Shown here one piece after another: positions 1-64,000 of a stretch of DNA of 64,000 bases. The stretch covers positions 2,322,627-2,386,626 of the forward strand of contig OZ253943.1 of assembly GCA_965267325.1 (NCBI GenBank). The letters are read 5' to 3'. This stretch comes from Hyphococcus sp. (lineage in GTDB: Bacteria; Pseudomonadota; Alphaproteobacteria; Caulobacterales; Parvularculaceae). Under the pieces are notes generated by a model, which had not been told where the DNA came from, searched no databases, and worked only from the letters and a program-made list of their open reading frames with translations. The stretch's first letter is position 1, and each line of letters opens with the position of its first letter. The position numbers were made by a program, and so were the translations under genes.

Positions 1-368
1 GTTTTTCTTTTCTGGCTTGGAATGAGATCAAGAAACAACATCCGCATGCGTAAGGGATCGACGCCCGGATCGATCGCGCGTTCGAGGTCGCAAATCCAGC
101 CGAGAAACGCCTGTTTTCCATGCCGGGTGAGCTCATAGGCCACCGCTTTACGACGCCCGACGGTGGCGTTTTTTGGGGCAAGATAACCCCGCGCGTGAAG
201 CCTCTTTACCGCGGGATAAATCGCGCCTGCGCTGCCGCTCCAGAACCGCGAGGGCGCGGCCGCGACGCTTTGCTTCAATTCGTAGGCGGTAATTGGGGCA
301 AATCTCGCAACCTTCGCCAACAAAAGGCCCTCTAACTCGGTGAGCTCGGCATCCGTCGAATTCGTCAT
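1..368 (-). CDS. PadR-family transcriptional regulator, 3' end runs off the window (not in the ORF track)
   Basis: Manual translation from ATG at 368: MTNSTDAELTELEGLLLAKVARFAPITAYELKQ...FWSGSAGAIYPAVKRLHARGYL...VAYELTRHGKQAFLGW. This fits a PadR winged helix (S-G-x-IYP-x-L/V-x-RL). Divergent from the protease gene. Confidence 0.85.
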   Translation of the reverse strand, partial: MTNSTDAELTELEGLLLAKVARFAPITAYELKQSVAAAPSRFWSGSAGAIYPAVKRLHARGYLAPKNATVGRRKAVAYELTRHGKQAFLGWICDLERAIDPGVDPLRMRMLFLDLIPSQKRK

Positions 369-433
369 AAAAAATTCTTCACAAGGCTCGTCTTCTTATG
401 TTACTAATCGTAACAAATCAACGTGGTGGTGAC

Positions 434-1315
434 ATGAAACTCCTGATTCTGCCGATAATAGCTGTGTTTGCAGCGGGCTGCACGTCAACAAGAGGCGCCG
501 AGATTACGGAGGCGCCGATGGATGTCTCAAGCGGAAGGCCGATGGTTGAAATCATGATCAACGGCCAAGGGCCGTTTCAGTTCATTGTCGACACTGGAAT
601 GCCCAAAGGCGGAATGATCAATGCTGCAATTATTGAAGCGCTTAACGTAGAATCTGTCGGTCAACGCGAAATCAACAGCCCGCTTGGCGGCGCGCCGGTC
701 TCTTCTGACCTTTATCAAGTCGATACGATCAGCATTGGCGGCGCCGAGAGCCATGATATCACGCTCGATCACATCAAGGGCGAAGTTACCGATAGATTGG
801 GCGCCGGCGTTATTGGGCCGTCTTTGTTTGACGAGGGTCTTGTGACCCTCGATTTTCAGCGAAATGTTATGCGCATTGGCGGCGAGGCGCCAAAGGATGT
901 CACGTGGATCGGCTTCGGCGAAAGCGCGCCGATACTCGACGGCATTGTCACGATCGAGAGTGTTGAGATGCCGGCGCATATCGACACTGGCGCGCCGCAT
1001 GCCCTTACTTTGCCGGAAAGCTACGCCGACGAGCTTCAGCTTGATGGTCCGCTAGAGGTGATCGGTCGCGGGCGCACTATCGACAAGGAATTTGAGATCA
1101 CCCGCGCGCCGCTGGATACTGTTGCGACCATTGGCGATGCCTCTATTCCGCTTAAGAACGTCATGTTTGGCCCGTTTCCTGTCGTAAATTTGGGGACGGG
1201 CGGACTCCGCGGGCTTGTCCTGACCATAGACTGGCCGAACGAACGGTACGCAATAGTTGGCGAAGCAATGCCGGCGGAACTGCAATCGCGACAAGTCAGG
1301 CGGCAGCCAGATTAG
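434..1315 (+). CDS. Lipoprotein aspartyl protease with two retropepsin-like domains
   Basis: Signal peptide with lipobox MKLLILPIIAVFAAGC; two DTG motifs (FIVDTG, AHIDTG); GVIG and NLG flap-like motifs. Confidence 0.85.
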   Translation: MKLLILPIIAVFAAGCTSTRGAEITEAPMDVSSGRPMVEIMINGQGPFQFIVDTGMPKGGMINAAIIEALNVESVGQREINSPLGGAPVSSDLYQVDTISIGGAESHDITLDHIKGEVTDRLGAGVIGPSLFDEGLVTLDFQRNVMRIGGEAPKDVTWIGFGESAPILDGIVTIESVEMPAHIDTGAPHALTLPESYADELQLDGPLEVIGRGRTIDKEFEITRAPLDTVATIGDASIPLKNVMFGPFPVVNLGTGGLRGLVLTIDWPNERYAIVGEAMPAELQSRQVRRQPD

Positions 1316-1336
1316 TTGTCTGACATCTTTTTTTTT

Positions 1337-1367
1337 GAATGTCTGTTTTGGGCCGAAACGGACATTC
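1337..1367. repeat. Palindromic repeat family, copy 1
   Basis: GAATGTCTGTTTTGGGCCGAAACGGACATTC; arms gaatgtc/gacattc and gttt/aaac. Confidence 0.75.
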
Positions 1368-1437
1368 GGTATGCCGGCGCCTGATGTGCAAACCGCGCAA
1401 AGAGGGAGCACATGGAAGAAAATGGTTGCGCCGCATG

Positions 1438-2349
1438 TCAGCCGAGCGCGTCGACTTCCTGTGCGAGCGAAGCGTAGTCGGCGTGCCCCGTTGCCGGCGC
1501 GACCTGCTCCGCCCAGAGTGAATCGATTTGCTCGGCGATGGTTTGCGGGATTTGACTTGCGTCGCTGCTTTTCGCCTGGACTTTTGTTGAATCGCTGTTG
1601 GCGGGGATACCGAGCCTTTGGTCCATCACAGCGCAAACCATTGCATCGTCGAACTTGTCCTTTTGGGCGTGCATAAATTCGCGGCTGGTATGCTCGTCAA
1701 CCAAATCCAACAATGCCGGCGTCAGCTCTATTTCAAGAAACGCAGCCAATCGATTGATCATCGCGCGCCGGTCGCGCGCAGCATTGCGATAGGTCGCCAA
1801 CAGCGTGTCCGCCTCGCCGCGTCGCCGCCACCAGCTAAGCAGGTGCGTAAAGTAATCGCAGCCCCCGGGACCGCCTGACATCCAAAGGGGAAAGAAATCT
1901 TCAAGCGATACCGATCCGCTTTCCAAATGCCAGCCGTCGAAGAAGCGATAGAAAGAAACGTAGGTTTCCTTCGGATCGCGCAACGTCACCACATATCTCA
2001 TTCCCGCCGGCAAACGTTCATATTCGCGATGAGATTTGAAACCGCGCGGGGTCGCGCGTTGCGGCGCCGTCAAATCGAGATCGAGCATCAACGCCGTGTC
2101 CTCCCAGGGGACGACGCGGCTGATATCGTCGAAATCCATGTCGCCGGCGCCGGTCGCTTCGCCCATGCGCAGTTGGTGAAACATCTGCTGCATCAAGGTG
2201 GTGCCGCTTTTCGCCCATGGGGTGATGAAAACATCGCCGGGGCGCGCGGAAAGCGCCTGGTAATTGACCGGCTCGACCTCATTGAGGGCGGTCATGTTGA
2301 GGACCAATTCTTCTACGTTGCGCGCACGGCGCCCCAATCCCTTCGACAT
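1438..2349 (-). CDS. PAPS-dependent sulfotransferase (Sulfotransfer_1 type)
   Basis: 5'-PSB loop TPWAKSGTTL, FKSH, 3'-PB motif VTLRDPKETYVS. Confidence 0.85.
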   Translation of the reverse strand: MSKGLGRRARNVEELVLNMTALNEVEPVNYQALSARPGDVFITPWAKSGTTLMQQMFHQLRMGEATGAGDMDFDDISRVVPWEDTALMLDLDLTAPQRATPRGFKSHREYERLPAGMRYVVTLRDPKETYVSFYRFFDGWHLESGSVSLEDFFPLWMSGGPGGCDYFTHLLSWWRRRGEADTLLATYRNAARDRRAMINRLAAFLEIELTPALLDLVDEHTSREFMHAQKDKFDDAMVCAVMDQRLGIPANSDSTKVQAKSSDASQIPQTIAEQIDSLWAEQVAPATGHADYASLAQEVDALG

Positions 2350-2488
2350 AATCGATTGCCCCCTTCCAAGCCTTTGCCAATTGCCCAGCTGCGATCATGG
2401 CGCGCTGCTGCAACAAAAGCCAGGGATTCGCGCATAGGCGCAATTATCCGCCTGGGAACATGGACGCTTTGCCGGAGGTCTCTTTCGT

Positions 2489-3106
2489 CTAATTGGTCAC
2501 GCGCATCATTTTAAATGCAGAGAACAATAATGCGCCGCCGGCGGCCGTATTTATGCTTTTGATCGCCCAGGCTTTGACGCCGCTTCTGGAGACAGTCGCT
2601 CCCAAAAAAGAGTAGATCGAATAGGCTGCGAAATCGAGAGCGAGCGTAGTCGCCCCCATAATCAAAAACTGCAATGCGATAGGCCCGTTCACATTCAGGA
2701 ATTGGGGCAATATGGCTGCAAAATATAAAAGCGCTTTGGGGTTTGCAAATTCCACCACAAAGCCTTTGGTGAATAAGAGCCGCGCGCTTTCACGGCGCCC
2801 TTGTTTCACTTTGAAACCACCGGTTTTGCTGAAGATCGCCGACAGACCGAGATAGCAGAGATACGCTATGCCCACCCATTTGATGACAGTGAACAGGGCA
2901 TTTGACGCGATGATGATAGAGGCAATGCCTGTCGCCGATAGCGCGAAATAAATAGCATTAGCGCTGGCGATGCCGAAGACGCCGAATTGCGCCCGGCGCA
3001 CGCCATTGCCCGAACCCTGGGCGGCGATCGTGATGGCTGCGGGTCCTGGCGAAAAGACGACAACGGCTGTGGTCGCCAAAAACAGGAAGTAAGTGCTAAG
3101 TTCCAT
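2489..3106 (-). CDS. LysE/RhtB family amino-acid exporter
   Basis: FSPGP, G-x-x-YL-x-YLG and F-x-NPKALLYF motifs; 205 aa, hydrophobic. Confidence 0.9.
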   Translation of the reverse strand: MELSTYFLFLATTAVVVFSPGPAAITIAAQGSGNGVRRAQFGVFGIASANAIYFALSATGIASIIIASNALFTVIKWVGIAYLCYLGLSAIFSKTGGFKVKQGRRESARLLFTKGFVVEFANPKALLYFAAILPQFLNVNGPIALQFLIMGATTLALDFAAYSIYSFLGATVSRSGVKAWAIKSINTAAGGALLFSAFKMMRVTN

Positions 3107-3252
3107 CAGCCGCTCCTCGTGCTGCGGCTAAAACTATAAGAATGGCCCTGGCGCAGGCGCCACCAGCAAGATGTCTGGCGCGCCGGAAAGAATCCGGCGA
3201 GCGTGACAGAATGTCGGTCTATCAGTGACGGTAAAACAGCGGCGGTCGAACA

Positions 3253-3696
3253 ATGAGCAAAGCCCATCTGGACCCGAAGGACCTTTTGCTGCTCAGGGCG
3301 CTGAAGAAAAACGCGCGCGCCAGCCTGGTCTCTCTCGCCCGGGAAATCGACCTGTCGCGCAGCGCCACCCATGATCGCATCGCCAAGCTGGAAGAAGCCG
3401 GCGTCATTGCGGGCTACACCATCGAAGTCGATGACGAGGCCCTGCCGACCATCCGCGCCTTTATGACCATCCAGTTTGAGATTGGCGCCGGCCAGACCGA
3501 TGTTGTGACCGCCATCTCTGAACTTCCGGGTGTTGAATCGGCCAATTGCGTCACCGGGGATATTGATATGATTGTTTATTGCGAATGCGACTCGATGAGC
3601 GCGCTTGCCCATATTCGCGATGCAATCGCGCAATTTGACGGCGTGACCCATGTGAGCACGCGGCAAATCCTGTCGACATCAAGGTCAAAGAGCTAG
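3253..3696 (+). CDS. Lrp/AsnC family regulator, divergent from the LysE gene
   Basis: LD-x-x-D-x-x-LL...NAR...LA...LS...RI-x-KLEE-x-GVI-x-GY; C-terminal VTGDID motif. Confidence 0.9.
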   Translation: MSKAHLDPKDLLLLRALKKNARASLVSLAREIDLSRSATHDRIAKLEEAGVIAGYTIEVDDEALPTIRAFMTIQFEIGAGQTDVVTAISELPGVESANCVTGDIDMIVYCECDSMSALAHIRDAIAQFDGVTHVSTRQILSTSRSKS

Positions 3697-3750
3697 CTTC
3701 GGCCGGTCGCGCTGCATTCGGCTAAAGCCATCATTTCGCATTGACGTTGC

Positions 3751-3782
3751 GAGTGGCCGGTTTGGGCCAAGAGTGGTCATTG
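3751..3782. repeat. Palindromic repeat family, copy 2 (a more decayed copy lies at about 3705-3736)
   Basis: GAGTGGCCGGTTTGGGCCAAGAGTGGTCATTG; same TTTGGGCC core and GGTCATT right arm. Confidence 0.55.
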
Positions 3783-3789
3783 CGCCCGA

Positions 3790-4113
3790 CTAATCGTCGT
3801 TTGAGGATTGCTCGACGATTGTACCTAGTAGTTTGCCGGAATCTGGATCGTACAATCGCAACTCAATGCCATTTTCTGTTTCGACACGAACGATGATTTC
3901 CAAACGTGTCGAGTAGTCGATAGTTGCCGGAAGTTTCTCATCGTTCAAATCAATGAGATAAGGTGCGCGATTTGTGTTGGCGAATAGCCACAAAATTGCT
4001 GCGCCCCAGAAAATAACTATCACGAACAGGGAAATGTTGGAAAACCAGTTTTTTCCTCGCTCATGTAATTTGACATGATATACTCGATCATCATCCATTG
4101 TTTTCCCCTCCAA
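3790..4113 (-). CDS. Small single-TM hypothetical protein
   Basis: ORF with one hydrophobic helix (ISLFVIVIFWGAAILWLF); AT-richer than its neighbours. Confidence 0.6.
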   Translation of the reverse strand: MEGKTMDDDRVYHVKLHERGKNWFSNISLFVIVIFWGAAILWLFANTNRAPYLIDLNDEKLPATIDYSTRLEIIVRVETENGIELRLYDPDSGKLLGTIVEQSSNDD

Positions 4114-4157
4114 TTCGCTGACACCGCATTGATAACATCAACTTAGCATTTACAATG

Positions 4158-4187
4158 CAATGTCCAATGTTCGCCAATAGACGACAC
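4158..4187. repeat. Palindromic repeat family, copy 3 (degenerate)
   Basis: CAATGTCCAATGTTCGCCAATAGACGACAC; AATGTCC left arm retained. Confidence 0.4.
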
Positions 4188-4209
4188 AAGAAAGGCGTGC
4201 GGCACGAAC

Positions 4210-4545
4210 CTATAGCCCGTCGACTTCAAATGGTTTTGGTCCACCCGGTTTTGGGCTCTCTCCCAAGGCAATTGCTTGGTACTCGCAGTTGGTTCGATCA
4301 TAGAAAACAGTGATGTGAACCCGCTCGTCAGGGGCCGGTGACCGAAATTTCACTGCCCATGAATTGTGTTCTTCTACGATACTCGCTGGGTAATCCGTGT
4401 AGTCTTGATAGTCGTCAAAATTTTCCCGTGCTATTTCGCGCGCGGATTCTATCAGTATTTCCGGATGGCATTTATCGATGTGCCTGGCGGTCGAGCCGCA
4501 ACCTTGTATCAAAACGATCATTCCCAACCCGAAAAGAACACGCAT
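4210..4545 (-). CDS. Small hypothetical lipoprotein
   Basis: ATG at 4545 gives MRVLFGLGMIVLIQGC (lipobox-like) followed by a ~95-aa soluble domain. Confidence 0.6.
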   Translation of the reverse strand: MRVLFGLGMIVLIQGCGSTARHIDKCHPEILIESAREIARENFDDYQDYTDYPASIVEEHNSWAVKFRSPAPDERVHITVFYDRTNCEYQAIALGESPKPGGPKPFEVDGL

Positions 4546-4628
4546 TTTGGCCAACACAATGTTTTGAATCAAAAATCCAAGTCTACAAAGTAAATCATCA
4601 TGAGTGTTACATCGCAGAAGGAATTGTT

Positions 4629-4660
4629 CAATGTCCGTTATTGGCCAAAATCGGTCATTC
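4629..4660. repeat. Palindromic repeat family, copy 4
   Basis: CAATGTCCGTTATTGGCCAAAATCGGTCATTC. Confidence 0.7.
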
Positions 4661-4724
4661 GATACGCCGTTTCGAATCACCTTAACCTGTGACGTTCGAC
4701 AGACCCCTTAAGTCGATGTGTACC

Positions 4725-4764
4725 GCGCCGCCTCTTGCGTTCCCCTTCCACTCAGAGGCGGCGC
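4725..4764. other. Perfect 11-bp GC-rich stem-loop (terminator or sRNA part)
   Basis: GCGCCGCCTCT-N18-AGAGGCGGCGC; loop TGCGTTCCCCTTCCACTC. Confidence 0.5.
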
Positions 4765-4940
4765 ACTTATTTGACTATAATTGGTCCTCCAAAGCATCCC
4801 AGGCCTCAGCCAATTGTTGAGCGTGTGGGCGGTCAGCCGCCTACGAGCGCATTCTGGAACCAATGGACGGGGAAGATTGGTGTAACCTCGAAAGAGGTGT
4901 AGGCTTTGCCGGTTGCCTGTTACGTCGGGGAGGATCAAAC

Positions 4941-5498
4941 ATGGCGCTCAATCTCAAAACGCTAGTCCTGGCCGCAATTGGATCGATTGGCGCCGGCGCT
5001 GCCGCTCATGCGGAGCCGATCGTACGAAATGCATCGCTCTTTGAAACACTTTCCATAGAAGGCGTGAGCCTCGCCACAACACCGAGAGAGGCGTTCGATA
5101 CTCTTTACGCAAACGGATACACCGCCGGCGACATCACGGCCTACGAAGATTGGGATCATGGCTCAATCAACATGGTGCGCGGCGAATATGGAGGACCGGA
5201 AGGGTACTCCTCTATCAACCTCGGGCGCGCGGACGGCCACCTTGCATTGATCTCTCAGTCGCTCAATAGCCGCGGCATCGATGCGGCTTCAGAAATCGGC
5301 GCCGTGCAGTCGCATTTCGGCATTGCCGACGATGAGCCGGACTGCCGGATGAACGGGGCGGGCACGAGCGGCAGTTGCCAGGTGCGCGATTCAGAAGATC
5401 GCGCGGCGGCGAAAATGATTTTCACGATGACGGCGCAATCGACGATGATCTTGCGTTCCGTCTCGAGACCTCAAGAGCTTGTCAAAACGCTTGAGTGA
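4941..5498 (+). CDS. Secreted hypothetical protein
   Basis: RBS GGGGAGGA; signal peptide MALNLKTLVLAAIGSIGAGAAAHA; paired Cys (DCRM...SCQV). Confidence 0.75.
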   Translation: MALNLKTLVLAAIGSIGAGAAAHAEPIVRNASLFETLSIEGVSLATTPREAFDTLYANGYTAGDITAYEDWDHGSINMVRGEYGGPEGYSSINLGRADGHLALISQSLNSRGIDAASEIGAVQSHFGIADDEPDCRMNGAGTSGSCQVRDSEDRAAAKMIFTMTAQSTMILRSVSRPQELVKTLE

Positions 5499-5590
5499 CG
5501 GGTGCTCTATGCTCGCTGGTTTTCAGAAGACCGGCGCTATCATAATCTCCGAATGATCGGCGGGCGCTCAGGCTGGTCGGGGATTTCATT

Positions 5591-5620
5591 TAATTAGTCC
5601 TTCGCCGGAAGCGGGCATTC
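5591..5620. repeat. Palindromic repeat family, copy 5 (right arm only well preserved)
   Basis: ...CGCCGGAAGCGGGCATTC matches the right-arm consensus AAGCGGACATTC. Confidence 0.4.
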
Positions 5621-5676
5621 GCGCGTTACCGCCAGAACGCGAGCGGTGAGTAAAAACCGTACAGGTTCAAGCGATG

Positions 5677-6039
5677 TCAGGCAAAAAAGAGCCGAATTAA
5701 GTTGAAAAAGAGAGCCCCGGCATATAGCGCGGTGAATAACGTCAGCACCCAATAAATTGCGAACACAGGAAAGTTCTTTTTGACAAAAATTGGGTTTTCC
5801 GCGATGTCTTTTTTAATTCGCGCAGGGTTGCGTCGTTCTTTGCCTGCCAAAATTCTTACATAGTATTTGCCTAGGTGTAGCCGCAGGTCAGCATGCTCAA
5901 CATCTGTTGCGCTTCGGATAAGGGCCGCCTCAATAGATTTTTGCTGCTCTTCGGAAAGCGCCGCTTTTGCATCAGGATTAACTTCTTCCCAGAACCAATT
6001 CAGACGCTGATTGGGAATTGTAATTTCGCTATTGGACAT
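5677..6039 (-). CDS. Hypothetical protein with a C-terminal TM helix
   Basis: G-rich RBS before ATG 6039; 120-aa AT-rich ORF; motif DLRLHLGKYYVRILAGKERR. Confidence 0.7.
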   Translation of the reverse strand: MSNSEITIPNQRLNWFWEEVNPDAKAALSEEQQKSIEAALIRSATDVEHADLRLHLGKYYVRILAGKERRNPARIKKDIAENPIFVKKNFPVFAIYWVLTLFTALYAGALFFNLIRLFFA

Positions 6040-6301
6040 TTCCCCCCCCTTAAAACAGATACGAGCACATGATCCATGGATTGCCGCGACGCCGCCGACG
6101 ACCCAGTTGTTTCCATAGCGCACTGGTATGAAGGCTGACCCTATTTTTTACCGATAATTTGAAAGAACATTTCGCGATCATATCTATCAACTGACAACGA
6201 GTTTTTTTGGATCGTCCGGGATTTGGCGAAAAATTGATATGTGTACTTTTCTGAGAATCGCCGGTTGCCGGAATTACAGTGACATTAGCTACTCCGGATG
6301 C

Positions 6302-6333
6302 GGATGACCCTTTGGACCCAATAAGGGACATCC
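6302..6333. repeat. Palindromic repeat family, copy 6
   Basis: GGATGACCCTTTGGACCCAATAAGGGACATCC; arms ggatg/catcc and ccctt/aaggg. Confidence 0.55.
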
Positions 6334-6399
6334 AGGTTGCCCGCGCCCTTAATAGTCCGCGAGAAGAGATGTTAGCTCGCGCTCGAAGCAAGCCGTTCT

Positions 6400-7278
6400 T
6401 CAACTTTCGCCGCTCTTCTCATCCAATATGCCCGTTGCGGCGATTTCCTTTGCGAACGCATGGAATCCTCTAGGGCTGTTTCCGGTCGCAAGCTTGATGT
6501 CATCACTGAGGCTGGACGCATGCCCCTCCCGAAAGTAACGCTCGAGATCGAGCATCCTGTCAGCGAGTTCCTCAGGCATGCCGCCGCCGACCATCGCTCC
6601 TTTCAGGTCGGCTGGAGAAAGGCTGACGTGATTGATTTGGCGGCCCAGCACTGTTGATAGCTCTGCGGCCAGTTGATCGTAGGAAAACGCTTCGGGGCCC
6701 GTCAGCGTGTATGCTTTGCCATTATGGTCATCGGTCGTTAGCGCGCTGACAGCAACGGCAGCAATATCTCGAACGTCCACATGGCCGATCGACCCGTTTT
6801 CGCTTGCGCTGTAAAAAGCGTTTTCGGCTGCAATGGTCGGGCTCATAAACGTTACGACATTTTGCATGAAGCTGTTTGGGCGAAGAAATGTCCATGACAG
6901 GCCGCTCGACTCGATGGCCCTTTCCACGGGTCGGTGAATTTTCGCCAGGCTGTATGATTCATCCTCCGCGCCCATTACCGATTGCTTGACGATGTAGCGG
7001 ACGCCGCTCGCTCTAGCTGCCTCGACTGCGTTTAGCTCGAGTTTTGTTTGGTTCAAATCATTCGGGCCAAGGAGAAACAGTCTGTCGCAACCGTTAAAGG
7101 CCTTCGCCAACGTCTCCGGTTCGTTGTAGTCGATGACGACCGCATCGATTCCTTCCGCGTTCGCGTCGTCCGCCTTTTGCTTTGAATTGTAAGCAGCCCG
7201 AAATTGCACGTTCTTTGACTGCAGCTGTCTCAACACTTCGCTGCCGACGGTGCCGCCGGCTCCTGTAATGCAAATCAT
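6400..7278 (-). CDS. NmrA-like / atypical SDR NAD(P)-binding oxidoreductase
   Basis: N-terminal ITGAGGTVG, LRPNSFMQN, GHVDVRDIA and YTLTGPE motifs. Confidence 0.9.
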   Translation of the reverse strand: MICITGAGGTVGSEVLRQLQSKNVQFRAAYNSKQKADDANAEGIDAVVIDYNEPETLAKAFNGCDRLFLLGPNDLNQTKLELNAVEAARASGVRYIVKQSVMGAEDESYSLAKIHRPVERAIESSGLSWTFLRPNSFMQNVVTFMSPTIAAENAFYSASENGSIGHVDVRDIAAVAVSALTTDDHNGKAYTLTGPEAFSYDQLAAELSTVLGRQINHVSLSPADLKGAMVGGGMPEELADRMLDLERYFREGHASSLSDDIKLATGNSPRGFHAFAKEIAATGILDEKSGES

Positions 7279-7317
7279 GGCGTAGATGACTCCTTCATTG
7301 ATCTCGTTTTCCGCGTC

Positions 7318-7794
7318 TCAGATCGCGATGATGAAAAAAATGCACGCAACAATTGAAACGACAGTTCGCACATGGTTCCACGGCGTCCAATTGCGCAGAT
7401 ACCGGTCCCACATTTCAGCCCCGCTCGCAGAACTTGCGTCGACGGCTTTCAGCTTGTTGTTCAACGGCACGTTGAAGAACACCGTCACCAAAAACATTCC
7501 GACAAAGTACGTTGCGCCGCCAATCGCCATCCACAAAGCTCGGTCGGCCGACAAATCCGAAACGGCGATCAGGACCGAAATAACTGACGCCACCGACGTT
7601 CCGAAAAACAGAGGCATAAATGCCGAACGCAAAATGACGTCATTGATGGATTGCATCGCGCCAATCCCGGCCGCGGTGTCAATTTTTGCAAGAGACGACA
7701 TGACGAATGCTGAAAACGTGAAATACGCGCCCGCCATGACGCCGCATCCGACGGCGCAAAACCAAAGCAATGCCTGAATTGCCGTATCTGTCAT
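7318..7794 (-). CDS. DUF1772 / anthrone oxygenase-like membrane protein
   Basis: FTFSAFVMSSL, MQSIN, NVPLNNKL and W-x-x-WNHVRT motifs. Confidence 0.85.
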   Translation of the reverse strand: MTDTAIQALLWFCAVGCGVMAGAYFTFSAFVMSSLAKIDTAAGIGAMQSINDVILRSAFMPLFFGTSVASVISVLIAVSDLSADRALWMAIGGATYFVGMFLVTVFFNVPLNNKLKAVDASSASGAEMWDRYLRNWTPWNHVRTVVSIVACIFFIIAI

Positions 7795-8086
7795 CGGGTC
7801 CGCTCCTTCTTCAGCTCGAAAGCGCGCCGCTTCTCAATGCGCGCTTGATAGGGATGACTTATGAGAGCGACTGCGGACCGTCCATGTTCGCGCTATTCAA
7901 AATCATACGCGACCGTCTCAAACCGACAGATTCAAGCGATCCATGATCGTTTCGAAGGTAGTGGGGCGTGTGTATTTGCCACAAAGGGCGTAATAAGTGC
8001 GCCACAAAGCGCGCGCATGGTGACGAATTCCCTCGCATCGGTGTTGTTTGCGATCTAAAAATTTTTCCAGGTCGTAAAAGGTGAGA

Positions 8087-9043
8087 ATGGACGCGATTAC
8101 AAGTCTCCTGGAAGGAACGCGGGCGCGCGGCGCTTTTGCGCTGAAGTGCGTGATGAGCGAGCCTTGGGGGCTGCGCATATTGGCGCAATCGCCTGCGACT
8201 TTGCTTGTCGCGATCCAAAAGGATTTCTGGATCATCCCGGACAATGGAGAACCGCTTCACATCAAACCCGGCGATGTGGCGGTTACTCGTGCGCCCGACC
8301 ATTACAGCGTAGTGGCGACGCCCGACACGACGCCGGGAATTTTCATTCATCCGGGCCAGGATTGCCGCGACCGGGAAGGAAACTCCCTCCTGGAAGAGCT
8401 GACGCACGGCGTTCGCACTTGGGGAAACGACGCCAGGGGCGACTGCGTATTTATCGTCGGCGCTTATGAACATCTGAGCGCGGTCAGCGACAAGCTAACA
8501 AAGGCGATCCCCCCGGTATTGACGCTTAGTTCGAGCGACTGGGAATCTCCATTGGTTCCGTTTCTTGTCGACGAAGTGGTCAAGGATGAAGAAGGCCAGG
8601 CCGCCGTACTCGACCGGCTGCTGGATCTGTTGCTGACATCCGTTTTGAAGTCATGGATCGCCAAACGCGACGCAACGCAACCTCGCCAATGGCAATCGCA
8701 AGGCGACCCAATTGTCGAGCGCACCCTTCGCTTAATGCAAGAAGACCCTGGCCGCCCCTGGACAATTCAAATGCTCGCATCCGAGGCAAATACGTCACGC
8801 GCATCGCTTGCACGCCGCTTCAGCGAAATTGTCGGCGAACCGCCAATGTCTTTTTTGAAAAATTGGCGAATGGCGCTCGCCGCGGATTTGTTGACGCGGC
8901 CCGAGGAAACAGTTGGAACTGTTGCAGAGAAAATCGGCTATCGCAGCCCGTTCGCGTTCAGCGCCGCGTTCAAAAGACTGCGCGGCGTCAGCCCGTATGA
9001 ACATCGGGCGCTGGCGAAAGAGGGCGCGCTCGAAGTGATCTAG
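8087..9043 (+). CDS. AraC-family regulator (cupin N-terminus)
   Basis: PWTIQMLA...SRASLARRF...GEPPM-x-FL-x-x-WRM and GY-x-S-x-FAFS-x-AFKR-x-x-G double HTH; divergent from the DUF1772/NmrA genes. Confidence 0.9.
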   Translation: MDAITSLLEGTRARGAFALKCVMSEPWGLRILAQSPATLLVAIQKDFWIIPDNGEPLHIKPGDVAVTRAPDHYSVVATPDTTPGIFIHPGQDCRDREGNSLLEELTHGVRTWGNDARGDCVFIVGAYEHLSAVSDKLTKAIPPVLTLSSSDWESPLVPFLVDEVVKDEEGQAAVLDRLLDLLLTSVLKSWIAKRDATQPRQWQSQGDPIVERTLRLMQEDPGRPWTIQMLASEANTSRASLARRFSEIVGEPPMSFLKNWRMALAADLLTRPEETVGTVAEKIGYRSPFAFSAAFKRLRGVSPYEHRALAKEGALEVI

Positions 9044-9243
9044 ATCATTAATCGAGCCGGCGAGTGTCCGCCATGCACCCGAAGAATCAACAAATTCGTA
9101 TTTGCTTTCTTGCTTTGATGCAGAGCCTCCGGAATTGGCGCGTGATTGGCGGATCGTGCGAGAATGCCCTATGCTCTTTTGAGTAACGTCACACACCCTT
9201 TGGCATTGACCGGCCTCGACGACGCCATGTCTGAGTTGAAGCG

Positions 9244-10284
9244 ATGAATCCGAGAGAGAATATGGTGGTGAATTCTTGCATTCGCTTCGCGCTCGCGGGT
9301 CTCATGCTTTCTTTCGGAGGCTGCGCATCACAAACCGTAGCGCAAGCAGCCGCGCCAGATTGTTTGGCCGAAGAACTGTTTTCGTCCGCCAGCGCCGACT
9401 CCGTCTCCGGCAATTGGGACCGAGCAATAGAAACCCTGGAGCTGTCGGTTTCGCCGCCCCAGCTTGAATGCGCTTCGGTGGAACACCAGATTCGCGCAGA
9501 AATCTTGCTTGGCGATCTCATCTGGAAGCGCGGCGACTTCGAGAAGGGCGAAGCGATCCTTTTGTCGGCGCGCCGTCGCGCCGAGGAGACGCGCTCGTCT
9601 GGCCTTTTGGCTGAAGCCCAAGCATCTATCGCCGAGATCGCATTCGCGCGGGCGCATCTCAAGCGTTCTATTGAACCAGGTGCATCACGCGCCGCCTATC
9701 AATTGGCGCTCGAAAATGCTCGTGACGCCGGCCGGGAGGATCTTGTCGCCGGCGCGCTTGGTCGGCTGGGCGTGATCGACGAAAGGGCGGGCGATTTGCA
9801 AGCGGCGGAAGACCTTTACCGGCAAGCAATGGCGATTGCAGAGAATGCCGGCGCCGTTGACAAGTTGCACCTGCCTTACGCGCATTTGGGCGGTTTAAGC
9901 GAAGATCGCGGCGAGACGGAAATGGCGCGTCATTACTTTGCATTGGCGCTGGATGTCGCCGCCCAATCGTCGAAGCGCGAACATATGGTGTTTGCGTTGA
10001 TCAATCAGGCGCGGTTCGCGCAGCGCGCAGAACTGATTTCAGTTGATGAGGCGCTCAGTCAAATTAACCGCGCCCATGAAATTGCGATGGATACAGGCAA
10101 CAAGATCGCTCTGTGCCTGACCCATCTAAACTTAGCTTCCATGCATGCAAGGAACGGCGATACGGAAACCGCCATGAAAAATGCGCAAGCGGCCATGGAT
10201 ATGGCGCAGGCGTACGATTTTGTCGCCTACGAGGATTTTGCAAATTTGGTTATGCGCCGCATCGAAAGCGCAGATTCCAGATAA
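9244..10284 (+). CDS. TPR-repeat protein, probable lipoprotein
   Basis: LMLSFGGC lipobox-like motif; repeated A-x-x-x-LG...G-x-x-x-x-A-x-x-x-Y-x-x-AL helical repeats. Confidence 0.75.
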   Translation: MNPRENMVVNSCIRFALAGLMLSFGGCASQTVAQAAAPDCLAEELFSSASADSVSGNWDRAIETLELSVSPPQLECASVEHQIRAEILLGDLIWKRGDFEKGEAILLSARRRAEETRSSGLLAEAQASIAEIAFARAHLKRSIEPGASRAAYQLALENARDAGREDLVAGALGRLGVIDERAGDLQAAEDLYRQAMAIAENAGAVDKLHLPYAHLGGLSEDRGETEMARHYFALALDVAAQSSKREHMVFALINQARFAQRAELISVDEALSQINRAHEIAMDTGNKIALCLTHLNLASMHARNGDTETAMKNAQAAMDMAQAYDFVAYEDFANLVMRRIESADSR

Positions 10285-10544
10285 TGAGACGGTATTTTAT
10301 CTGGGTTATTGTCCCGCAAGTTGTTTTATTGGCGCCGCTCATAGCAACGCAGCACACGGACGCGGTCTATTGGGAGCCGGGCGACTTTGTTGTTGCAGCC
10401 GCCCTTTTAGCGACGGCGGGATTGGGAGCGGCAATTGCAAGCGAAAAATCAAACCGAACGATGCTCCGAATAATGTTCGGTTTGGTCATTATTGCAGCTG
10501 CGGCGCTAATTTGGATGCAGTTGGCGGTCGGTATTTTCGAGTGA
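10284..10544 (+). CDS. Small 3-TM hypothetical membrane protein
   Basis: TAATG stop/start overlap with the TPR gene; hydrophobic 86 aa. Confidence 0.7.
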   Translation: MRRYFIWVIVPQVVLLAPLIATQHTDAVYWEPGDFVVAAALLATAGLGAAIASEKSNRTMLRIMFGLVIIAAAALIWMQLAVGIFE

Positions 10545-10594
10545 ACACCGCCGACGACCAGGCCCCTGTCACCTGTGTTGGGCCGATCGTGACG

Positions 10595-10933
10595 TTAGTG
10601 TTCGCTGGTCTTCAGGAACTCAACACCGCTCTCATATTTGTTTTGCCAGGCGAGTCGCACGCGGGTCGGCGCCGCATAACCATCGATTACCAGCGTGAAC
10701 TCGTCCGGAAGCGCTTCATCGGTTGGTGTTGATAGTGCGGCCCCATTTGCGCTGATGTCCTGGACGAGACATTTTCTCTCAGCGCCTTCGTCCGTGAAGA
10801 TCAACCCAAACATATTCGTTGGCACACGCTCGACTGTCCGCAGCGGAGGCGGGACGAGGTCGAAGTCCTGAGGCGGCAGCAGCTTCGCAGCCTGCAGACG
10901 ATCCTCAATGTTGTTCAGTATCATTTTTCCCAT
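10595..10933 (-). CDS. Stand-alone PilZ-domain protein (putative c-di-GMP binder)
   Basis: R-x-x-x-R-like motif (RTVER), CLVQDISANGAAL (D-x-S-x-x-G) and GVEF. Confidence 0.8.
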   Translation of the reverse strand: MGKMILNNIEDRLQAAKLLPPQDFDLVPPPLRTVERVPTNMFGLIFTDEGAERKCLVQDISANGAALSTPTDEALPDEFTLVIDGYAAPTRVRLAWQNKYESGVEFLKTSEH

Positions 10934-11037
10934 AACGCGGCTAAATTACCGCAACACCCTGAACATTCCATTAAGGTTAAGGAAATGGCCTTGAAGCGGG
11001 TTGCTCCGTCAGTGGTTAAATACAAGGCGCGCTGGTT

Positions 11038-12198
11038 TTAATTGTTGTGGGTCGAGTGAAATAGGCGATCTCCCAAGCGACCACTTAAGACGGCGCCGAC
11101 CACCGTTCCGCTTACAAAAAATCGGTAAACTAGAACTCCCAACATTGTCGTCAAAATCGTTACTATCGCGAACTTTGCCCAGACGAAAATAGGCGCTTCG
11201 GCGATCAACGCCTGAAGAAATACAACAATGGGCAGGTGAATCAAATAGAGCCAGTATGATGCGTCAGCGATATACCGAACTTTCGGGTTTTCGATATTCA
11301 AGAACTGCCGGCCGAATGAAAGCGCCAGATAAACAAACAACGACGATGCAATTGCTCCTGCGAAACTGAGCTGCAAACGTTGGGTGGGCGCCAGCTCGGT
11401 CGGCGGAAATTCGTATTCTGGCAACGAATAATAGTAGAAACCAAACACAGCGGTTGCAGCAACGATTGCCTTTGTTCGGTTTGCGTCAATCCGATCCAGC
11501 GCCGCCTCGTTGCCAAATAAGAGCCATCCTAGTGCAAAAAAGACACCGAAATATCCAAACGGCCACAACTCGGGAATAATTCCGTCCGGTGACGGAATAG
11601 GGTGCCCAGCAGAAATGAGCGCCGGTGCAATCAATGCTGGCATTAAAATGAACATCCATCCGCTTGACACCAGTGCGTTGAGCCGGTTAACGATTTTGCG
11701 ATTGCGCAGGTTATGGAGAAGCGCTGCGACGCCACAGAAAAACAAAAGATAGTATAGAAACCAAAGGTGCAGTGTACCAACTTCGCTCAGGCTGCCGGAT
11801 TGCTTGGCCCCTTGTTCCTGTAAATATTGGAGAAGCGGCGGCGTTTCGTTCAGGTAGTTTAGGGCGAACAGCAATACTCCGAATGAGGCAACGGCGAGTA
11901 TCGGCCAGAAAATGATGAAGGGAAGAAAAAGGCGGGAAACTCTATTTTTGAGAAACTGCGTTGTTCCGCGCCGATCAATTATCAGCCTCGAAAAATATCC
12001 GGACACGAAAAAAAAGAGTGGCATTCGAAAAGAGTGCAGAAACACCGCAGCAAAATTTAGGATAGCCGACGAGCCCTGATCGCGGACAAACCAGAAATCC
12101 TGAATTGGCGACGCATAAGCGAGCATGCCATGAAAAGCGATACCCAAAAGCATCGCGCCCGCCCGCAAATGATCCATATAATGTAGGCGGTTGATCAT
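11038..12198 (-). CDS. Acyltransferase family 3 (OpgC/MdoC-like)
   Basis: R-x-HYMDHLRA, H-x-FRMPLFFFVSGYF, HLWFLYYL and ASYWLYLIHLP motifs; about 10 TM helices. Confidence 0.88.
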   Translation of the reverse strand: MINRLHYMDHLRAGAMLLGIAFHGMLAYASPIQDFWFVRDQGSSAILNFAAVFLHSFRMPLFFFVSGYFSRLIIDRRGTTQFLKNRVSRLFLPFIIFWPILAVASFGVLLFALNYLNETPPLLQYLQEQGAKQSGSLSEVGTLHLWFLYYLLFFCGVAALLHNLRNRKIVNRLNALVSSGWMFILMPALIAPALISAGHPIPSPDGIIPELWPFGYFGVFFALGWLLFGNEAALDRIDANRTKAIVAATAVFGFYYYSLPEYEFPPTELAPTQRLQLSFAGAIASSLFVYLALSFGRQFLNIENPKVRYIADASYWLYLIHLPIVVFLQALIAEAPIFVWAKFAIVTILTTMLGVLVYRFFVSGTVVGAVLSGRLGDRLFHSTHNN

Positions 12199-12291
12199 CA
12201 ACAATTTACTGCGCAAGCTACCGGTAGGTATTTTTAACGCACAAGCGGATTGGCGCAACCGGATCGAATTTCAAGATGCCGGAATTCTCGC

Positions 12292-12361
12292 AAGTTTCCG
12301 TTTTTGGCCAGAAGCCGTTGTCTAATCCTGAATGTCCGCTTTGGGCAGAAAATCGGCATCG
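12292..12361. repeat. Palindromic repeat family, tandem copies 7a and 7b
   Basis: AAGTTTCCGTTTTTGGCCAGAAGCCGTTGTC (12292-12322) and GAATGTCCGCTTTGGGCAGAAAATCGGCATCG (12330-12361). Confidence 0.6.
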
Positions 12362-12400
12362 ACAAATTGCGCGACCGACTACGTGTTTGCGAATGGCTGA

Positions 12401-14125
12401 CTATTCAGCTGCAGTCTGGAATAAGATCATTACCTTGTCCGTTTCGTCTGCTGTCAGAAACCTAGAAAGCTCCGCTCGGCATTCGTCCGGTCGGACCTCA
12501 AGCTGATCAACCTCATCGCGCCATGTGTATCGCTTTGCAGGTGCTAAAGCCCCAGCGTCGCGCGCAAGCGCGTCTGCTTTGACCCATGAATTTAAGCGTC
12601 GCGGGATTCTGGCTCGTACTTCTCGAGCAGTCGTAGCGCTTACAACAAAAATTTCGTCCGTGTTTCGCATTTTAAACTTATAGTGAAGAAAAATACTCTG
12701 CTCATCTTCATCGCCTGTCATTCGACAAACTAGGTCAATTTCGTCAATCTCTGAATATTCGGCCTCAATGACTTCTGTCGATAGATAGTTTCGATATGTA
12801 ATGCCGTCTTCTGTTATCATTTCAAAATCTGCGCGATCAGCAATAAGGCAAACGATCGCAATACCGGCGAACGCAATCGTGATGTTTAGAGTTAAACGAA
12901 ATATCTTTCGAGCGCCGTGCCTTAAATAGGCTGCCGGGTCAAAATCTTCGCCCGGCTTGAGGTCGCCGCGTCGAATGTCAACCGCAATTTGCCGGCGAAG
13001 CAATTGCGCAGGGCTGTCACCGCGCATGCTCTGCTGCGCATTTGTCGCAAATGATAGAACAGCCAATTTCTCAGAGAATAAAGGCGCGGCCGTCGCCAAG
13101 AGGCAATACGCCGCAAATGCTGTGATAAATACAAATACTTCAGTACCGCCAGGGCCGTCATTGTAAATGTACCAGCCGTCTTGAGGCGTTCGAATCGGCT
13201 CGAACAACGACGATGCGAGACCATTGTCGCCCACAAAAAATAGGAATGGTATTAGAAGTAGGAATCCGAAAGGCCAGACAAACACAATCCAGCGCACGCT
13301 GGACGTGTTGGTGCTTTCTGCAAAGTCCTCTACGCTGGTCGCATATGTCTCGATAGCCTCGACTTCGTCGACTGATAGCTGTCGATCGAAGTCACCGCGC
13401 CGGCCACGCCTGAACTTGACCCACAAACCGGCGAGAACACCAAAAATCGGGTAGAGAACAGCAAGAACGAGGATTGGCACCGCCAATTCCAGAAGTTGCC
13501 ATTGATCCAAGCGCTCGATAACTCGAACGAATATTTCCCATCCATAAAACTGATCATCAATCAATGCGGCGCGCACGGTGACCGCGTAAATGGTTCCAAT
13601 TAGGAGCGCTGCAATGAGAATCGTGAGATATGTTATTATACTTATCGTTTGACGCAGATAGGCCTTAACGGTGTCCCAAAACCCTTCGGCGGACTGCGTA
13701 ACAACATCGGTTTCCCCATCGCTACCCGGATTCAAGTGTTCGTTCGCATTCCCGCCAAGCCCAAGAAACGCCAGCAACGCCGGGACCGCAAAGGCGAAAA
13801 TCCAAAGCTTTTCGCCGCCTGCGCGCACCGCCTCGAATGCGAGATAGCCGTTCACGCTGATCACCGCTATCGGTGCGATTGCCAAAATCACCATGCCAAT
13901 TCGTGTCAACGCGCCTTGGCCTTGGTGTTGCGACGGCGATGTTAAAGCGCGGCGCCGCCGCAGATGCGCACAGACCAAGAGCCCCAGCGCCGTAAGGGTG
14001 CAATGAACGACGAACGCTTCAGCAGTGACGGCCGTCGGGCTCCCTGGCCAGCGCACACCGCCAATCACGGCGACGATTGCGCCAATTAAACCAGCAATAC
14101 CGATCCGCAGAGCGACACGCCCCAT
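12401..14125 (-). CDS. Large multi-TM hypothetical protein
   Basis: 574-aa ORF with about 9-10 hydrophobic segments and a soluble C-terminal domain; AT-richer codon use. Confidence 0.75.
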   Translation of the reverse strand: MGRVALRIGIAGLIGAIVAVIGGVRWPGSPTAVTAEAFVVHCTLTALGLLVCAHLRRRRALTSPSQHQGQGALTRIGMVILAIAPIAVISVNGYLAFEAVRAGGEKLWIFAFAVPALLAFLGLGGNANEHLNPGSDGETDVVTQSAEGFWDTVKAYLRQTISIITYLTILIAALLIGTIYAVTVRAALIDDQFYGWEIFVRVIERLDQWQLLELAVPILVLAVLYPIFGVLAGLWVKFRRGRRGDFDRQLSVDEVEAIETYATSVEDFAESTNTSSVRWIVFVWPFGFLLLIPFLFFVGDNGLASSLFEPIRTPQDGWYIYNDGPGGTEVFVFITAFAAYCLLATAAPLFSEKLAVLSFATNAQQSMRGDSPAQLLRRQIAVDIRRGDLKPGEDFDPAAYLRHGARKIFRLTLNITIAFAGIAIVCLIADRADFEMITEDGITYRNYLSTEVIEAEYSEIDEIDLVCRMTGDEDEQSIFLHYKFKMRNTDEIFVVSATTAREVRARIPRRLNSWVKADALARDAGALAPAKRYTWRDEVDQLEVRPDECRAELSRFLTADETDKVMILFQTAAE

Positions 14126-14439
14126 ATCAAAGGGGCTCGGATTTTCCCCGTCATGGTTGCGTTTTGGCTCATCTAAATGATCACGCGTATCTATTTTCGA
14201 TCGCCCCTAAATTGCCCGTAAATTACCTTTTCCCAAAGGTCCGGCACTGCGATCATTCCGTCAATGCCCTGGCTAAACTGAACTCTTTCACGATTGCGAA
14301 CAGTATATCCACCATGGGTGAGAGCGCGTCGCTTGGGCGAGCAACCCTCTTGAATGGAGAAAATGACCGTTAATCGCCAAAAGCGAACTCATCACGCGCG
14401 CGATCTGCAAGCCTTTGGAAAGTATCGGGGACCGCGCCC

Positions 14440-15741
14440 CTATTCAGCCGCCATTTTGACGCCGGCGCCTTTGGCTGCTTCGCGTTCTTCGTGCGCGATG
14501 AACTTGGCGAGTTTGGGCTGGATTTCCGAGCGCCAGCGCGAACCATTAAAGACGCCATAGTGGCCGACGCCGGGCTGGATATAGTCAATCTTCATCGAGT
14601 CCGGAATGTTCGCACACAGATCATGAGCGGCCTGGGTTTGACCGATGCCGGAAATGTCGTCCTTTTCGCCCTCGACCGTCATCAGGGCGATGTCAGTGAT
14701 GGCTTCAGGCTTTACGCGTCGTCCGCGATGCATGAACTTGCCGTCGGCGAGGGAATGTTCCTGAAAGACTTCACGGATGGTCTGGAGATAAAACTCCTCG
14801 GTCATATCCATGACGGAAAGATATTCGTCGTAAAACGACCGGTGCTTTTCCGCAGAGTCCCCGTCGCCTTCGACGAGATGCTGGAAGTAATCGTAATGGG
14901 CGTTCAAGTGCCGGCTCGAATTCATGGCGAGAAACGAATAGAGCTGGACAAAACCCGGATAGACCCGGCGCAACGCGCCCGCATAAGGCGCCGGCACCGA
15001 ATAAATCATGTTGTTTTGAAACCACTCGTAGGGGCGTTCCTGGCTGAGCTGGTTCGGCACGGTCGGCGAACGGCGCGTATCGATGGGCGAGCCCATAAGC
15101 GTGATCGAAGCCGGGCGGAAAATGTCTTCGTCCTCAGCCATGATCGCAGCGGCGGCAAGCAACGCAGGGCCCGGCTGACAGACAGCCACGGCGTGGGCGC
15201 GGCCCGTAGCGCTATCGGCGCCGATGACGCCCAGGAAATCAATGAGGTAATCAACATACTCATTGAGATCGAAGCGGCCGGCGGAAATCGGCACGTCGCG
15301 GGCGTCAATCCAGTCGGTGATGTAAACATCGTGGCCGGGCAGCATCGCCTCAACCGTACCGCGCAAGAGCGTCGCATAGTGGCCGGACATAGGCGCGACG
15401 ATCAGGACTTTCGGGTCAGGCGCATTGTCGAGTTTGGTTTTTTTCAAAACCGCCGGGTCGCGCTTGAAGTGAACGAGCTTGCAAAAGCTCTTTGCGTCGG
15501 CGACCTCGATGGTGATCGGTATCTCAACGCCGTTCACATGGGTCGCATCAATGCCCCAGTCAGGCTTCGGATAGCGGCGCATGGCGTTTTCAAAAAGATC
15601 GAGCGCCGCGGCTGTCGATCGAGCCGCCCAGCTACGGGATGCAGGATTGAAGGGCGAACGCCAGAACTGGGCGCCGAGCCGGGCCGCGTAGCGCGCCGGC
15701 GTCGCCGCCGCGTAAGCGAGTTCGTAAGCCGAATACAACAT
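14440..15741 (-). CDS. phaZ: Intracellular polyhydroxyalkanoate depolymerase
   Basis: APMSGHYATLLR, VYITDW-x-DAR, catalytic AVCQP, EGEKDDISG and GHYGVFNG motifs. Confidence 0.93.
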   Translation of the reverse strand: MLYSAYELAYAAATPARYAARLGAQFWRSPFNPASRSWAARSTAAALDLFENAMRRYPKPDWGIDATHVNGVEIPITIEVADAKSFCKLVHFKRDPAVLKKTKLDNAPDPKVLIVAPMSGHYATLLRGTVEAMLPGHDVYITDWIDARDVPISAGRFDLNEYVDYLIDFLGVIGADSATGRAHAVAVCQPGPALLAAAAIMAEDEDIFRPASITLMGSPIDTRRSPTVPNQLSQERPYEWFQNNMIYSVPAPYAGALRRVYPGFVQLYSFLAMNSSRHLNAHYDYFQHLVEGDGDSAEKHRSFYDEYLSVMDMTEEFYLQTIREVFQEHSLADGKFMHRGRRVKPEAITDIALMTVEGEKDDISGIGQTQAAHDLCANIPDSMKIDYIQPGVGHYGVFNGSRWRSEIQPKLAKFIAHEEREAAKGAGVKMAAE

Positions 15742-15922
15742 GAAGTAACGCCGCCCCTACTACGCAAACTGTGCCATTGTGCAGTGCACAATATAGGCCG
15801 TTTTTCCTAATTTTCCAGCGACTATGAGACGGTTCTTCCTCGCAAATCAACGATTTCTCACAGAAATGTAACAGTTTTTGCGAGATTTCCCCAGGATCGG
15901 AACCCGTCGCTCGGAGGCGGGA

Positions 15923-16516
15923 TTAGCCCTCTTTCAGCGACTGGCGCAGGAGGGCGGCCAGTTCCTGCGGTCCAACCCCGCCAGTGACCGCATGGGTCGG
16001 CTGTCCATTACGGTCGGCGACGTAAAAGAACCGGCCGTGATCGACCGTATATTCAAGAGCGCTGTCGGGCAGCGGCGTTTTCTTGGCATATTGCTTAAAG
16101 CTGGTGCGCGCAGCCAGCGCCGCCTCGACCGATCCGGTAAGCGGAATGATGCGTTCGTCAAAAGCAAAATAATCGGAAAGCGCTTGAGGCGTATCCCGTT
16201 CGGGATCCACTGAAATAAAGATCGGCGCGACCTCGCCCACATCCTCGCCCAGTTCGTTGAGCGCCGCGCTCATCACGCCAACATCGCCGGGGCAGACGTC
16301 TGGGCAATGGGTGAAACCGAAATAGACAAGCATCACCTTGCCTTCAAAATCTTCGTCCGTGCGGGCGGCGCCGGTTTTGTCGATAAGATCGAAATCGCCG
16401 GTGAATTGTTCGGACAGGCGAATGACCCCGTCCCTCGGAATGACGCCTGTGGGTTCGTCATTGGAACAGGCCGCAAGCAAGAGGCATGAGAACAGAGAAA
16501 GGAGCGCGCGTTTCAT
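15923..16516 (-). CDS. senC: SCO1/SenC copper chaperone
   Basis: YFGFTHCPDVCP (C-x-x-x-C), SVDPERDT, YTVDHG; lipobox LLAAC. Confidence 0.92.
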   Translation of the reverse strand: MKRALLSLFSCLLLAACSNDEPTGVIPRDGVIRLSEQFTGDFDLIDKTGAARTDEDFEGKVMLVYFGFTHCPDVCPGDVGVMSAALNELGEDVGEVAPIFISVDPERDTPQALSDYFAFDERIIPLTGSVEAALAARTSFKQYAKKTPLPDSALEYTVDHGRFFYVADRNGQPTHAVTGGVGPQELAALLRQSLKEG

Positions 16517-16595
16517 GCCGCTCTCATACCCTATGGGGAGACCCTCTGTCAGGCGCGGCAGTGTCGCGGGGCGCGCGAAACCGGCTCTCGTCCGT

Positions 16596-17999
16596 CTAGA
16601 CGAAAGGCGGCGCTAATGCGGTGAAGTTCGAAAGGTTTGGCAGCGCCGCATTGATCTCCGCGTCATTAAGCCCGAACCAGCGGCCCAGGGGCTCGGCGAA
16701 CTGCTCGACCGATGTTGACGGGATCAGGCGCCCGCCCCCGGCATCCAGATTATGATCGAAGACCGATTCAGGAATATCGCCATAAATGGTGCGGCCGGCG
16801 ACGGCGCCGCCGACAACAAAATGATGCGCGCCCCAGCCGTGATCTGTGCCGTCCCCATTGATCGCGAGCGTGCGGCCGAAATCGGAAGCCGTGAACAGCG
16901 TGACGTCATTCTGCAGCCCCAACTCCTGCATGGCGGCGTGAAAGGCGACGACCGCGCCGTCGATTTCCTGTTGCAGACCCGGCAGGTCGGCGGCCTGGGC
17001 CGAATGGGTGTCGAAACCGCCAATGGCGGCGAAAAACACCTGACGGTTGACGCTCAATATGTCGCGTACGGAAATAGCCTCAGCGATGGTGCGCAGTTGC
17101 GTGCCAAGGAAATTCTGCGGAAACGTCGTCACCAGCGGCACGGCGTTATCAACAGCGCTGTTATAGGTTTCGTTCGTCGTAAGCGAGTTGCCGATGGCGG
17201 CGGCCATGTCGCTTTCGATGAGGTTCGTATCGCTGTGATTGATCGCACCGAAATGATCGCGCAACGCCTCAAACGTCGGTTGGTTGCTCTGGAAAAAATT
17301 CAGAACGTCAATGCCGGAAACGCCGCCGGTAGAAACCTGGTAGGGCGTTGCTTGCGTGCCGGTCAGAAAAAGTTCGTTGCCGAGCGTCGTGATCGTCGTA
17401 AAGGGAGCGCCCGGGCCCGGCGCGCCGCCGATCACGGCGTCCGCGAACAATCCGCCCCAGCCGAAAGAGGCGCCCTCTGGCGCGCTCGACATCCAGGTCG
17501 ATTGCTGGTCGTTGTGAGAAAAGAGCCGTTTGGGCGTTTCGACCGTATCCGCCTCCCACTCGGTGCGGGTAAGCGGAAAAATCAGCGGGCCGACATTGCC
17601 GACGATGGCGGCGTCCCCTGACTGAAAGAGCCCGTGAACGCCGGTCAGTTCTTCAGGCAGCGCAAACTCGCGTCCGCCAAAGTCAGCGGCATTGTCCGGC
17701 GTCAATGGCAACAACCGTGCGCGATCGCGGGAAGAGCCTCCCGGTTGGCCGGCGTAAAGATCGAGCAGCGGCGTGCGGATTGCGGCGTAATTATCATAAG
17801 ACGGCTGATCGTAAGGCAGCACTGTGTCGTGGCAATCAAGACCGCCGAGAAGAAAGAGACAGACCAGCGCCTTGTAGCCCGAAGTATCTGCTGCGTGCGC
17901 CTGAAAACCGGAAAGAGCTGAGGTCACGCCGCCGATCGATGCTGCACTGATTGCAGCGGCGCCGGCGCCTTGCAGGAAATGACGTCTCGTTGAAATCAT
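16596..17999 (-). CDS. DUF1501 family protein, Tat-exported
   Basis: Twin-arginine signal TRRHFL; YKALVC-x-FL-x-GG-x-D, LFSHNDQQ, GGFDTH, SDFGRTL and GTDHGWG motifs. Confidence 0.88.
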   Translation of the reverse strand: MISTRRHFLQGAGAAAISAASIGGVTSALSGFQAHAADTSGYKALVCLFLLGGLDCHDTVLPYDQPSYDNYAAIRTPLLDLYAGQPGGSSRDRARLLPLTPDNAADFGGREFALPEELTGVHGLFQSGDAAIVGNVGPLIFPLTRTEWEADTVETPKRLFSHNDQQSTWMSSAPEGASFGWGGLFADAVIGGAPGPGAPFTTITTLGNELFLTGTQATPYQVSTGGVSGIDVLNFFQSNQPTFEALRDHFGAINHSDTNLIESDMAAAIGNSLTTNETYNSAVDNAVPLVTTFPQNFLGTQLRTIAEAISVRDILSVNRQVFFAAIGGFDTHSAQAADLPGLQQEIDGAVVAFHAAMQELGLQNDVTLFTASDFGRTLAINGDGTDHGWGAHHFVVGGAVAGRTIYGDIPESVFDHNLDAGGGRLIPSTSVEQFAEPLGRWFGLNDAEINAALPNLSNFTALAPPFV

Positions 18000-18013
18000 C
18001 GTTGCGCCCTTTC

Positions 18014-19822
18014 TCATCGCTGCACCAGATAGTCGGGCGAAGTCATCGCCATTAAAACGGCGATCTGAACCCGAAAGCGCGCGCCGTCATAATCAGGATC
18101 GCCGTTTGCAAGCGGAATGTTCTGAAGCGCCGCATCAATATCCGCCTTGGTTTCATCAGACATCATGCCGTAGGTGAGGAGCTCATCGAGGCGGTCAATC
18201 AGCGCGGAAGGATTATCCGCCAGCGCGATTTCGGCCGAATAATCCGGACGCAGACTGTTGCGCGCATCGTCAGCGGAAACAAATGCGTTGTCCTGCGCGA
18301 ACTGGGCAAATTCCAGCGCGAAGAATGTCATGTAATTGGCGTAACCGGCAACGCTTGACGCATTGACGATCTGCAGTTCGGGAACTGTAAGACCCGCCGC
18401 CCCCGACTGGGTGCCCGGCGCCACATAACCCGGACGATAAAAATTAAAGACCGACGGCGCGCGATAAGGATGTTGGGCAAGGGCGCTCGGGCTCGATGCG
18501 TCCCAAAGAACGATAGTGTGTTCAGGCGTCACCGACTGCGCATTAAAAGCCCGCGCCCAGTTGACGAAACGCAAGACCGGCTCGCGGACCTTGCCGAACG
18601 TGTCGGCCGCCATCGCCGCGTCTGAGCGCGCTTCATCATCGAACAATACGGCGGCGATGGTCGCTGCAAGATCGCCGCGTACGCCGGCTCCGACATTTGT
18701 CCCGTCGGGCAGCGCATAAGTCCCAGCATTAAACGCCGCTGCGACGCGGCCCACATAGGCCGGAGACGGATCGCTGGTTACAAAGCGCTGGATCAATTGA
18801 CGCCCGATAAACGGTCCCACATTCGGATGATCGAAGATCGCATCGAGGGCCATGTCGATGCTTTCCGTCCCGCCGGCGCCGGCGGGAATGGTTGTCCCGA
18901 GAAATGATTTTTCAAGGTCGGAATGAAAAGCTGGAAACACCCGCATGGGCGATGTCAATGCGCCCTGGGTGATGTCGTCAAAGCGGAAGAAAAAATTCGG
19001 CGTATCGAGACTAAGCCCGGTGAACACTCTCGCCAGCCCGGTGATGTCATCATTCGTATACGTTTCAACCGGTTCGCCGCCGCTCATCACCGGCTCGCCG
19101 TCGGGACCCAACTCAATGAGGCCGATCGAAAACAGCTGCATAACCTCACGCGCGTAGTTTTCATCCGGCACGCGACCCGTCGCTGGATCGCCTTTCTGAT
19201 TTTGCAAATAGGTGAGGAAGTACCCCATCGCGGGAGAGTAGGTAACTTCTTCAAGGAGATCGCGGTAATTGCCCAGCGCGTTACGGGTTAATATGTCCTG
19301 ATAATAGCCGACCGATTCCGGAAAGATCAGCAACTCATCAACCGTCGTTGAGATGACAAGGATTTCAGACAGCGCAAACGCCATACGCTGGCGCAATTGA
19401 TCATCGGCGGAAATGGCGTTGCGCCAGAATGCCATGCCCGGAGCGCTGTAGGAAAAAAACCCGCGCTCGCCGACAGGATCCATTGCCTCATCCTGCGCGA
19501 TAATCGCCTGAATATATGGCAGGTGCAGCGTCGCCGGCTTGCCAAGCTCAGCAACAAACCAGTCAGAGGCTTCCGAACCGGTAAGCTGCGCAACATCTGT
19601 TTCGGTCGGCCCGAAAGTCGACTGGGTGAGAAACCTTGCGGTCTTCGCCTGCGTATCGAAAACGCTGGAAGGCGGTGGAGGGGGCGGCGGAGGGGGCGGC
19701 GTGGGTCCCCCCGTCGGCGGCGGCGACCCGCCGCCTGATCCGCTCTCGGAACAACTCGCGACCAGCGCAATGCTGACAATAGCCGCAACGAAGCGGCCAA
19801 CACGCCTTTGCGTTCGCGCCAT
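18014..19822 (-). CDS. DUF1800 family lipoprotein with a poly-Pro tether
   Basis: Lipobox ALVASC then P-rich run; RFL-x-QSTFG, QLRQRMAFALSEI, PDENYAREVMQLFSIG, FVTSDPSPAYV and GKVREP motifs. Confidence 0.9.
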   Translation of the reverse strand: MARTQRRVGRFVAAIVSIALVASCSESGSGGGSPPPTGGPTPPPPPPPPPPSSVFDTQAKTARFLTQSTFGPTETDVAQLTGSEASDWFVAELGKPATLHLPYIQAIIAQDEAMDPVGERGFFSYSAPGMAFWRNAISADDQLRQRMAFALSEILVISTTVDELLIFPESVGYYQDILTRNALGNYRDLLEEVTYSPAMGYFLTYLQNQKGDPATGRVPDENYAREVMQLFSIGLIELGPDGEPVMSGGEPVETYTNDDITGLARVFTGLSLDTPNFFFRFDDITQGALTSPMRVFPAFHSDLEKSFLGTTIPAGAGGTESIDMALDAIFDHPNVGPFIGRQLIQRFVTSDPSPAYVGRVAAAFNAGTYALPDGTNVGAGVRGDLAATIAAVLFDDEARSDAAMAADTFGKVREPVLRFVNWARAFNAQSVTPEHTIVLWDASSPSALAQHPYRAPSVFNFYRPGYVAPGTQSGAAGLTVPELQIVNASSVAGYANYMTFFALEFAQFAQDNAFVSADDARNSLRPDYSAEIALADNPSALIDRLDELLTYGMMSDETKADIDAALQNIPLANGDPDYDGARFRVQIAVLMAMTSPDYLVQR

Positions 19823-20060
19823 CACGAACTCCTCACCCGGCGGCGCGCAACTAACCCGCACCCGCCTGTTACAGTGTTCAACGGACGAAGGCTCTAATTC
19901 CGTCGAACGTTCGCGCCGTTACTGTGATCGCTAATTTTCACGCGACCGTGAATGCGGTCTGCTCGATTTTAACGATCCGGCGCCGCCGGCTTTGCCGCAT
20001 CGCTACGGGGCCCATGAGACCGGCCTTCGCGACGGCGACAAACCATGCTATATCTGATTC

Positions 20061-20077
20061 CGATATAGTCTATATCG
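20061..20077. promoter_or_regulatory. Palindromic operator candidate upstream of padR
   Basis: CGATATAG-T-CTATATCG perfect 8-bp arms, 46 nt before the padR start. Confidence 0.5.
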
Positions 20078-20123
20078 TATTCCGATGTAGCGCAAGTGAG
20101 CGATTGTTAAGGCGCAAAAACAC

Positions 20124-20450
20124 ATGTCCGAAAACTGGTCGCGGCAAATGAGAAAAGGCCTCGCAGAAGTCTGCGTTCTGGCGTCTTTGCGCGATGAAGA
20201 AGCCTATGGCTATGCAATTCTAAAAAAACTGTCAGCTGCCGGAACATTGTCGTTTACAGAGAGCACCATCTATCCGGTGCTGGCGAAACTCGCCGACGAC
20301 GGCGACGTCGTGGTGCGCAATGCAGCCTCGCCATCGGGACCTGTGCGACGCTACTATCGGCTGACCGCAAAGGGAAAAAGGCGGCTCACGGAGCTTGTCG
20401 CAAACTGGCGGGAACTGCGCGACAATGTCGATATGTATCTGGGAGGGTGA
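20124..20450 (+). CDS. PadR-family transcriptional regulator
   Basis: QMRKG-x-x-E-x-CVL, YGY-x-I, ESTIYP-x-L and RRYY-x-LT-x-KG motifs. Confidence 0.9.
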   Translation: MSENWSRQMRKGLAEVCVLASLRDEEAYGYAILKKLSAAGTLSFTESTIYPVLAKLADDGDVVVRNAASPSGPVRRYYRLTAKGKRRLTELVANWRELRDNVDMYLGG

Positions 20451-20453
20451 CGG

Positions 20454-20951
20454 ATGACCTTGTTTAAAAATCTGCCGCCTCAGGAGCAGTCGCAGATCCG
20501 CAATTTTCTCGCCTCCGTCGAAACCGACATGCGACGCACCGGCGCGGCAGAAACCAATATCACCGCCGTTCGCGACGCCTTGTCGGAACAGATTTACGAC
20601 GCCCGCGCGGAAGCCGGCGACGGCGCCGACCTTGCGCAGATTCTGAAGTCCATCGATCCACCCTATTCATTCGCCGATGCAGACGCTGCGGAAACCGGGC
20701 CGCGGGACGCCGCGCTAATCGGCAAGCTTAGTCTGGGCTTGGCGATCCTCGGCGTAGTCGCCGTCGTCTTGTCCCAGTTCGGCGGGAAAGACATTGCAGA
20801 CCGCGTCGGCGGTCCGGCCTTTTTGTTCAGCGAGATTCTCGCTGTCTGTCTCGGCTTCCTCGCCCGCGCCACCACGATTGGACGCGCCGGCCTTGTCTGC
20901 GGCCTTGCCTGTCTATCGCTGCTTGTTGTTGTGATGGCGTTAGGGGGATAG
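20454..20951 (+). CDS. PadR-associated membrane protein (HAAS/DUF1700-like N-terminus)
   Basis: Helical N-terminus (FLASVE...L...I-x-x-P-x-x-FA) plus 3 TM helices, 3 nt after padR. Confidence 0.6.
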   Translation: MTLFKNLPPQEQSQIRNFLASVETDMRRTGAAETNITAVRDALSEQIYDARAEAGDGADLAQILKSIDPPYSFADADAAETGPRDAALIGKLSLGLAILGVVAVVLSQFGGKDIADRVGGPAFLFSEILAVCLGFLARATTIGRAGLVCGLACLSLLVVVMALGG

Positions 20952-21050
20952 ACGTCGCCCGACTTTCGGTTCGATCACGCGACCTGGAACCATCCTCATT
21001 GCATCGCGCGAAAACTTGCAGTGGCGCCCGAGACGCGTAGAAACCTCTTC

Positions 21051-22421
21051 ATGCCCGCCAATCTTGACGCCCGCGCCGCCATGAACGCCCTTCGGGGACC
21101 GGTGCGCCTGCGCACGCTGACAACCTTGCGCTGGCTCGCTGTTGGCGGACAAACGCTCGCCATCGCAGGGGTGCATTTCGGCATCGGCTTTCAAACGCCC
21201 CTTGGTCTTTGCATCATGGCGATCGCCGCCAGCGCCTGGCTTAATCTGTTCACGGCGCTGCGCTTTTCACCGCAACGCTTTCTCACCGATCGTGAGGCGG
21301 CGGCCTATATCGCTTATGACATTGTGCAACTCTGCGCGCTGCTCGCTCTTACCGGCGGACTGCTCAATCCATTTTCTGCGCTGATCATCGCGCCGGTGAT
21401 GATTGCAGCCAGCTTCCTGACATTGCGCTACACTATTCTCATTGCCTCGCTCGCTCTCGCCGGCGTTGGCGTCCTCGCTCTTTATCATATGCCGTTGCCG
21501 TGGCGGCCGGGCGAAACGCTTGATCTAGCTCCGATCTATAAGTTCGGCGTGTGGGCGGCGCTTTCGTTTTCGGTGATGTTCTTTGCCGCCTACGCCCATC
21601 GCATCGCCGCTGAATCGGCGCAGATGCGCTCGGCCCTCGCCGCGACGCAATTAGTGCTTGAACGCGAGCAGCGCCTGTCGGCTCTCGGCGGGCTCGCCGC
21701 CGCGGCCGCTCATGAACTTGGCACGCCGCTCGCCACGATCCAGCTCACAGCGCGCGAAATGCAGCGCGAACTCGAAGACGATGAGGCGCTCGGCGAGGAC
21801 GCGGCGCTGTTGGTCGAACAGGCCAAGCGCTGCCGCGAAATTCTCGGGCGTCTTTCTCAACATGGCGAGGCGGGCGACGCCATCCATGACCGCATCGACG
21901 TTGTCGGCCTGTTGAAAGAAGCAGCAGCGCCTTTTGTTGAAAAACCAACCGGGCCTGACATTCGTATAGAGACAGAGAGCGGCGACGGCGCGCCGGAACC
22001 TTTGCTGCGGCGGCGCCCGGAGATTGTCTATGGGCTTCGCAACTTCATCGAGAATGCTGTCGGTTTTGCCAGAAGCGACGTGCGCATCGCCGCGGTCTGG
22101 ACGGGGACGCAACTCGACATTGCGATTGAGGACGACGGTCCCGGATTCTCCGCAGAAGTCCTCGCCCGCCTTGGCGAGCCCTATGTTTCGAGCCGCTTCG
22201 CCGCCCGGCGCACCGACGGCCCCCGCGCCGCCAGCACTCGCACCGGCGGCATGGGCCTCGGCTTTTTTATCGCCAAATCGCTCCTCGAACGGACCGGCGC
22301 AGCGATTTCGTGGGCAAATCGGGACGGACGCGGGGCGCAGGTCGGCATATCCTGGGCGATTTCTGAGATCGCCGCCGAACCGCTCACGCCGGAAGCCTCA
22401 ATACCCAATGCAAACGCTTGA
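21051..22421 (+). CDS. regB: Redox sensor histidine kinase RegB/PrrB/ActS (alternative GTG start at 21021)
   Basis: LRWLA, quinone-binding GGLLNPF, H-box AAAAHELGTPL, redox Cys RCREIL, NFIENA, DDGPGF and GMGLGFFIA motifs. Confidence 0.95.
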   Translation: MPANLDARAAMNALRGPVRLRTLTTLRWLAVGGQTLAIAGVHFGIGFQTPLGLCIMAIAASAWLNLFTALRFSPQRFLTDREAAAYIAYDIVQLCALLALTGGLLNPFSALIIAPVMIAASFLTLRYTILIASLALAGVGVLALYHMPLPWRPGETLDLAPIYKFGVWAALSFSVMFFAAYAHRIAAESAQMRSALAATQLVLEREQRLSALGGLAAAAAHELGTPLATIQLTAREMQRELEDDEALGEDAALLVEQAKRCREILGRLSQHGEAGDAIHDRIDVVGLLKEAAAPFVEKPTGPDIRIETESGDGAPEPLLRRRPEIVYGLRNFIENAVGFARSDVRIAAVWTGTQLDIAIEDDGPGFSAEVLARLGEPYVSSRFAARRTDGPRAASTRTGGMGLGFFIAKSLLERTGAAISWANRDGRGAQVGISWAISEIAAEPLTPEASIPNANA

Positions 22422-22487
22422 AATTACTCGCCCGTCGGCGCATTTAAGACGCACTCTAAGTAACGACAAAGACGAACAGATCCGGAC

Positions 22488-23057
22488 ATGACCAGCCTTG
22501 ACGATGCTCGCGACGAAGACGCCACCCTGCCCCAGGACGCAACCCTCCTGATCGTCGATGATGACGAGCCTTTCCGCACCCGTCTCGGCCGGGCCATGGA
22601 AAAGCGCGGCTTTCAACCGATCCTCGCTGCCGGCGTCGCTGACGCTGGCGGGATTTTGAAGGAGATCGCCCCGGCCTTCGCCGTTGTCGACCTGCGTCTT
22701 GAAGACGGCGACGGTCTCGACGTCGTCAACCGCATTCACGACAAGCGCGAAGACTGCCGCGTGGTGATGCTCACTGGCTACGGCAATATCGCCACGGCCG
22801 TCGCCGCAGTAAAAGCCGGCGCCATTGATTATCTGCCGAAACCGGCTGACGCCGATGATGTGCAAAAGGCGCTGCTGGCCAAACCTGGCGAACGACCGGA
22901 CCCGCCGGAAAACCCGATGTCCGCCGACCGCATTCGCTGGGAGCATATTCAGCGCGTATACGAACTATGCGATCACAATGTGTCAGAGACGGCCCGCCGT
23001 CTCGGCATGCACCGACGCACGCTGCAGCGCATCCTGGCCAAACGCGCACCGCGATAG
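22488..23057 (+). CDS. regA: Response regulator RegA/PrrA/ActR
   Basis: Receiver domain VVDLRL and LTGYGNIATAV; C-terminal RWEHIQRVYELC-x-x-NVSETARRL-x-MHRRTLQRILAKR. Confidence 0.97.
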   Translation: MTSLDDARDEDATLPQDATLLIVDDDEPFRTRLGRAMEKRGFQPILAAGVADAGGILKEIAPAFAVVDLRLEDGDGLDVVNRIHDKREDCRVVMLTGYGNIATAVAAVKAGAIDYLPKPADADDVQKALLAKPGERPDPPENPMSADRIRWEHIQRVYELCDHNVSETARRLGMHRRTLQRILAKRAPR

Positions 23058-23231
23058 GGCGTGCCCGTAATTTTTGCGCAGCCGGCCGCGACCAAGCCTT
23101 AGCAGAATCGGTCACTTAGCGGCAAAGCGTTGCAATCAAACGGCAAACTGACAAGCTGCTGCTTGACCCGTGCATCGGTCGATTGGATGTTGCCCCGTTT
23201 TCTTCTGGGGCCACAGACTGGAGCTTGTATC

Positions 23232-25958
23232 ATGAAACTTCTCCCCGCGATTTTGGGGGCCGGCGCGCTCGCCTTATCGGCGACAGCGAACGCTGCCGAT
23301 ATCGAAATCCCTTATGATAAATTCGAACTCGACAATGGCTTGACGGTAATCGTGCACGAAGACCGCAAAGCGCCCGTTGTCGCTGTTTCGGTTTGGTACA
23401 AGGTCGGCTCAAAGGACGAGCCCAAAGGAAAATCCGGTTTCGCCCACTTGTTTGAACATCTGATGTTCAACGGGACGGAAAACTATGACGATGAATGGTT
23501 CAAACCGCTGCAGGAAGTCGGCGCCACGGGCCTTAACGGTACGACCAATACGGACCGTACGAATTACTTCCAGACCGTGCCGACGCCTGCGCTCGATCGC
23601 ATCTTGTGGATGGAATCAGACCGCATGGGTCACTTCATCGGCGCAGTAACGCAGGACAAACTCGACGAACAGCGCGGCGTCGTCCAAAACGAAAAACGTC
23701 AGGGCGAAAACCAACCCTATGGTCGTCGGGTCTTCACGAATATTCAGTCATCGCTGTTTCCGTTCGACCATCCCTATCATCACTCGACCATCGGCTCGAT
23801 GGATGATCTCAACGCGGCGTCGCTGGACGACGTAAAGGATTGGTTTGAAACCTATTACGGGCCGTCCAACGCCATTCTCGTTCTTGCCGGCGACATCAAC
23901 GCCGAAGAAGCGCGCCCGCTTGTCGAGAAATATTTCGGCGACATCGAAGCCGGCCCGCCTCTGACCAAGTGGGACGCCTGGGTGCCGCAGCGCGAAGCCA
24001 ACACCCGCGCCGCAATGTATGATCGGGTGCCGCAAGCGCGTATTTACCGCGTCTGGGTGTCGCCGCCGGACACCGAGCCCGTTTCAACCGATCTCTTTAT
24101 CGCTGCAAGCGTTCTCGGCGACGGCAAGAACTCCCGTCTCTACAAGGATCTTGTTTACGATCAGCAGATCGCCACCGACGTCAGCGTTTTCAACTTCGAA
24201 CTGCAGATGGCGTCGATTTTCGGCGTAATCGTCTCTGTGAAGGAAGGCGAAACGGTTGAAAATGTCGAGAGTGAAATGGAACGCGTCATCGATCAGTTCC
24301 TTTCTCGAGGTCCCACCCGTGACGAGGTGGCGCTTGTCTCGACCAAGACCAAAGCCCGGATCATTCGCGGCCTGGAAGAAGTCGGCGGTTTTGGCGGCAA
24401 AGCGGTTACCCTCGCCCAGGGCGAGCTCTTGGCGGGCGATCCTGCTTATTTTGCAACAGAACTCGACGAACTTGACGCCGCAACGCCCAAGGGCGTTCTC
24501 GCCGCCGCCCAAGACTGGCTTGGCGACGGGTGGCACCAGCTCGACGTTCTTCCGTTTGCAGATTATTCCGCAAAACCGGAAGGCGTCGATCGCTCGACCG
24601 GCCTGCCGGGCGTCAACGCCGAAACAACCCTCGCCTTCCCGCAAATCGAGGAAACGACGCTTTCCAACGGCATGAAGGTTTTTCTCGCCAACCGCACCAC
24701 GGTGCCCGTCGTTGAAATCGCGATGCAATTTGACGCCGGTTATGCGGCGGACGCCGGCGGTAAACTGGGTCTTGCGAATTTCACGGCGGACATGCTCGAT
24801 GAGGGCGCCGGGCGATATGACGCGCTCGGTCTCGCCGCTGCGCTGGAACGGTTAGGCGCCACGATCAGCGCCGGATCGAACCTTGACGCGACGTCCGTTC
24901 GCCTTTCGGCGCTTAAGGAAAATCTTGGCGCGTCCGTCGCAATCCTTGGCGACGTTGTGCGTCGGCCGACCTTCGCCGATGAAGAAATTGAGCGTCAGCG
25001 CACGTTGATCCTCAATTCGATCCAGCAGGAAAAGGCGAACCCGGTGTCGATCGCCGTACGTTTGTTGCCGCCGCTTATCTACGGCGACGATCACGCATAC
25101 GGCATTCCGCTCACCGGATCGGGGGTCGAAGAGGTCGTGGAAAACATATCTCGCGATGATCTTGTCGCTTTTAAAGAGACGTGGATGCGTCCTGATAACG
25201 GCGCCATCTTTGTCGCCGGCGATGCGACCATGGCGGAAATCAAGCCGCTGCTGGAACGCGCCTTTGGCTCGTGGAGCGCCTCAGGCGACGCACCAACCAA
25301 GCAGATCGCGGAAACCGCCCTGCCTGACGGTCAGCGTACGGTCTTGATCGATCGCCCGGGCTCCGAGCAGTCCTTTATCCTTGCCGGCCATGCGGCGCCG
25401 CCCACCGGCGCTCCAAACAATATCGCCATCAGCGCCATGAATGAGATTTTCGGCGGCGGCTTCGTTTCCCGCGTCAATCTCAATCTGCGCGAAGACAAAG
25501 GCTGGTCTTATGGATCGCGCACCTTGATCCTCGACGCGAAAGGCCAACGGCCGTTTATCGTCTTCGCGCCGGTGCAGACTGACAAAACCGGCGAGTCGCT
25601 GGCGGAGATTAAAAAAGAGTACGCCGCTTATCTCGGCGACAAACCGGCGACCGCCGACGAATTGAACCGGGTGGTGCTCGACAATGTGCGCTCTTTGCCC
25701 GGACAGTATGAAACCGCCGGCGCCGTTCTTGGCAGTATGCTTTCTTCAAGCCGATACGGACGCCCGCTCAACTACCCCGAGACGCTTCCGGAGAAATACC
25801 GGACCCTGTCTCCGAGCGACATTGCCGCGGCGGCAGATGAAGTTCTCGCGCCTGACAGTCTCGTCTGGGTAATCATCGGCGATGCGGAAAAAGTCCGCGC
25901 TGAAGTCGAAGCCGCCGGCGTCGGCCCCGTCGAAGTAAGGTCGATGAGCGACCTTTGA
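23232..25958 (+). CDS. Secreted M16 (pitrilysin-like) zinc protease, two-halves fused
   Basis: Signal peptide; inverted zincin H-x-x-E-H motif GFAHLFEHLMF; NGTT-x-x-DRTNYF; second half LNLNLREDKGWSYG. Confidence 0.92.
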   Translation: MKLLPAILGAGALALSATANAADIEIPYDKFELDNGLTVIVHEDRKAPVVAVSVWYKVGSKDEPKGKSGFAHLFEHLMFNGTENYDDEWFKPLQEVGATGLNGTTNTDRTNYFQTVPTPALDRILWMESDRMGHFIGAVTQDKLDEQRGVVQNEKRQGENQPYGRRVFTNIQSSLFPFDHPYHHSTIGSMDDLNAASLDDVKDWFETYYGPSNAILVLAGDINAEEARPLVEKYFGDIEAGPPLTKWDAWVPQREANTRAAMYDRVPQARIYRVWVSPPDTEPVSTDLFIAASVLGDGKNSRLYKDLVYDQQIATDVSVFNFELQMASIFGVIVSVKEGETVENVESEMERVIDQFLSRGPTRDEVALVSTKTKARIIRGLEEVGGFGGKAVTLAQGELLAGDPAYFATELDELDAATPKGVLAAAQDWLGDGWHQLDVLPFADYSAKPEGVDRSTGLPGVNAETTLAFPQIEETTLSNGMKVFLANRTTVPVVEIAMQFDAGYAADAGGKLGLANFTADMLDEGAGRYDALGLAAALERLGATISAGSNLDATSVRLSALKENLGASVAILGDVVRRPTFADEEIERQRTLILNSIQQEKANPVSIAVRLLPPLIYGDDHAYGIPLTGSGVEEVVENISRDDLVAFKETWMRPDNGAIFVAGDATMAEIKPLLERAFGSWSASGDAPTKQIAETALPDGQRTVLIDRPGSEQSFILAGHAAPPTGAPNNIAISAMNEIFGGGFVSRVNLNLREDKGWSYGSRTLILDAKGQRPFIVFAPVQTDKTGESLAEIKKEYAAYLGDKPATADELNRVVLDNVRSLPGQYETAGAVLGSMLSSSRYGRPLNYPETLPEKYRTLSPSDIAAAADEVLAPDSLVWVIIGDAEKVRAEVEAAGVGPVEVRSMSDL

Positions 25959-25983
25959 TTTCTGGCGCACAATGCAAACTGAA

Positions 25984-26018
25984 GGCCGGCCTCGGAAACG
26001 GGGCCGGTTTTCTATTTT
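25984..26018 (+). terminator. Rho-independent terminator
   Basis: CCGGCCTC-GGAAAC-GGGGCCGG hairpin followed by TTTTCTATTTT. Confidence 0.75.
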
Positions 26019-26165
26019 GCGCCATCGTATTTTCTTTCTACCGGACCAGCAAAACTGTGATGACGTATTGAAAGCGTAGAATTTGGTTCGTCACACGCTT
26101 TTGTTATGTTCGCCTGCCAATGATCCGCATTAAAAAAAAGTACTGCGCCAACGGAGGGATATTTG

Positions 26166-28562
26166 ATGTCTAAAGCAGCGATGCTCGGTTTTGCGAGCAG
26201 CCTCATTGTATTGAACGCCGCTGCAGCGGCGCAAAACGCGCCGATCCTGCAGCCCGGGGCGCCCGGCGAGAAAACACAAGAGTTGAGCGCCGAGGACGCC
26301 ATCAAGGTCGCTGAGTCGAGTTATTCCCCCGACGACGTCGCCTTTATGCAGGACATGATCCCGCACCACCATCAGGCGGTTGAGATGTCGGCGCTTGTCG
26401 CCAAGCGGACAAACAACCCGGAAATCATCGACATTGCGGGGCGCATCACGACCTCGCAGGACGATGAAATTGCGTTCATGCGGGACTGGCTGACAGAACG
26501 AGGACGGCGCGCGCCCGACCCCGCCGCTCACCACGCTATGAAGACCTCGCACAAGATGGCGGGCATGGCGTCAAAAAAACAAATGCGCGAACTTGCCCGC
26601 GCAAAAGGAGTGGCGTTTGACCGGATGTTCCTTGAGCTGATGATCCGGCATCATGACGGCGCCGTTCAAATGGTTGAGCACCTCCACGCACAACCGGGCT
26701 CTGCCTACGATCCGATATTGTTTGAATTCACCAATGAAATCGTCAACGGACAGGTGGCGGAAATCGAACGCATGAACGCCATCCTCGTCGGGCTTTCAAC
26801 CGATCCGCGCGCCACGCTCTCCGCCGGATACGCCGATGCGGGCTCAGCGATCCTGAACCTTGCGCATGTGGCCGCACTGCCAAAGCCGACCGGCTTTTTT
26901 GACCCGAATAATCCCGCGGGCCTGCCGCCCAAAGCGCCTCAGGAAGAAAAGGAAATCGAAGAGCAAGAGGAAGAGGAAGCGGAAGAAGAGGAAACGCCGC
27001 GCAGTGACGAAAACGCTCGCGCGCCCCTTTTGAGCTTCGCCAATACGGATATGGCCTTTTCAGGCGATGTTCTGGTCGCCGGCTCCTATCACGGTTTCAA
27101 CGTTTACAAGCTGAAAGCGGACGCCGTCCCGGAACACATAAGTTCAATCGTCTGCCCTGGCGGTCAGGGCGACGTTTCGATTGTTGGCGACATTCTCATC
27201 ATGTCCGTTGAACAAACCCGCGGTCGGGTCGACTGCGGACTTGAAGGGGTCAGCGAGGATGTCAGCGCGGAGCGCTTCCGCGGTTTGCGCATTTTCGACG
27301 TCAGCGACTGGACGCGACCGCGCCAGGTCGGCCAGGTCCAGACTTGCCGCGGCTCGCACACCCATTCCGTCGTCTCCGGCCCCGGCGCCGACGGCAAGAT
27401 CATCGTCTATAATTCCGGCACGTCGGTCGTGCGCGATGAGAAAGAGCTTGCCGGTTGTTACGGTGAAACGCCCGGCGACAACCGCACGGCGCTCTTCCGT
27501 ATCGACGTCATCGAGATCCCTGTCGCCGACCCGTCGAAAGCGCGCATTGTCCACAGTCCCGCCGTCTTCGCCGATCCGGAAACCGGCCGTCTCGCTGGGT
27601 TGTGGCGCGGCGGCGACCATGGCGACGACACGCAGGAGACATACCGCACGGACCAGTGCCACGACATCACGGTTTTTCCGTCTGCGAAAATCGCCGCCGG
27701 CGCCTGTTCCGGCAACGGCATTTTGTTTGATATCTCCGACCCGCGCGCCCCCAAGCGCATCGACGCCGTTATCGACGAGGGCTTTGCCTATTGGCATTCG
27801 GCGACATTCAACAATGACGGGACAAAAGTTCTGTTTACGGATGAATGGGGTGGCGGTTCGCGACCGCGCTGTCGTGCTCACGATCCGGAAGACTGGGGTG
27901 CAAACGCAATCTACGACATCGTTGATGGTGAACTAAAATTCCGCAGCTATTTCAAATTGCCGGCGCCGCAGGTCGATTCTGAAAACTGTGTCGCCCATAA
28001 CGGCTCGATCGTTCCCGTACCGGGTCGCGATATATTCGTTCAGTCCTGGTATCAGGGCGGCGTTTCAGTCATCGATTTCACCGACTCCGCAAACCCGGTT
28101 GAAATCGCCTATTTCGATCGCGGCCCCGTCGATGAAAAGGAACTGGTGCTGGGCGGCTTCTGGTCGTCCTATTGGTATGACGGACGGATTTACGCTACGG
28201 AAATCGCCCGCGGCCTCGACATCTTCGAACTGACGCCGAGCGAGTTCTTAAGCGCAAACGAAATCGCCGCGGCGAAAAGCGCAGACCAGGCAAGCGTTTT
28301 CAATCCGCAGCAGCAGTTTCCGGTGACATGGCCGGCCGATCCGGTTGTCGCCCGCGCTTATCTCGATCAGCTCGCACGTGCAGATGCGATTGACGAAAAG
28401 CTTGCCCGCGATGTTGAAGCGGCTCTTGAAAGCGCAGAAGACGGCGACACCGCAGAGTTGCGGTCGGCCGCAAGCGCCTTGAAACAGGCGCAAGGCGATA
28501 TGGCGGACCATCGGGCGGCTCTTGCTGCGACAATGGAATCGATCGCGGCGCGCATGGAGTAG
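26166..28562 (+). CDS. Secreted DUF305 (ferritin-like) + LVIVD-type beta-propeller fusion
   Basis: Signal peptide; two M-x-x-HH-x-x-AV-x-M motifs; acidic linker; repeated L-x-IFDVSD/IDVI strands; CHD, HSA and C-x-AHN motifs. Confidence 0.8.
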   Translation: MSKAAMLGFASSLIVLNAAAAAQNAPILQPGAPGEKTQELSAEDAIKVAESSYSPDDVAFMQDMIPHHHQAVEMSALVAKRTNNPEIIDIAGRITTSQDDEIAFMRDWLTERGRRAPDPAAHHAMKTSHKMAGMASKKQMRELARAKGVAFDRMFLELMIRHHDGAVQMVEHLHAQPGSAYDPILFEFTNEIVNGQVAEIERMNAILVGLSTDPRATLSAGYADAGSAILNLAHVAALPKPTGFFDPNNPAGLPPKAPQEEKEIEEQEEEEAEEEETPRSDENARAPLLSFANTDMAFSGDVLVAGSYHGFNVYKLKADAVPEHISSIVCPGGQGDVSIVGDILIMSVEQTRGRVDCGLEGVSEDVSAERFRGLRIFDVSDWTRPRQVGQVQTCRGSHTHSVVSGPGADGKIIVYNSGTSVVRDEKELAGCYGETPGDNRTALFRIDVIEIPVADPSKARIVHSPAVFADPETGRLAGLWRGGDHGDDTQETYRTDQCHDITVFPSAKIAAGACSGNGILFDISDPRAPKRIDAVIDEGFAYWHSATFNNDGTKVLFTDEWGGGSRPRCRAHDPEDWGANAIYDIVDGELKFRSYFKLPAPQVDSENCVAHNGSIVPVPGRDIFVQSWYQGGVSVIDFTDSANPVEIAYFDRGPVDEKELVLGGFWSSYWYDGRIYATEIARGLDIFELTPSEFLSANEIAAAKSADQASVFNPQQQFPVTWPADPVVARAYLDQLARADAIDEKLARDVEAALESAEDGDTAELRSAASALKQAQGDMADHRAALAATMESIAARME

Positions 28563-28642
28563 CGAACCGTTTTGCAGAAACGACGCTTTTGGCATTAAAA
28601 TGCGTTTTCTCAGCGATGGCTCGCGGGGAGAACGCATAGGCC

Positions 28643-29509
28643 ATGACGAGCAAGGAGCCTCTTTCACAAACGCCGGACGGCGATGATGAACGCGCCGCGC
28701 CGGCGAAACCGCGCGCGCCCGCAAAGTCGCGGGTCTCGCGACGCCTTGCCGTCGGCCGCGTCGTTGAGCAAATGATTGGCGCTGACGGCGTCGCCGCCCT
28801 TCAGTCGCGCAATTGGACCGTCACTGGCGCCGCCCTCGTTGCCCTCGGCGTAGTGGCCGACCTTTCCCAGATTTTCGCGCCTATCGCGCTGATCGGTTTG
28901 CTGTTGTCGCTGGCTGCGGCCGCTGTATTCGCTGCAGTTGTTTTCCTACGCCTCAAGTGGCGGGACTCGTGCATCGGTCACACGCTCACCGCGGTTCTTG
29001 CTGCGGGCTTATTCAGCGTGGTCCTTCTCATTCAACAGGGCGCTGAAGCAAAGGATCAGGGCGCCATCGCTGAGACAGTGCCGGTCGTATCGGATATTCA
29101 GAAGGCGATTTACGCGCGTCTCGGCAATATTGAACAAGGACAGGCGGCCATTAGCGGCAAAATCGATCAGCTCACGGAAGAAGTGCGCCAGGCCAATGAA
29201 GAAGAGCGACTTTCAAAAGACGCCAAGTTGTGGGTCGGGACCTGGCGGCTTGAAACACCCTATCAGCCTGGCTGGGTTGTCACTTACAAAGAAGACGGCG
29301 CCTATCATTTCACCTCCCCGCAAGCGACCCTGAACGGCGTCTGGCGCGCGTCGGACGGCCTTTTTCAAAACGAGGCGCCCGGAACCGGGCTATCCGATGC
29401 CGGATCCTACCGTTTCCCCGACAAAGACACCCTCGAAGTGACCGGCAAGTTCGGCACGAGCATCTGGAAGCGCGAGGACAATCCGCCGAAATCGCACCGG
29501 GAACAGTGA
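28643..29509 (+). CDS. Membrane-anchored hypothetical protein (3 TM, coiled coil, beta-rich C-terminal domain)
   Basis: Hydrophobic segments; LGNIEQGQAAISGKIDQLTEEV coil; lipocalin-like start WVGTW. Confidence 0.75.
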   Translation: MTSKEPLSQTPDGDDERAAPAKPRAPAKSRVSRRLAVGRVVEQMIGADGVAALQSRNWTVTGAALVALGVVADLSQIFAPIALIGLLLSLAAAAVFAAVVFLRLKWRDSCIGHTLTAVLAAGLFSVVLLIQQGAEAKDQGAIAETVPVVSDIQKAIYARLGNIEQGQAAISGKIDQLTEEVRQANEEERLSKDAKLWVGTWRLETPYQPGWVVTYKEDGAYHFTSPQATLNGVWRASDGLFQNEAPGTGLSDAGSYRFPDKDTLEVTGKFGTSIWKREDNPPKSHREQ

Positions 29510-29885
29510 CGCAGCGGTTCGCCAAATACGCGAATTCGCCTCGCCGCGTACAACCCTGATCTGATTTTCTTCGATAAATCCCATATTTGGTCGATAGTTA
29601 TGATCATGTCGCGTTCTGGGCATATCATGCGGCCATGTTGAGTAAATCCGCAACGCCGGCGCTGGCGAGACGAGGCCGGACCGGCGCCGTTCGCCCTAGG
29701 TCCTTTGGGAAATACCCCTGGCGGGCTGGCCGGCGGGACGGCCCCCGCCGCCGCGACTGCATGCTTCGGCACAGACCCGTGGCCAGCGGGCCGGGTTTTG
29801 CATTAAGATCGCCTGATGGGGCTACCGCCGCTCGGCCCGCTATGACGGCGCGGGCGGTGCGAAACAGGGTAAAAGGGGTTCTTTG

Positions 29886-30830
29886 ATGGCGCGTTCACGG
29901 GAAAGAACGGTTCGGTTTGCGCGGCCCGGCCGATACGTCTTGAATATGCTGATCTTCCTGCTGCTGGTCGCGGCTGTGGTGTTTTACCTGTCGCCCTTGA
30001 GCCCGCAGCCGACAAACCTTCTCATCGACGCCTTCAGCGCCAACCCCGCCTTAAACGGCCTCATTCTTTTCGTGCTCTTTCTCGGGATTGTTTACCATTT
30101 CAATCTCACTGAGACCGTGAGCCGCGCCGTGCGCTGGATCGAGGGCTTCCGCGATGGGGTCGACCCGACGACGCGGCGCATGCGTAATCCGCCGGCGCTC
30201 ATCAGCGCGCTTTCGCAATTGCTCGCCGACACAAACTTCCGCGAACGCTTCTCGCCGGAATCAACCCGTTCGATGCTCGATTCCGTTGGTACACGGATGG
30301 ACGAAGGCCGCGAGATGGGCCGTTACATCATGAACCTTCTGGTGTTCCTGGGCCTTCTTGGCACCTTCTGGGGATTGCTCGAAACGGTGAACGCCGTCGC
30401 CGCAACCATCAGCGGTCTGGCGACGACGGGCGGCAACGCCGAGGACGCAGTTGCCCAGCTCATCGCAAACCTCAAAGAACCCTTGTCCGGCATGGGCACA
30501 GCGTTTTCGTCATCCCTCTTCGGTCTTGGCGGCAGTCTTGTTGTCGGGTTCCTCGACCTGCAGGCCGGGCAGGCGCAAAACCGTTTTTATACCGACCTTG
30601 AAGACTGGCTCGCCGGCCAGACCGAAACCATTCGCTCGAAAGCGGGCGATGGCAAATCTTACTCCGGCGCCGATGTTGCCGAATTGACCGAAGCGATCGC
30701 CAGCCTTGAAACCGCGCTTGCGGCCAATACCGAAACCCAGATCAAGGCGAGCGCCGGTCAGACCGCGGAACTGAAAGACGAAATCCGCGCGCTGAACCGC
30801 ACTCTTATTCGCGTCGGCGGCGGGGAGTAG
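29886..30830 (+). CDS. MotA/TolQ/ExbB-like proton-channel protein (non-flagellar alphaproteobacterial type)
   Basis: LLVFLGLLGTFWGLL and L-x-GMGTAFSSSLFGL-x-G channel helices. Confidence 0.85.
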   Translation: MARSRERTVRFARPGRYVLNMLIFLLLVAAVVFYLSPLSPQPTNLLIDAFSANPALNGLILFVLFLGIVYHFNLTETVSRAVRWIEGFRDGVDPTTRRMRNPPALISALSQLLADTNFRERFSPESTRSMLDSVGTRMDEGREMGRYIMNLLVFLGLLGTFWGLLETVNAVAATISGLATTGGNAEDAVAQLIANLKEPLSGMGTAFSSSLFGLGGSLVVGFLDLQAGQAQNRFYTDLEDWLAGQTETIRSKAGDGKSYSGADVAELTEAIASLETALAANTETQIKASAGQTAELKDEIRALNRTLIRVGGGE

Positions 30831-30836
30831 CGGGCT

Positions 30837-31904
30837 ATGGCGCGCCGGCGCACAAAGTCCGAGGCCAATATCTGGCCGGGCTTCGTCGACGGATTGTCGA
30901 CGTTGCTTCTGGTTTTGATGTTCGTCCTGTCGATATTTGTCGTGGCGCAGTTCTATCTCGGCGACCGGCTCAATACGGTGAAGCAGGAACTTGCGGACAA
31001 GGACTCTGAACTCGCTCGCCTCATCGCCCAGATCAATTCGCTCAATGATCAGCTCGGCCTCGCTCAGAGCGAGAATGAAGCGCTCAACGCGCAGATCCTG
31101 TCCCTTGAAACGACGATCGATGAAAAGGACGACGAGCTCGCCGCACTGACCGCAGCCCTTGCAACGAGCCAGGCCGCCGTCGCCGCATCAGCTGAAGAAC
31201 TTGAAGCAGAAAAGGCGCTTTCAGAAGAACAGAAAAGCGAAATCGCCACGCTTAATGCACAGATCGCCGCCCTGCGCCGACAACTTGCTTCGCTGCAGGA
31301 AGCCCTCGATGCGGCCGAAGCAAAGGACCGCGAACAACAGGCCCAGATCGAAAACCTGTCGCAACGCCTCAACGCCGCACTTGCCCGCAAGGTGCAGGAG
31401 TTGCAGGAAGTGCGCTCGCGCTTTTTCGAAGAGGCGCGCGCCGCGCTCGCCGATCTTCCGGGCGTCAGCGTTCAGGGCGACCGCCTGATCGTCAGCGGCG
31501 ACGCCTTGTTTGGCTCGTGCCAGGCGTCCTTGTCGCCGGCGGCAAGCCAGAGCCTCAATGGCGTCGCGTCGGCCATTCTTGAAATCGATCGACGCATCAA
31601 GGCGCAAGTTGCCGGCCGCGAAGACGACGATGAAACCCAGGCCATCCAGAACTGGATCATCCGCGTCGACGGCCATGCGGATGCGACACCGCTCGGCCCC
31701 GGTTGCGCCGCGCGGTTCATTGACAATAAGGGCTTGTCCTCTGCGCGCGCCTTGTCCGTGACGCGCTACCTTGAAAGCCGGGGCGTGCCGTCGAACCGTC
31801 TCGTTGCCAGCGGACTTGGCGCAGACTTCCCGCTGGTTTCCGGCTTCTCCGCCGCGGCTCTCGCTCAGAACCGGCGCATTGAATTTAAACTGACGGAGCG
31901 TTGA
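30837..31904 (+). CDS. MotB-like protein: plug/TM with conserved Asp, long coiled coil, OmpA-like peptidoglycan-binding domain
   Basis: IWPGFVD-x-LSTLLLV; heptad-rich middle; RVDGHAD, LSSARA-x-SV, GLG and NRRIEFKL motifs. Confidence 0.88.
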   Translation: MARRRTKSEANIWPGFVDGLSTLLLVLMFVLSIFVVAQFYLGDRLNTVKQELADKDSELARLIAQINSLNDQLGLAQSENEALNAQILSLETTIDEKDDELAALTAALATSQAAVAASAEELEAEKALSEEQKSEIATLNAQIAALRRQLASLQEALDAAEAKDREQQAQIENLSQRLNAALARKVQELQEVRSRFFEEARAALADLPGVSVQGDRLIVSGDALFGSCQASLSPAASQSLNGVASAILEIDRRIKAQVAGREDDDETQAIQNWIIRVDGHADATPLGPGCAARFIDNKGLSSARALSVTRYLESRGVPSNRLVASGLGADFPLVSGFSAAALAQNRRIEFKLTER

Positions 31905-32674
31905 TCGTGAAACGTTCTTTGATCGCTTTTGCCGTTCTAGCAATTGTCGCCTCGTCCTCTGTGGTGTTGGCCCAGCGCAGCGAGATCGAACCGCCGCTTG
32001 AGCGCGTGCAGCGTTTCATCGAGGAAAGAAAACAAACCCGACCGCGTATCGCGCCGCCGCCGATCGGCCAGCCGCCGACGCGCATCGATAGCGCGGAGGT
32101 CGACTGGGATGCGGCGCGCGCGCTTGTTGTCGAAACCGAACGGCGCAGGCTCGCAAATCTCTCCAACGTTGCGGCGACGCGTGCGCCCGTGTTTCAACCC
32201 GCCGTCGGCGTGCGCGCAGCAGCGGCTGAAACCCTGAAACAGGCGCGGGCGGCGGAAATCGCCGCGGTTTCCATCCCGGTGCTAATTCCCGATCAACAGC
32301 GGGTTCGCGATACGGTGCAGATATTCGGACAGGCCGACGCTTATACGGCGATCGCCGAAGTCGCCGATGGCGTCGACATGCGCATCTCCGGCTCGCGCAA
32401 GCGCCTCGTGCTTGATCGTCCGCCGGCGCGACAGGAAGCCTTGCGAAAAATGCGTTCGGCGCGCCCGCCTCTTCCCGGCGTAAACGCGCCCTATGTGATC
32501 ACGCGCAGCGAATCCTCCACCGATCTTTCTTTTTCGCGGTTCAATGTAGGCTATGTCTTAAGCGTCATCTGCGACGATCCCGATAACGACGCTCGCTGCG
32601 CGGAAGACGAATTCATTGCTGCGCTCGCCTCATCCCTTGCCCTTCTCAATGATCGTGGGGAGACCGGACAATGA
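31901..32674 (+). CDS. Secreted hypothetical protein with a Cys-paired C-terminal domain
   Basis: Signal peptide; overlaps both neighbours; C-terminal FSRFNVGYVLSVICDDPDNDARC. Confidence 0.8.
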   Translation: MIVKRSLIAFAVLAIVASSSVVLAQRSEIEPPLERVQRFIEERKQTRPRIAPPPIGQPPTRIDSAEVDWDAARALVVETERRRLANLSNVAATRAPVFQPAVGVRAAAAETLKQARAAEIAAVSIPVLIPDQQRVRDTVQIFGQADAYTAIAEVADGVDMRISGSRKRLVLDRPPARQEALRKMRSARPPLPGVNAPYVITRSESSTDLSFSRFNVGYVLSVICDDPDNDARCAEDEFIAALASSLALLNDRGETGQ

Positions 32675-33582
32675 GTGCGCGCCACAATGAACAACGCGGC
32701 AATGTCGCCGGGAAGATGCTTCTCGCCCTGATCATTCTTGCTGCATTCTGGGCCCTCATTTATTGGGAAATGAACATCCGTCACGACAGCGGCGACGTGG
32801 AGGATCCGATCACAGACGAGGAGCCGGTGGAAGACCCGCCGGTGGAAGATCCGGTCGATGATATTCCGCCTGAAGAGGACGACGAACCGGAAGCGCCGGA
32901 CGAGGCGCCGGCGGATCTAACGGACGAAACCGGCGCTGTCTTTTCTTATTTGCCGGTCGGCGATCTGTTGCCCGAAAGCGGCCCGGGCTTTGCCGACGAC
33001 ACTGTCTACCGGGATATTCTGTTCCCTACTGCCGATCGGGCCTATCTCAATTCCCAGGTTTATCGTTATGGCGGCTTTTACGGTTCGCTCAACGGCATGG
33101 AAGGCGGTCAATGCGACGCGCCAAATTATGAATATCCCTGGCAGGATACTTTCTGTGAAAAGCGTTCGCGCGATCAGGATCTATGCCCCGGCGGCGGTCA
33201 TGAAGGCCTCGATATTCGGCCTGCGAGCTGCACGAAAAACGCCCATGTGGCGGTTGCAGCGGAAGACGCGCGCGTCGTTGATCTTCGACGCCACTGGGTG
33301 ACGCTGCAAACCGATGACGGCACGCTTTACAACTACCTTCATCTCAATATGGGCGCGTTAAGTGTCGGCCTTGGCGATTATGTGAGCAAAGGCGATCCGA
33401 TCGGCGTAATCTCCAACGACTTTTTTAAGTCGGATGGAACCTCTGTGCCGACGACCATTCATCTGCATTTTGAAATGTATGAAAACTACGTCACCGGCGA
33501 CGATGACGAGCCGCTGTTCACGAAAGTGAATCCCTATTTGACGCTGGTCGCCGCTTATGATCGCAAATTGCGTGGCGAATAA
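32671..33582 (+). CDS. Membrane-anchored M23 metallopeptidase with an acidic linker
   Basis: N-terminal TM; VEDP-rich linker; H-x-x-x-D (GHEGLD), YNYLHL and H-x-H (IHLHFE) zinc motifs. Confidence 0.88.
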   Translation: MSARHNEQRGNVAGKMLLALIILAAFWALIYWEMNIRHDSGDVEDPITDEEPVEDPPVEDPVDDIPPEEDDEPEAPDEAPADLTDETGAVFSYLPVGDLLPESGPGFADDTVYRDILFPTADRAYLNSQVYRYGGFYGSLNGMEGGQCDAPNYEYPWQDTFCEKRSRDQDLCPGGGHEGLDIRPASCTKNAHVAVAAEDARVVDLRRHWVTLQTDDGTLYNYLHLNMGALSVGLGDYVSKGDPIGVISNDFFKSDGTSVPTTIHLHFEMYENYVTGDDDEPLFTKVNPYLTLVAAYDRKLRGE

Positions 33583-33587
33583 GCGCC

Positions 33588-34007
33588 TCAACCGCCGAAT
33601 ACAACCTCGTGCATGATGCGTCCGGGCAGGAACGCAAAGGCGCCGGCGATGACAAGGCCGCCGACGAATATGCCGATGAAGGGACGGGAATGAAATTTCA
33701 GCCCCGGCCCGCCGCGGAGCAACAGATAGCTTCCCTGAAACACGCCCCAGAATGTCAGTACCGTGAAGAGATGGATCCACGAAAACCATTGCGTGATCGG
33801 AAGCCCGGGCACAAGCGACGGGCGGATGAATATGCTAGACGTTGCGATTGTCGCCATGATCAGCACCCAGACAAATCCGAGGGCTTTGTGAGGCAAGGTT
33901 CCCTTTGGCGCGACCAATTGAACAACGCCCAGAACAAAGGCGGCCATCGCGCCGAATGCATGGACCTGAATGACCCAGGTCGCATCAAGTAATGGTTGCA
34001 GCGACAT
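33588..34007 (-). CDS. DUF2306-type membrane protein
   Basis: QVHA, PKGTLPHKALG, WIH-x-F and FAFLPGRIMH motifs. Confidence 0.8.
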   Translation of the reverse strand: MSLQPLLDATWVIQVHAFGAMAAFVLGVVQLVAPKGTLPHKALGFVWVLIMATIATSSIFIRPSLVPGLPITQWFSWIHLFTVLTFWGVFQGSYLLLRGGPGLKFHSRPFIGIFVGGLVIAGAFAFLPGRIMHEVVFGG

Positions 34008-34096
34008 ACCCCGCCCCCTTGTTCAAACCACGCGATCCGTTCGGTCTTGAAACCGCTGAACGAGCGTAGCTAATCTACTTTATTTTGTAAAGTGGT

Positions 34097-34816
34097 TTAT
34101 TTTCGAGAAATTGACATGGCGAGCCAGATCGCCAGCAACGCCCCGGCGAGCCCGAACCATGTCAGTGCATATTCAAAATGCTTGTTGCGAAAATCGAGGC
34201 GCGTCGTTCCGCCCTTCGGCCAGCCGGCGCCGTCAATCGCGAAGCTGTCTATGTAATAGGGCGCGGCATTGATACTGAGATCAGCCGCAAACGCTGATGG
34301 CTTGCGCACAAACCATAGTCCGTCCTCAGACTTTTCTTCCGACCGAAACCAAGAAGCCGGCGGCGCAGGGCGTTCGGGATATCGAAACAACCCCGTAATT
34401 GTCATTTCGGCGAAACTTTCTTCATCGCATGGACAGACCCAATCGCGCTGTTGATGCGACAGAAAACCGAGATTGACGAATACAGCCGGGTCTGTTTTTT
34501 GGGTTGCCGCCCGAAAGACATAACGGCCGGGGTCACCCTCTAACGTGCCGAAAACATCAGCGCCTGCCGTCGGCGCAAGAGCGCCGGTTACATAAACGGG
34601 CGAATATTCGACATCTTCACCAGCCGCCGCCCGCGCCACCGCATCCGAAAAGGGAATCGGATCGGCGGCAATTCGCGCCTCAACCTTTTCGATGAGGTCG
34701 CGCTTCCATTCGAGCCGCTGCAGCTGCCAGTTTCCAAGCGACAAGAGGATTACAAGCGCAACGCCAGCGCATATCGTCAGTACGGGACGGAAATGAAATT
34801 TTCGCCCTGCAATCAC
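34097..34816 (-). CDS. SURF1/Shy1 cytochrome oxidase assembly protein
   Basis: LG-x-WQLQRLEWK, VN-x-GF and F-x-NKHFEYALTWFGLA motifs; GTG start overlapping the DUF983 stop. Confidence 0.93.
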   Translation of the reverse strand: MIAGRKFHFRPVLTICAGVALVILLSLGNWQLQRLEWKRDLIEKVEARIAADPIPFSDAVARAAAGEDVEYSPVYVTGALAPTAGADVFGTLEGDPGRYVFRAATQKTDPAVFVNLGFLSHQQRDWVCPCDEESFAEMTITGLFRYPERPAPPASWFRSEEKSEDGLWFVRKPSAFAADLSINAAPYYIDSFAIDGAGWPKGGTTRLDFRNKHFEYALTWFGLAGALLAIWLAMSISRK

Positions 34817-35181
34817 TCTTCGAGCCGGCCTTCCGCCGCCTTGTTGGCATATTGCAGCGCTATCAGCGTCGCCTTGAACGGTCGCAGCAAGCAAAGCGTC
34901 AACGCTATGGTGAGGCCCGCGCTTATCGCAAATGCGAGCCATAATGGGGCATGGAACGTAAACCGCGCCATAAACGCCGCCGCTACGGCGAGGAAGCCGA
35001 CAATGAAAATCACGAAGACCGCCGGACCGTCGCCGGCGTCGGCTTTTGCATAATCGAGCCCGCAGACCTCGCATGCGGGCCGCAGCCCGAGAAATCCCTG
35101 AAACAACGGTCCGTCGCCGCAGCGCGGGCATTTGCCGCCAAGTCCGGCGGCGTATGGAGAGACCGGAGGATAATACGCCAT
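34813..35181 (-). CDS. DUF983 family protein
   Basis: CPRCGDG-x-LF-x-GFL...CEVCG, DAGDGPAVFVI and LRPFK motifs. Confidence 0.9.
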   Translation of the reverse strand: MAYYPPVSPYAAGLGGKCPRCGDGPLFQGFLGLRPACEVCGLDYAKADAGDGPAVFVIFIVGFLAVAAAFMARFTFHAPLWLAFAISAGLTIALTLCLLRPFKATLIALQYANKAAEGRLEE

Positions 35182-35744
35182 CAGTCGGTCGCCGGCGTTA
35201 GTTCCAGAACAATTTCTTCATCATTGCCTGCGGCGCGGCCGCGGTGATAGTCGCGCGCGGCGGCGATCAGACCGTCGAGGGATTTCACTTCGCAAACGGT
35301 AAAACCGCTTTCATCCGCTTCCAGGTCGCCGCTCTCGATAAGTCCGTCGCGGGTTTTCGGAGACAGAGAGGCGCAGTCCATCATTGTAAGGAAGAACTGT
35401 TTTTTGTCGCCCCGGCCGTAATAATACATGGCGCCGTCTTCTTCGTGGGCCTGTACGGCGTATCCGCGTCGACCGATGCGGCGGAACCGCATTTTTGCAT
35501 CGTCTTCTGCATTTTCAGCATTGGCGAAATTGTAAAGCCCGGTTCCGTCGACGCTGATTACAAAGCGCTCGCAGTCGCTGTCGTCCGCCTCTGCGCTGAG
35601 CGGGCACATAACGTGTTCGCCAGCGCCGAGCGGTTTCGCCTTGCCGGTTTTTTCATCAAGCAACGGCTCTTCAGAAACCAGACAGCCGGCGAGCGCGAGC
35701 GCCGCGCCCGCTGCGATACTGAATTTGAGCGTGAGAGAGCGCAT
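35181..35744 (-). CDS. Hypothetical lipoprotein in the cox operon
   Basis: Lipobox LALAGC; stop overlaps the DUF983 start. Confidence 0.8.
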   Translation of the reverse strand: MRSLTLKFSIAAGAALALAGCLVSEEPLLDEKTGKAKPLGAGEHVMCPLSAEADDSDCERFVISVDGTGLYNFANAENAEDDAKMRFRRIGRRGYAVQAHEEDGAMYYYGRGDKKQFFLTMMDCASLSPKTRDGLIESGDLEADESGFTVCEVKSLDGLIAAARDYHRGRAAGNDEEIVLELTPATD

Positions 35745-35767
35745 GCGGCCCTCCTCGTACTACCCCG

Positions 35768-36733
35768 TCAGGACAGAAGTCCCTGATTGCCGAGAACGTA
35801 GATGAAGGCAAAAAGGAACAACCAGACAACGTCGACAAAGTGCCAGTACCAGGCTGCCGCCTCGAAGCCGAAATGCCGCTCGGGCGTGAAGTGTCCGGCA
35901 AGACCGCGGAAGAGACAGACCGTCAGGAAGATAGTGCCGATGATGACGTGCAAGCCATGGAAACCGGTCGCCATGAAGAAAGACGCGCCGTAAATGCCGC
36001 CGCCTGAAAACTTGAACATGTCGAACGCCAGCGCTTCATAATACTCAACCGCCTGAAGCCCGGTGAAGAGCGCGCCAAGCACGATCGTCAGGATCAAACC
36101 CTGAATGAAGCCCTTTTGGTCGTTGTTAACGATGGCGTAGTGCGCCCAGGTAACGGTCGTTCCGGACAACAACAACACCAGCGTATTGATCAGCGGCAGC
36201 GCCCATGGATTGAGCGGCTCGACCCCAACCGGCGGCCAGACCGCGCCCGTCGCATGAACGCGGCCGTCATTGCCTGAAAACGCCGGTTCGCCGGCGGCGT
36301 TGAGCATTTGAGAGCCGTCGGCCAGCAGCACCGGATCGCCCGCGCCGGGAAAAAGCGCCGCCCCGAAAAACGCCCAGAACCAGGCGGCGAAAAACATCAC
36401 TTCAGAAGCAATGAACAACACCATGCCGTAGCGCAGCCCCAGGCGCACGACTGTCGACGTATTCTCCCCGGTGAGGCTTTCCTTGATGACGTCGCGCCAC
36501 CAGCCGACGAATGTCACCAGAATGCCGGCAAAGCCGAGGAAGAAAAGCCAGTTGCCTTTGATCGCAAGAAGCGGCGAGCCCGCAGGGCCGAACACGAGAC
36601 CAGCTTCATTGGGGCCGGATTTCATCCACATCACAGCGCCGATCATCATCGCCGTGGCGGCGATAGATCCCACCAACGGCCAGGCTGATGGATTGACCAG
36701 GTGGTATTCGTGTTTGACGTCAGCGCCGGCCAT
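35768..36733 (-). CDS. ctaE: Cytochrome c oxidase subunit III
   Basis: HEYHLV-x-PS-x-WP, FIASEVMFF, TGFHGLHVIIG and AAWYWHFVDVVWLFL motifs. Confidence 0.97.
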   Translation of the reverse strand: MAGADVKHEYHLVNPSAWPLVGSIAATAMMIGAVMWMKSGPNEAGLVFGPAGSPLLAIKGNWLFFLGFAGILVTFVGWWRDVIKESLTGENTSTVVRLGLRYGMVLFIASEVMFFAAWFWAFFGAALFPGAGDPVLLADGSQMLNAAGEPAFSGNDGRVHATGAVWPPVGVEPLNPWALPLINTLVLLLSGTTVTWAHYAIVNNDQKGFIQGLILTIVLGALFTGLQAVEYYEALAFDMFKFSGGGIYGASFFMATGFHGLHVIIGTIFLTVCLFRGLAGHFTPERHFGFEAAAWYWHFVDVVWLFLFAFIYVLGNQGLLS

Positions 36734-36905
36734 GGGCGTGCCCCTCTTCGATGAAAGCTCGATTTTCGCCGAATTCTATACTGCGCCCGCCGGCAAAAAT
36801 CCAAGCGCGCGAGCCATTCGCCGCCGCGCCATAGGGCCGCAGGAGACGGGCGGCGCCAGCGCTACGACTTGTCGGGAAACCGGCTCCGACGCCCAAAAAA
36901 CAGCC

Positions 36906-37472
36906 CTAGAGCCCGCCGCCGACGCCGTCGCTTTCAGGAGCGGGATCATCGTCCCAGGCAAAAAACGTATAAGCCAGCGTAATCGTTTCGACCTCCGCCA
37001 AATTGGGATCATCAGCGAGCGCCGGATCGACGAAATAGGTGACCGGCATGGAAACCTTTTCCCCCGGCTGCAGCGTCTGTTCGGTGAAACAGAAACACTC
37101 GATTTTGCTGAAATAGATCCCGGCCTTGGCGGGGGAGACGTTGAACGTCGCGCGCCCCGTCACCGGCCGATCCTCAAGGTTTTCCGCTTCGTAAAAGGCA
37201 AGGCCCGTCTCGCCAATATGAAGGGTCTGGGAAATCTGTTCAGGCTTGAACCGCCAGTTGAGGTCCTTCGCCACGGTGCTGTCGAAACGGATAGTGATTT
37301 CCCGGGCTAGGGTGCGATCCGCGCCCGTCTCGGCGCGCTGGGTGAAGCCGCCCCAACCGGTAACCTGGCAGAACGCGCGGTAGGCGGGAACTGATGCAAA
37401 TGAAAGGGCAATCATGCCGCCGACGACGCCGGCGACGATCATTGCGGTTTTTTTGTTTGCGCGATCGTTCAT
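36906..37472 (-). CDS. ctaG: Cytochrome c oxidase assembly protein Cox11/CtaG
   Basis: YRAFCQVTGWGG and KIECFCFTEQ-x-L copper motif. Confidence 0.96.
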   Translation of the reverse strand: MNDRANKKTAMIVAGVVGGMIALSFASVPAYRAFCQVTGWGGFTQRAETGADRTLAREITIRFDSTVAKDLNWRFKPEQISQTLHIGETGLAFYEAENLEDRPVTGRATFNVSPAKAGIYFSKIECFCFTEQTLQPGEKVSMPVTYFVDPALADDPNLAEVETITLAYTFFAWDDDPAPESDGVGGGL

Positions 37473-37480
37473 GGCCAACC

Positions 37481-37633
37481 TCAGAACGAACGCTCGGCGA
37501 CAGATCCGCCGAGGCGAAGAATTGTAACGGTGAAGACGAGGATAATGAATGCGGCAAGGCCGAGCGCAATGGCTAGATTGCGCCGGTCGCGCTGTTTGAT
37601 TTCGTCAGATTTTTCCGGGCGCTGATCAACCAT
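37481..37633 (-). CDS. 50-aa single-TM protein between ctaB and ctaG (not in the ORF track)
   Basis: Manual translation [50 protein letters not shown]; overlaps the ctaB stop; a small gene is usual at this position in alphaproteobacterial cox clusters. Confidence 0.8.
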
Positions 37634-38534
37634 GAAGACCTGTCCATCGCTCTATGGGTATCGCTGCGAAGAGCGCAAAAAGATAGAAAATGGAATAGCC
37701 GAACAAGCGTACGGCGGGACGGCGATCATCTTCGTCGGCGCGCAGGACTTTCCAGGCGGCGTATATGAAATAGGCGCCAAGCAAGACCGCTGTCGCGAGG
37801 TAGAGAACGCCGGTCGTTCCGATAACGAAGGGCGCCGCGCCAATGAGCGCGACCAGCACCGAATAGATGAATACCTGGCGCCGGGTTTCCTTGTGACCGC
37901 GAACGACCGGCATCATGGGCACGCCGGCGCGTTCATAATCACCCTGCTTGAAGAGGGCCAGCGCCCAGAAATGCGGCGGCGTCCACAGAAAAATAATGGC
38001 GAACAGCACCCAGGCGTCTAGCGGCGCGGCGCCGGAAACGGCGGCCCAGCCGACCACCGGGGGAAGCGCGCCTGCTGCGCCGCCGATGACAATATTCTGC
38101 GGCGTCGCGCGTTTTAGCCACATGGAATAAATGACGACGTAAAAGAAGATCGTGAATGCAAGAAGCGCTGCCGCGAGATAGTTGGAGGCGAGGGCCAGGA
38201 GCGCGACAGAGAGCGCTGACAGAAACCAGCCAAACGCCGCTGCTTCGGACCGGGGAACTAACCCTTGCGGGATTGGCCGTTTCTGCGTCCGGCTCATAAC
38301 CGCGTCGATATCGGCGTCCCACCACATATTGAGAGCGCCCGACGCGCCCGCTCCGACGGCGATGGCCAATAGGGAGATCGCCGCGAGCGCGGGATGCAAC
38401 GAACCGGGCGCGGCGACCATGCCCACGAAAGCGGTGAAGATTACAAGCGACATGACGCGCGGCTTCAGGAGACTGAAATAGTCTCCCGGGCTCGCCGCAG
38501 CGCTCGATCGCATGGTCATATCGGTTTCGCTCAT
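37626..38534 (-). CDS. ctaB: Heme o synthase (protoheme IX farnesyltransferase)
   Basis: [11 protein letters not shown]-x-DID-x-x-M-x-RT-x-x-RP, KR[10 protein letters not shown] and WTPPHFWAL motifs. Confidence 0.97.
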
Positions 38535-38652
38535 GAGGCGGCTTATGCCTCACGGGGCGTCAAATGAGAATAGGCCCGGGGCGCGATTGCCGCGCGGCCC
38601 CGGGTCGCAACAGAAGGCGCCATTCCGCCCGCAAGCGCCGGCGGGCTCTAGC

Positions 38653-39024
38653 TTATCGGCGAGAGAAAACCGACCGCGCGCCGAAAATCACGAAAATCAG
38701 CACCATAAAGGCGAGAAAATAAGCAAGCAGCGTTGCGGCGGTCATGTTCATGAACACGCCCCAACTCGCCTGAAGCTGGCCGGCGAGCCGTCCGCCGGTA
38801 ACCGAAGCGCCTTCGGCGCCCGCGGCGAAGACCCCGCGCAGATATCCGCCCAAGGCAAACAGCCCGAGCGCCAGCAGCGTCATCGACCCAATCTGCGTGC
38901 CCCGGCGCATCATCAGCGCCGCTACGGCCACCGATCCAAACGCAATCAGCAAGGCAATCCAGTCGCCGCTCAAGAACGTCGACCGCAAAATGTGCAATAC
39001 GTCATTGAGAATAGTTTCAAGCAT
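38653..39024 (-). CDS. Unknown 3-TM membrane protein, paralog B
   Basis: RBS GGGGA before ATG 39024; aligns by eye with 39126-39485. Confidence 0.8.
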   Translation of the reverse strand: MLETILNDVLHILRSTFLSGDWIALLIAFGSVAVAALMMRRGTQIGSMTLLALGLFALGGYLRGVFAAGAEGASVTGGRLAGQLQASWGVFMNMTAATLLAYFLAFMVLIFVIFGARSVFSRR

Positions 39025-39125
39025 TCCCCATACCCCAGATCCGTTACTGTGTTGAAACGCAACGTGTCGCGAAAGCAATGGCGCCGGCGTTTTTAGAACG
39101 CCGGCGCTTCATCGCATGGTTTCCG

Positions 39126-39485
39126 TCAGCCCCGGAAGAAAAGCGATTTTCCGATAAACAAGATCGCGATGGTTACGGCGAATATCAAAAGATAAATGAG
39201 CATCGTCGCGCCCGACATAGCGCCGAGGGACGCCCAGCCGGCGTCTAATTGCGTAAGATAAGCGCCCGGACTTGTCGGCGCGTCGCTCGTCGCTCCGCCA
39301 TAAACAAGCCAAAGCAAGCCAAGCACCAGCATGGCCAGCACGCTTACGCAAATGATTTGCCCGACATTGCGCATGGCGAACACGCCGACCAGCGCGGCGA
39401 CGATCACCATCCCCAAAAACACATAATTGCCGCCAAGAAAGATGCCTTCCGCGACGGCGCGAATTTCTCCAATCATACCTTCCAT
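39126..39485 (-). CDS. Unknown 3-TM membrane protein, paralog A
   Basis: RBS GAAGGGGA; shares FL-x-G, MR-x-x-x-QI and QL-x-A-x-W...M-x-x-AT-x-L-x-Y with paralog B. Confidence 0.8.
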   Translation of the reverse strand: MEGMIGEIRAVAEGIFLGGNYVFLGMVIVAALVGVFAMRNVGQIICVSVLAMLVLGLLWLVYGGATSDAPTSPGAYLTQLDAGWASLGAMSGATMLIYLLIFAVTIAILFIGKSLFFRG

Positions 39486-39565
39486 AGTCGATCCCCTTCC
39501 CAGTGGTTAACGGAAACTTTGCGAAAGTTAACGATTTTTTGGGACGTGGCCATACTGCAGCGCAC

Positions 39566-39597
39566 AAAAAAAACCCGCCGAATTACCGGCGGGTTTT
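39566..39597 (-). terminator. Rho-independent terminator after ctaD
   Basis: Minus strand AAAACCCGCCGG-TAATT-CGGCGGGTTTTTTT. Confidence 0.85.
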
Positions 39598-39619
39598 GAT
39601 TTCTCAGAAAACTGGCGGT

Positions 39620-41278
39620 CTAGAACGCCTTGGCGTCCCCCCGATCGAACCGCGGCAGCTCATTGAACTGGTGGAATGGCGGCGGCGAAGGCAGCGTCCA
39701 TTCGAGCGTTGTCGCCCCTTCGCCCCAATAATTGGCCTCCGCCTTGCGGCGATAGATGAAGAAAGCGTCGATCATCGCAATCAGGAAGACGAGCATGCCC
39801 ACCAAGGTGATGGCGTAGCCGATGGACGACCAACCGTGCCAGTAGGCGAAAGCTTCCGGATAATCGACATACCGCCGCGGCATGCCCTGCAACCCGAGGA
39901 AATGCTGCGGGAAGAAAATCAGGTTCACGCCCACAAACATGATCCAGAAATGCAGCTGGCCGAGCCATTCCCGGTACATCTTCCCGGTCATTTTGCCGAA
40001 CCAGTAATACCAGCCTGCGAAAATCGCGAAGACCGCGCCGAGCGACAACACATAGTGGAAGTGCGCCACCACATAATAGGTGTCGTGCATGTAGTGGTCG
40101 ATACCGGCGTTGGCGAGCACGACGCCTGTGACGCCGCCCACCGTAAACAGGAAGATGAACCCGATCGCCCAAGCCATGGGCGTTTTGAATTCAATCGACC
40201 CGCCCCACATGGTCGCGATCCACGAAAAGATCTTGATGCCTGTGGGCACCGCAATGACCATGGTCGCAGCGACAAAGTAGGCTTTCATGTTCACGCTGAG
40301 GCCCACCGTGTACATATGGTGCGCCCAGACGATGAAACCGACGAACCCGATGGCCACCATCGCGTAAGCCATGCCGAGATAACCGAAGATCGGTTTTTTC
40401 GAGAAGGTCGAAACGATGTGGCTGATTATGCCGAAGCCAGGAAGGATCAGGATGTAGACTTCCGGATGGCCGAAGAACCAGAACAGATGCTGGAACAGCA
40501 ATGGATCGCCGCCGCCGGCGGCGTCAAAGAACGCGGTGCCGAAATTACGATCGGTCAACAGCATGGTGATGGCGCCGGCGAGAACCGGAAGCGACAACAC
40601 CAAAAGAAACGCCGTCACCAAAACCGACCAGGCAAACAGCGGCATCTTGTGCAGGGTCATGCCCGGCGCGCGCATATTGAAGATTGTTGTGATGAAATTG
40701 ATGGCGCCGAGAATGGACGAGGCGCCCGCAAGGTGGAGCGACAAGATCAAGAGATCCATCGCCGGCCCCGGACTGCCCGTATTCGATGACAAGGGCGGGT
40801 ACAGGACCCAGCCGCCGCCAAAACCGATATTCTGGCCATAGCCCGGCGCAAACAGCGACAGCGTGATCAGAATGCCGCTGGCGCCGTAGAGCCAGAACGA
40901 AATGTTGTTCATCCGCGGAAACGCCATATCCGGCGCGCCGATCATGATCGGCACAAACCAGTTGCCGAACCCTCCGATCATCGCCGGCATCACCATGAAG
41001 AAAATCATGATGAGCCCGTGATAGGTGGTCAGGACGTTGTAGAAATTCGCCGCCGCGTCGAGGTCGCCGCCGCTCCATTGCGTCAGGATGGTTACGCCTG
41101 GCTCGGCGAGCTCCCAGCGCATCAAACCAGACATGGCGCCGCCGATGATGCCGGCGAGAATGGCGAACAACAGATAGAGCGTGCCGATATCCTTGTGGTT
41201 CGTTGAAAAGAACCAGCGAACGAAGAATGACGGTTTGTGGTCGGCATGATCGCCGTGGGCGGCGTGTGCGTCTGCCAT
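39620..41278 (-). CDS. ctaD: Cytochrome c oxidase subunit I (aa3, A1 type)
   Basis: [29 protein letters not shown] and VVAHFHYV heme/Cu ligand motifs. Confidence 0.98.
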
Positions 41279-41290
41279 GCGGATTGCCCC

Positions 41291-42415
41291 TTACTTCGCT
41301 GCTGCGCCGGCGTCGGCCAGCTTTGTTGTTTGTTGCTCGAACATCGGCTCCAGCCCGGCGAGCGCGCGCCGGCCGTCGACCCATGCTTCGAATTCCGGCC
41401 GTGAGACGACCTCGACGGCAATCGGCATATAGGCGTGTTTGATGCCGCAAATCTCTGAGCACTGACCATAAAAGACGCCCTCGCGATCAGCCGCAAACCA
41501 CGTCTCGTTAAGACGGCCAGGAACCGCGTCGATCTTGATGGCGAAGGCCGGAATCGTCCAGGAATGGATGACGTCATTGGCCGTCGTGATAATGCGAATG
41601 GTTTCGCCCGCGGGCACGACAACGCGATTGTCTACTTCAAGCAGGTATTTGTCCGACGTCGTCTGATCTTCCGGCAACAGGTTCGAGAAGAAATCGAAAT
41701 CGCCGAAATCGGGATAGGAATACTGCCAGTTCCATTGATAGCCCACGGCCTTGATCGTCATGGTCGGCGCAAGAGCGATTTGCGCGCGTTCTCCGCGCCC
41801 GACCACGGAGCGACCGCCGCGGACGACAATGCTGTCGCCGGCGGCCGGCGGATTTTCGAACTGAACGACCACTTCCGGATCGCCAAGCCCTTCCAGCCGA
41901 TAATCATCGCGATGGCTAAGTTTGCGGCGACCGCTGGCGTCTTCGAGATAAACCTCAACATGCTTCGGCCGAATGACCGTACGACCGTCGGCGAAATTAT
42001 TCGGAAATACGAAATCCACCGTTTGGCCGTCGCCTCGATACGTCGCCTGCTTGCCGTCGGGGGTTACGTCTTCTTTGTAGAGAAGATCAAAAGACGGCAA
42101 CGCAATCGCCAGCAGGATCAGGATCGGAACACCCGTCCAGACGACTTCAACCAGCGTGTTGTGGCTGAATTTTCGCGGATTTGGATTCGCTTTCGAATTA
42201 TAGCGGGCAATCACCCACAAGAGCAGCAACAGAACAAAAATACAGATCACCGTGATGATCGGCATCAAGATCCAGTTGTGGAAAAAATGAACTTCCTCCG
42301 CCAGGGCGGAATTGGCTGGCAGCATGGCGATGCCGCCTTGCGTGCGTTCGGCGAGCGCGACGCTCCCGGCCGTCAAGGCGCTCAAGCTGGAGACCGCCGT
42401 CAGTATTCGTTTCAT
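41291..42415 (-). CDS. ctaC: Cytochrome c oxidase subunit II with a ~95-aa insertion
   Basis: HNTLVEVVWT, GYQWNW, DVIHSW and CuA motif CSEICGIKHAYM; ATG at 42415 gives 374 aa. Confidence 0.97.
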   Translation of the reverse strand: MKRILTAVSSLSALTAGSVALAERTQGGIAMLPANSALAEEVHFFHNWILMPIITVICIFVLLLLLWVIARYNSKANPNPRKFSHNTLVEVVWTGVPILILLAIALPSFDLLYKEDVTPDGKQATYRGDGQTVDFVFPNNFADGRTVIRPKHVEVYLEDASGRRKLSHRDDYRLEGLGDPEVVVQFENPPAAGDSIVVRGGRSVVGRGERAQIALAPTMTIKAVGYQWNWQYSYPDFGDFDFFSNLLPEDQTTSDKYLLEVDNRVVVPAGETIRIITTANDVIHSWTIPAFAIKIDAVPGRLNETWFAADREGVFYGQCSEICGIKHAYMPIAVEVVSRPEFEAWVDGRRALAGLEPMFEQQTTKLADAGAAAK

Positions 42416-42612
42416 TCTGGTACCCCGTGGGCTTTCGACAAAGACGCCGACCGGCGGCGGGCGGAACGCCTCGCGCCGGGAATTTGCCCGCTTATAGGCC
42501 GGTCGCCGCGGTGTCGCCATCGGCAAATCCATGAAAAATGGTCGCAGCGCTAGGCCCGCCGCTGAGCTCGCGGCCATTGCAGCGGCAGGGCGCGACGATT
42601 AAGTCTTCGCCC

Positions 42613-44031
42613 ATGACCGATTCCTATTTTTTCAGCCGCACCGACCTTGACCGCGCCCGCACCGGGCGTCTCGTTGACGATGCGCTCAAGGGCGCTGACG
42701 ATGGCGAGTTGTTTCTCGAATATGCGCAGTCGGAGACGTTTGTCTTTGACGATAACCGGCTGAAGACGGCGAGCTTCAACGTGGATCAGGGCTTTGGCTT
42801 GCGCGCGGTCATCGGGGAATCGACCGGCTACGCCCACGCCTCGGAATTATCAGAGGCCGCGCTAAAGCGGGCCGGCGATGCAGTGCAGGCGGTCAAGACC
42901 GGTCAGAGCGGGTCATTTGCCGACGGGCCGACCCGCACCAATGCCCGCCTCTATCCAGATGAAAATCCGCTCGACGACATGCCGTTTGAGGCAAAAACGA
43001 AACTTCTTGAGGACATCAACGAATACGCCCGCGACCGGGACTCCCGCGTGCGCCAGGTCTCCTGTTCGCTCACCGGCGCGTGGTCGGCCGTAGAGATCAT
43101 GCGGCCCGGCGGCGAAATTATCCGGGATTTCCGTCCGCTGGTCAGATTGAACGTCTCCGTGACCGCCGGCGAGGGCGACCGGCAGGAAACCGGCAGCTTC
43201 GGCGCCGGCGGGCGCGCCGGCTACGCCGCCTATGTCTCGCCAGAGGCATGGCGAGGCCAGGTCGACGAGGCGCTGCGCCAGGCACTGGTCAATTTAGAGG
43301 CTGAAGCCGCGCCAGCGGGTGAGATGGAAGTTGTGCTGGGCCCAGGATGGACAGGCGTTCTTCTGCACGAAGCAGTCGGCCACGGCCTTGAGGGCGATTT
43401 CAACCGCAAAGAAACCTCCGCCTTCGCCGGACGTCTTGGCGAACGAGTGGCCGCACCGGGCGTCACGGTGATCGACGACGGGACCATCGACGGTCGCCGC
43501 GGCTCGCTCACCGTGGACGATGAAGGAACGCCGACGTCGCGAACGGTGTTGATCGAGGACGGAATTCTCAAAGGATACTTGCAGGACCGCCTTAATGCTC
43601 GGCTGATGGGCATGAAAGCCACCGGCAACGGCCGCCGCGAAAGCTTCGCCCACAACCCCATGCCGCGCATGACCAACACTTTCATGCTCGGCGGCGATCA
43701 TGACCCGGAAGAAATTCTGAAATCGGTCAAGGACGGCATCTACGCCGTCAACTTTTCCGGCGGACAAGTCGACATCACCAGCGGTAAGTTCGTTTTCAAC
43801 TGCACTGAAGCCTATCGCGTCAAAAACGGCAAAGTCGGCGCGCCAATAAAAAATGCGGCGCTGATCGGCGACGGCCCTTCTGTCCTTACCCAGGTCTCCA
43901 TGATCGGCAATGATTTCGCCCTCGACCCGGGCGTTGGCGTCTGCGGCAAAGCGGGACAAGGCGTTCCCGTCGGCGTCGGCCAGCCAACGATCAAGATCGA
44001 CCGCCTGACCGTCGGCGGTGCAGCAGGGTAG
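42613..44031 (+). CDS. tldD: Metalloprotease TldD
   Basis: GFGLRAV-x-GE, GVLLHEAVGHGLEGDFNRK, PRMTNT and CGK-x-GQ-x-VPVGVGQPT motifs. Confidence 0.96.
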   Translation: MTDSYFFSRTDLDRARTGRLVDDALKGADDGELFLEYAQSETFVFDDNRLKTASFNVDQGFGLRAVIGESTGYAHASELSEAALKRAGDAVQAVKTGQSGSFADGPTRTNARLYPDENPLDDMPFEAKTKLLEDINEYARDRDSRVRQVSCSLTGAWSAVEIMRPGGEIIRDFRPLVRLNVSVTAGEGDRQETGSFGAGGRAGYAAYVSPEAWRGQVDEALRQALVNLEAEAAPAGEMEVVLGPGWTGVLLHEAVGHGLEGDFNRKETSAFAGRLGERVAAPGVTVIDDGTIDGRRGSLTVDDEGTPTSRTVLIEDGILKGYLQDRLNARLMGMKATGNGRRESFAHNPMPRMTNTFMLGGDHDPEEILKSVKDGIYAVNFSGGQVDITSGKFVFNCTEAYRVKNGKVGAPIKNAALIGDGPSVLTQVSMIGNDFALDPGVGVCGKAGQGVPVGVGQPTIKIDRLTVGGAAG

Positions 44032-44032
44032 G

Positions 44033-45133
44033 TCACGCCCCGGCGTTCCAGACCAGCGACGACGTTATCGCCATCACGACACTGAGCAGAACAAGCAAGT
44101 AAATCATGCCGGATGCGAACGCCGTCCAGACGGTTTTTCGCCAGCCGCGTTTGTAAGCGCGCTTTATAGCAACCAGATAATAAACTGCGATCGCAATACT
44201 CGAGATCAGCCCCATCAACGGCGCACCAAGCTGCGCGAAGATAAGACCGGCGCCGACAATCGCAAAACCGACTGCGTGCATATAGAGCGCAAGCACCATA
44301 TGGTCGAATATGAACGCTTCGCGCCGCAAGAATAGAGCAAGCACAAGCGCCAAAACCGGCGTCATCAAAAACATGACCCGCGGCAGCCAATCGTTGACGC
44401 CGTCATTGAATGCCCTGGGGTTTCGCACCGCCCAGGCAACGCCCTCAAGCATGCGCTCGACGACTGCGCTCGAAACCGCATCGCTTGTTTCAGCGTCTGA
44501 CTGATCGTCCGCAGCTGGTGATCCCGTGCCAGACGCTTCTTCAGCAGCGTCCTGGCGCGCTTCTTCAATACATTGATCTATCCGCGTCTGATCGGAATTG
44601 AGATCGCCTTCTTTTACGAAAAACCGCAACGTGCCGTGAAAACTACACTCTGAATCTCTTGCCTCGCTAAGATCGACGCCGCGCTCCGCCGCCGAGGCAA
44701 TGACCTCTTCCAGTTTCACCGGATCTGTTTGTCGGAAACTAACTTCAAGCGCGACGAACAGTGTGTTCGTCAGACCAATGGTCAGAAAAAACAAAAAGCT
44801 GACGACAAGAAACAAACGCACCGGCGGCGTGTAGCGAGAGCGCCTTCCATGCGAGTAATTCGTCGGCACAATACCGGGCGCAGCGGCAAGCACGCCGAGC
44901 GTGCGCCACATGCGGCTGTCGAATGAAAACGTGTCTTCAACAAAATCGCGGGCAAGCAAAACAAGACTGCGGCGCAAATCATCGTGCTTTTGACCGCAAG
45001 CGACGCAAAAAACACCGACGACGTCAGCGCCGCAAGAAAGACATGTTATTGAAGCGAATGGCGGCTCCAGCGCAACATCGTCGCCCGCCGGAAGCCCGCT
45101 CTCCTCGCCATCCAGATCTTCTGTTTCGCTCAT
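44033..45133 (-). CDS. DUF3667 membrane protein
   Basis: C-x-x-C...FC-x-x-CGQK zinc ribbon; DSR-x-WRTL; RY-x-PP-x-RLFL. Confidence 0.88.
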   Translation of the reverse strand: MSETEDLDGEESGLPAGDDVALEPPFASITCLSCGADVVGVFCVACGQKHDDLRRSLVLLARDFVEDTFSFDSRMWRTLGVLAAAPGIVPTNYSHGRRSRYTPPVRLFLVVSFLFFLTIGLTNTLFVALEVSFRQTDPVKLEEVIASAAERGVDLSEARDSECSFHGTLRFFVKEGDLNSDQTRIDQCIEEARQDAAEEASGTGSPAADDQSDAETSDAVSSAVVERMLEGVAWAVRNPRAFNDGVNDWLPRVMFLMTPVLALVLALFLRREAFIFDHMVLALYMHAVGFAIVGAGLIFAQLGAPLMGLISSIAIAVYYLVAIKRAYKRGWRKTVWTAFASGMIYLLVLLSVVMAITSSLVWNAGA

Positions 45134-45222
45134 CGCACCCTGCCCAAACGCAGCTTAGCAGGCGTGCTCGGATATGAAAAACGCCGTGGAAAGAAGACAA
45201 ATCCATGTTAGGCGAATGAGCG

Positions 45223-46101
45223 ATGCCCCATTTTGTAACCCGCTTTGCACCCTCGCCCACGGGCTATCTGCATCTCGGCCACGCGTTCTCGGCGCTCACC
45301 GCGTTCAACGCTGCAACTGAGGCGGACGGGCGCCTTCTCTTGCGCATTGAGGACATTGACCGAACGCGATGCAAACCGGAGTTCGAGAAGGCCATTTTCG
45401 AAGATCTCGCCTGGCTCGGGCTTGAATGGGAAACGCCGGCGCGCCGCCAGTCCGACCATTTCGACGACTACCAGCGCGCCCTTGAACGCTTGCGGGAAAA
45501 AGACATCGTCTACAGATGTTTTAAAACCCGAAAAGAAATCGCCGACGAAATCGCACGGGCCCCGCATCTAAAACCAGACGGCCCGGAGGGCCCGCAATAT
45601 GTGGGCGAGCCGCTGCAACCGGGCAAAGAAGAAAGGCTGCTCGAAGACGGCGCGGCTTTCGCCTGGCGACTGTCGATGGCGCGGGCGCGCGACGCGCTCG
45701 GCGGCGACTTCGGGGCGCTTTCATTCATCGAAGAAGGGCGCGGGCCGAGAGGCGAGCGAGGCGCCATAAAAGCGACGCCCGAAATCTTCGGCGATCCCGT
45801 GATCGCGCGAAAGGACTTTGGCACAAGCTATCATCTCGCCGCCGTTCTGGACGATGCAGTGCAGAGCGTCACGCATGTCATTCGCGGCGATGATCTTTTT
45901 CCGACGAGCCATTTGCACCGATTGCTGCAAGCGCTCCTCGGTCTGCCTCCGCCGCGCTATCGCCACCACCGTCTAATTACTGATGAAAACGGCAAACGTT
46001 TCGCCAAGCGCGATCAATCCGTCACTTTGCGCGTCTTGCGCGAGAATGGCGCGACGCCCGCAAGCATTCGCGCCTCTCTGGGTCTTTCATCAAGCGTTTA
46101 G
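45223..46101 (+). CDS. gluQ: tRNA glutamyl-Q(34) synthetase
   Basis: TRFAPSPTGYLHLGH, LRIEDID, VIRGDDL and KRFAKR motifs; short, with no anticodon-binding domain. Confidence 0.92.
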   Translation: MPHFVTRFAPSPTGYLHLGHAFSALTAFNAATEADGRLLLRIEDIDRTRCKPEFEKAIFEDLAWLGLEWETPARRQSDHFDDYQRALERLREKDIVYRCFKTRKEIADEIARAPHLKPDGPEGPQYVGEPLQPGKEERLLEDGAAFAWRLSMARARDALGGDFGALSFIEEGRGPRGERGAIKATPEIFGDPVIARKDFGTSYHLAAVLDDAVQSVTHVIRGDDLFPTSHLHRLLQALLGLPPPRYRHHRLITDENGKRFAKRDQSVTLRVLRENGATPASIRASLGLSSSV

Positions 46102-47082
46102 CGTTGACGCCGAGGTTTCCGGATAGCGCGCGCCGGCGACAGCCTCCGGCGGCACAGCCCGTTCGATCGCTGTAATTTCATCTGCTGACAGACTAATACT
46201 CAGTGCACCGACATTCTCTTCAAGCCGTGAGACTTTCTTCGTTCCCGGGATGGGGATGATGTCGTCGCCTTTCGCCAGCACCCAGGCGAGCGCGATTTGC
46301 GCAAGGCTCGCCCCTTTTGCATCAGCGATTTCTTTTAGCTGATCCACCAGCGTCAGGTTTTTCTCAAGCGCGCCATCCGCAAAGCGCGGGTTCATAACGA
46401 GGCGATAGTCTTGGCCGCCGAAATCCTTCGCCTCACGAAAAGCGCCAGTCAACAAGCCGCGGCCGAGCGGGGAATAGGCAACAAGCGCTGCGCCGGTTTC
46501 GCGACAGGCGGGAATGGCTTCGGCCTCCATATCGCGCGTGACGATCGAATATTCTGACTGCAACGCGGCGATCGGATGGACTGCGTTGGCTGCTTTCAGT
46601 GTTTCGGCGCTCACTTCGGAGAGCCCAAGGGCGCGGACTTTTCCTTCCTTCACGAGATCGGCCATGGCGCCGACAGACTCTTCGACAGGAACGGTCCGGT
46701 CGCGGCGGTGCATGTAGTAAAGATCGATAACGTCAATGCCGAGCCGTTTCAGCGAAGCCTCGCATGCCTCTTTGATGTATTTCGGATCGTTGGACAGGCC
46801 GGCCCAACCGCCGTCGCCATCGCGCATGATGGCGAACTTGGTGGCGAGTACGATGTCATCGCGTCGGCGTTTGAGAAAACCCGAAAGCTGTTCTTCGTTT
46901 CGCCCGGAACCGTACATATCAGCGGTGTCAAAGAAATTGACGCCACACTCAAGCGCCGCATCAAGCACTGTTTCCGCTTCGGCATTTGACAGGGCGTCGC
47001 CGTAAAACTCAGCAAGTCCCATGCATCCAAATCCTAAACGCGACACTTCAAGACCCGACCGGCCGAGGGCAACCTTGCGCAT
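46090..47082 (-). CDS. Aldo/keto reductase
   Basis: GFGCMG, DTADMYG, LATKF, IDLYYMHR, LQSEYS and IPIPGTK motifs. Confidence 0.95.
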   Translation of the reverse strand: MRKVALGRSGLEVSRLGFGCMGLAEFYGDALSNAEAETVLDAALECGVNFFDTADMYGSGRNEEQLSGFLKRRRDDIVLATKFAIMRDGDGGWAGLSNDPKYIKEACEASLKRLGIDVIDLYYMHRRDRTVPVEESVGAMADLVKEGKVRALGLSEVSAETLKAANAVHPIAALQSEYSIVTRDMEAEAIPACRETGAALVAYSPLGRGLLTGAFREAKDFGGQDYRLVMNPRFADGALEKNLTLVDQLKEIADAKGASLAQIALAWVLAKGDDIIPIPGTKKVSRLEENVGALSISLSADEITAIERAVPPEAVAGARYPETSASTLNA

Positions 47083-47165
47083 TTGCGACTCCTAGTTTTT
47101 TGAGATCGGGCCGTTATGCGGACAAAACACTGTGGCGCCAATTCTTGAAATCTTAATTTTCGTTC

Positions 47166-47771
47166 TTATGTGTGCGCCTCAACAAATTCTTCCCGCAATC
47201 TATAACGACCCGTCATCGGCCAGTTGAAAAGCACATCCTCGTGCTTCGGCCCGGCCCCGATATTGTGAACGATCATGGGCGCGCCTGAAGCTCCGATTTC
47301 GCTTGTCACGACGCCAATATGGGGAAGCCAGCCGCCGCGCGTTCCTTTGAGGTTCCAGGCGACAATGTCGCCCGGCTGAAAGTCAGCCGGATCATCGCTC
47401 GGCGGCAGTCGCAAATTATTCCGAACAAAGAACTTCTCCAGATTAGGAACCCGGCGATGATCGATATTGGGATCCGGGCGCGACAAACCCCAGTGTTCTG
47501 GATAAGAACCGAACGCCGCTTTCATGTCCTCATGCACAAGCTTTTGCAGATCAAGACCGATGGCGCGCATGGACCGAACGACAACGTCGGAACAAACCCC
47601 GCGGTCCGGCGCAACATCGCCCATCGGATAAGCTATCGGCGTATAGGCCGCATCATAAACGACCCGGTATTGCGTACGCTCGATCGCTGCGGTGGAAAGT
47701 TTTTCACCCCAGCTTTCCGCATGGGCAGACGTCGCAAGCGCCGCGACAACCATCACAATTAATATTCTCAT
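47166..47771 (-). CDS. DUF1287 (YijF-like) secreted protein
   Basis: YPMGDV-x-x-DRGVCSDVVVR, NIDHRRVPNL and PGDIV-x-W...HIG...VHNIG-x-G motifs. Confidence 0.9.
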   Translation of the reverse strand: MRILIVMVVAALATSAHAESWGEKLSTAAIERTQYRVVYDAAYTPIAYPMGDVAPDRGVCSDVVVRSMRAIGLDLQKLVHEDMKAAFGSYPEHWGLSRPDPNIDHRRVPNLEKFFVRNNLRLPPSDDPADFQPGDIVAWNLKGTRGGWLPHIGVVTSEIGASGAPMIVHNIGAGPKHEDVLFNWPMTGRYRLREEFVEAHT

Positions 47772-47893
47772 GGCCGAATTGTTGCGGACAAATCCGGCGG
47801 CATTACGGCGCGCCCCTCGCAATCGTGATCAATCGTGCGTTGGCGGACCGTCCCGGCCAGCTATACCGTCCCACGCTTCAGACGGAGGGCAAT

Positions 47894-48319
47894 ATGAAAC
47901 CTGCATTGATGTTGGCGCTGCGCGCGTCGACCGGATTACTGCTGATTGTATGGGGATCGATCCGGGCCTTTGCGCCGGAAAAAGGCGTTGGCCTCGCCGA
48001 CAAATATTACGGCGGCGCGTTGAACGCCGAGACCATTCAACTGGCCTTCGGCTGGGGCGAAATCGTGCTCGGCGCTTTCGTCATTCTCGGGCTGTTTCGA
48101 ACGATCGCCTATCCCCTTCAGGCGCTCATTCTTGTCGGCGGCGTGTTTCCCATCTGGAAGCATATCCTCGATCCGCGCAGTCTTTATCTTTGGGCTCCGG
48201 ACGAACGCGCCAATGTCCTGTTTTTCCCGTCGACAACAGTCGCGGTCGCAACCCTCATTATACTCGCCTTTCGGGAATACGATACGCTGAGCCTTGACCG
48301 AGTGCTGAGGCGCGGCTGA
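47894..48319 (+). CDS. DoxX-like membrane protein
   Basis: LR-x-S-x-G-x-x-L-x-x-WG and G-x-x-EIVLG-x-x-VILGLF motifs; RBS GGAGG. Confidence 0.7.
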   Translation: MKPALMLALRASTGLLLIVWGSIRAFAPEKGVGLADKYYGGALNAETIQLAFGWGEIVLGAFVILGLFRTIAYPLQALILVGGVFPIWKHILDPRSLYLWAPDERANVLFFPSTTVAVATLIILAFREYDTLSLDRVLRRG

Positions 48320-48409
48320 GCTTTGCGCTGAATTGAGGGCGGATTTCGGCGAAACGATGCTGAAATAGGGGGCTCGCGCGCCTATATCTTCCTTTGGAAG
48401 GAGGCGCCC

Positions 48410-48880
48410 ATGTATCCCGATCACCCCCTCGCTGATGAACGCGGCCTTTCGCCTATTGCGTTCATCCTCAATATTTTCTGGCTGCTTCTCGGCGGCGCCC
48501 TCGCAGCGCTCGGCTGGTTTGTCGCCGCCCTGATCATGGTCATCACCATCATCGGCATTCCCTGGGCGCGGGCCGCCTTCGACAACGGCGTCTACACGCT
48601 CTGGCCTTTCGGCGCAAAGCCCATAGCCCGGGACCGTCTTTATGGGGAGGATATCGGCACCGGACCGCTCGGATTTCTCGGCAACATTATCTGGTTTTTC
48701 CTCGCCGGATGGTGGCTGGCCCTCGGCCATCTCTTCGCCGCGATCGGTCTTGCGATCACTATCATCGGGCTGCCATTCGCCTGGGCCCATTTGAAACTTG
48801 CCGGCTTCGCCCTTTGGCCCATCGGGCGGACCATCGTCGCCAGCAATGTGCGTCCGGGCTATTATCGGCGGGCTTACTAG
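48410..48880 (+). CDS. YccF-domain inner membrane protein
   Basis: Two repeats of N-x-x-W...ITIIG-x-P-x-A...WP-x-G. Confidence 0.92.
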   Translation: MYPDHPLADERGLSPIAFILNIFWLLLGGALAALGWFVAALIMVITIIGIPWARAAFDNGVYTLWPFGAKPIARDRLYGEDIGTGPLGFLGNIIWFFLAGWWLALGHLFAAIGLAITIIGLPFAWAHLKLAGFALWPIGRTIVASNVRPGYYRRAY

Positions 48881-49045
48881 CCTCCGGCGCCAGTTTCAAA
48901 CGCCGACCTTTGGACGTTGCACCCTCGCCGCGGTCCAACCTGACAAAATCGATCACCTCGCTTCGTTGATGTTGTCGTCTATGCTCCGTAAAGAGAAGAG
49001 TACGAGACGCATACGAACAACAATGAACGGAACGGGAAAACGCAA

Positions 49046-49600
49046 ATGGATCGATTTTCGTTCGTTATGGTCTTGCTTTCCATCATCGTCGGTCTCGGCG
49101 TTACCGAGCTATTGACGAATGTTGCGCGTCAAATTCAGGGTGGAAAGAAAAATCGTTTCTATTGGGTGCATTCCCTACTTGTTGCTTTGGTTTTCATCGC
49201 ATTGTTGCAACAATGGTGGGAAAGCTGGGACCAGCGTCATGTGGAGACCTGGACATTTCCAATTCTCCTGTTGATGCTCGGCGGCCCGATAGGGTTGTAC
49301 ATCATCTCCCATCTTCTGTTTCCAAATGAATTTGACGGGATCGATTTTAAGGCATTTTATTTTCAAAATCCGAAAGTGACATATTTGATCGCGGCCGCGA
49401 CGGTCGTGTTTGCTACAGCATACAGGCCGTTAAGCTTTGGCGACCGTGTCATCGACCCCGACAACGTGGCGTCTGTCGCGATATTTTTTGCTTTCTTGGT
49501 GTTGGCGGGAACCCGTCGGCAAATTGTTCACGAAATTCTGGTGCCACTGTTGTTCACAGCAATCGTGTTCGATGTGCTGTTCTTTCATTTAAGCATTTGA
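49046..49600 (+). CDS. Hypothetical multi-TM protein
   Basis: F-x-FV-x-VLLSIIVGLGVT-x-LL and QQWW motifs; about 6 TM helices; AT-richer. Confidence 0.78.
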   Translation: MDRFSFVMVLLSIIVGLGVTELLTNVARQIQGGKKNRFYWVHSLLVALVFIALLQQWWESWDQRHVETWTFPILLLMLGGPIGLYIISHLLFPNEFDGIDFKAFYFQNPKVTYLIAAATVVFATAYRPLSFGDRVIDPDNVASVAIFFAFLVLAGTRRQIVHEILVPLLFTAIVFDVLFFHLSI

Positions 49601-49616
49601 CTCAGTCAGCCCGCGC

Positions 49617-51152
49617 CTACTCCATAGTCAGCACCGCCGCATAAGCCTCGATCCCGTAAAGGAGATTGCCGAGGCGGATATTCTCATCGGCCGAATGCTG
49701 ATTATTATCGAAATTGGCGATGGGCAGAATGACAATCGGCGCGTCAGAAATATCCTCGAAGATATAGATCGGCAGCGTACCGCCCAAGCTCGGATTCAAG
49801 ATGAGTTCTTCACCCCCTGCTTGACGCAGCGCCCGCGCCAGTTCCGCCATTCCCGGCGCATCCATTGACGTCCGCACGGCGCGATAACCGTTCTCGCGTG
49901 TGATCTTCGCAATCAGCGCATGAGCCTGGCGGGTCTCAGCATCCGGATCCTCACGCACGATGTGATACCCCTGTGCTGCAATATGGTTTTCAACGAGGGC
50001 CTGCATCGCCTCCGGATCGTTGCCTTTGACAAGACGAATGCCGATTGACGCGGTCGCGCGCGGCGGAATTGAATTGCGCGCCGCCGCGCCCACTTCGGCG
50101 CTTTTGAGCCCTTTAAGATTGAGCGCCGGCAGCATGATGCGTTCAGCCAGAGGCGCGTTTTCTGCTTCCGTCGCCGCCAGGCCGAATTCGGCGCGCAAAT
50201 CGTCGTCCACAGCCGGCATGTTGGCGAGCGCTGCGTAGTCTGCAACGCTAAGCTCCTCGATCGAATCGTAAAAGCCATCGACCAGAACGCGCCCGTCATC
50301 GTCTTTCATGGACGCAAGGAGCCGCGACAGACGCCAGCCTGGCCCCGGCGCCCAGTTGCCATAGTGGCCCGAATGAAGCCCTCGATTGGGACCATAGACC
50401 GTGACTTCGAGACCGGTGACGCCGCGGACGCCAAACACAAGCTGCGGCTGGCCCGACTGGTGTGTTGGCCCATCGCAGAACAGCCAGAGATCAACGTCTT
50501 TGAACTTCTTTTTGTGTTTTAAAAGATAATCGTCGAGATGATCAGAGCCCCGCTCCTCTTCGCCATCAAAAACAAGAACGATGTTTGACGTCTGTTTGAT
50601 GTTTGCATCCTCCAGCGCGTCGAGTGCAGCGAGGAGCGCAGAAATCGGCGCCTTGTCGTCCGCCGCCGAGCGCGCATAGAGGCGCCATTCCGGGTCGATT
50701 GCCGTTCCGTCGGCGGGAAGGTCGATGCGGCGTCCGTCATTTTTGATAGCAGCGGAATAGAGCGTCGGCTCAAAAGGCGGGTTCGTCCAGTTCGCCTCTT
50801 CCACCGGCTGACCGTCATAATGAACATAGATAGCGATGGTTCTTTTTGCGCCCCTGATATCGCGGCGCCCGTAAATCAGCGGCGGCGCATTTTCGTGACG
50901 CAACAACTCCATGCGAAAGCCGCGGTCGGCAAACTGCGCCGCGATCGCCGTCGCGTTGGCGTTGATGTTTTCCGTATCCGCCGCATCATTGGGGAGACTT
51001 AAAAGATCTGCAAACTCGCGCACTATCCGCGCGCCGTGTTCTTGATGATAGGCCCGTGCGGCGTCGACGGCGTGTTCCGATCCGGCGCCCGCCGGACCGA
51101 TAAATGCACCATATACGGCTAGAAGGGCGACGACTTTTTTCAATCTTGTCAC
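49617..51152 (-). CDS. Secreted M20/M25/M40 metallopeptidase
   Basis: GTG start with GGGGAG RBS and signal peptide; HYDGQP, RSAADDKAP, DGEEE and LHSGHYG motifs; NQHSADEN. Confidence 0.9.
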   Translation of the reverse strand: MTRLKKVVALLAVYGAFIGPAGAGSEHAVDAARAYHQEHGARIVREFADLLSLPNDAADTENINANATAIAAQFADRGFRMELLRHENAPPLIYGRRDIRGAKRTIAIYVHYDGQPVEEANWTNPPFEPTLYSAAIKNDGRRIDLPADGTAIDPEWRLYARSAADDKAPISALLAALDALEDANIKQTSNIVLVFDGEEERGSDHLDDYLLKHKKKFKDVDLWLFCDGPTHQSGQPQLVFGVRGVTGLEVTVYGPNRGLHSGHYGNWAPGPGWRLSRLLASMKDDDGRVLVDGFYDSIEELSVADYAALANMPAVDDDLRAEFGLAATEAENAPLAERIMLPALNLKGLKSAEVGAAARNSIPPRATASIGIRLVKGNDPEAMQALVENHIAAQGYHIVREDPDAETRQAHALIAKITRENGYRAVRTSMDAPGMAELARALRQAGGEELILNPSLGGTLPIYIFEDISDAPIVILPIANFDNNQHSADENIRLGNLLYGIEAYAAVLTME

Positions 51153-51176
51153 GACTGTGCTCCCCTGCACTGCAAG

Positions 51177-51206
51177 AAAAAACCGGGCGTTCTCGTGAAC
51201 GCCCGG
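51177..51206 (-). terminator. Rho-independent terminator after the 51236-51802 gene
   Basis: Minus strand CCGGGCGTTC-ACGA-GAACGCCCGG-TTTTTT. Confidence 0.85.
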
Positions 51207-51235
51207 CCAATCCATAGCTGAAAAATCGCGCGCCG

Positions 51236-51802
51236 TCAGGACGGCGTTTCAGTTTCCATATAAGCGTCGAGTTCATCGCTGACTTTTTCCGCCACTTCGC
51301 GGTCTTCAGCCGGCGCGTTTTTGACGGTTTCCATCATGGCGAAGGTATTTGCGAGGCGCGCCTGCATTTCCGGCGGCATCATGTCGATCATTGACCGGTC
51401 CATGTTTTCCATCATCGTCATGGTGCGCGGGTCTTCTTTCTGCATCTTGTTCGCCAGATGCGCGATGATCAGCCGGTCGCCGATATCGCCCCACTGTTTG
51501 GCGGAAAAGCCATAGGGTCTCACCGCATTTGCAAGGCGCGCATGATCGGCGGGAAAATCTTTTTTGAGCGCAGCGACTGCATTTGAATATGGCTTGAAAG
51601 GCTCGCCCGCCTTCGGCTGGGTCGCAATCCGCATATGTTCGGATTTCCCCTCGTCATCCATTTCTTTTTTCAATTCATCAAGGGCGGGCAGCGTTTTGAC
51701 AAAACGTTTCGCCTGATCCTCCGTTAGCGGAGCGTCTCCGGCCGAGGCGGCTCCGAATGTGAAAAGAAATACGGCGAAAGCCGCGACAATGGTTTTTATC
51801 AT
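51236..51802 (-). CDS. Secreted all-helical hypothetical protein with a Met-rich patch
   Basis: Signal peptide MIKTIVAAFAVFLFTFGAASA; MTMMENMDRSMIDMMPPEM. Confidence 0.8.
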   Translation of the reverse strand: MIKTIVAAFAVFLFTFGAASAGDAPLTEDQAKRFVKTLPALDELKKEMDDEGKSEHMRIATQPKAGEPFKPYSNAVAALKKDFPADHARLANAVRPYGFSAKQWGDIGDRLIIAHLANKMQKEDPRTMTMMENMDRSMIDMMPPEMQARLANTFAMMETVKNAPAEDREVAEKVSDELDAYMETETPS

Positions 51803-51925
51803 GAATGGGTCTCCCTACCCGGTTGAAAACTGGAATTCGTGCATGCCCATTTTACCTGCAGCGTTTGCGCGGCGAAAGCCGCAGACCCGCCTTGATGTAT
51901 GAAATTCACGTCATGCAAGCAGCGC

Positions 51926-52348
51926 CTAGTCCAGCGTGGGGCGCCGGCGCATGGACTTCGTTTCACTGCGTTTTTTCTTGTTTTCCAGTCGTCGGGTCTT
52001 TTGCGAGCGCGGCACGCCGGTTTTGCGACGCGGCTTCGGCGGCGTCGCCGCCCGTTCAATCAACGCGGCGAGTCGCGCCCGCGCGTCGGCGCGATTTTTC
52101 TCCTGATCGCGAAAGCGTTTGGCCTCGATAATCAGAATTCCATCCTTGGTCATGCGGCGGCCGGCGATGGATTTCAGCCGCGCTTTCACCGCTTGCGGCA
52201 ACGACGGCGAACTTACGACGTCAAACTTTAGCTGCACCGCGCTCGCGACCTTGTTGACGTTCTGCCCGCCGGGTCCCGAAGCGCGGATAAAGCTCTCGCT
52301 GAGTTCCCATTCAGGGATCGTGATCGAAGGAGGGATCTGAAGAGTCAT
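51926..52348 (-). CDS. arfB: Alternative ribosome rescue factor / peptidyl-tRNA hydrolase ArfB
   Basis: RASGPGGQNVNKV (GGQ motif) and basic C-tail RRLENKKKRSETK. Confidence 0.95.
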   Translation of the reverse strand: MTLQIPPSITIPEWELSESFIRASGPGGQNVNKVASAVQLKFDVVSSPSLPQAVKARLKSIAGRRMTKDGILIIEAKRFRDQEKNRADARARLAALIERAATPPKPRRKTGVPRSQKTRRLENKKKRSETKSMRRRPTLD

Positions 52349-52443
52349 CGATTCGACGCAATAACGGGATTCCCCCTATGAACCCATTTGCCGTTTCGAG
52401 CGACTATAGAAAACCAAATAGTTTCGCCCATAGGAGGGCGCAC

Positions 52444-53292
52444 ATGATCCATGTTGACGACGTCAGCTTCGCCTATCGCGGCGATAAGCCGGCGATCTCA
52501 AATCTTCGGTTCACGATCGAAAAGGGCGAGATCTTTGGCTTCTTAGGCCCAAGCGCTGCCGGCAAAACAACAACGCAAAAAATTCTGCTGCGGCTGTTGC
52601 GAGGCTATCAGGGATCCATCGAGGTCATGGGCAAACCGCTCCAGAAATGGGGACGGGACTACTTTCAGAAAGTGGGCGTCAGTTTCGAGTTTCCCAGCCA
52701 CTATGCAAAGCTGACAGCGCTTGAGAATCTGACGCTTTTTGCCGCTTTCTATTCGGGTCGGACCGCAGACCCCGCGTCACTACTCGACGAGGTTGGCTTG
52801 AGCGATGCTGCAAACAAACGCGTTGAACAGTTTTCAAAAGGCATGCGAATCCGGCTTAACGTTGCGCGCGCGTTGCTCAACTATCCTGACCTTTTGTTTC
52901 TCGACGAGCCGACGGCGGGGCTCGACCCTGCAAACGCAAGGCGTATTGGAAACCTCATCTCCAGACGGCGCGAGGCGGGCGCGACCGTCTTTCTGACAAC
53001 CCACGACATGGGGATCGCCGAAGCGCTTTGCGATCGAGTGGGGTTGCTTGTCGACGGCAAGCTCGCCGCACTCGATTCCCCGCGCGCGCTGCGTCTTGCG
53101 CATAGCCGCCGCGCCGTGGAAGTAACTTACGTCAAAGACAACATGCGCGGCGCTGAAACCTTCGCGCTCGACGGACTGTCTGAAAACCAGCAGTTCGCGG
53201 GACTTTTACGAGAGGCGCATATCGAAACCATTCATACGCTCGAACCGACGCTCGATGACGTATTCATCAAACTCGCGGGCCGTGCGTCATGA
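52444..53292 (+). CDS. ABC-2 exporter ATPase (Rv2688c-like)
   Basis: Walker A GPSAAGKTT, signature FSKGM, Walker B LFLDEPT, H-loop LTTHDM; VGVSFEFP-x-HY-x-KLT. Confidence 0.92.
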   Translation: MIHVDDVSFAYRGDKPAISNLRFTIEKGEIFGFLGPSAAGKTTTQKILLRLLRGYQGSIEVMGKPLQKWGRDYFQKVGVSFEFPSHYAKLTALENLTLFAAFYSGRTADPASLLDEVGLSDAANKRVEQFSKGMRIRLNVARALLNYPDLLFLDEPTAGLDPANARRIGNLISRRREAGATVFLTTHDMGIAEALCDRVGLLVDGKLAALDSPRALRLAHSRRAVEVTYVKDNMRGAETFALDGLSENQQFAGLLREAHIETIHTLEPTLDDVFIKLAGRAS

Positions 53293-53999
53293 AACCGTTC
53301 TTCGCCGCAATTACGAATGATCTGCGCCTCCTCTATCGGTCTGGCTACATTGCTGTTTCGGCGATTATCATCATCCTGTTTGTGTTTGGCGCATCTCACT
53401 TTTCCATCCCGCCCGCAGGTTTTGTAGCCGATTTCGCAGCGGCGCTTGTCATTCTTCTGGCTGTGATGTCGCCATTTCTGACGGTTGGGATCTTACTCCT
53501 CAGCGAACGCTCAGAGGGCGTGCTCATCAGCATGGCCGTCTCTCCCATCCCCCTTTGGCAATCCCTCCTGTCACGGACGATCGTGATTACAACATTCTCG
53601 ATCGCCGAAATGTTCATTTTGTTTTATGCCCTGTTTGGCGCCGGCGTCGATGCGGGGCTGCTCTTTGCAGGGCTGCTGTCACTGAGTTTGATATCCGCCC
53701 TCTTTGGCGTCTTCGCCGTCGCGCCCCATAGCGCTTTCTACGCGTATGTTTTGCCGATGGTCGGCTGGGTCTTGTTTTTAAGCGCGCCGGCTTTCGCCGT
53801 GTTTGTGAATCTCGATCCTTTATGGACCGCCTGGCATCCGATCACCCCGGCGCAACGCCTCCTCGCGGACGCATTTGGCGCGCAAGTCGGTGAGGCGCAC
53901 GGCCTTGGCGTTTTGGGAAGTCTTGTCTGGATAGCCATTGCCGGGCTCTTGGCGTCTCACGGACTTGAGCGCATGCAGCGCGCCGAAGGGGAGGCTTGA
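53289..53999 (+). CDS. ABC-2 permease (Rv2687c-like)
   Basis: ATGA overlap; LLLSERSEGVL-x-x-M-x-VSP motif; 6 TM helices. Confidence 0.85.
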   Translation: MKPFFAAITNDLRLLYRSGYIAVSAIIIILFVFGASHFSIPPAGFVADFAAALVILLAVMSPFLTVGILLLSERSEGVLISMAVSPIPLWQSLLSRTIVITTFSIAEMFILFYALFGAGVDAGLLFAGLLSLSLISALFGVFAVAPHSAFYAYVLPMVGWVLFLSAPAFAVFVNLDPLWTAWHPITPAQRLLADAFGAQVGEAHGLGVLGSLVWIAIAGLLASHGLERMQRAEGEA

Positions 54000-54002
54000 T
54001 CG

Positions 54003-54794
54003 ATGTCCCAAAATAGCTTCGCCATGCCCCGCTCATTCATCGGCGCCCTTATCGCCGCGGATATGCGCAACGTCGCGCGCAACCGGCTGCTGGCGCTTCT
54101 CGCGTTTATGCCGCTCATTGTCGCGCTCATCTATCGCTTCGTCATCCCCGATGAAGCCGCGCTCGCCGATATCGCCGGCGAGCGGATAGGTATTGAACTG
54201 GAAGCGATCCGACCCCTGATCGTTGCCGCGATTAACAATCTGCATGCGCTCTTGATGGCGATTTTCGTCGGCCTTAGCGCATCGATGATTGGAGCTGTCT
54301 ACGGCCTGCTGCTTGTGGAGGAACGCGAAGAGCGGTTGATGCCAAGCCTGCGCGTGATGCCTGTTAGTTTCGCTGCCTACATGATCGCGCGCATGGCGCT
54401 GCCGACCTTCGCCGCGATCATTGTAACGGCCGGCGCCTATCCCATTGCCGGGATGGCGCCCCTGCCGGCGCCGAAAGTACTCGCCATCGCCGCAGCCGGC
54501 GCGACGCTGGTTCCAGTCATAACGCTCGGCGTTGTCGCCTTTGCCCCGGGCCGCATTGCGGCTCTTGCGCTGGTGCGCATTTTCTCGCTGTTTGCAGTTC
54601 TGCCTGTCATTGCGTGGTTTATCAGCCCGCCGGCGGAATGGGTGTTCGCCCCCATCGGCGCCTATTGGCAGATGCGCGCCCTGTGGGCCGCCATGGCAGG
54701 CGAGCCCTTATGGCCGTATCTTTGCGTCGCTGTCGTTGTGAATGCCGCGTTGGCGACATTGTTTTATTGGCGATTTGAAAGAAGAGCGGAGTAG
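54003..54794 (+). CDS. ABC-2 permease (Rv2686c-like)
   Basis: LLLVEEREERL-x-x-SL-x-V-x-P and P-x-x-x-YW motifs; 6 TM helices. Confidence 0.85.
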   Translation: MSQNSFAMPRSFIGALIAADMRNVARNRLLALLAFMPLIVALIYRFVIPDEAALADIAGERIGIELEAIRPLIVAAINNLHALLMAIFVGLSASMIGAVYGLLLVEEREERLMPSLRVMPVSFAAYMIARMALPTFAAIIVTAGAYPIAGMAPLPAPKVLAIAAAGATLVPVITLGVVAFAPGRIAALALVRIFSLFAVLPVIAWFISPPAEWVFAPIGAYWQMRALWAAMAGEPLWPYLCVAVVVNAALATLFYWRFERRAE

Positions 54795-54797
54795 GGC

Positions 54798-55211
54798 ATG
54801 TCAATCAAAGAAAAACCGCTTATCGACGCCGTCGAGAAACTTGGGCCGCTACCCGGGTGGTTATTTTCCCATCCCGCGCTCGCCGGTTTTTTTGCGATTG
54901 TCATGTGCCCGATTTTTGGGGCGGTTTTTGTTTTCTTTTGGGCTCTTATCGGAAACCCTGATCCGGTCACATTGTTTAATGCAATGCGAACCGGCGGGAT
55001 CGTGACGACTTTTTTGGGGGCCTTTGTGATAGTGCTGATCACGATCAGCGGGTTTCGAGAGCCCGATGAAACTGCCAATCGCCTGCTGTTCGCGGCTGGA
55101 GGGGCCAGCGCATTGGCGTTGCTCATCGCGGTCGATTGGTTTTTCAAGGACGACGTTCGCGCATGGCTGGTCACCCGCGAAAAAATTTTTTGCCCATTGG
55201 GCATGTGTTAA
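54798..55211 (+). CDS. Hypothetical 3-TM protein
   Basis: 3 nt after the permease stop; hydrophobic. Confidence 0.75.
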
Positions 55212-56359
55212 ACCGCCGCTTCCCGCCTCTTCTCACTCGCCCGTTTCTTCACACTGTCGGATTTGAGTTGCCCGCAAGCGGCGGCGATATCCCGGCCGCG
55301 CGGCGTGCGGATGGGCGAGGCGTAGCCGGCGCGATTGACGATGTCGGCAAAGGCTTCGATGCGCTCCCATGAGGAGCACTCGTAAGGCGCGCCGGGCCAG
55401 GGGTTCCACGGGATCAGATTGATCTTCGCCGGAATGCCTTTGAGAAGACGGACAAGTTCGCGCGCTTCAGCGTCAGTGTCGTTAACGCCCTTTAGCATCA
55501 CATACTCGAATGTAATGCGCCGGGAATTGGAAACATCCGGATAGTTCCGACACGCATCGAGAAGCTCCGCAAGCGGATATTTCCGGTTGATGGGCACCAA
55601 TTCGTCGCGCAGATCGTCATTGGTCGCATGCAAACTAATCGCCAACATCGCCGAGGTCGTCTCGCCGAGGCGCTTCATCTCCGGAACAACGCCGGAAGTG
55701 GAAACGGTCGTGCGCCGACGCGAGATTGAAATCCCGTCGCCGTCGGAAATCACATCGATAGCTTTGGCGACATTTTCCAAATTGTAGAGCGGCTCGCCCA
55801 TGCCCATGAAGACGATGTTCGACAAACGCCTGTCGTCGCCGCCGGAGGGCCATTCCTCCAAATCGTCTTTCACCGCGATCACCTGGCCGACGATTTCCGC
55901 CGCCGTCAGATTGCGCACAAGTTTTTGGGTTCCCGTATGACAGAAGGTGCAGTTGAGCGTGCAGCCGACCTGGCTCGAAACGCACAAGGCGCCCGCCCGC
56001 CCCACATCTGGAATGAAAACGCATTCGACCTCAACGCCGGGGGAGAGCTCGATGAGATATTTGCGCGTCCCGTCTTTTGAGACCTGCCGTTCAACCACAT
56101 TGAGACGGCGGATGGCGAAGCGCTCGGCAAGGTCGGCGCGCATTTCCTTCGCGATGTCGGTCATGGCGGCAAAATCGGTGAGCCCGTAATGATAAACCCA
56201 GCGCCATAGCTGGGTTGCGCGCATCCGCGCCTTTTTCTCATCAAGACCGAACGTATCCGCCAACGCCGCGCGCAGCTCCCCCCGGGTCATCCCGGCGAGA
56301 TTGATGCGGCCCGGCGCCGCCGGCCTGTCAAGATCGAGTTCAGCCATCGTCCGGGCCAT
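55208..56359 (-). CDS. rlmN: 23S rRNA m2A2503 / tRNA A37 methyltransferase (radical SAM)
   Basis: CVSSQVGC-x-x-x-C-x-FC, VFMGMGEP and RGRDI-x-AACGQL motifs. Confidence 0.97.
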
Positions 56360-56371
56360 ATAGGCGGGCCG

Positions 56372-56830
56372 TCAGGCGTAGTCGAGCGGCAGCTCCGTCG
56401 TCGCCTTCAGTGTTTCCATGGAAAAGGTGGACGAGACGTCAGAAAATTCCGCCCCCGAAATGAGCCTTTTATATATTCGGTCAAAGCTCGCCATATCCGG
56501 GCAGACAACCTTCATCAGGTAGTCCACGTCGCCGCTCATGCGATGGAGTTCGACTATTTCGGGGATTGCCCGGACATGGGCGGTGAATTTCGACAGCCAC
56601 GCCTCGTCATGGCGCGCGGCCCGCACGGCGACAAAGGCCGTGAGCTTCAGGCCCGCAGCGTCCGGGTCAATAAGCGCCACGCGGCGGGCGACCACCCCTT
56701 CTTCCTCCAGCTTTTTGATGCGCCGCCAGCAGGGGGTCTGGGAGAGCCCGACCGATTCGGCGATATCGCTCACCGGGGTCGATGCATCACGCTGTAATTG
56801 CGCTAATATAGCCATGTCGATGCGATCCAT
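56372..56830 (-). CDS. Lrp/AsnC family regulator (DecR-like)
   Basis: MDRID-x-x-IL-x-x-LQ, VGLS-x-TPCWRRI-x-x-LEE-x-GV and HRMSGDVDY motifs. Confidence 0.92.
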   Translation of the reverse strand: MDRIDMAILAQLQRDASTPVSDIAESVGLSQTPCWRRIKKLEEEGVVARRVALIDPDAAGLKLTAFVAVRAARHDEAWLSKFTAHVRAIPEIVELHRMSGDVDYLMKVVCPDMASFDRIYKRLISGAEFSDVSSTFSMETLKATTELPLDYA

Positions 56831-56850
56831 TCCAATATTCTGTCACATAT

Positions 56851-56865
56851 TAGAAAATTTTTCCA
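56851..56865. promoter_or_regulatory. Lrp-type binding site in the divergent promoter
   Basis: TAGAAAATTTTTCCA matches 14/15 positions of the E. coli Lrp consensus YAGHAWATTWTDCTR; a related tract TAGAGAAATTTTTTT starts at 56891. Confidence 0.55.
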
Positions 56866-56956
56866 CAAATAGTTTTTCTATCTATCGAATTAGAGAAATT
56901 TTTTTCAACCATTTCCCCTTATTCTCCGATCATCAATGCGCAGGGGTGGACGGACT

Positions 56957-57217
56957 ATGATCAAGCGGGCGTTTACAGAGCATCCGGCAAGCGTCGGAGA
57001 GACCTATTTCCAGCATATGGGCATGGCTCTCGGCTTTGGCGCCCGCATGGTCGGCGCGGGCTTCGCCTGTCTCATCCACGCGTTTTTGCCGTTTCTGTTC
57101 AAGACGACAGGCAAGGACTGCATCGGAACCTTGCATGAGCGCATGGTCGCCAATCGCGACCGCCGGAAAATGCCGGCCATGGGCGCTGACGCCCGCCGCA
57201 TGACCGCAGCGGAATAA
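56957..57217 (+). CDS. DUF6356-type small protein
   Basis: FTEHPASVGETYFQH and ACLIHA-x-x-PFLF motifs. Confidence 0.85.
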   Translation: MIKRAFTEHPASVGETYFQHMGMALGFGARMVGAGFACLIHAFLPFLFKTTGKDCIGTLHERMVANRDRRKMPAMGADARRMTAAE

Positions 57218-57329
57218 TCTTTCAAAAATTCACCAATTAGGCGCAGTGCGCGCGCACGCCTTACCGCGATTTTAACTTCCGGCAGCGCATGCTGGCGGCC
57301 GCTAATCTCATTCATGGAGCCCGGCCGCC

Positions 57330-58304
57330 ATGTCCGAATTCGACGCCCACGCCCAACCCATCGAAACCCGCCTCGCCGCCGTCGGCGCCGACGGCTACAT
57401 CACCGCAGACGAAGTCCTTTTCCTGCGACGCAATGTCTTCGCCGACGGCGTTGTCTGCGAGCGCGAACTCGACGCGATTTTTGCTCTTGGCCAGCGCGCG
57501 CCTGACGGCGATCCCGAATGGCCGCAGTTTTTCGCCGAAGCGGTCGCGGATTTTTATCTGCGCGAGGAAGAACCACACGGTTATCTGACGTCGGATGAAT
57601 TCGACGAAATACAGGCGCGCATTGTCAGCGACGGTTGCGCCAACCGCCTGGAGCGCGCGCTGCTTGTCAAACTGATGGAAACGGCGCTCGAAACCCCGCC
57701 GGAGATGAGCGCCTTTACGGGCCGCGAACTGAAATCATCGATCATGGCGAAGGAGCGCCCGGCGGTTTCAAAAGAAGACGTGATGCTGATCCGTCGCTGG
57801 CTGTTCGCCGCTGGCGGCGCAGGCCACGCAGGCGTCACCCGCGAGGAAGCGGAGATCCTTTTTGAGATCAATGATGCTGTAAAATTTGGCGATGCGACGC
57901 CCGCCTGGGGCGAGCTTTTCACCCAAGGGGTCGTCAATCATCTGATGGCGGGCCTCGGCTATTCCGTTGCCAGCCGTGAGGACGCCATGGCGCGCCACGC
58001 CTTTGTCAGCGACCATTCAGTCAAAGTCGGCGGATTTTTCTCGCGCATGTTCTCCGGCGTCTTCGACGCCTTTTTAAACGCCGGCGGTACGCCGGAATCC
58101 GTATACGCACAAAAAGCGAATGAACGGGATGCAGCCGTTGCGGAGGCAGCGAAAATCACGCCGGCGGAAACTGAATGGCTCGCGACCCGCATCGGCCGCG
58201 ACGGCGCGCTCGACGACAATGAGCGCGCGTTGATCGCGCGCATGAAAGAACTCGAAGACGATCTTCCTGAAGCGCTCAAAGCGCTGGTGGAGAGGGCGGC
58301 GTAA
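57330..58304 (+). CDS. Helical-repeat hypothetical protein (TerB/EF-hand-like repeats)
   Basis: Repeated DG-x-I/V-x-x-x-E units (DGYITADE, DGVVCERE, AGVTREE, DGALDDNE). Confidence 0.8.
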   Translation: MSEFDAHAQPIETRLAAVGADGYITADEVLFLRRNVFADGVVCERELDAIFALGQRAPDGDPEWPQFFAEAVADFYLREEEPHGYLTSDEFDEIQARIVSDGCANRLERALLVKLMETALETPPEMSAFTGRELKSSIMAKERPAVSKEDVMLIRRWLFAAGGAGHAGVTREEAEILFEINDAVKFGDATPAWGELFTQGVVNHLMAGLGYSVASREDAMARHAFVSDHSVKVGGFFSRMFSGVFDAFLNAGGTPESVYAQKANERDAAVAEAAKITPAETEWLATRIGRDGALDDNERALIARMKELEDDLPEALKALVERAA

Positions 58305-58320
58305 GGCGCGCTGCGACCGG

Positions 58321-58824
58321 CTAACTCTGGCCTTGCTCTTCCTGAAACTTGGCGACGAAGGCTGAAATCACGTCGGCCCAGCGCGAGATGTTTTGCGCGA
58401 GGTGATCTTCGGAAACCCCGCCGCCGAGCTCGATGACATAGTCGACGCCAACCTGGTCCTTCTTTTCCAGAACATAGGCGCGCCCGAATACCTGACCGTC
58501 ATTGAAGCTGTTGACGATGCGGAAGTCTTCGGCGCTGGCGTTGCGGCCAAGATCGAAATTGGCGAAGAACATGAGGTTCTCGCAGGCTGGCGGGTCGCCG
58601 GCGCAGTCAAGCGCTCGCACGACAAATGAAAATTGCCCGGCCTGACCGTTGGCGACCGGCGCGCCCGAGGCCGCATCCTCAAGCATAGTGGGATTAAGTC
58701 CCGCGTTTGAGAGCGCGGCTTCAAGCTCGTCCGCCGTCACGGCGTCAATCGACTGCGCTGATGCTGCGCCGGCCAGAAAAAACGCCGCCGTCGTCACCGC
58801 AAGTGATTTTGACCAAGTCCCCAT
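58321..58824 (-). CDS. Secreted YbjN-domain protein
   Basis: Signal peptide; C-x-x-x-x-x-x-C-x-x-x-x-F-x-A-x-F, N-x-FN-x-x-x-x-FGRAY and GGVS motifs. Confidence 0.8.
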   Translation of the reverse strand: MGTWSKSLAVTTAAFFLAGAASAQSIDAVTADELEAALSNAGLNPTMLEDAASGAPVANGQAGQFSFVVRALDCAGDPPACENLMFFANFDLGRNASAEDFRIVNSFNDGQVFGRAYVLEKKDQVGVDYVIELGGGVSEDHLAQNISRWADVISAFVAKFQEEQGQS

Positions 58825-59014
58825 AACTACGCCCCACTCAACTATCTAACCCCGGCCGCCCTATCATGGCCGATGATCACGTTTGTTGGCAATGGCGTCG
58901 CAGGCAATTGGCTGCTCGTTGACTTGGGGCCGAGCCGGCCTATCCTCGCGCGCCGAACGCACACCGTCCCGCCACCCCGAGTTTAGGGCAACGCCTTCAA
59001 ATCACGGAATATTT

Positions 59015-59419
59015 ATGGCCGCTTCCCCCCCTTCATCGCGCCCGCTGTCCCCGCATCTGCAGATCTGGCGGTTTACGGTCACCATGGCCTCGTCGATTAC
59101 CCATCGCGCCACCGGCGTCGGCAACGCGGGTGGCGTATTGTTGCTCGCGGTCTGGATGTACGCCGCGCTTCGTGGGCCGGAGTTCTTTTCACCCCTCGGT
59201 GCGTTTTTGACCTCGCCCTTCGGTGCGATCATCATCGCCGGCTTTGTCTGGTCGCTCTCTTTTCATCTCCTCAACGGTTTGCGCTATCTCTATTGGGATT
59301 CAGGGCGCGGCTTCGCACCGAAATGGGCGCGTGCAACAAGCTGGGCGGTCTATATCGGGTCGGTTCTTCTGACGATTATCATTCTGGTCGCCGGCCACGC
59401 TGCGCGCGGAGGCGCGTGA
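59015..59419 (+). CDS. sdhC: Succinate dehydrogenase cytochrome b556 subunit
   Basis: RPLSPHLQIWR, SITHR-x-TG and FH-x-x-NGLRYL-x-WD motifs. Confidence 0.96.
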   Translation: MAASPPSSRPLSPHLQIWRFTVTMASSITHRATGVGNAGGVLLLAVWMYAALRGPEFFSPLGAFLTSPFGAIIIAGFVWSLSFHLLNGLRYLYWDSGRGFAPKWARATSWAVYIGSVLLTIIILVAGHAARGGA

Positions 59420-59420
59420 G

Positions 59421-59756
59421 ATGTCAAAAAAACACACCTCGACCTTTATCCTTCAGCGCGCAAGCGCGGTTGTTTTAATCCCGTTTGTCGTCTGGTTCCT
59501 GATCTCGCTTGTGGCGCACGCCGGCGACAGTTTTGTCGAGATGCGCGCCTGGCTTGCAAAACCGACGACAAGCATTCCGTTCGCCATCCTGATTTCACTT
59601 GGCGCCTATCATGGCCGCATCGGACTTGAGGAAGTGATCGTCGACTACATCCATTCCTGGGCGAAGTCCGTATTAGTATTTTTAAGCTGGCTCGCGGCGC
59701 TCGCCCTCATTGGCGTCGCGATCTGGTCCGCATACCAACTTTCATTCGCAGGCTAG
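59421..59756 (+). CDS. sdhD: Succinate dehydrogenase membrane anchor
   Basis: LQRASA and H-x-x-IGL-x-x-VIVDYIH motifs. Confidence 0.95.
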
Positions 59757-59763
59757 TTTATTC

Positions 59764-61551
59764 ATGACGCAAAGTTACGAGATCGTCGATCATCAATACG
59801 ATGTGGTGGTTGTCGGAGCCGGGGGCGCAGGGCTTCGCGCCACGCTTGGCGCGGCGCAAGCGGGCCTTAAAACCGCTTGCGTGACCAAGGTCTTCCCGAC
59901 CCGTTCTCATACAGTTGCGGCGCAAGGGGGCATCTCCGCCGCCCTCGGCAACATGTCTGAAGACGACTGGCGCTGGCACATGTACGATACGGTCAAGGGC
60001 TCGGACTGGCTCGGCGATCAGGACGCCATCGAATATCTTTGCAAGCACGCGCCGGCCGCAGTTTACGAACTCGAACACTGGGGCGTCCCGTTCAGCCGCA
60101 CCGAAGACGGCAAAATCTATCAACGCGCCTTTGGCGGCATGACCAAGAATTACGGGGAGGGACAGGTGCAACGCACCTGCGCCGCCGCCGACCGCACCGG
60201 CCACGCCATTCTGCACACCCTTTACGGCCAGTCGGTCAAACAGAACGCCAAATTTTTTATCGAGCACTTCGCCCTTGATCTCATCATGAGCGACGATGGG
60301 GCGTGCCGCGGGGTGCTCTCCTGGGAACTCGACACGGGCGTCATTCACCGTTTCGCCGCCAAGATGGTAATCCTCGCCACCGGCGGTTACGGGCGAACTT
60401 ATTTTTCCTGCACATCCGCGCACACCTGCACCGGCGATGGCAACGCTATGGTGCTGCGCGCCGGACTTCCCTTGCAGGATATGGAATTTGTGCAGTTTCA
60501 CCCCACCGGCATTTACGGCGCAGGCGTGCTCATCACCGAAGGCTCGCGCGGCGAAGGCGGTTATCTCACCAACTCTGAGGGTGAGCGCTTTATGGAGCGT
60601 TACGCGCCAAGCGCCAAAGACCTTGCCTCTCGCGACGTTGTCTCACGCGCCATGACCATCGAGATCCGCGAAGGCCGCGGCGTCGGCCCGGAGAAAGATC
60701 ACATTCACCTGCATCTTGATCATCTCGATCCAAAGATCCTGGCGGCACGCCTTCCCGGCATTTCCGAAAGCGCGAAGATTTTTGCCGGCGTCGACGTGAC
60801 CAAAGAACCGATCCCGGTCCTGCCCACGGTGCATTACAATATGGGCGGCATACCGACGAATTATCACGGCGAAGTGGTGACCAAGCGCGGCGAAGACGCG
60901 GACATAGTGGCGCCGGGCCTTATGGCGATCGGCGAAGCGGCCTGCGTCTCCGTTCACGGCGCCAACCGTTTGGGGTCCAACTCGCTCATCGACCTTGTGG
61001 TTTTCGGGCGAGCTGCGGGCCTGCGCTGCGGCGAGGTCGTCGATGCAAAATCAGCGAATGCGGACCTTCCAAAACAAGCGACCGAAGAAGCACTGGCCCG
61101 GCTCGACAAGTTCCGTCATGCAAACGGCGAAACGCCGACGGCGGAACTGCGAAACGCCATGCAACGAACCATGCAGGAAAACTGCGCCGTTTTCCGCACC
61201 GGCGACGTGCTCGAAGAGGGGCGCGAAAAAATCGGCGAAGTCTACAAGGGGCTTGCCGATGTAGGCGTTTCAGACCGCACGATGATCTGGAACACTGATC
61301 TCGTCGAAACACTGGAATTCGACAATATGATCGGCCAGGCGATCGTCACCATGGAAGGCGCCGCCAATCGCAAAGAATCCCGCGGCGCTCATGCCCGCGA
61401 AGACTATCCCGATCGCGACGACGCCAACTGGATGAAGCACACGGCCGCCTGGTTTGCGCAGGGCAAAGCGACAATCGATTACCGCCCGGTGCACGAATAT
61501 ACGCTTACGGACGAGATCGACTATATCGAGCCGAAAGCACGGGTTTACTAG
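59764..61551 (+). CDS. sdhA: Succinate dehydrogenase flavoprotein
   Basis: VGAGGAG, FAD-binding [33 protein letters not shown] and ESRGAH motifs. Confidence 0.98.
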
Positions 61552-61604
61552 CCAGCGGCGACAGCCCGCCCAGCAATCTTGATATTCCGGGCTTGACCGC
61601 CCGC

Positions 61605-61633
61605 CCCCTCGCCGCAATCCAACCGGTCATGGG
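61605..61633 (+). repeat. Direct repeat, left copy
   Basis: CCCCTCGCCGCAATCCAACCGGTCATGGG; 26/29 identical to 62540-62568. Confidence 0.8.
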
Positions 61634-61746
61634 CGTTCAACGCCGCCATCCGGAATCGTGCAAATACACCTATACATCAATGCGTAATATTGATTATATC
61701 AATAAGTACAGTTTCCATCTCTACAATATAAACAAATATAAATAAG

Positions 61747-62211
61747 ATGATAAATAGCAATTTTCTTTATATTTTATTTTGCTCACTCGTCTCAACGGCT
61801 ATTATTGGGTTCCGAATAGAATCACACCCCGTTTCGGATTCTCTGATCGTTACTCTCGCGTATCAGCTGGGATCGTATTTGTTCGGCGCTTTGTTATTCC
61901 TGGGTTGCATTTTCACTCTACTGCGCATTGCGGCTTTTCTGCCTTCGGCAATGCGTGGTTCCTTTATCGCCATCAGCCTCGTCGCTGCGCTTGCGGCGCT
62001 AGCAAAAACAGTAATGGGGCTGGATCGAACCCTCCACGATTCATACTGCGAAAGCAGACAAGACTCTCTTCCTGCGCAGACAAGTGACAATTGCGGCGTT
62101 CATAGCTTTCTGCAAGATCGATCAATTCTTGAGCCCGGCGGCGATACTCGGCCTCAAGCCGGCTCAAAATCCGTTCTATGTCTCGCGCACCTAAAAACTC
62201 AAATCGAATGA
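61747..62211 (+). CDS. Hypothetical membrane protein in the AT-rich islet
   Basis: 3 hydrophobic segments; AT-rich leader; ATGA overlap with the next ORF. Confidence 0.55.
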   Translation: MINSNFLYILFCSLVSTAIIGFRIESHPVSDSLIVTLAYQLGSYLFGALLFLGCIFTLLRIAAFLPSAMRGSFIAISLVAALAALAKTVMGLDRTLHDSYCESRQDSLPAQTSDNCGVHSFLQDRSILEPGGDTRPQAGSKSVLCLAHLKTQIE

Positions 62212-62531
62212 TCAAAAGCAAGCTGAACCACAGGCTCATGGGGGCGGCCGTCCCGCTCATCACAATGATCATCGGTTTGCTGATTACCAGCGAAACGACG
62301 GTTGAGCCCATTTCAACGTACGGCCTTGCGCTGTTAGTTGTGGCGTTAGTCGCCGCCGCCATCACAGTTTCAGTCAACGTCGAGATCACGAGACAAATTG
62401 GCCGGGCTGATGCTGGCCAGACCGGGTCTGCGAAGAAGAAGCTTATCACGATCAAGCATTTGCTTGAGGGATGCGCCGCTTCGACAACAGTGTGCTCAAC
62501 TTTGCTTGTGTTCTTAATGTACCGCGCTTAG
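62208..62531 (+). CDS. Hypothetical 3-TM protein in the AT-rich islet
   Basis: ATGA-coupled start; hydrophobic segments; stop 8 nt before the right repeat. Confidence 0.55.
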   Translation: MIKSKLNHRLMGAAVPLITMIIGLLITSETTVEPISTYGLALLVVALVAAAITVSVNVEITRQIGRADAGQTGSAKKKLITIKHLLEGCAASTTVCSTLLVFLMYRA

Positions 62532-62539
62532 ACGCCCGG

Positions 62540-62568
62540 CCCCTCGCCGCAACCCAATCGGTCACGGG
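62540..62568 (+). repeat. Direct repeat, right copy
   Basis: CCCCTCGCCGCAACCCAATCGGTCACGGG. Confidence 0.8.
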
Positions 62569-62590
62569 AGCCCAACCCCATACCCCAGGC

Positions 62591-63667
62591 CTACCGCCTG
62601 AAATTCAACGTCGCTTCGACATTTTTCTGAGGCCGAGGCGCGCCGCCCACCGTACGCGGATCGAAGCGCCATTTCGAAATGGCGGCGACGGCGGCGTCGT
62701 CAAAACAGTCGTTTGACGTTGCGGTGACGCGAGGGTTTGTCGGACGACCGTTTACGTTGACGTCAAACAGCACGGAAACGGATTCAAGCGCGGCGGCGCC
62801 CCGTTCGCAGCGGGCGGGATATTTCGGCCCAATAGAACGAACAAGTCGCGCATCGATAACGGTTTCATCCGGCGCAACGGGCGTCGATGTTGCGGGAGAG
62901 GCGAGCGGAGCCGGCGCCGGTTCTGTCGTCGCCGGTGCAAGAACGGGCGCGTCGGGTTCAGCAGCAATTGGTTCGTCAATAATGGCCGGTGCGATGATCG
63001 CCGGTTCAATGACGGGCTCCTCTGCGGGGGCCGTTAATTCATCAAGCGCCGTCGCCTCCGCAGGCGCCGTCTCGGCCTCGCCAACAGGCGCGCCACCCAC
63101 CGGCGGGATCGGGACAACTTCATAATCGGCGGCCGAAACAACACGGGGTCTTGGCGCCTCCGCGCGGATTTCCGAAAGGCGCACCCGCGGACCGTTGTCC
63201 TGGGCGCTTGCGCCGTCAGCCTCATCATTGTTGCCGGCGATTTGGATGCCGATCCAGATGGCGAACGCAAGAATAAGCGCGATCCCGAATAGCGAACCCA
63301 CCTTCACCCCGGAACTGGTTTCATATGCTGGCTCGGGCGCCGCGCGCTTCGGGGTTTCAGGCTCCGGCCGCGCGGCCAAAACCTCGCGCCGGAATTCCGC
63401 CGCGACGGCGTCGGCGTCAAGGCCGAGATAGGCGGCGTAGACTTTAACAAAGCCAACCGCATAGGGCGTCGCCGGCAAACCGGCCGTGTTGCCCGTCTCA
63501 ATCGCTTCAATATGGGCCGGTTTGATCTTGGTCGCCGCGGCCGCTTCCGAGATCTCAATCCCCGCCGCCAGTCGCGCGCTCAGGAGAAACGGTCCAGCGC
63601 CGTCGCCCGCCGCAGCCGCCCGCGAGGCGGAAAGATCGATAATTTCGGCGGATTTCTCCTGAGACAT
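62591..63667 (-). CDS. RodZ-like HTH - TM - Pro/Glu linker - TonB C-terminal domain fusion
   Basis: N-terminal L-x-x-AR...KIK-x-x-HI-x-AIE-x-G...LP...YA-x-GFVK-x-YA-x-YLGLD; C-terminal PKYP...V-x-FDV-x-x-NG-x-P-x-NPRV...FDDAAV-x-AI-x-KWRF-x-P. Confidence 0.85.
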   Translation of the reverse strand: MSQEKSAEIIDLSASRAAAAGDGAGPFLLSARLAAGIEISEAAAATKIKPAHIEAIETGNTAGLPATPYAVGFVKVYAAYLGLDADAVAAEFRREVLAARPEPETPKRAAPEPAYETSSGVKVGSLFGIALILAFAIWIGIQIAGNNDEADGASAQDNGPRVRLSEIRAEAPRPRVVSAADYEVVPIPPVGGAPVGEAETAPAEATALDELTAPAEEPVIEPAIIAPAIIDEPIAAEPDAPVLAPATTEPAPAPLASPATSTPVAPDETVIDARLVRSIGPKYPARCERGAAALESVSVLFDVNVNGRPTNPRVTATSNDCFDDAAVAAISKWRFDPRTVGGAPRPQKNVEATLNFRR

Positions 63668-63858
63668 GCCCGTATTAACCTTACCAACGCAACTGACGTA
63701 GCCGACGCCACTAACTCTAACAGCACCGCCTGTTGCGAAGCATGAACGGCGCCACGGCGTCCGTTCTTTCGGAACTGTCATAAAGCGGTTCGCTCGCCTG
63801 TGGCCCATGGTAACATGAAAACTCGTTCATCGCCCATGGCGAACTTTAAGGAAACACC

Positions 63859-64000
63859 ATGAAATATGCCTCGTTCACACTCGAAATTGCCGAAGGCGTG
63901 GCGCATCTCCGCTTTTGCCGCCCGGAAAAAGCCAATTCCATGAACGCCGATTTCTGGCGCGAATTGCCCGAGGCGGTGAACGAGATTTCCGATAACGCCA
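63859..64000 (+). CDS. Enoyl-CoA hydratase/isomerase (crotonase), 5' fragment
   Basis: RBS AAGGA; manual translation MKYASFTLEIAEGVAHLRFCRPEKANSMNADFWRELPEAVNEISDNA. Confidence 0.85.
   Translation, partial: MKYASFTLEIAEGVAHLRFCRPEKANSMNADFWRELPEAVNEISDNA

Follow-up and report, generated by a model that had tools for sequence, protein, structure and literature searches.

Here we report an intergenic hairpin family, apparently undescribed so far, that is widespread in soil Proteobacteria and abundant in soil Alphaproteobacteria, and that persists in a Hyphococcus genome (G000) only as fossils within six low-GC accessory islands. The window, a stretch of 64,000 nucleotides from this genome, begins inside one of these islands (island E), in which the fossils mark where single genes or small groups of genes join. 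We favour, with moderate confidence, the reading that this is a REP/REPIN-like family, decayed here, that provides portable homology for module exchange by general recombination. On this view the family acts as module boundaries, and the reading given in an earlier note on this DNA, possible recombination or insertion sites of a single-gene cassette or REP-like system, is partly supported.

Repeat copies in the window

A covariance model, built from 24 genome copies and run on the whole window with filters off, gave matches with E<0.01 at seven places (Table 1; the doublet consists of 12290-12325 and 12328-12363), of which 1337, 4629 and 12330 were in the model seed and match by construction, the other four being independent. 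These account for seven of the nine palindromes listed in the earlier note; the remaining two, near 3705 and 5591, are matched by neither the covariance model nor nhmmer and do not fold. Of the two tandems described there, 12292/12330 is a genuine doublet whose copies are separated by TAATCCTG, an architecture that recurs in other islands (G000 1198570, 1210563, 1215264, 3126134, 3131094 and 3132015), and 3705/3751 is not real. All seven scoring copies are intergenic by ORF and gene calls, in agreement with the placement at gene junctions noticed earlier, and the reported lack of copies in the housekeeping part (14.4-64 kb) was borne out, the top covariance match there reaching only E=0.55, which is not significant. 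Among the orphan genes described as flanked and AT-richer, the description suits 3790-4098 (42.7% GC), 4210-4545 (49.4%) and 5677-6039 (44.9%), but not 4941-5498 (57.9%). The consensus written in the earlier note fits the copy at 4627-4662 with three mismatches or fewer and fits no other, so the family is degenerate in this genome. The term hairpin is likewise apt for the family consensus and inapt for most window copies, as only those at 1335 and 6300 fold better than shuffled sequences.

Table 1. Repeat copies, single-gene units and the accessory island in the window
Position	Strand	Feature	Scores and identity	Setting
1..14400		Accessory island E	GC 53.5% vs 58.7% in the rest of the window	Extends upstream beyond the window by 6 kb or more
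1335..1369		Best-preserved hairpin copy, TTGAATGTCTGTTTTGGGCCGAAACGGACATTCGG	39.7 bits, E 6e-10; DNA fold -9.8 kcal/mol, z -5.8; in model seed	Separates convergent aspartyl-protease (398-1315 +) and sulfotransferase (1438-2349 -) genes
3749..3784		Decayed copy, GGGCC centre	24.6 bits, E 4.5e-5; folding lost	Between AsnC (3253-3696 +) and orphan gene (3790-4098 -); paralogous unit begins right behind
3784..4174	-	Single-gene unit: orphan 3790-4098 with upstream region, duplicated in island F	89% identical to G000:3119377-3119767	
4156..4191	+	Decayed copy, TTCGCC centre	19.8 bits, E 0.0015	Between orphans 3790-4098 and 4210-4545; left half is part of the duplicated unit
4627..4662		Copy nearest in sequence to family consensus	44.4 bits, E 1.9e-11; fold z only -0.46	In the divergent spacer of orphans 4210-4545 (-) and 4941-5498 (+)
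5667..6208	-	Single-gene unit: orphan 5677-6039, paralog in island B	73% identical to G000:1217993-1218533; boundaries too diverged to place	
6300..6335		Divergent copy, hairpin retained	18.6 bits, E 0.0038; fold -7.8 kcal/mol, z -3.8	Between orphan 5677-6039 (-) and NmrA-like 6400-7278 (-)
12290..12363	+	Doublet: GGCC-centre copy, TAATCCTG spacer, second copy	Covariance model E 0.0033 and 1.1e-7	Between acyltransferase (11038-12198 -) and 574-aa orphan (12401-14125 -)
14365..14388	+	Weak candidate relic at the island/core border	nhmmer E 0.28, covariance model E 2.8; alone not significant	Adjoins the conserved PHB depolymerase gene (14440-15741), just before it

Confinement to accessory islands and decay

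Across the genome that holds the window, the copies detected by nhmmer and the covariance model number about 30-48. All 30 with E<=0.1 lie inside the six islands, which make up 3.8% of the chromosome and were delimited from the repeat matches themselves, low GC being their sole independent support. GC around the copies is 50.1% vs 57.8%, the median gap between them is 2.1 kb where 78 kb is expected, and none of the 30 sits at a core-gene end; the even spread, including core-gene 3' ends, that had been set beforehand as speaking against special sites was not seen. Orientation of the copies is mixed or ambiguous. Island E holds further copies upstream of the window (G000 2321857, 2321345 and 2316736, by nhmmer), and across 25 sampled genomes of the same genus only 14440-15760 is conserved. 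Island F, 33.4 kb long, is integrated in a tRNA-Arg gene and has 52-bp direct repeats and an integrase.

Base pairing across 24 copies of this genome is at the shuffled level (71.9% vs 71.8%), with no compensatory change among them; the genome has a single near-perfect copy vs 36-407 in other genomes, and its doublets have decayed (fold z from -0.2 to -3.9). The earlier suggestion of possible recombination or insertion sites gains no support from current activity in this genome, in which pairing, near-perfect count and folding identify the copies as decayed relics with no sign of current activity. Nothing in it would maintain the hairpins, and their erosion is probably ongoing.

The family and its arrays in other genomes

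The family core reads ATGTCCGC-N12-GCGGACAT, at best an 11+6+11 palindrome, and the consensus can also be written GAATGTCCGCTTT...AAAGCGGACATTC; the dyad is perfect and its spacing constant (TGTCCGC-N12-GCGGACA), with conservation at the level of the sequence. It was found at more than 120 loci in named genomes. Near-perfect copies number in the hundreds in genomes of Pseudolabrys, Xanthobacteraceae and other Hyphomicrobiales, and the core is less frequent in Sphingomonas, Lysobacter, Dyella and further genera. Across classes, possibly phyla, a stem sequence of 7-9 bp is kept. The family's sequence strings were not found in the searchable literature, including the supplements of PMC3733652, and no Rfam family matches the repeats.

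Three hairpin types share one common stem and differ in their loops: K (GGCAC), G (GGGGGT) and D (GACCC). In high-copy genomes they build ordered K>G>D composites or inverted doublets, the latter forming 31-bp perfect hairpins; one such doublet in G037 makes a REPIN-like long hairpin (-34.4 kcal/mol, z -11). Well-preserved arrays have composites in nearly every spacer of lower-GC, gene-variable regions and run in one direction per array, neighbouring clusters in carrier genomes being co-oriented in 166 of 172 cases at a median spacing of 1060 bp. In one complete chromosome this polarity is local to the array and not replichore-wide.

Exchange of single-gene units

Two single-gene units of these islands have paralogs in other islands of the same genome with homology ending at or inside a repeat, as the notion of single-gene cassettes would have it, and evidence of module movement within this genome amounts to just two or three paralog pairs. 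The homology of the 3784..4174 unit starts just past the repeat 3749-3784 and stops at the centre of the repeat 4156-4191.

The earlier reading is supported by better-preserved relatives, in which the single-gene units between repeats are reshuffled from genome to genome while core DNA stays collinear. A 14-kb array of G038 is matched by same-genus relatives only unit by unit, on different contigs and with breaks in repeats, its units matching G054, G094, G062 and G081 at 82-94% with ends in repeats; the mutual similarity of all repeats prevents base-level placement of breakpoints. A 14-kb core control is collinear in 41 of 41 genomes, and here G054 is 94% identical over the full length. G050 and G038 have one 1-kb unit in common at 96%, with unrelated neighbours. 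The junction between units is reproducible, D staying with one unit and K with the other.

Possible mechanisms of exchange

As we see it, the repeats, being 45-135 bp of near-identical, co-oriented sequence, would serve as portable homology at which single-gene modules may be deleted, duplicated or swapped, and at which, after DNA uptake, foreign modules could be integrated by the cell's general recombination machinery. Under homologous recombination at the repeats, arrays would stay polar and breakpoints would fall inside repeats. The shuffling is accounted for equally well by ordinary homologous recombination between repeats and by a dedicated cassette system. Some features count against recombination by homology alone: conservation of the stem across classes, possibly phyla, argues that a specific protein recognises it, the constant D/K junction and strict K>G>D order look more site-specific than generalised recombination would predict, and the near-perfect copies that some genomes have in their hundreds imply that they are actively copied.

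These features bear on the proposal, which we regard as unlikely, of a dedicated enzyme, specific for the hairpins, that would mobilise single-gene units having a D hairpin on one side and a K hairpin on the other. Candidates would be a new site-specific recombinase, or else a transposase or nuclease that acts on single strands, as in the IS200/IS605, RAYT or Ssn groups. Were it true, the arrays would be a cassette platform analogous to integrons, and the window would hold a dead array that had lost its enzyme or arrived without it. It would suit the array polarity (166/172, array-local in a complete chromosome), the ordered composite with its reproducible junction of D with the next hairpin, the identical stem sequence in distant taxa, units common to genomes at 87-96% in unrelated contexts, and the breakpoints at palindrome centres in G000. 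REPINs are mobilised by RAYT, but PF01797 (Y1, IS200/IS605-type RAYT) is absent from G000 and from four high-copy genomes (G032, G037, G038 and G039, one of them a complete chromosome), being present only in G031 and G036 among the genomes tested. Integron integrase (IntI, TIGR02249) has no match over cut-off in G000 and 12 of 13 other carrier genomes; the sole carrier, G031, has no hairpins within 16 kb of either IntI copy. Ten large ORFs inside a 140-kb array region include no recombinase, and three small, putative GIY-YIG-like ORFs found by motif scan in G000 (168673, 1128403 and 2059736) have no copies within 400 bp. The link to a recombinase considered in the earlier note is not supported by the genomes covered: no recombinase of any kind is tied to the repeats, and Y1/RAYT, IntI and tyrosine recombinases are missing inside arrays. 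Gene orientation within units, only ~65% consistent with the sites, also counts against a dedicated enzyme, as does the failure of all 30 G000 copies to match the motif of the Ssn nucleases (below).

Two further readings leave the shuffling aside or explain the palindrome otherwise. The copies might be stem-loops acting at the RNA level in 3'-UTRs (exonuclease block or transcription termination, like E. coli REPs), with shuffling incidental, a view to which we give little credence. All copies are intergenic, composites in tandem gene pairs are co-oriented with the genes in 55 cases vs 20, the first hairpin frequently begins 8-70 nt past a stop codon, and 3'-UTR REPs of Bradyrhizobium, though of different sequence, are transcribed (PMC5082802). 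Yet a T-run (>=4 T within 12 nt) follows just 2 of 30 G000 copies, no copy falls on any of the 29 terminator-like sites called in 1-15000, and of 136 composites 34 occupy spacers with divergent promoters; compensatory change is lacking, the primary sequence of the stem is conserved and not merely its pairing, Rfam offers no match, and confinement to low-GC variable regions is left unexplained. That confinement would agree with the palindrome being an operator to which a protein dimer binds (for instance a nucleoid-associated factor or one that silences islands), with two 7-11 bp half-sites at fixed spacing and sites accumulating in foreign DNA, as would the perfect dyad, constant spacing and sequence-level conservation. 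We consider this very improbable: operators do not typically number in the hundreds or come as ordered triplets whose loops differ by type, the 31-bp perfect hairpins of inverted doublets point to single-strand structure, and the G000 sites are decaying, which means that there is no selection for them there.

Comparison with known systems

Carrier arrays resemble integrons and CALINs in being co-oriented imperfect palindromes ~1 kb apart between mostly single, often orphan, accessory genes, with units that occur in different contexts in different genomes, and the co-oriented sites of integrons, spaced by single cassettes of ~0.5-1.5 kb, have a counterpart in the carriers (166/172; median 1060 bp). 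An attC site, however, is one bulged hairpin of 60-140 nt, whereas the sites of this family are one or more short hairpins that lack RYYYAAC/GTTRRRY boxes and with which genes are only ~65% co-oriented. The earlier exclusion of attC stands, as R boxes occur in none of 30 G000 copies (regex RYYYAAC/GTTRRRY, copies with 60 nt each side, both strands; window copies also read directly) and the genome has no integron integrase. Equally sound was the statement that the copies are not dif-like: they bear no resemblance to the dif core (ATAA-N6-TTAT), and the only dif-like candidates in G000 are unrelated. The pdif sites of Xer-dependent modules on Acinetobacter plasmids are similar in being 28-bp sites of 11+6+11 geometry that flank small accessory modules; successive sites of the present family are direct, not inverted, and they are chromosomal and often doubled or tripled.

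The Ssn-related motifs (NTS/dRS3) of Ssn single-strand nucleases (Chenal et al. 2025, PMC11893778) are likewise 20-50 nt hairpin repeats with a (C/T)GTC-containing foot and hundreds of clustered copies, with a proposed role in shaping recombination of incoming DNA. The SRM search motif of that work, HGTCWYN(0-2)YYVSBRHN(0-5)WNVSBRGN(0-2)RNCYNB, matches none of 30 G000 copies and has 17 matches genome-wide, all elsewhere; its HGTCWY start does not fit because the family reads TGTC-CG. Of the small GIY-YIG genes (cd10448) that would be flanked by such repeats, a motif scan of about 1.3 Mb of carrier loci found none. Br-REP1 and Br-REP2 of Bradyrhizobium (Hahn et al. 2016, PMC5082802), from the same bacterial family, are multi-palindrome intergenic repeats of strongly strain-dependent abundance, but they have different, unrelated sequences (CCGGAATCTCGAGATTCCGG among others) and are not described as behaving like arrays or cassettes.

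From REPs, BIMEs and REPINs the family differs in several ways. Outside its stem there is neither a GTAG nor a CGTC tag; TGTC or CGTC stands within the stem and is followed by CG, whereas CGTC-class stems begin A/T (PMC3733652). A RAYT gene is absent (G000, G032, G037, G038 and G039), the hairpins are combined in K>G>D order, and entire arrays point one way with ~1-kb spacing. The family is concentrated in low-GC variable regions, unlike the GTAG REPs that abound in S. maltophilia and P. syringae and are confined to core genome regions (PMC3733652). CGTC-class REPs likewise have no associated transposase (Di Nocera et al. 2013, PMC3733652). The family shares with REPs, BIMEs and REPINs short, imperfect intergenic palindromes of ~30 bp in tens to hundreds of copies, their occurrence as singles, doublets or clusters with inverted doublets folding into one long hairpin (REPIN), a patchy distribution among related genomes, and decay of the copies where nothing maintains them.

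Here we show that the intergenic palindromic repeat family found in the window is real, that its occurrence in the Hyphococcus genome is limited to accessory islands, where the copies are fossils, and that elsewhere it forms polar, ordered arrays of single-gene units, which are reshuffled with breaks falling in the repeats.

Distribution of the repeats in the Hyphococcus genome

The genome is a single contig of 3.418 Mb with 57.8% GC, in which the window occupies C1:2322627-2386626. Searches with nhmmer returned 30 copies at E<=0.1, a number that rises to 48 at E<=1. The earlier note had regarded the palindromes as possible cassette boundaries and had named an even spread, core-gene ends included, as the finding that would speak against this; instead, 30/30 copies at E<=0.1 fall within six low-GC regions that make up 3.8% of the genome (see table). 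GC content around the copies is 50.1% vs 57.8±2.6%, and the median gap between them 2.1 kb vs ~78 kb expected. The densest region is an alternating ORF-repeat array of orphan genes inside the tRNA-Arg(CCG) island (island F), which also carries DUF1353 and DUF900 genes.

In 25 genomes of the same genus the window's initial 14.4 kb are missing, and what is shared is limited to the PHB depolymerase gene (71-78% identity). Since the nearest genomes are this distant in the core gene next to the island and do not have the island itself, gain and loss of units can be studied only in another genus. Two other repeat-bearing islands, B and D, contain two of the four copies of a ~1.2-kb insertion sequence (C1:134701-135904, 1201934-1203024, 1722278-1723484 and 1960079-1961281), which, all four being 100% identical, was recently active; the island D copy is annotated with an IS3-family layout (HTH_Tnp_1 + rve).

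Eroded copies at gene junctions

A covariance model of 24 aligned copies from this genome, with a 14-bp stem, was applied to all 64 kb with filters off, and the stretches 1200-6500 and 12150-12500 were inspected directly, with extraction of the nine copies claimed earlier. Seven of these were detected; those near 3705 and at 5591 were not, and have no fold. Past 14.4 kb the best hit had E=0.55, in agreement with the earlier note, which noticed no copies there. The consensus first proposed proved too strict as a pattern, its sole match at <=3 mismatches being the copy at 4629, and the family is therefore degenerate in the window.

The placement at gene junctions holds throughout, every copy being intergenic by gene and ORF calls. 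With R for a repeat, the order reads [Asp protease] R [sulfotransferase, LysE, AsnC] R [orphan] R [orphan] R [two orphans] R [NmrA ... acyltransferase] RR [574-aa orphan], followed by the core genome. Among the window copies, better-than-shuffled folding is retained only by those at 1335 and 6300, and covariation across the 24 aligned copies gave no sign of a selected hairpin (pairing 71.9% vs 71.8% with shuffled partners). The copies in the window and in the rest of the genome are eroding remnants of a palindromic consensus, and selection does not maintain the hairpin. Rfam searches over the island and the carrier loci found no family for the repeats, returning only a snoRNA match, a tRNA and ar35; the first of these, to the nematode snoRNA ceN86 at window 164-270 (+), is sub-threshold (35.3 bits vs a gathering score of 40) and we take it as chance.

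Repeat copies, repeat regions and features of the tRNA-Arg(CCG) island (window coordinates for copies; G000:C1, the Hyphococcus contig, for the remainder)
Feature	Position	Remarks
Repeat copy	1335-1369	E<0.01, covariance model
Repeat copy	3749-3784	E<0.01, covariance model
Repeat copy	4156-4191	E<0.01, covariance model
Repeat copy	4627-4662	E<0.01, covariance model
Repeat copy	6300-6335	E<0.01, covariance model
Repeat copy	12290-12325	E<0.01, covariance model
Repeat copy	12328-12363	E<0.01, covariance model
Weak candidate copy	14365-14388	bordering conserved PHB depolymerase gene
Repeat regions	~1.066, 1.20-1.22, 1.85-1.87, 1.95-1.96, 2.317-2.337 (window), 3.12-3.13 Mb	
Genomic island, tRNA-Arg(CCG)	3116183-3149674	33.4 kb, 46.5% GC, integrated in tRNA-Arg(CCG)
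Direct repeats of the island	3116210-3116261 and 3149623-3149674	52 bp, perfect
Tyrosine integrase	3148214-3149461	one end of the island
tRNA-Gln(TTG)	3128941-3129014	internal to the island
Three large ORFs	3141620-3147925	1060, 542 and 490 aa

Some units, that is, single-gene stretches between repeats, are duplicated within the genome. The stretch 3784-4174 of the window, made up of one orphan gene and its upstream region, has an 89% identical counterpart in island F (3119377-3119767); the match begins directly past the repeat at 3749-3784 and ends at the centre of that at 4156-4191. A second duplicated unit (1847600-1847966 vs 3133518-3133884, 91%) likewise starts at a repeat centre. Island B holds a 73% paralog of window 5667-6208, and a ~70-bp doublet recurs between islands at ~90% identity. 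The orphan at 3790-4098 has no homologues outside its own cluster. A link of the orphan at 4941-5498 to the repeats was rejected, as its homologues occupy three unrelated contexts free of hairpins.

Taxonomic range and hairpin types

With each species represented by one genome, an exact search for the pattern ATGTCCGYTTT-N6-AAARCGGACAT matched at least 120 loci. Among the matches listed, most are from Alphaproteobacteria (Pseudolabrys, Xanthobacteraceae, other Hyphomicrobiales, Rhizobium, Sphingomonas, Sphingomicrobium, Henriciella and Rhizomicrobium), others from Lysobacter soli, Dyella dinghuensis, Erwinia aeris and some beta- and gammaproteobacterial MAGs, and a few from MAG contigs labelled Acidobacteriota, Actinomycetota and Udaeobacter. 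On the Acidobacteriota contig L069 all copies lie at one end (3.1-6.3 kb), and on the 110-kb Actinomycetota contig L065 in the last 2 kb; these copies point either to a chimera that arose in assembly or binning, or to a small array acquired by transfer. The near-perfect 26-bp core is present in 10 copies in Erwinia aeris ACCC 02193 (L096) and in 13 in Dyella dinghuensis DHOA06 (L085), cultured Gammaproteobacteria that are surprising members of a Hyphomicrobiales-centred family and possible experimental hosts.

The richest genomes hold 407, 272, 261, 243, 184, 167, 153 and 108 near-perfect copies; the complete 3.43-Mb chromosome G037 has 36, L. soli 26 and the Hyphococcus genome a single one. 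Three loop types, K (..GGCAC..), G (..GGGGGT..) and D (..GACCC..), share a common stem and follow one another in an invariant K>G>D order, complete or partial, with a period of 45 bp. Doublets in Hyphococcus and G037 are of the D-K type, and G037 also carries D/D doublets in inverted arrangement, which form a perfect hairpin of 31 bp.

Polar arrays and exchange of single units

In carrier genomes, neighbouring clusters are co-oriented in 166/172 pairs at a median spacing of 1060 bp. A replichore-wide strand bias, which would be expected of insertion into the lagging-strand template, was rejected: on the complete chromosome G055, orientation runs in local blocks with no clean ori/ter switch. 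Relative to genes, composites between tandem pairs are co-oriented in 55 cases against 20, and another 34 lie in divergent and 27 in convergent spacers. The genome G038, bin MFD05521.bin.1.214, has a 60%-GC core stretch free of hairpins, followed by >140 kb of 52-57%-GC DNA that is filled with them, in uniform orientation with one exception. The genes between hairpins are accessory singletons encoding ABC substrate-binding proteins, OMPs, lipocalins, methyltransferases, Crp and MFS proteins. Paralogous hairpin-delimited units of ~1.1 kb (L008, L023, L026, L054, L067, L082, L110 and L116) recur at 64-68% nucleotide identity across many carrier genomes, with alignments spanning repeat to repeat; they probably belong to the PF04392 ABC substrate-binding family, an assignment that Pfam confirmed only for one unit at a different locus (L072).

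A 14-kb segment of the G038 array, searched against 40 same-genus genomes, found matches in only 15/40, as single units of 82-94% identity on separate contigs of G054, G094, G062 and G081, with alignments ending within repeat clusters. The control, 14 kb of core DNA from the contig that carries the array, was collinear in 41/41 genomes, in G054 (bin MFD06714.bin.1.101) over its full length at 94% identity. Furthermore, G050 and G038 have one 1-kb unit in common (96%) with unrelated neighbours. Junction alignments in a "-" array place the break between D and K, the D hairpin staying with the left unit and the K hairpin with the right.

Tests for known enzymes and elements

Candidate identities of the repeats as attC or integron sites, RAYT-linked repeats, dif relatives, SRM-bearing elements or terminators were rejected, all tests being negative. 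As already argued from the window, the copies are neither attC sites (R boxes in 0/30 copies of the genome) nor dif-like, bearing no resemblance to the dif core; only 2/30 copies have a T-run, and 0 are called terminator-like. No Y1/RAYT gene (PF01797) was found in the Hyphococcus genome or in four high-copy genomes, one a complete chromosome, and no integron integrase in the Hyphococcus genome or in 12/13 other carrier genomes. The remaining carrier, G031, a MAG that has hairpin arrays too, encodes two full-length integron integrases (TIGR02249; C18:1299-2243 and C19:1935-2879, 491 and 485 bits), within 16 kb of which there are no hairpins and no simple attC-pattern matches. Among 10 large ORFs within the 140-kb G038 array region there is no recombinase; they encode only sensors, transferases, transporters and the like. 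The Hyphococcus genome has three small GIY-YIG-like ORFs (C1:168673-169035, 2059736-2060080 and 1128403-1128735), two of them close paralogs; none is flanked by palindrome copies.

Discussion

The repeats probably serve as portable homology for the exchange of modules, most simply via general recombination. The Hyphococcus islands would then carry the remains of such arrays, either imported with the islands or decayed once the copying activity was lost. A more specific reading, which we consider unlikely taken as a whole, is that the ATGTCCGC hairpins are recognition sites of an integron-independent gene-cassette system in soil Proteobacteria. A cassette would consist of a unit with a D-type hairpin at its 5' and a K-type hairpin at its 3' side; a putative hairpin-specific enzyme, distinct from known Y1/RAYT and IntI, would carry out excision and insertion, probably on single strands; and the polar arrays would hold tens to hundreds of single-gene cassettes, the window containing a dead array.

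If the hairpins are swap joints, they would explain the large, fast-changing one-gene pools that many abundant soil Alphaproteobacteria maintain in the absence of integrons and of evident mobile elements. As a marker, the family is easy to recognise and points to flexible regions, and also to horizontally acquired islands in genomes where only fossils survive, as in Hyphococcus. Cultivable carriers (among them Lysobacter soli KCTC 22011, Sphingomonas sp. LHG3443-2 and Dyella dinghuensis DHOA06) make the question testable.

Among known systems, the hairpin sequence strings returned only unrelated primer matches in the full-text literature. Br-REP1 and Br-REP2 of Bradyrhizobium differ from the family in sequence (PMC5082802). 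Hairpin repeats of the dRS3/NTS type are substrates cut by Ssn nucleases (PMC11893778), but the Ssn-related SRM motif is present in 0/30 Hyphococcus copies. CGTC REPs, sometimes TGTC, are dominant in Alphaproteobacteria and have no associated transposase; the GTAG/CGTC description, with the tag outside an 8-9-bp stem starting with A/T and loops of 4-5 nt, does not suit our hairpins, whose sequence is absent from the supplements of that study (PMC3733652). We rate the repeats as REP/REPIN-like in kind: the inverted D/D doublets of G037 fold in the manner of REPINs, and the family adds, next to the CGTC class, another abundant REP-like group that has no associated transposase, which sharpens the question of what copies such repeats.

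Follow-up and report, generated by a model that had tools for sequence, protein, structure and literature searches.

RodZ proteins, known from E. coli (YfgA), C. crescentus, T. maritima (2WUS) and S. aureus (YmfM, 3FYM), are bitopic, with the N terminus on the cytoplasmic side of the membrane. Their cytoplasmic HTH_25 domain carries an aromatic pair for subdomain IIA of MreB and is followed by a juxtamembrane segment, one transmembrane (TM) helix whose outer end has a conserved Trp, a disordered periplasmic spacer, and the β-domain RodZ_C (DUF4115). Mutation of the aromatic pair (Y53/Y57 in T. maritima, corresponding to F60/Y64 in E. coli) weakens the binding of MreB, and E. coli can largely do without the periplasmic domain of canonical RodZ (PMC6946637); residues 138–155 of the E. 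coli protein contact MreC (PMC13584716). TonB and TolA are built of a TM helix, a Pro-rich spacer, and a globular TonB-fold C-terminal domain (CTD) in series, and the CTD of TonB takes its partners by β-strand addition (PMC12204202). In the literature searched, HTH_25 and TonB_C were never named together and none of the listed matches to RodZ and TonB dealt with a fusion of the two; HTH and RodZ also go unmentioned in a 2025 survey of the evolution of TonB and TolA. RodZ itself is known, but the HTH–TM–TonB_C design of RodZ described below was not met in that literature.

The gene analysed here lies in a 64,000-nucleotide stretch of DNA from Hyphococcus sp. (the window), which is part of a single 3.42-Mb contig. 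Its product shares with RodZ the N-in bitopic layout (predicted for the window protein), HTH_25, the aromatic pair, the juxtamembrane segment, the single TM helix with the outer Trp, and the disordered spacer. It departs from RodZ in having the RodZ_C domain swapped for a TonB-fold one, in the position of its gene off the rodZ locus, in its longer tether and predicted sigma-54-type promoter, and in being one of two such copies per genome, of which the other one keeps the synteny of rodZ with ispG. With TonB and TolA the protein has in common the serial arrangement of TM helix, Pro-rich spacer, and TonB-fold CTD, and the cysteine pair of this CTD is found also in the exbBD-linked TonB of the same genome; unlike in TonB and TolA, there is a folded cytoplasmic HTH of 100 residues, the TM helix, descended from that of RodZ, is without the SHLS motif, and the gene shows neither linkage to exbBD or tolQR nor any sign of energisation. 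We put at roughly 60% the probability that the window gene encodes a conditionally expressed, long-tether variant of RodZ, which would have MreB as its partner in the cytoplasm and would extend a TonB-fold module far into the periplasm. The part of this reading that concerns identity, namely that the gene is a lineage-specific RodZ paralogue, is strong. Genes of the window type are referred to as target-type, and those at the classical rodZ position as locus-type.

From the N to the C terminus, the window protein consists of a RodZ-type HTH_25 domain, one TM helix, a disordered Ala/Pro/Glu linker, and a TonB-fold CTD (Table 1). This architecture, which had been proposed in a sequence-only reading of the window, was confirmed by Pfam, NCBIfam, AF2, and Foldseek, with the matches to HTH_25 and TonB_C both exceeding the Pfam gathering cut-off and the AF2 model built from an alignment of 21 rows. 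The ATG at 63667 is taken as the start codon because 20 aligned homologues open with MSQEK, and a longer frame reaching 63808 was ruled out on the same grounds. Values of dN/dS calculated against four orthologues (0.07–0.18 for the HTH, 0.08–0.12 for the CTD, and 0.21–0.28 for the linker) indicate that the gene is real and that purifying selection acts strongly on both of its folded domains.

Table 1. Features of the window gene and of the DNA upstream of it (positions are those of the window)
Feature	Position	Strand	Basis
CDS, RodZ paralogue with TonB-type C-terminal domain, 358 aa	62591..63667	-	ORF; stop at 62591-62593
Conserved N-terminal peptide MSQEKSAEIIDL, residues 1-12	63632..63667	-	Homologue alignment
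Cytoplasmic RodZ-type HTH, residues 24-96	63380..63598	-	Pfam, PDB sequence matches, Foldseek, conservation
Single transmembrane helix, residues 120-145	63233..63310	-	AF2 helix, hydrophobicity scan, conservation
Periplasmic short motif PRVRLSEIRAEAPRPR, residues 160-175, candidate partner contact	63143..63190	-	Alignments
Periplasmic linker of 123 aa (residues 146-268), disordered and acidic, rich in Ala, Pro and Glu	62864..63232	-	pLDDT, composition
TonB-fold CTD, residues 269-358, C287/C321	62594..62863	-	Pfam, TIGR01352, Foldseek, invariant columns
Predicted sigma-54 (-24/-12) promoter TGGCGCCGTTCATGCTT, 87 nt upstream of ATG	63738..63754	-	Conserved TGGC-N8-TGC
Inverted-repeat block (ATGAACGAGTTTTCAT, CATGTTACCATG) in the intergenic DNA, conserved	63803..63836	.	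Alignment of close orthologues

The cytoplasmic domain is matched by Pfam HTH_25 (PF13413, residues 28–88, 67.5 bits, E = 9e-19), and the best PDB sequence matches of the N terminus are the HTH domains of RodZ (4gqm, 2wus_R, and 3fym). In the AF2 model residues 21–100 have pLDDT >90, and the Foldseek comparison of the HTH with the PDB gave TM-scores of 0.82 for 3fym and 0.84 for 2wus_S. Residues Y69 and F73 align in 2wus_R with Tyr53 and Tyr57 of T. maritima RodZ, the equivalents of E. coli F60 and Y64, and, together with Y77, they are located on the helix that touches MreB in 2WUS. The MreB-contact positions are aromatic in all 41 target-type and all 40 locus-type sequences, as well as in most canonical RodZ sequences, which supports the claim of the sequence-only reading that the HTH is of the RodZ type; the aromatic residues whose absence would have spoken against that reading are present. 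We infer from these positions that the window protein would bind MreB, although the residue corresponding to Lys36 of T. maritima RodZ is a His, a substitution that we count against such binding.

Weaker Pfam matches of the same domain, to the DNA-binding families HTH_31, HTH_3, and HTH_19, as well as further structural matches found with Foldseek (SinR, Cro, and ClgR), bring up a different function, that of a membrane-tethered one-component signal transducer. Its TonB-fold domain would sense an event in the periplasm or at the outer membrane, such as the exposure of the TonB box when a receptor is loaded, and its Xre-type HTH would bind DNA, with MreB not being the partner. We consider such a function quite unlikely, since the best matches of the HTH in both sequence and structure are RodZ proteins, the N-terminal half is of RodZ descent, as discussed below, and the MreB-contact aromatics are invariant. 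The genome does contain 24 genes of Plug-domain TonB-dependent receptors, and the window gene has a predicted regulated promoter of its own, both in agreement with a sensory role, but none of the receptor genes adjoins the window gene, nor is a conserved receptor gene or target operon present beside the target-type gene in about 30 loci. DNA binding by the HTH domains of RodZ is not reported in the literature searched and is only a formal possibility for the window protein.

The reading of the protein as a RodZ variant is favored also by the remaining genes of its genome. No match to RodZ_C (PF13464/DUF4115) was found by domain search in the window protein or anywhere else in the genome, in a search in which a Caulobacter control fell below the threshold, and a separate canonical rodZ, the presence of which had been left to be checked, does not accompany the fusion. 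Instead, the second HTH_25 gene of the genome (P0056, 271 aa) also bears TonB_C, and it is positioned between ptsP and ispG, directly upstream of the latter, which is the classical location of rodZ. P0056 is 39% identical to the window protein over the N-terminal 165 residues and 43% identical over the C-terminal 106 residues, both CTD cysteines are conserved in it, and its structure model has the same two folds. Since RodZ_C is absent from the genome and the same fusion occupies the rodZ locus, the fusion is the version of RodZ found in Parvularculaceae, a marine bacterial family. There is one true copy of MreB, encoded in an mreB-mreC-mreD-pbp2-rodA operon. The window gene itself is found between sdhA and ech, away from the rodZ locus and without the rodZ–ispG synteny, and none of its neighbors suggests a role in the synthesis of the cell wall, both of which speak against this reading.

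The search for other proteins that combine HTH_25 with TonB_C, suggested by the sequence-only reading, was positive both for homologue clusters and for genomes of Parvularculaceae. Word-based searches retrieved 52 and about 70 clusters of the same architecture, called 'TonB family protein' where named and originating from Hyphococcus, Parvularculaceae, or unclassified MAGs; the next-best matches after these fusions were ordinary RodZ proteins with HTH_25 and RodZ_C. An exhaustive profile search yielded 244 representatives at E <= 1e-30, and nearly all of the best 150 of them have the HTH, one TM helix, and the two-cysteine CTD. Fusion loci from named genomes all belong to Parvularculaceae (Marinicaulis, Hyphococcus, Parvularcula, Aquisalinus, and Amphiplicatus) and can be split cleanly into two synteny groups. 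About 30 target-type genes (X) are always found in the order sdhD-sdhA / variable spacer / X / ech-(creD)-sdhB, tail-to-tail with sdhA and head-to-head with ech-creD-sdhB, and about 40 genes of the other, paralogue type always in the order lysC-ptsP-X-ispG-prfA. In Rhodospirillaceae and Acetobacterales, the position between ptsP and ispG is taken by a protein with HTH_25 and RodZ_C.

The distribution of the fusion at the level of the order was analyzed in 201 Caulobacterales genomes, 40 of them from Parvularculaceae and 161 from five sister families. All 40 Parvularculaceae genomes gave a match, and a fusion without RodZ_C is present in 39 of them. The five sister families have a match to the N-terminal part only, with RodZ_C, matched weakly, detected in 122 of their genomes; the HTH–TM–TonB_C fusion was found in none of the 161, nor was it found outside Parvularculaceae in 400 genomes spread over the class. 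The sole exception within the family is a fragmented assembly from another genus (G091), in which an HTH_25+RodZ_C protein is encoded between ptsP and ispG and a fusion could not be detected. Four other genera of the family each have one fusion, located at the rodZ locus, and one more genus (g9) has two divergent fusions there, 315 and 612 residues long. In the genus of the window both copies are present in all 18 genomes, and the window gene type is fixed in the Marinicaulis/Hyphococcus clade.

With the fusion found in 39 of 40 Parvularculaceae genomes and RodZ_C kept in the sister families, we conclude that Parvularculaceae rebuilt RodZ with a TonB-type CTD, which took the place of RodZ_C at the rodZ locus within this family. 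In a tree calculated for the HTH and TM regions, all Parvularculaceae sequences, including the canonical RodZ of G091, form one clade (SH-aLRT 96), and the target-type genes form a subclade with seven genes found in other contexts and with the long gene of g9 (support 94). A TM motif, LWCxWQIT, is common to the locus copy and the RodZ of G091. As judged by the tree, the N-terminal half of the window protein descends from the Parvularculaceae RodZ, and the window gene appears to be a later duplicate of the rebuilt RodZ, the duplication being left undated by this quick tree. The arrangement in g9 suggests a tandem duplication that preceded the relocation.

The TM helix of the window protein is preceded by ~119 cytoplasmic residues, which include the folded HTH (~100 residues) and a juxtamembrane stretch. 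Residues F135 and W138 of the helix are nearly invariant, the TM region can be aligned with that of canonical RodZ, and a scan of ~190 family members showed a single hydrophobic segment in nearly every one. Two short elements are specific to the clade of the window gene. One of them is the N-terminal peptide (MSQEKxAEIIDL), in which A7 never varies and I9 and L12 hardly do, with a low pLDDT in the AF2 model. The other one, PRVRLSEIRAEAPRPR, is kept across the clade as (P)RV(R/T)L(S/G) on the periplasmic side of the membrane and is placed roughly like the MreC-contacting region of E. coli RodZ; a functional link to MreC may be considered as a lead, based on this similarity of position.

The linker that follows the TM helix is rich in Ala (23%), Pro (18%), and Glu (12%), has a net charge of -18, and is disordered in the AF2 model (residues 146–265, pLDDT 38–59). 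Its composition and extended character agree with the description in the sequence-only reading, in which the stretch EPVIEPAIIAPAIIDEPIAAEP, starting at residue 217, was quoted, but the linker is shorter than the ~140 residues estimated there. The length varies greatly among the orthologues, with a median of 148 residues for the target type (range 75–244, n = 33), compared to 36 residues in the locus-type proteins of the same genus (range 31–48, n = 22), and the target-type tether is thus about four times as long as that of the locus copy.

The C-terminal part of the protein is matched by Pfam TonB_C (PF03544, residues 281–356, 38.7 bits, E = 1.4e-9) and by NCBIfam TIGR01352 (tonB_Cterm, 35.6 bits), and its sequence matches in the PDB are the CTDs of TonB (6i97, 6fip, 2k9k, and 2gsk). 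Residues 266–358 have pLDDT of 92–98 in the AF2 model, and in the Foldseek superpositions on the TonB CTDs 1u07, 2gsk_B, 6i97_D, and 2grx_C the target-normalised TM-scores are 0.77–0.83, with rmsd of 1.9–2.0 Å. Strand W333-R-F-x-P-x-T339 is invariant or nearly so among the homologues. Also invariant are C287 and C321, the sole cysteines of the window protein, which are probably linked by a disulfide that would connect helix 2 of the modeled domain to its first, short helix. A TonB_C domain with two cysteines, as read from the sequence, is therefore supported by both the fold and the location of the two residues.

This pair is not a trait specific to the fusion, an assumption that can be ruled out since the canonical TonB of the genome and its secreted TonB_C proteins share it. 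The motif YPxxC...NxCF is carried by 10 of the 11 other TonB_C domains detected in the genome, including the TonB of the exbB-exbB-exbD-exbD-tonB operon and four tandemly encoded, secreted proteins with two CTDs; the domain without it belongs to a lipoprotein-like protein at 0.173 Mb. The CTD of the window protein shares 45% identity with that of its paralogue, 38–39% with the second CTDs of the secreted proteins, and 33% with the TonBs. The secreted proteins (C1:2268503-2273383), its nearest CTD relatives beyond the RodZ-like pair, have the same YPxxC...NxCF motif, but each has a signal peptide and two CTDs and lacks both the HTH and the TM anchor of the window protein. The wide occurrence of the motif and the fact that all of the nearest relatives are encoded within the same genome argue for a CTD module that is native to the lineage.

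The fold of the CTD and its W-R-F-x-P strand are like those of TonB, and the spacer is Pro-rich, so that a true TonB-type energy transducer has to be considered as well, with the TM helix coupled to ExbBD or to a MotA/MotB-like pair, the CTD pulling on TonB boxes, and the HTH being an add-on. The absence of the S-x-x-x-H motif from the TM helix, pointed out in the sequence-only reading, is indeed observed, and the helix is without any His; as an argument against energisation, the absence is uninformative, because the exbBD-linked TonB of the same genome likewise lacks the motif, and coupling could take place without it. Such a transducer is nevertheless very improbable in view of other evidence. 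In its TM and juxtamembrane region the protein is a homologue of RodZ and not of TonB, a folded domain of 100 residues precedes the TM helix, and neither exbB or exbD nor motAB genes were found within 6 kb of the target-type gene in about 30 orthologous loci. In addition, the genome already has its exbB-exbB-exbD-exbD-tonB operon, located away from the window gene. With this neighborhood and the descent of the TM and juxtamembrane region from RodZ, the proposed coupling to a motor, including the MotA/MotB-like pair, finds no support.

The reading as a long-tether RodZ variant includes conditional expression, which is suggested by the DNA upstream of the gene. Of 30 target-type orthologues, 29 have the TGGC-N8-TGC pattern upstream on the coding strand and the thirtieth has GG-N10-GC, and the intergenic DNA around it is otherwise little conserved. 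The background frequency of the pattern is 0.10 per kb per strand, with 19 strict matches in the genome. It is absent upstream of the locus copy of the genome and was found for 3 of 22 locus-copy orthologues, and a scan for a sigma-70 promoter of the window gene found nothing. The genome contains rpoN and encodes an NtrC/TacA-like response regulator with GSFTGA, a PspF equivalog with GAFTGA, and NtrX, which is without the motif. A block with inverted repeats, located ~50–80 nt upstream of the -24 element, between the window gene and the divergent ech, is a candidate activator site. Expression of the window gene is thus predicted, from the conserved motif, to be sigma-54-dependent.

A promoter of another type and a linker of another length, both kept in the duplicate, would also suit a RodZ-derived scaffold that has been neofunctionalised off the elongasome, with another cytoskeletal partner and under a developmental sigma-54 activator. 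In Caulobacter, stalk biogenesis is controlled by sigma-54 with TacA, and envelope tethers specific to the stalk, the pole, or division in the dimorphic or prosthecate relatives of Caulobacter could serve as examples of such a scaffold. The N-terminal peptide and the periplasmic motif specific to the clade, as well as the NtrC/TacA-like activator encoded in the genome, are consistent with it. We find this alternative unlikely, since the MreB-contact residues of the two copies are conserved with equal strictness, which speaks for a common partner. A signal transducer, a scaffold not bound to MreB, and an energy transducer are all less supported than a long-tether variant of RodZ.

The origin and the mode of action of such a long-tether RodZ variant can be envisaged as follows. 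The rodZ gene at lysC-ptsP-rodZ-ispG-prfA lost the RodZ_C β-domain and gained the two-cysteine TonB-type CTD of the lineage, and the rebuilt RodZ was then duplicated, the second copy being the window gene. The window protein would be inserted N-in in the inner membrane, with the HTH bound to MreB filaments in the manner of RodZ, and the long acidic Pro/Ala-rich tether would let the TonB-fold module, braced by its disulfide, reach deep into the periplasm, where it may capture a partner by β-strand addition, or may bind peptidoglycan. The linkage would be passive, without energy from ExbBD. Conditional expression would depend on RpoN and an activator, for which the NtrC/TacA-like response regulator or PspF are candidates, and the protein would act as a long-reach variant alongside the short-tether housekeeping RodZ.

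A further possibility, which we treat as decidedly doubtful, is that of an unpowered trans-envelope coupler, in which the HTH is held on MreB and the CTD crosses the peptidoglycan and takes TonB-box-like strands of outer-membrane proteins. If so, the position or motion of the elongasome would be tied to the outer membrane under the conditions signaled by sigma-54, and the short-tether copy would perform the housekeeping role of RodZ at or below the wall. The dispensability of the periplasmic part of RodZ in E. coli, mentioned above, means that the swapped domain might matter little, or that it might serve a role outside the elongasome.

In databases the fusion proteins are annotated solely as TonB family or HTH proteins, and the label 'TonB family protein' hides the only RodZ of Parvularculaceae. 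The role of the periplasmic part of RodZ is poorly understood, and in Parvularculaceae this very part has been swapped naturally for a TonB-fold module, in a clean, family-wide replacement of a domain accompanied by a paralogue with its own predicted regulation, for which the mechanism given here is conjectural. The two copies of one clade, with a fourfold difference in the tether and with different types of promoter, amount to a natural experiment in which one can ask what is required of the outer end of RodZ, how far this end must reach, and when. Should the TonB-type domain bind partners in the outer membrane or in the wall, it would provide a direct physical link from the actin-like cytoskeleton to the outer envelope.

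The sdh operon is divided into two pieces (window 58883–61551 and locus L021, 3486–6633), with three genes positioned between sdhC-D-A and sdhB: the RodZ paralogue described here, which is on the opposite strand, creD and a gene for an enoyl-CoA hydratase. About 30 Parvularculaceae genomes keep this split gene order. The spacer that separates the paralogue from sdhA can be as short as 9 bp or as long as about 6 kb in relatives, and thus looks like an insertion hotspot. In the window, it includes two direct repeats, 78% identical to each other, which flank an islet of low GC content (0.48–0.53) carrying two TM-rich ORFs (Table).

Table. Features of the spacer between sdhA and the RodZ paralogue, and genes for sigma-54 activator-type proteins on contig C1 of the same genome
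Feature	Position	Length	Remark
Direct repeat 1	window 61577–61644	68 nt	
Direct repeat 2	window 62512–62579	68 nt	ends 12 nt past the stop codon of the RodZ paralogue
TM-rich ORF in the islet	window 61747–62211		no Pfam match
TM-rich ORF in the islet	window 62178–62531		no Pfam match
NtrC/TacA-like response regulator	C1:564711–566198		
PspF equivalog	C1:1107405–1108466		
NtrX	C1:412032–413639		

TonB-type C-terminal domains are also encoded elsewhere in this genome. A tandem array of four genes (344–355 aa; L131, C1:2268503–2273383) lies upstream of the window, at a distance of about 50 kb; each product has two two-cysteine TonB_C domains, and the two with a clear start begin with a signal-peptide-like N terminus. 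Comparable multi-domain proteins found by the profile search are P0186, with three such domains, and P0194, with two. An exbB-exbB-exbD-exbD-tonB operon (L130, C1:3002588–3006107) encodes a first ExbB of 469 aa with a long N-terminal extension, as well as a 207-aa TonB that has the Cys pair and lacks the S-x3-H motif in its TM helix.

The genome encodes no more than three proteins of the sigma-54 activator type (Table); the response regulator scores under every equivalog cut-off, and NtrX lacks the GAFTGA motif. Strict sigma-54 promoter matches number only 19 genome-wide, which suggests a small regulon with the RodZ paralogue among its members. The TGGCGCCGTTAATGCTTC motif, elsewhere a mark of the target-type copies, is also found 128 nt upstream of a single rodZ-locus copy, that of the Parvularculaceae MAG OFTM380 (L067).

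The rodZ locus differs in two other genera of the family. In one, represented by G181 (L128, G181:C4:57000–67000), two adjacent, divergent HTH-TM-TonB_C genes of 612 and 315 aa lie between ptsP and ispG, and this side-by-side pair may show how the copies were arranged in tandem before the second one moved elsewhere. In the other, represented by G091 (L127, G091:C90), a canonical HTH_25+RodZ_C gene (454 aa) has been kept at the ptsP-X-ispG position, and its product and the fusion proteins have the TM motif LWCGWQIT in common. The domain swap is thereby bracketed inside the family Parvularculaceae.
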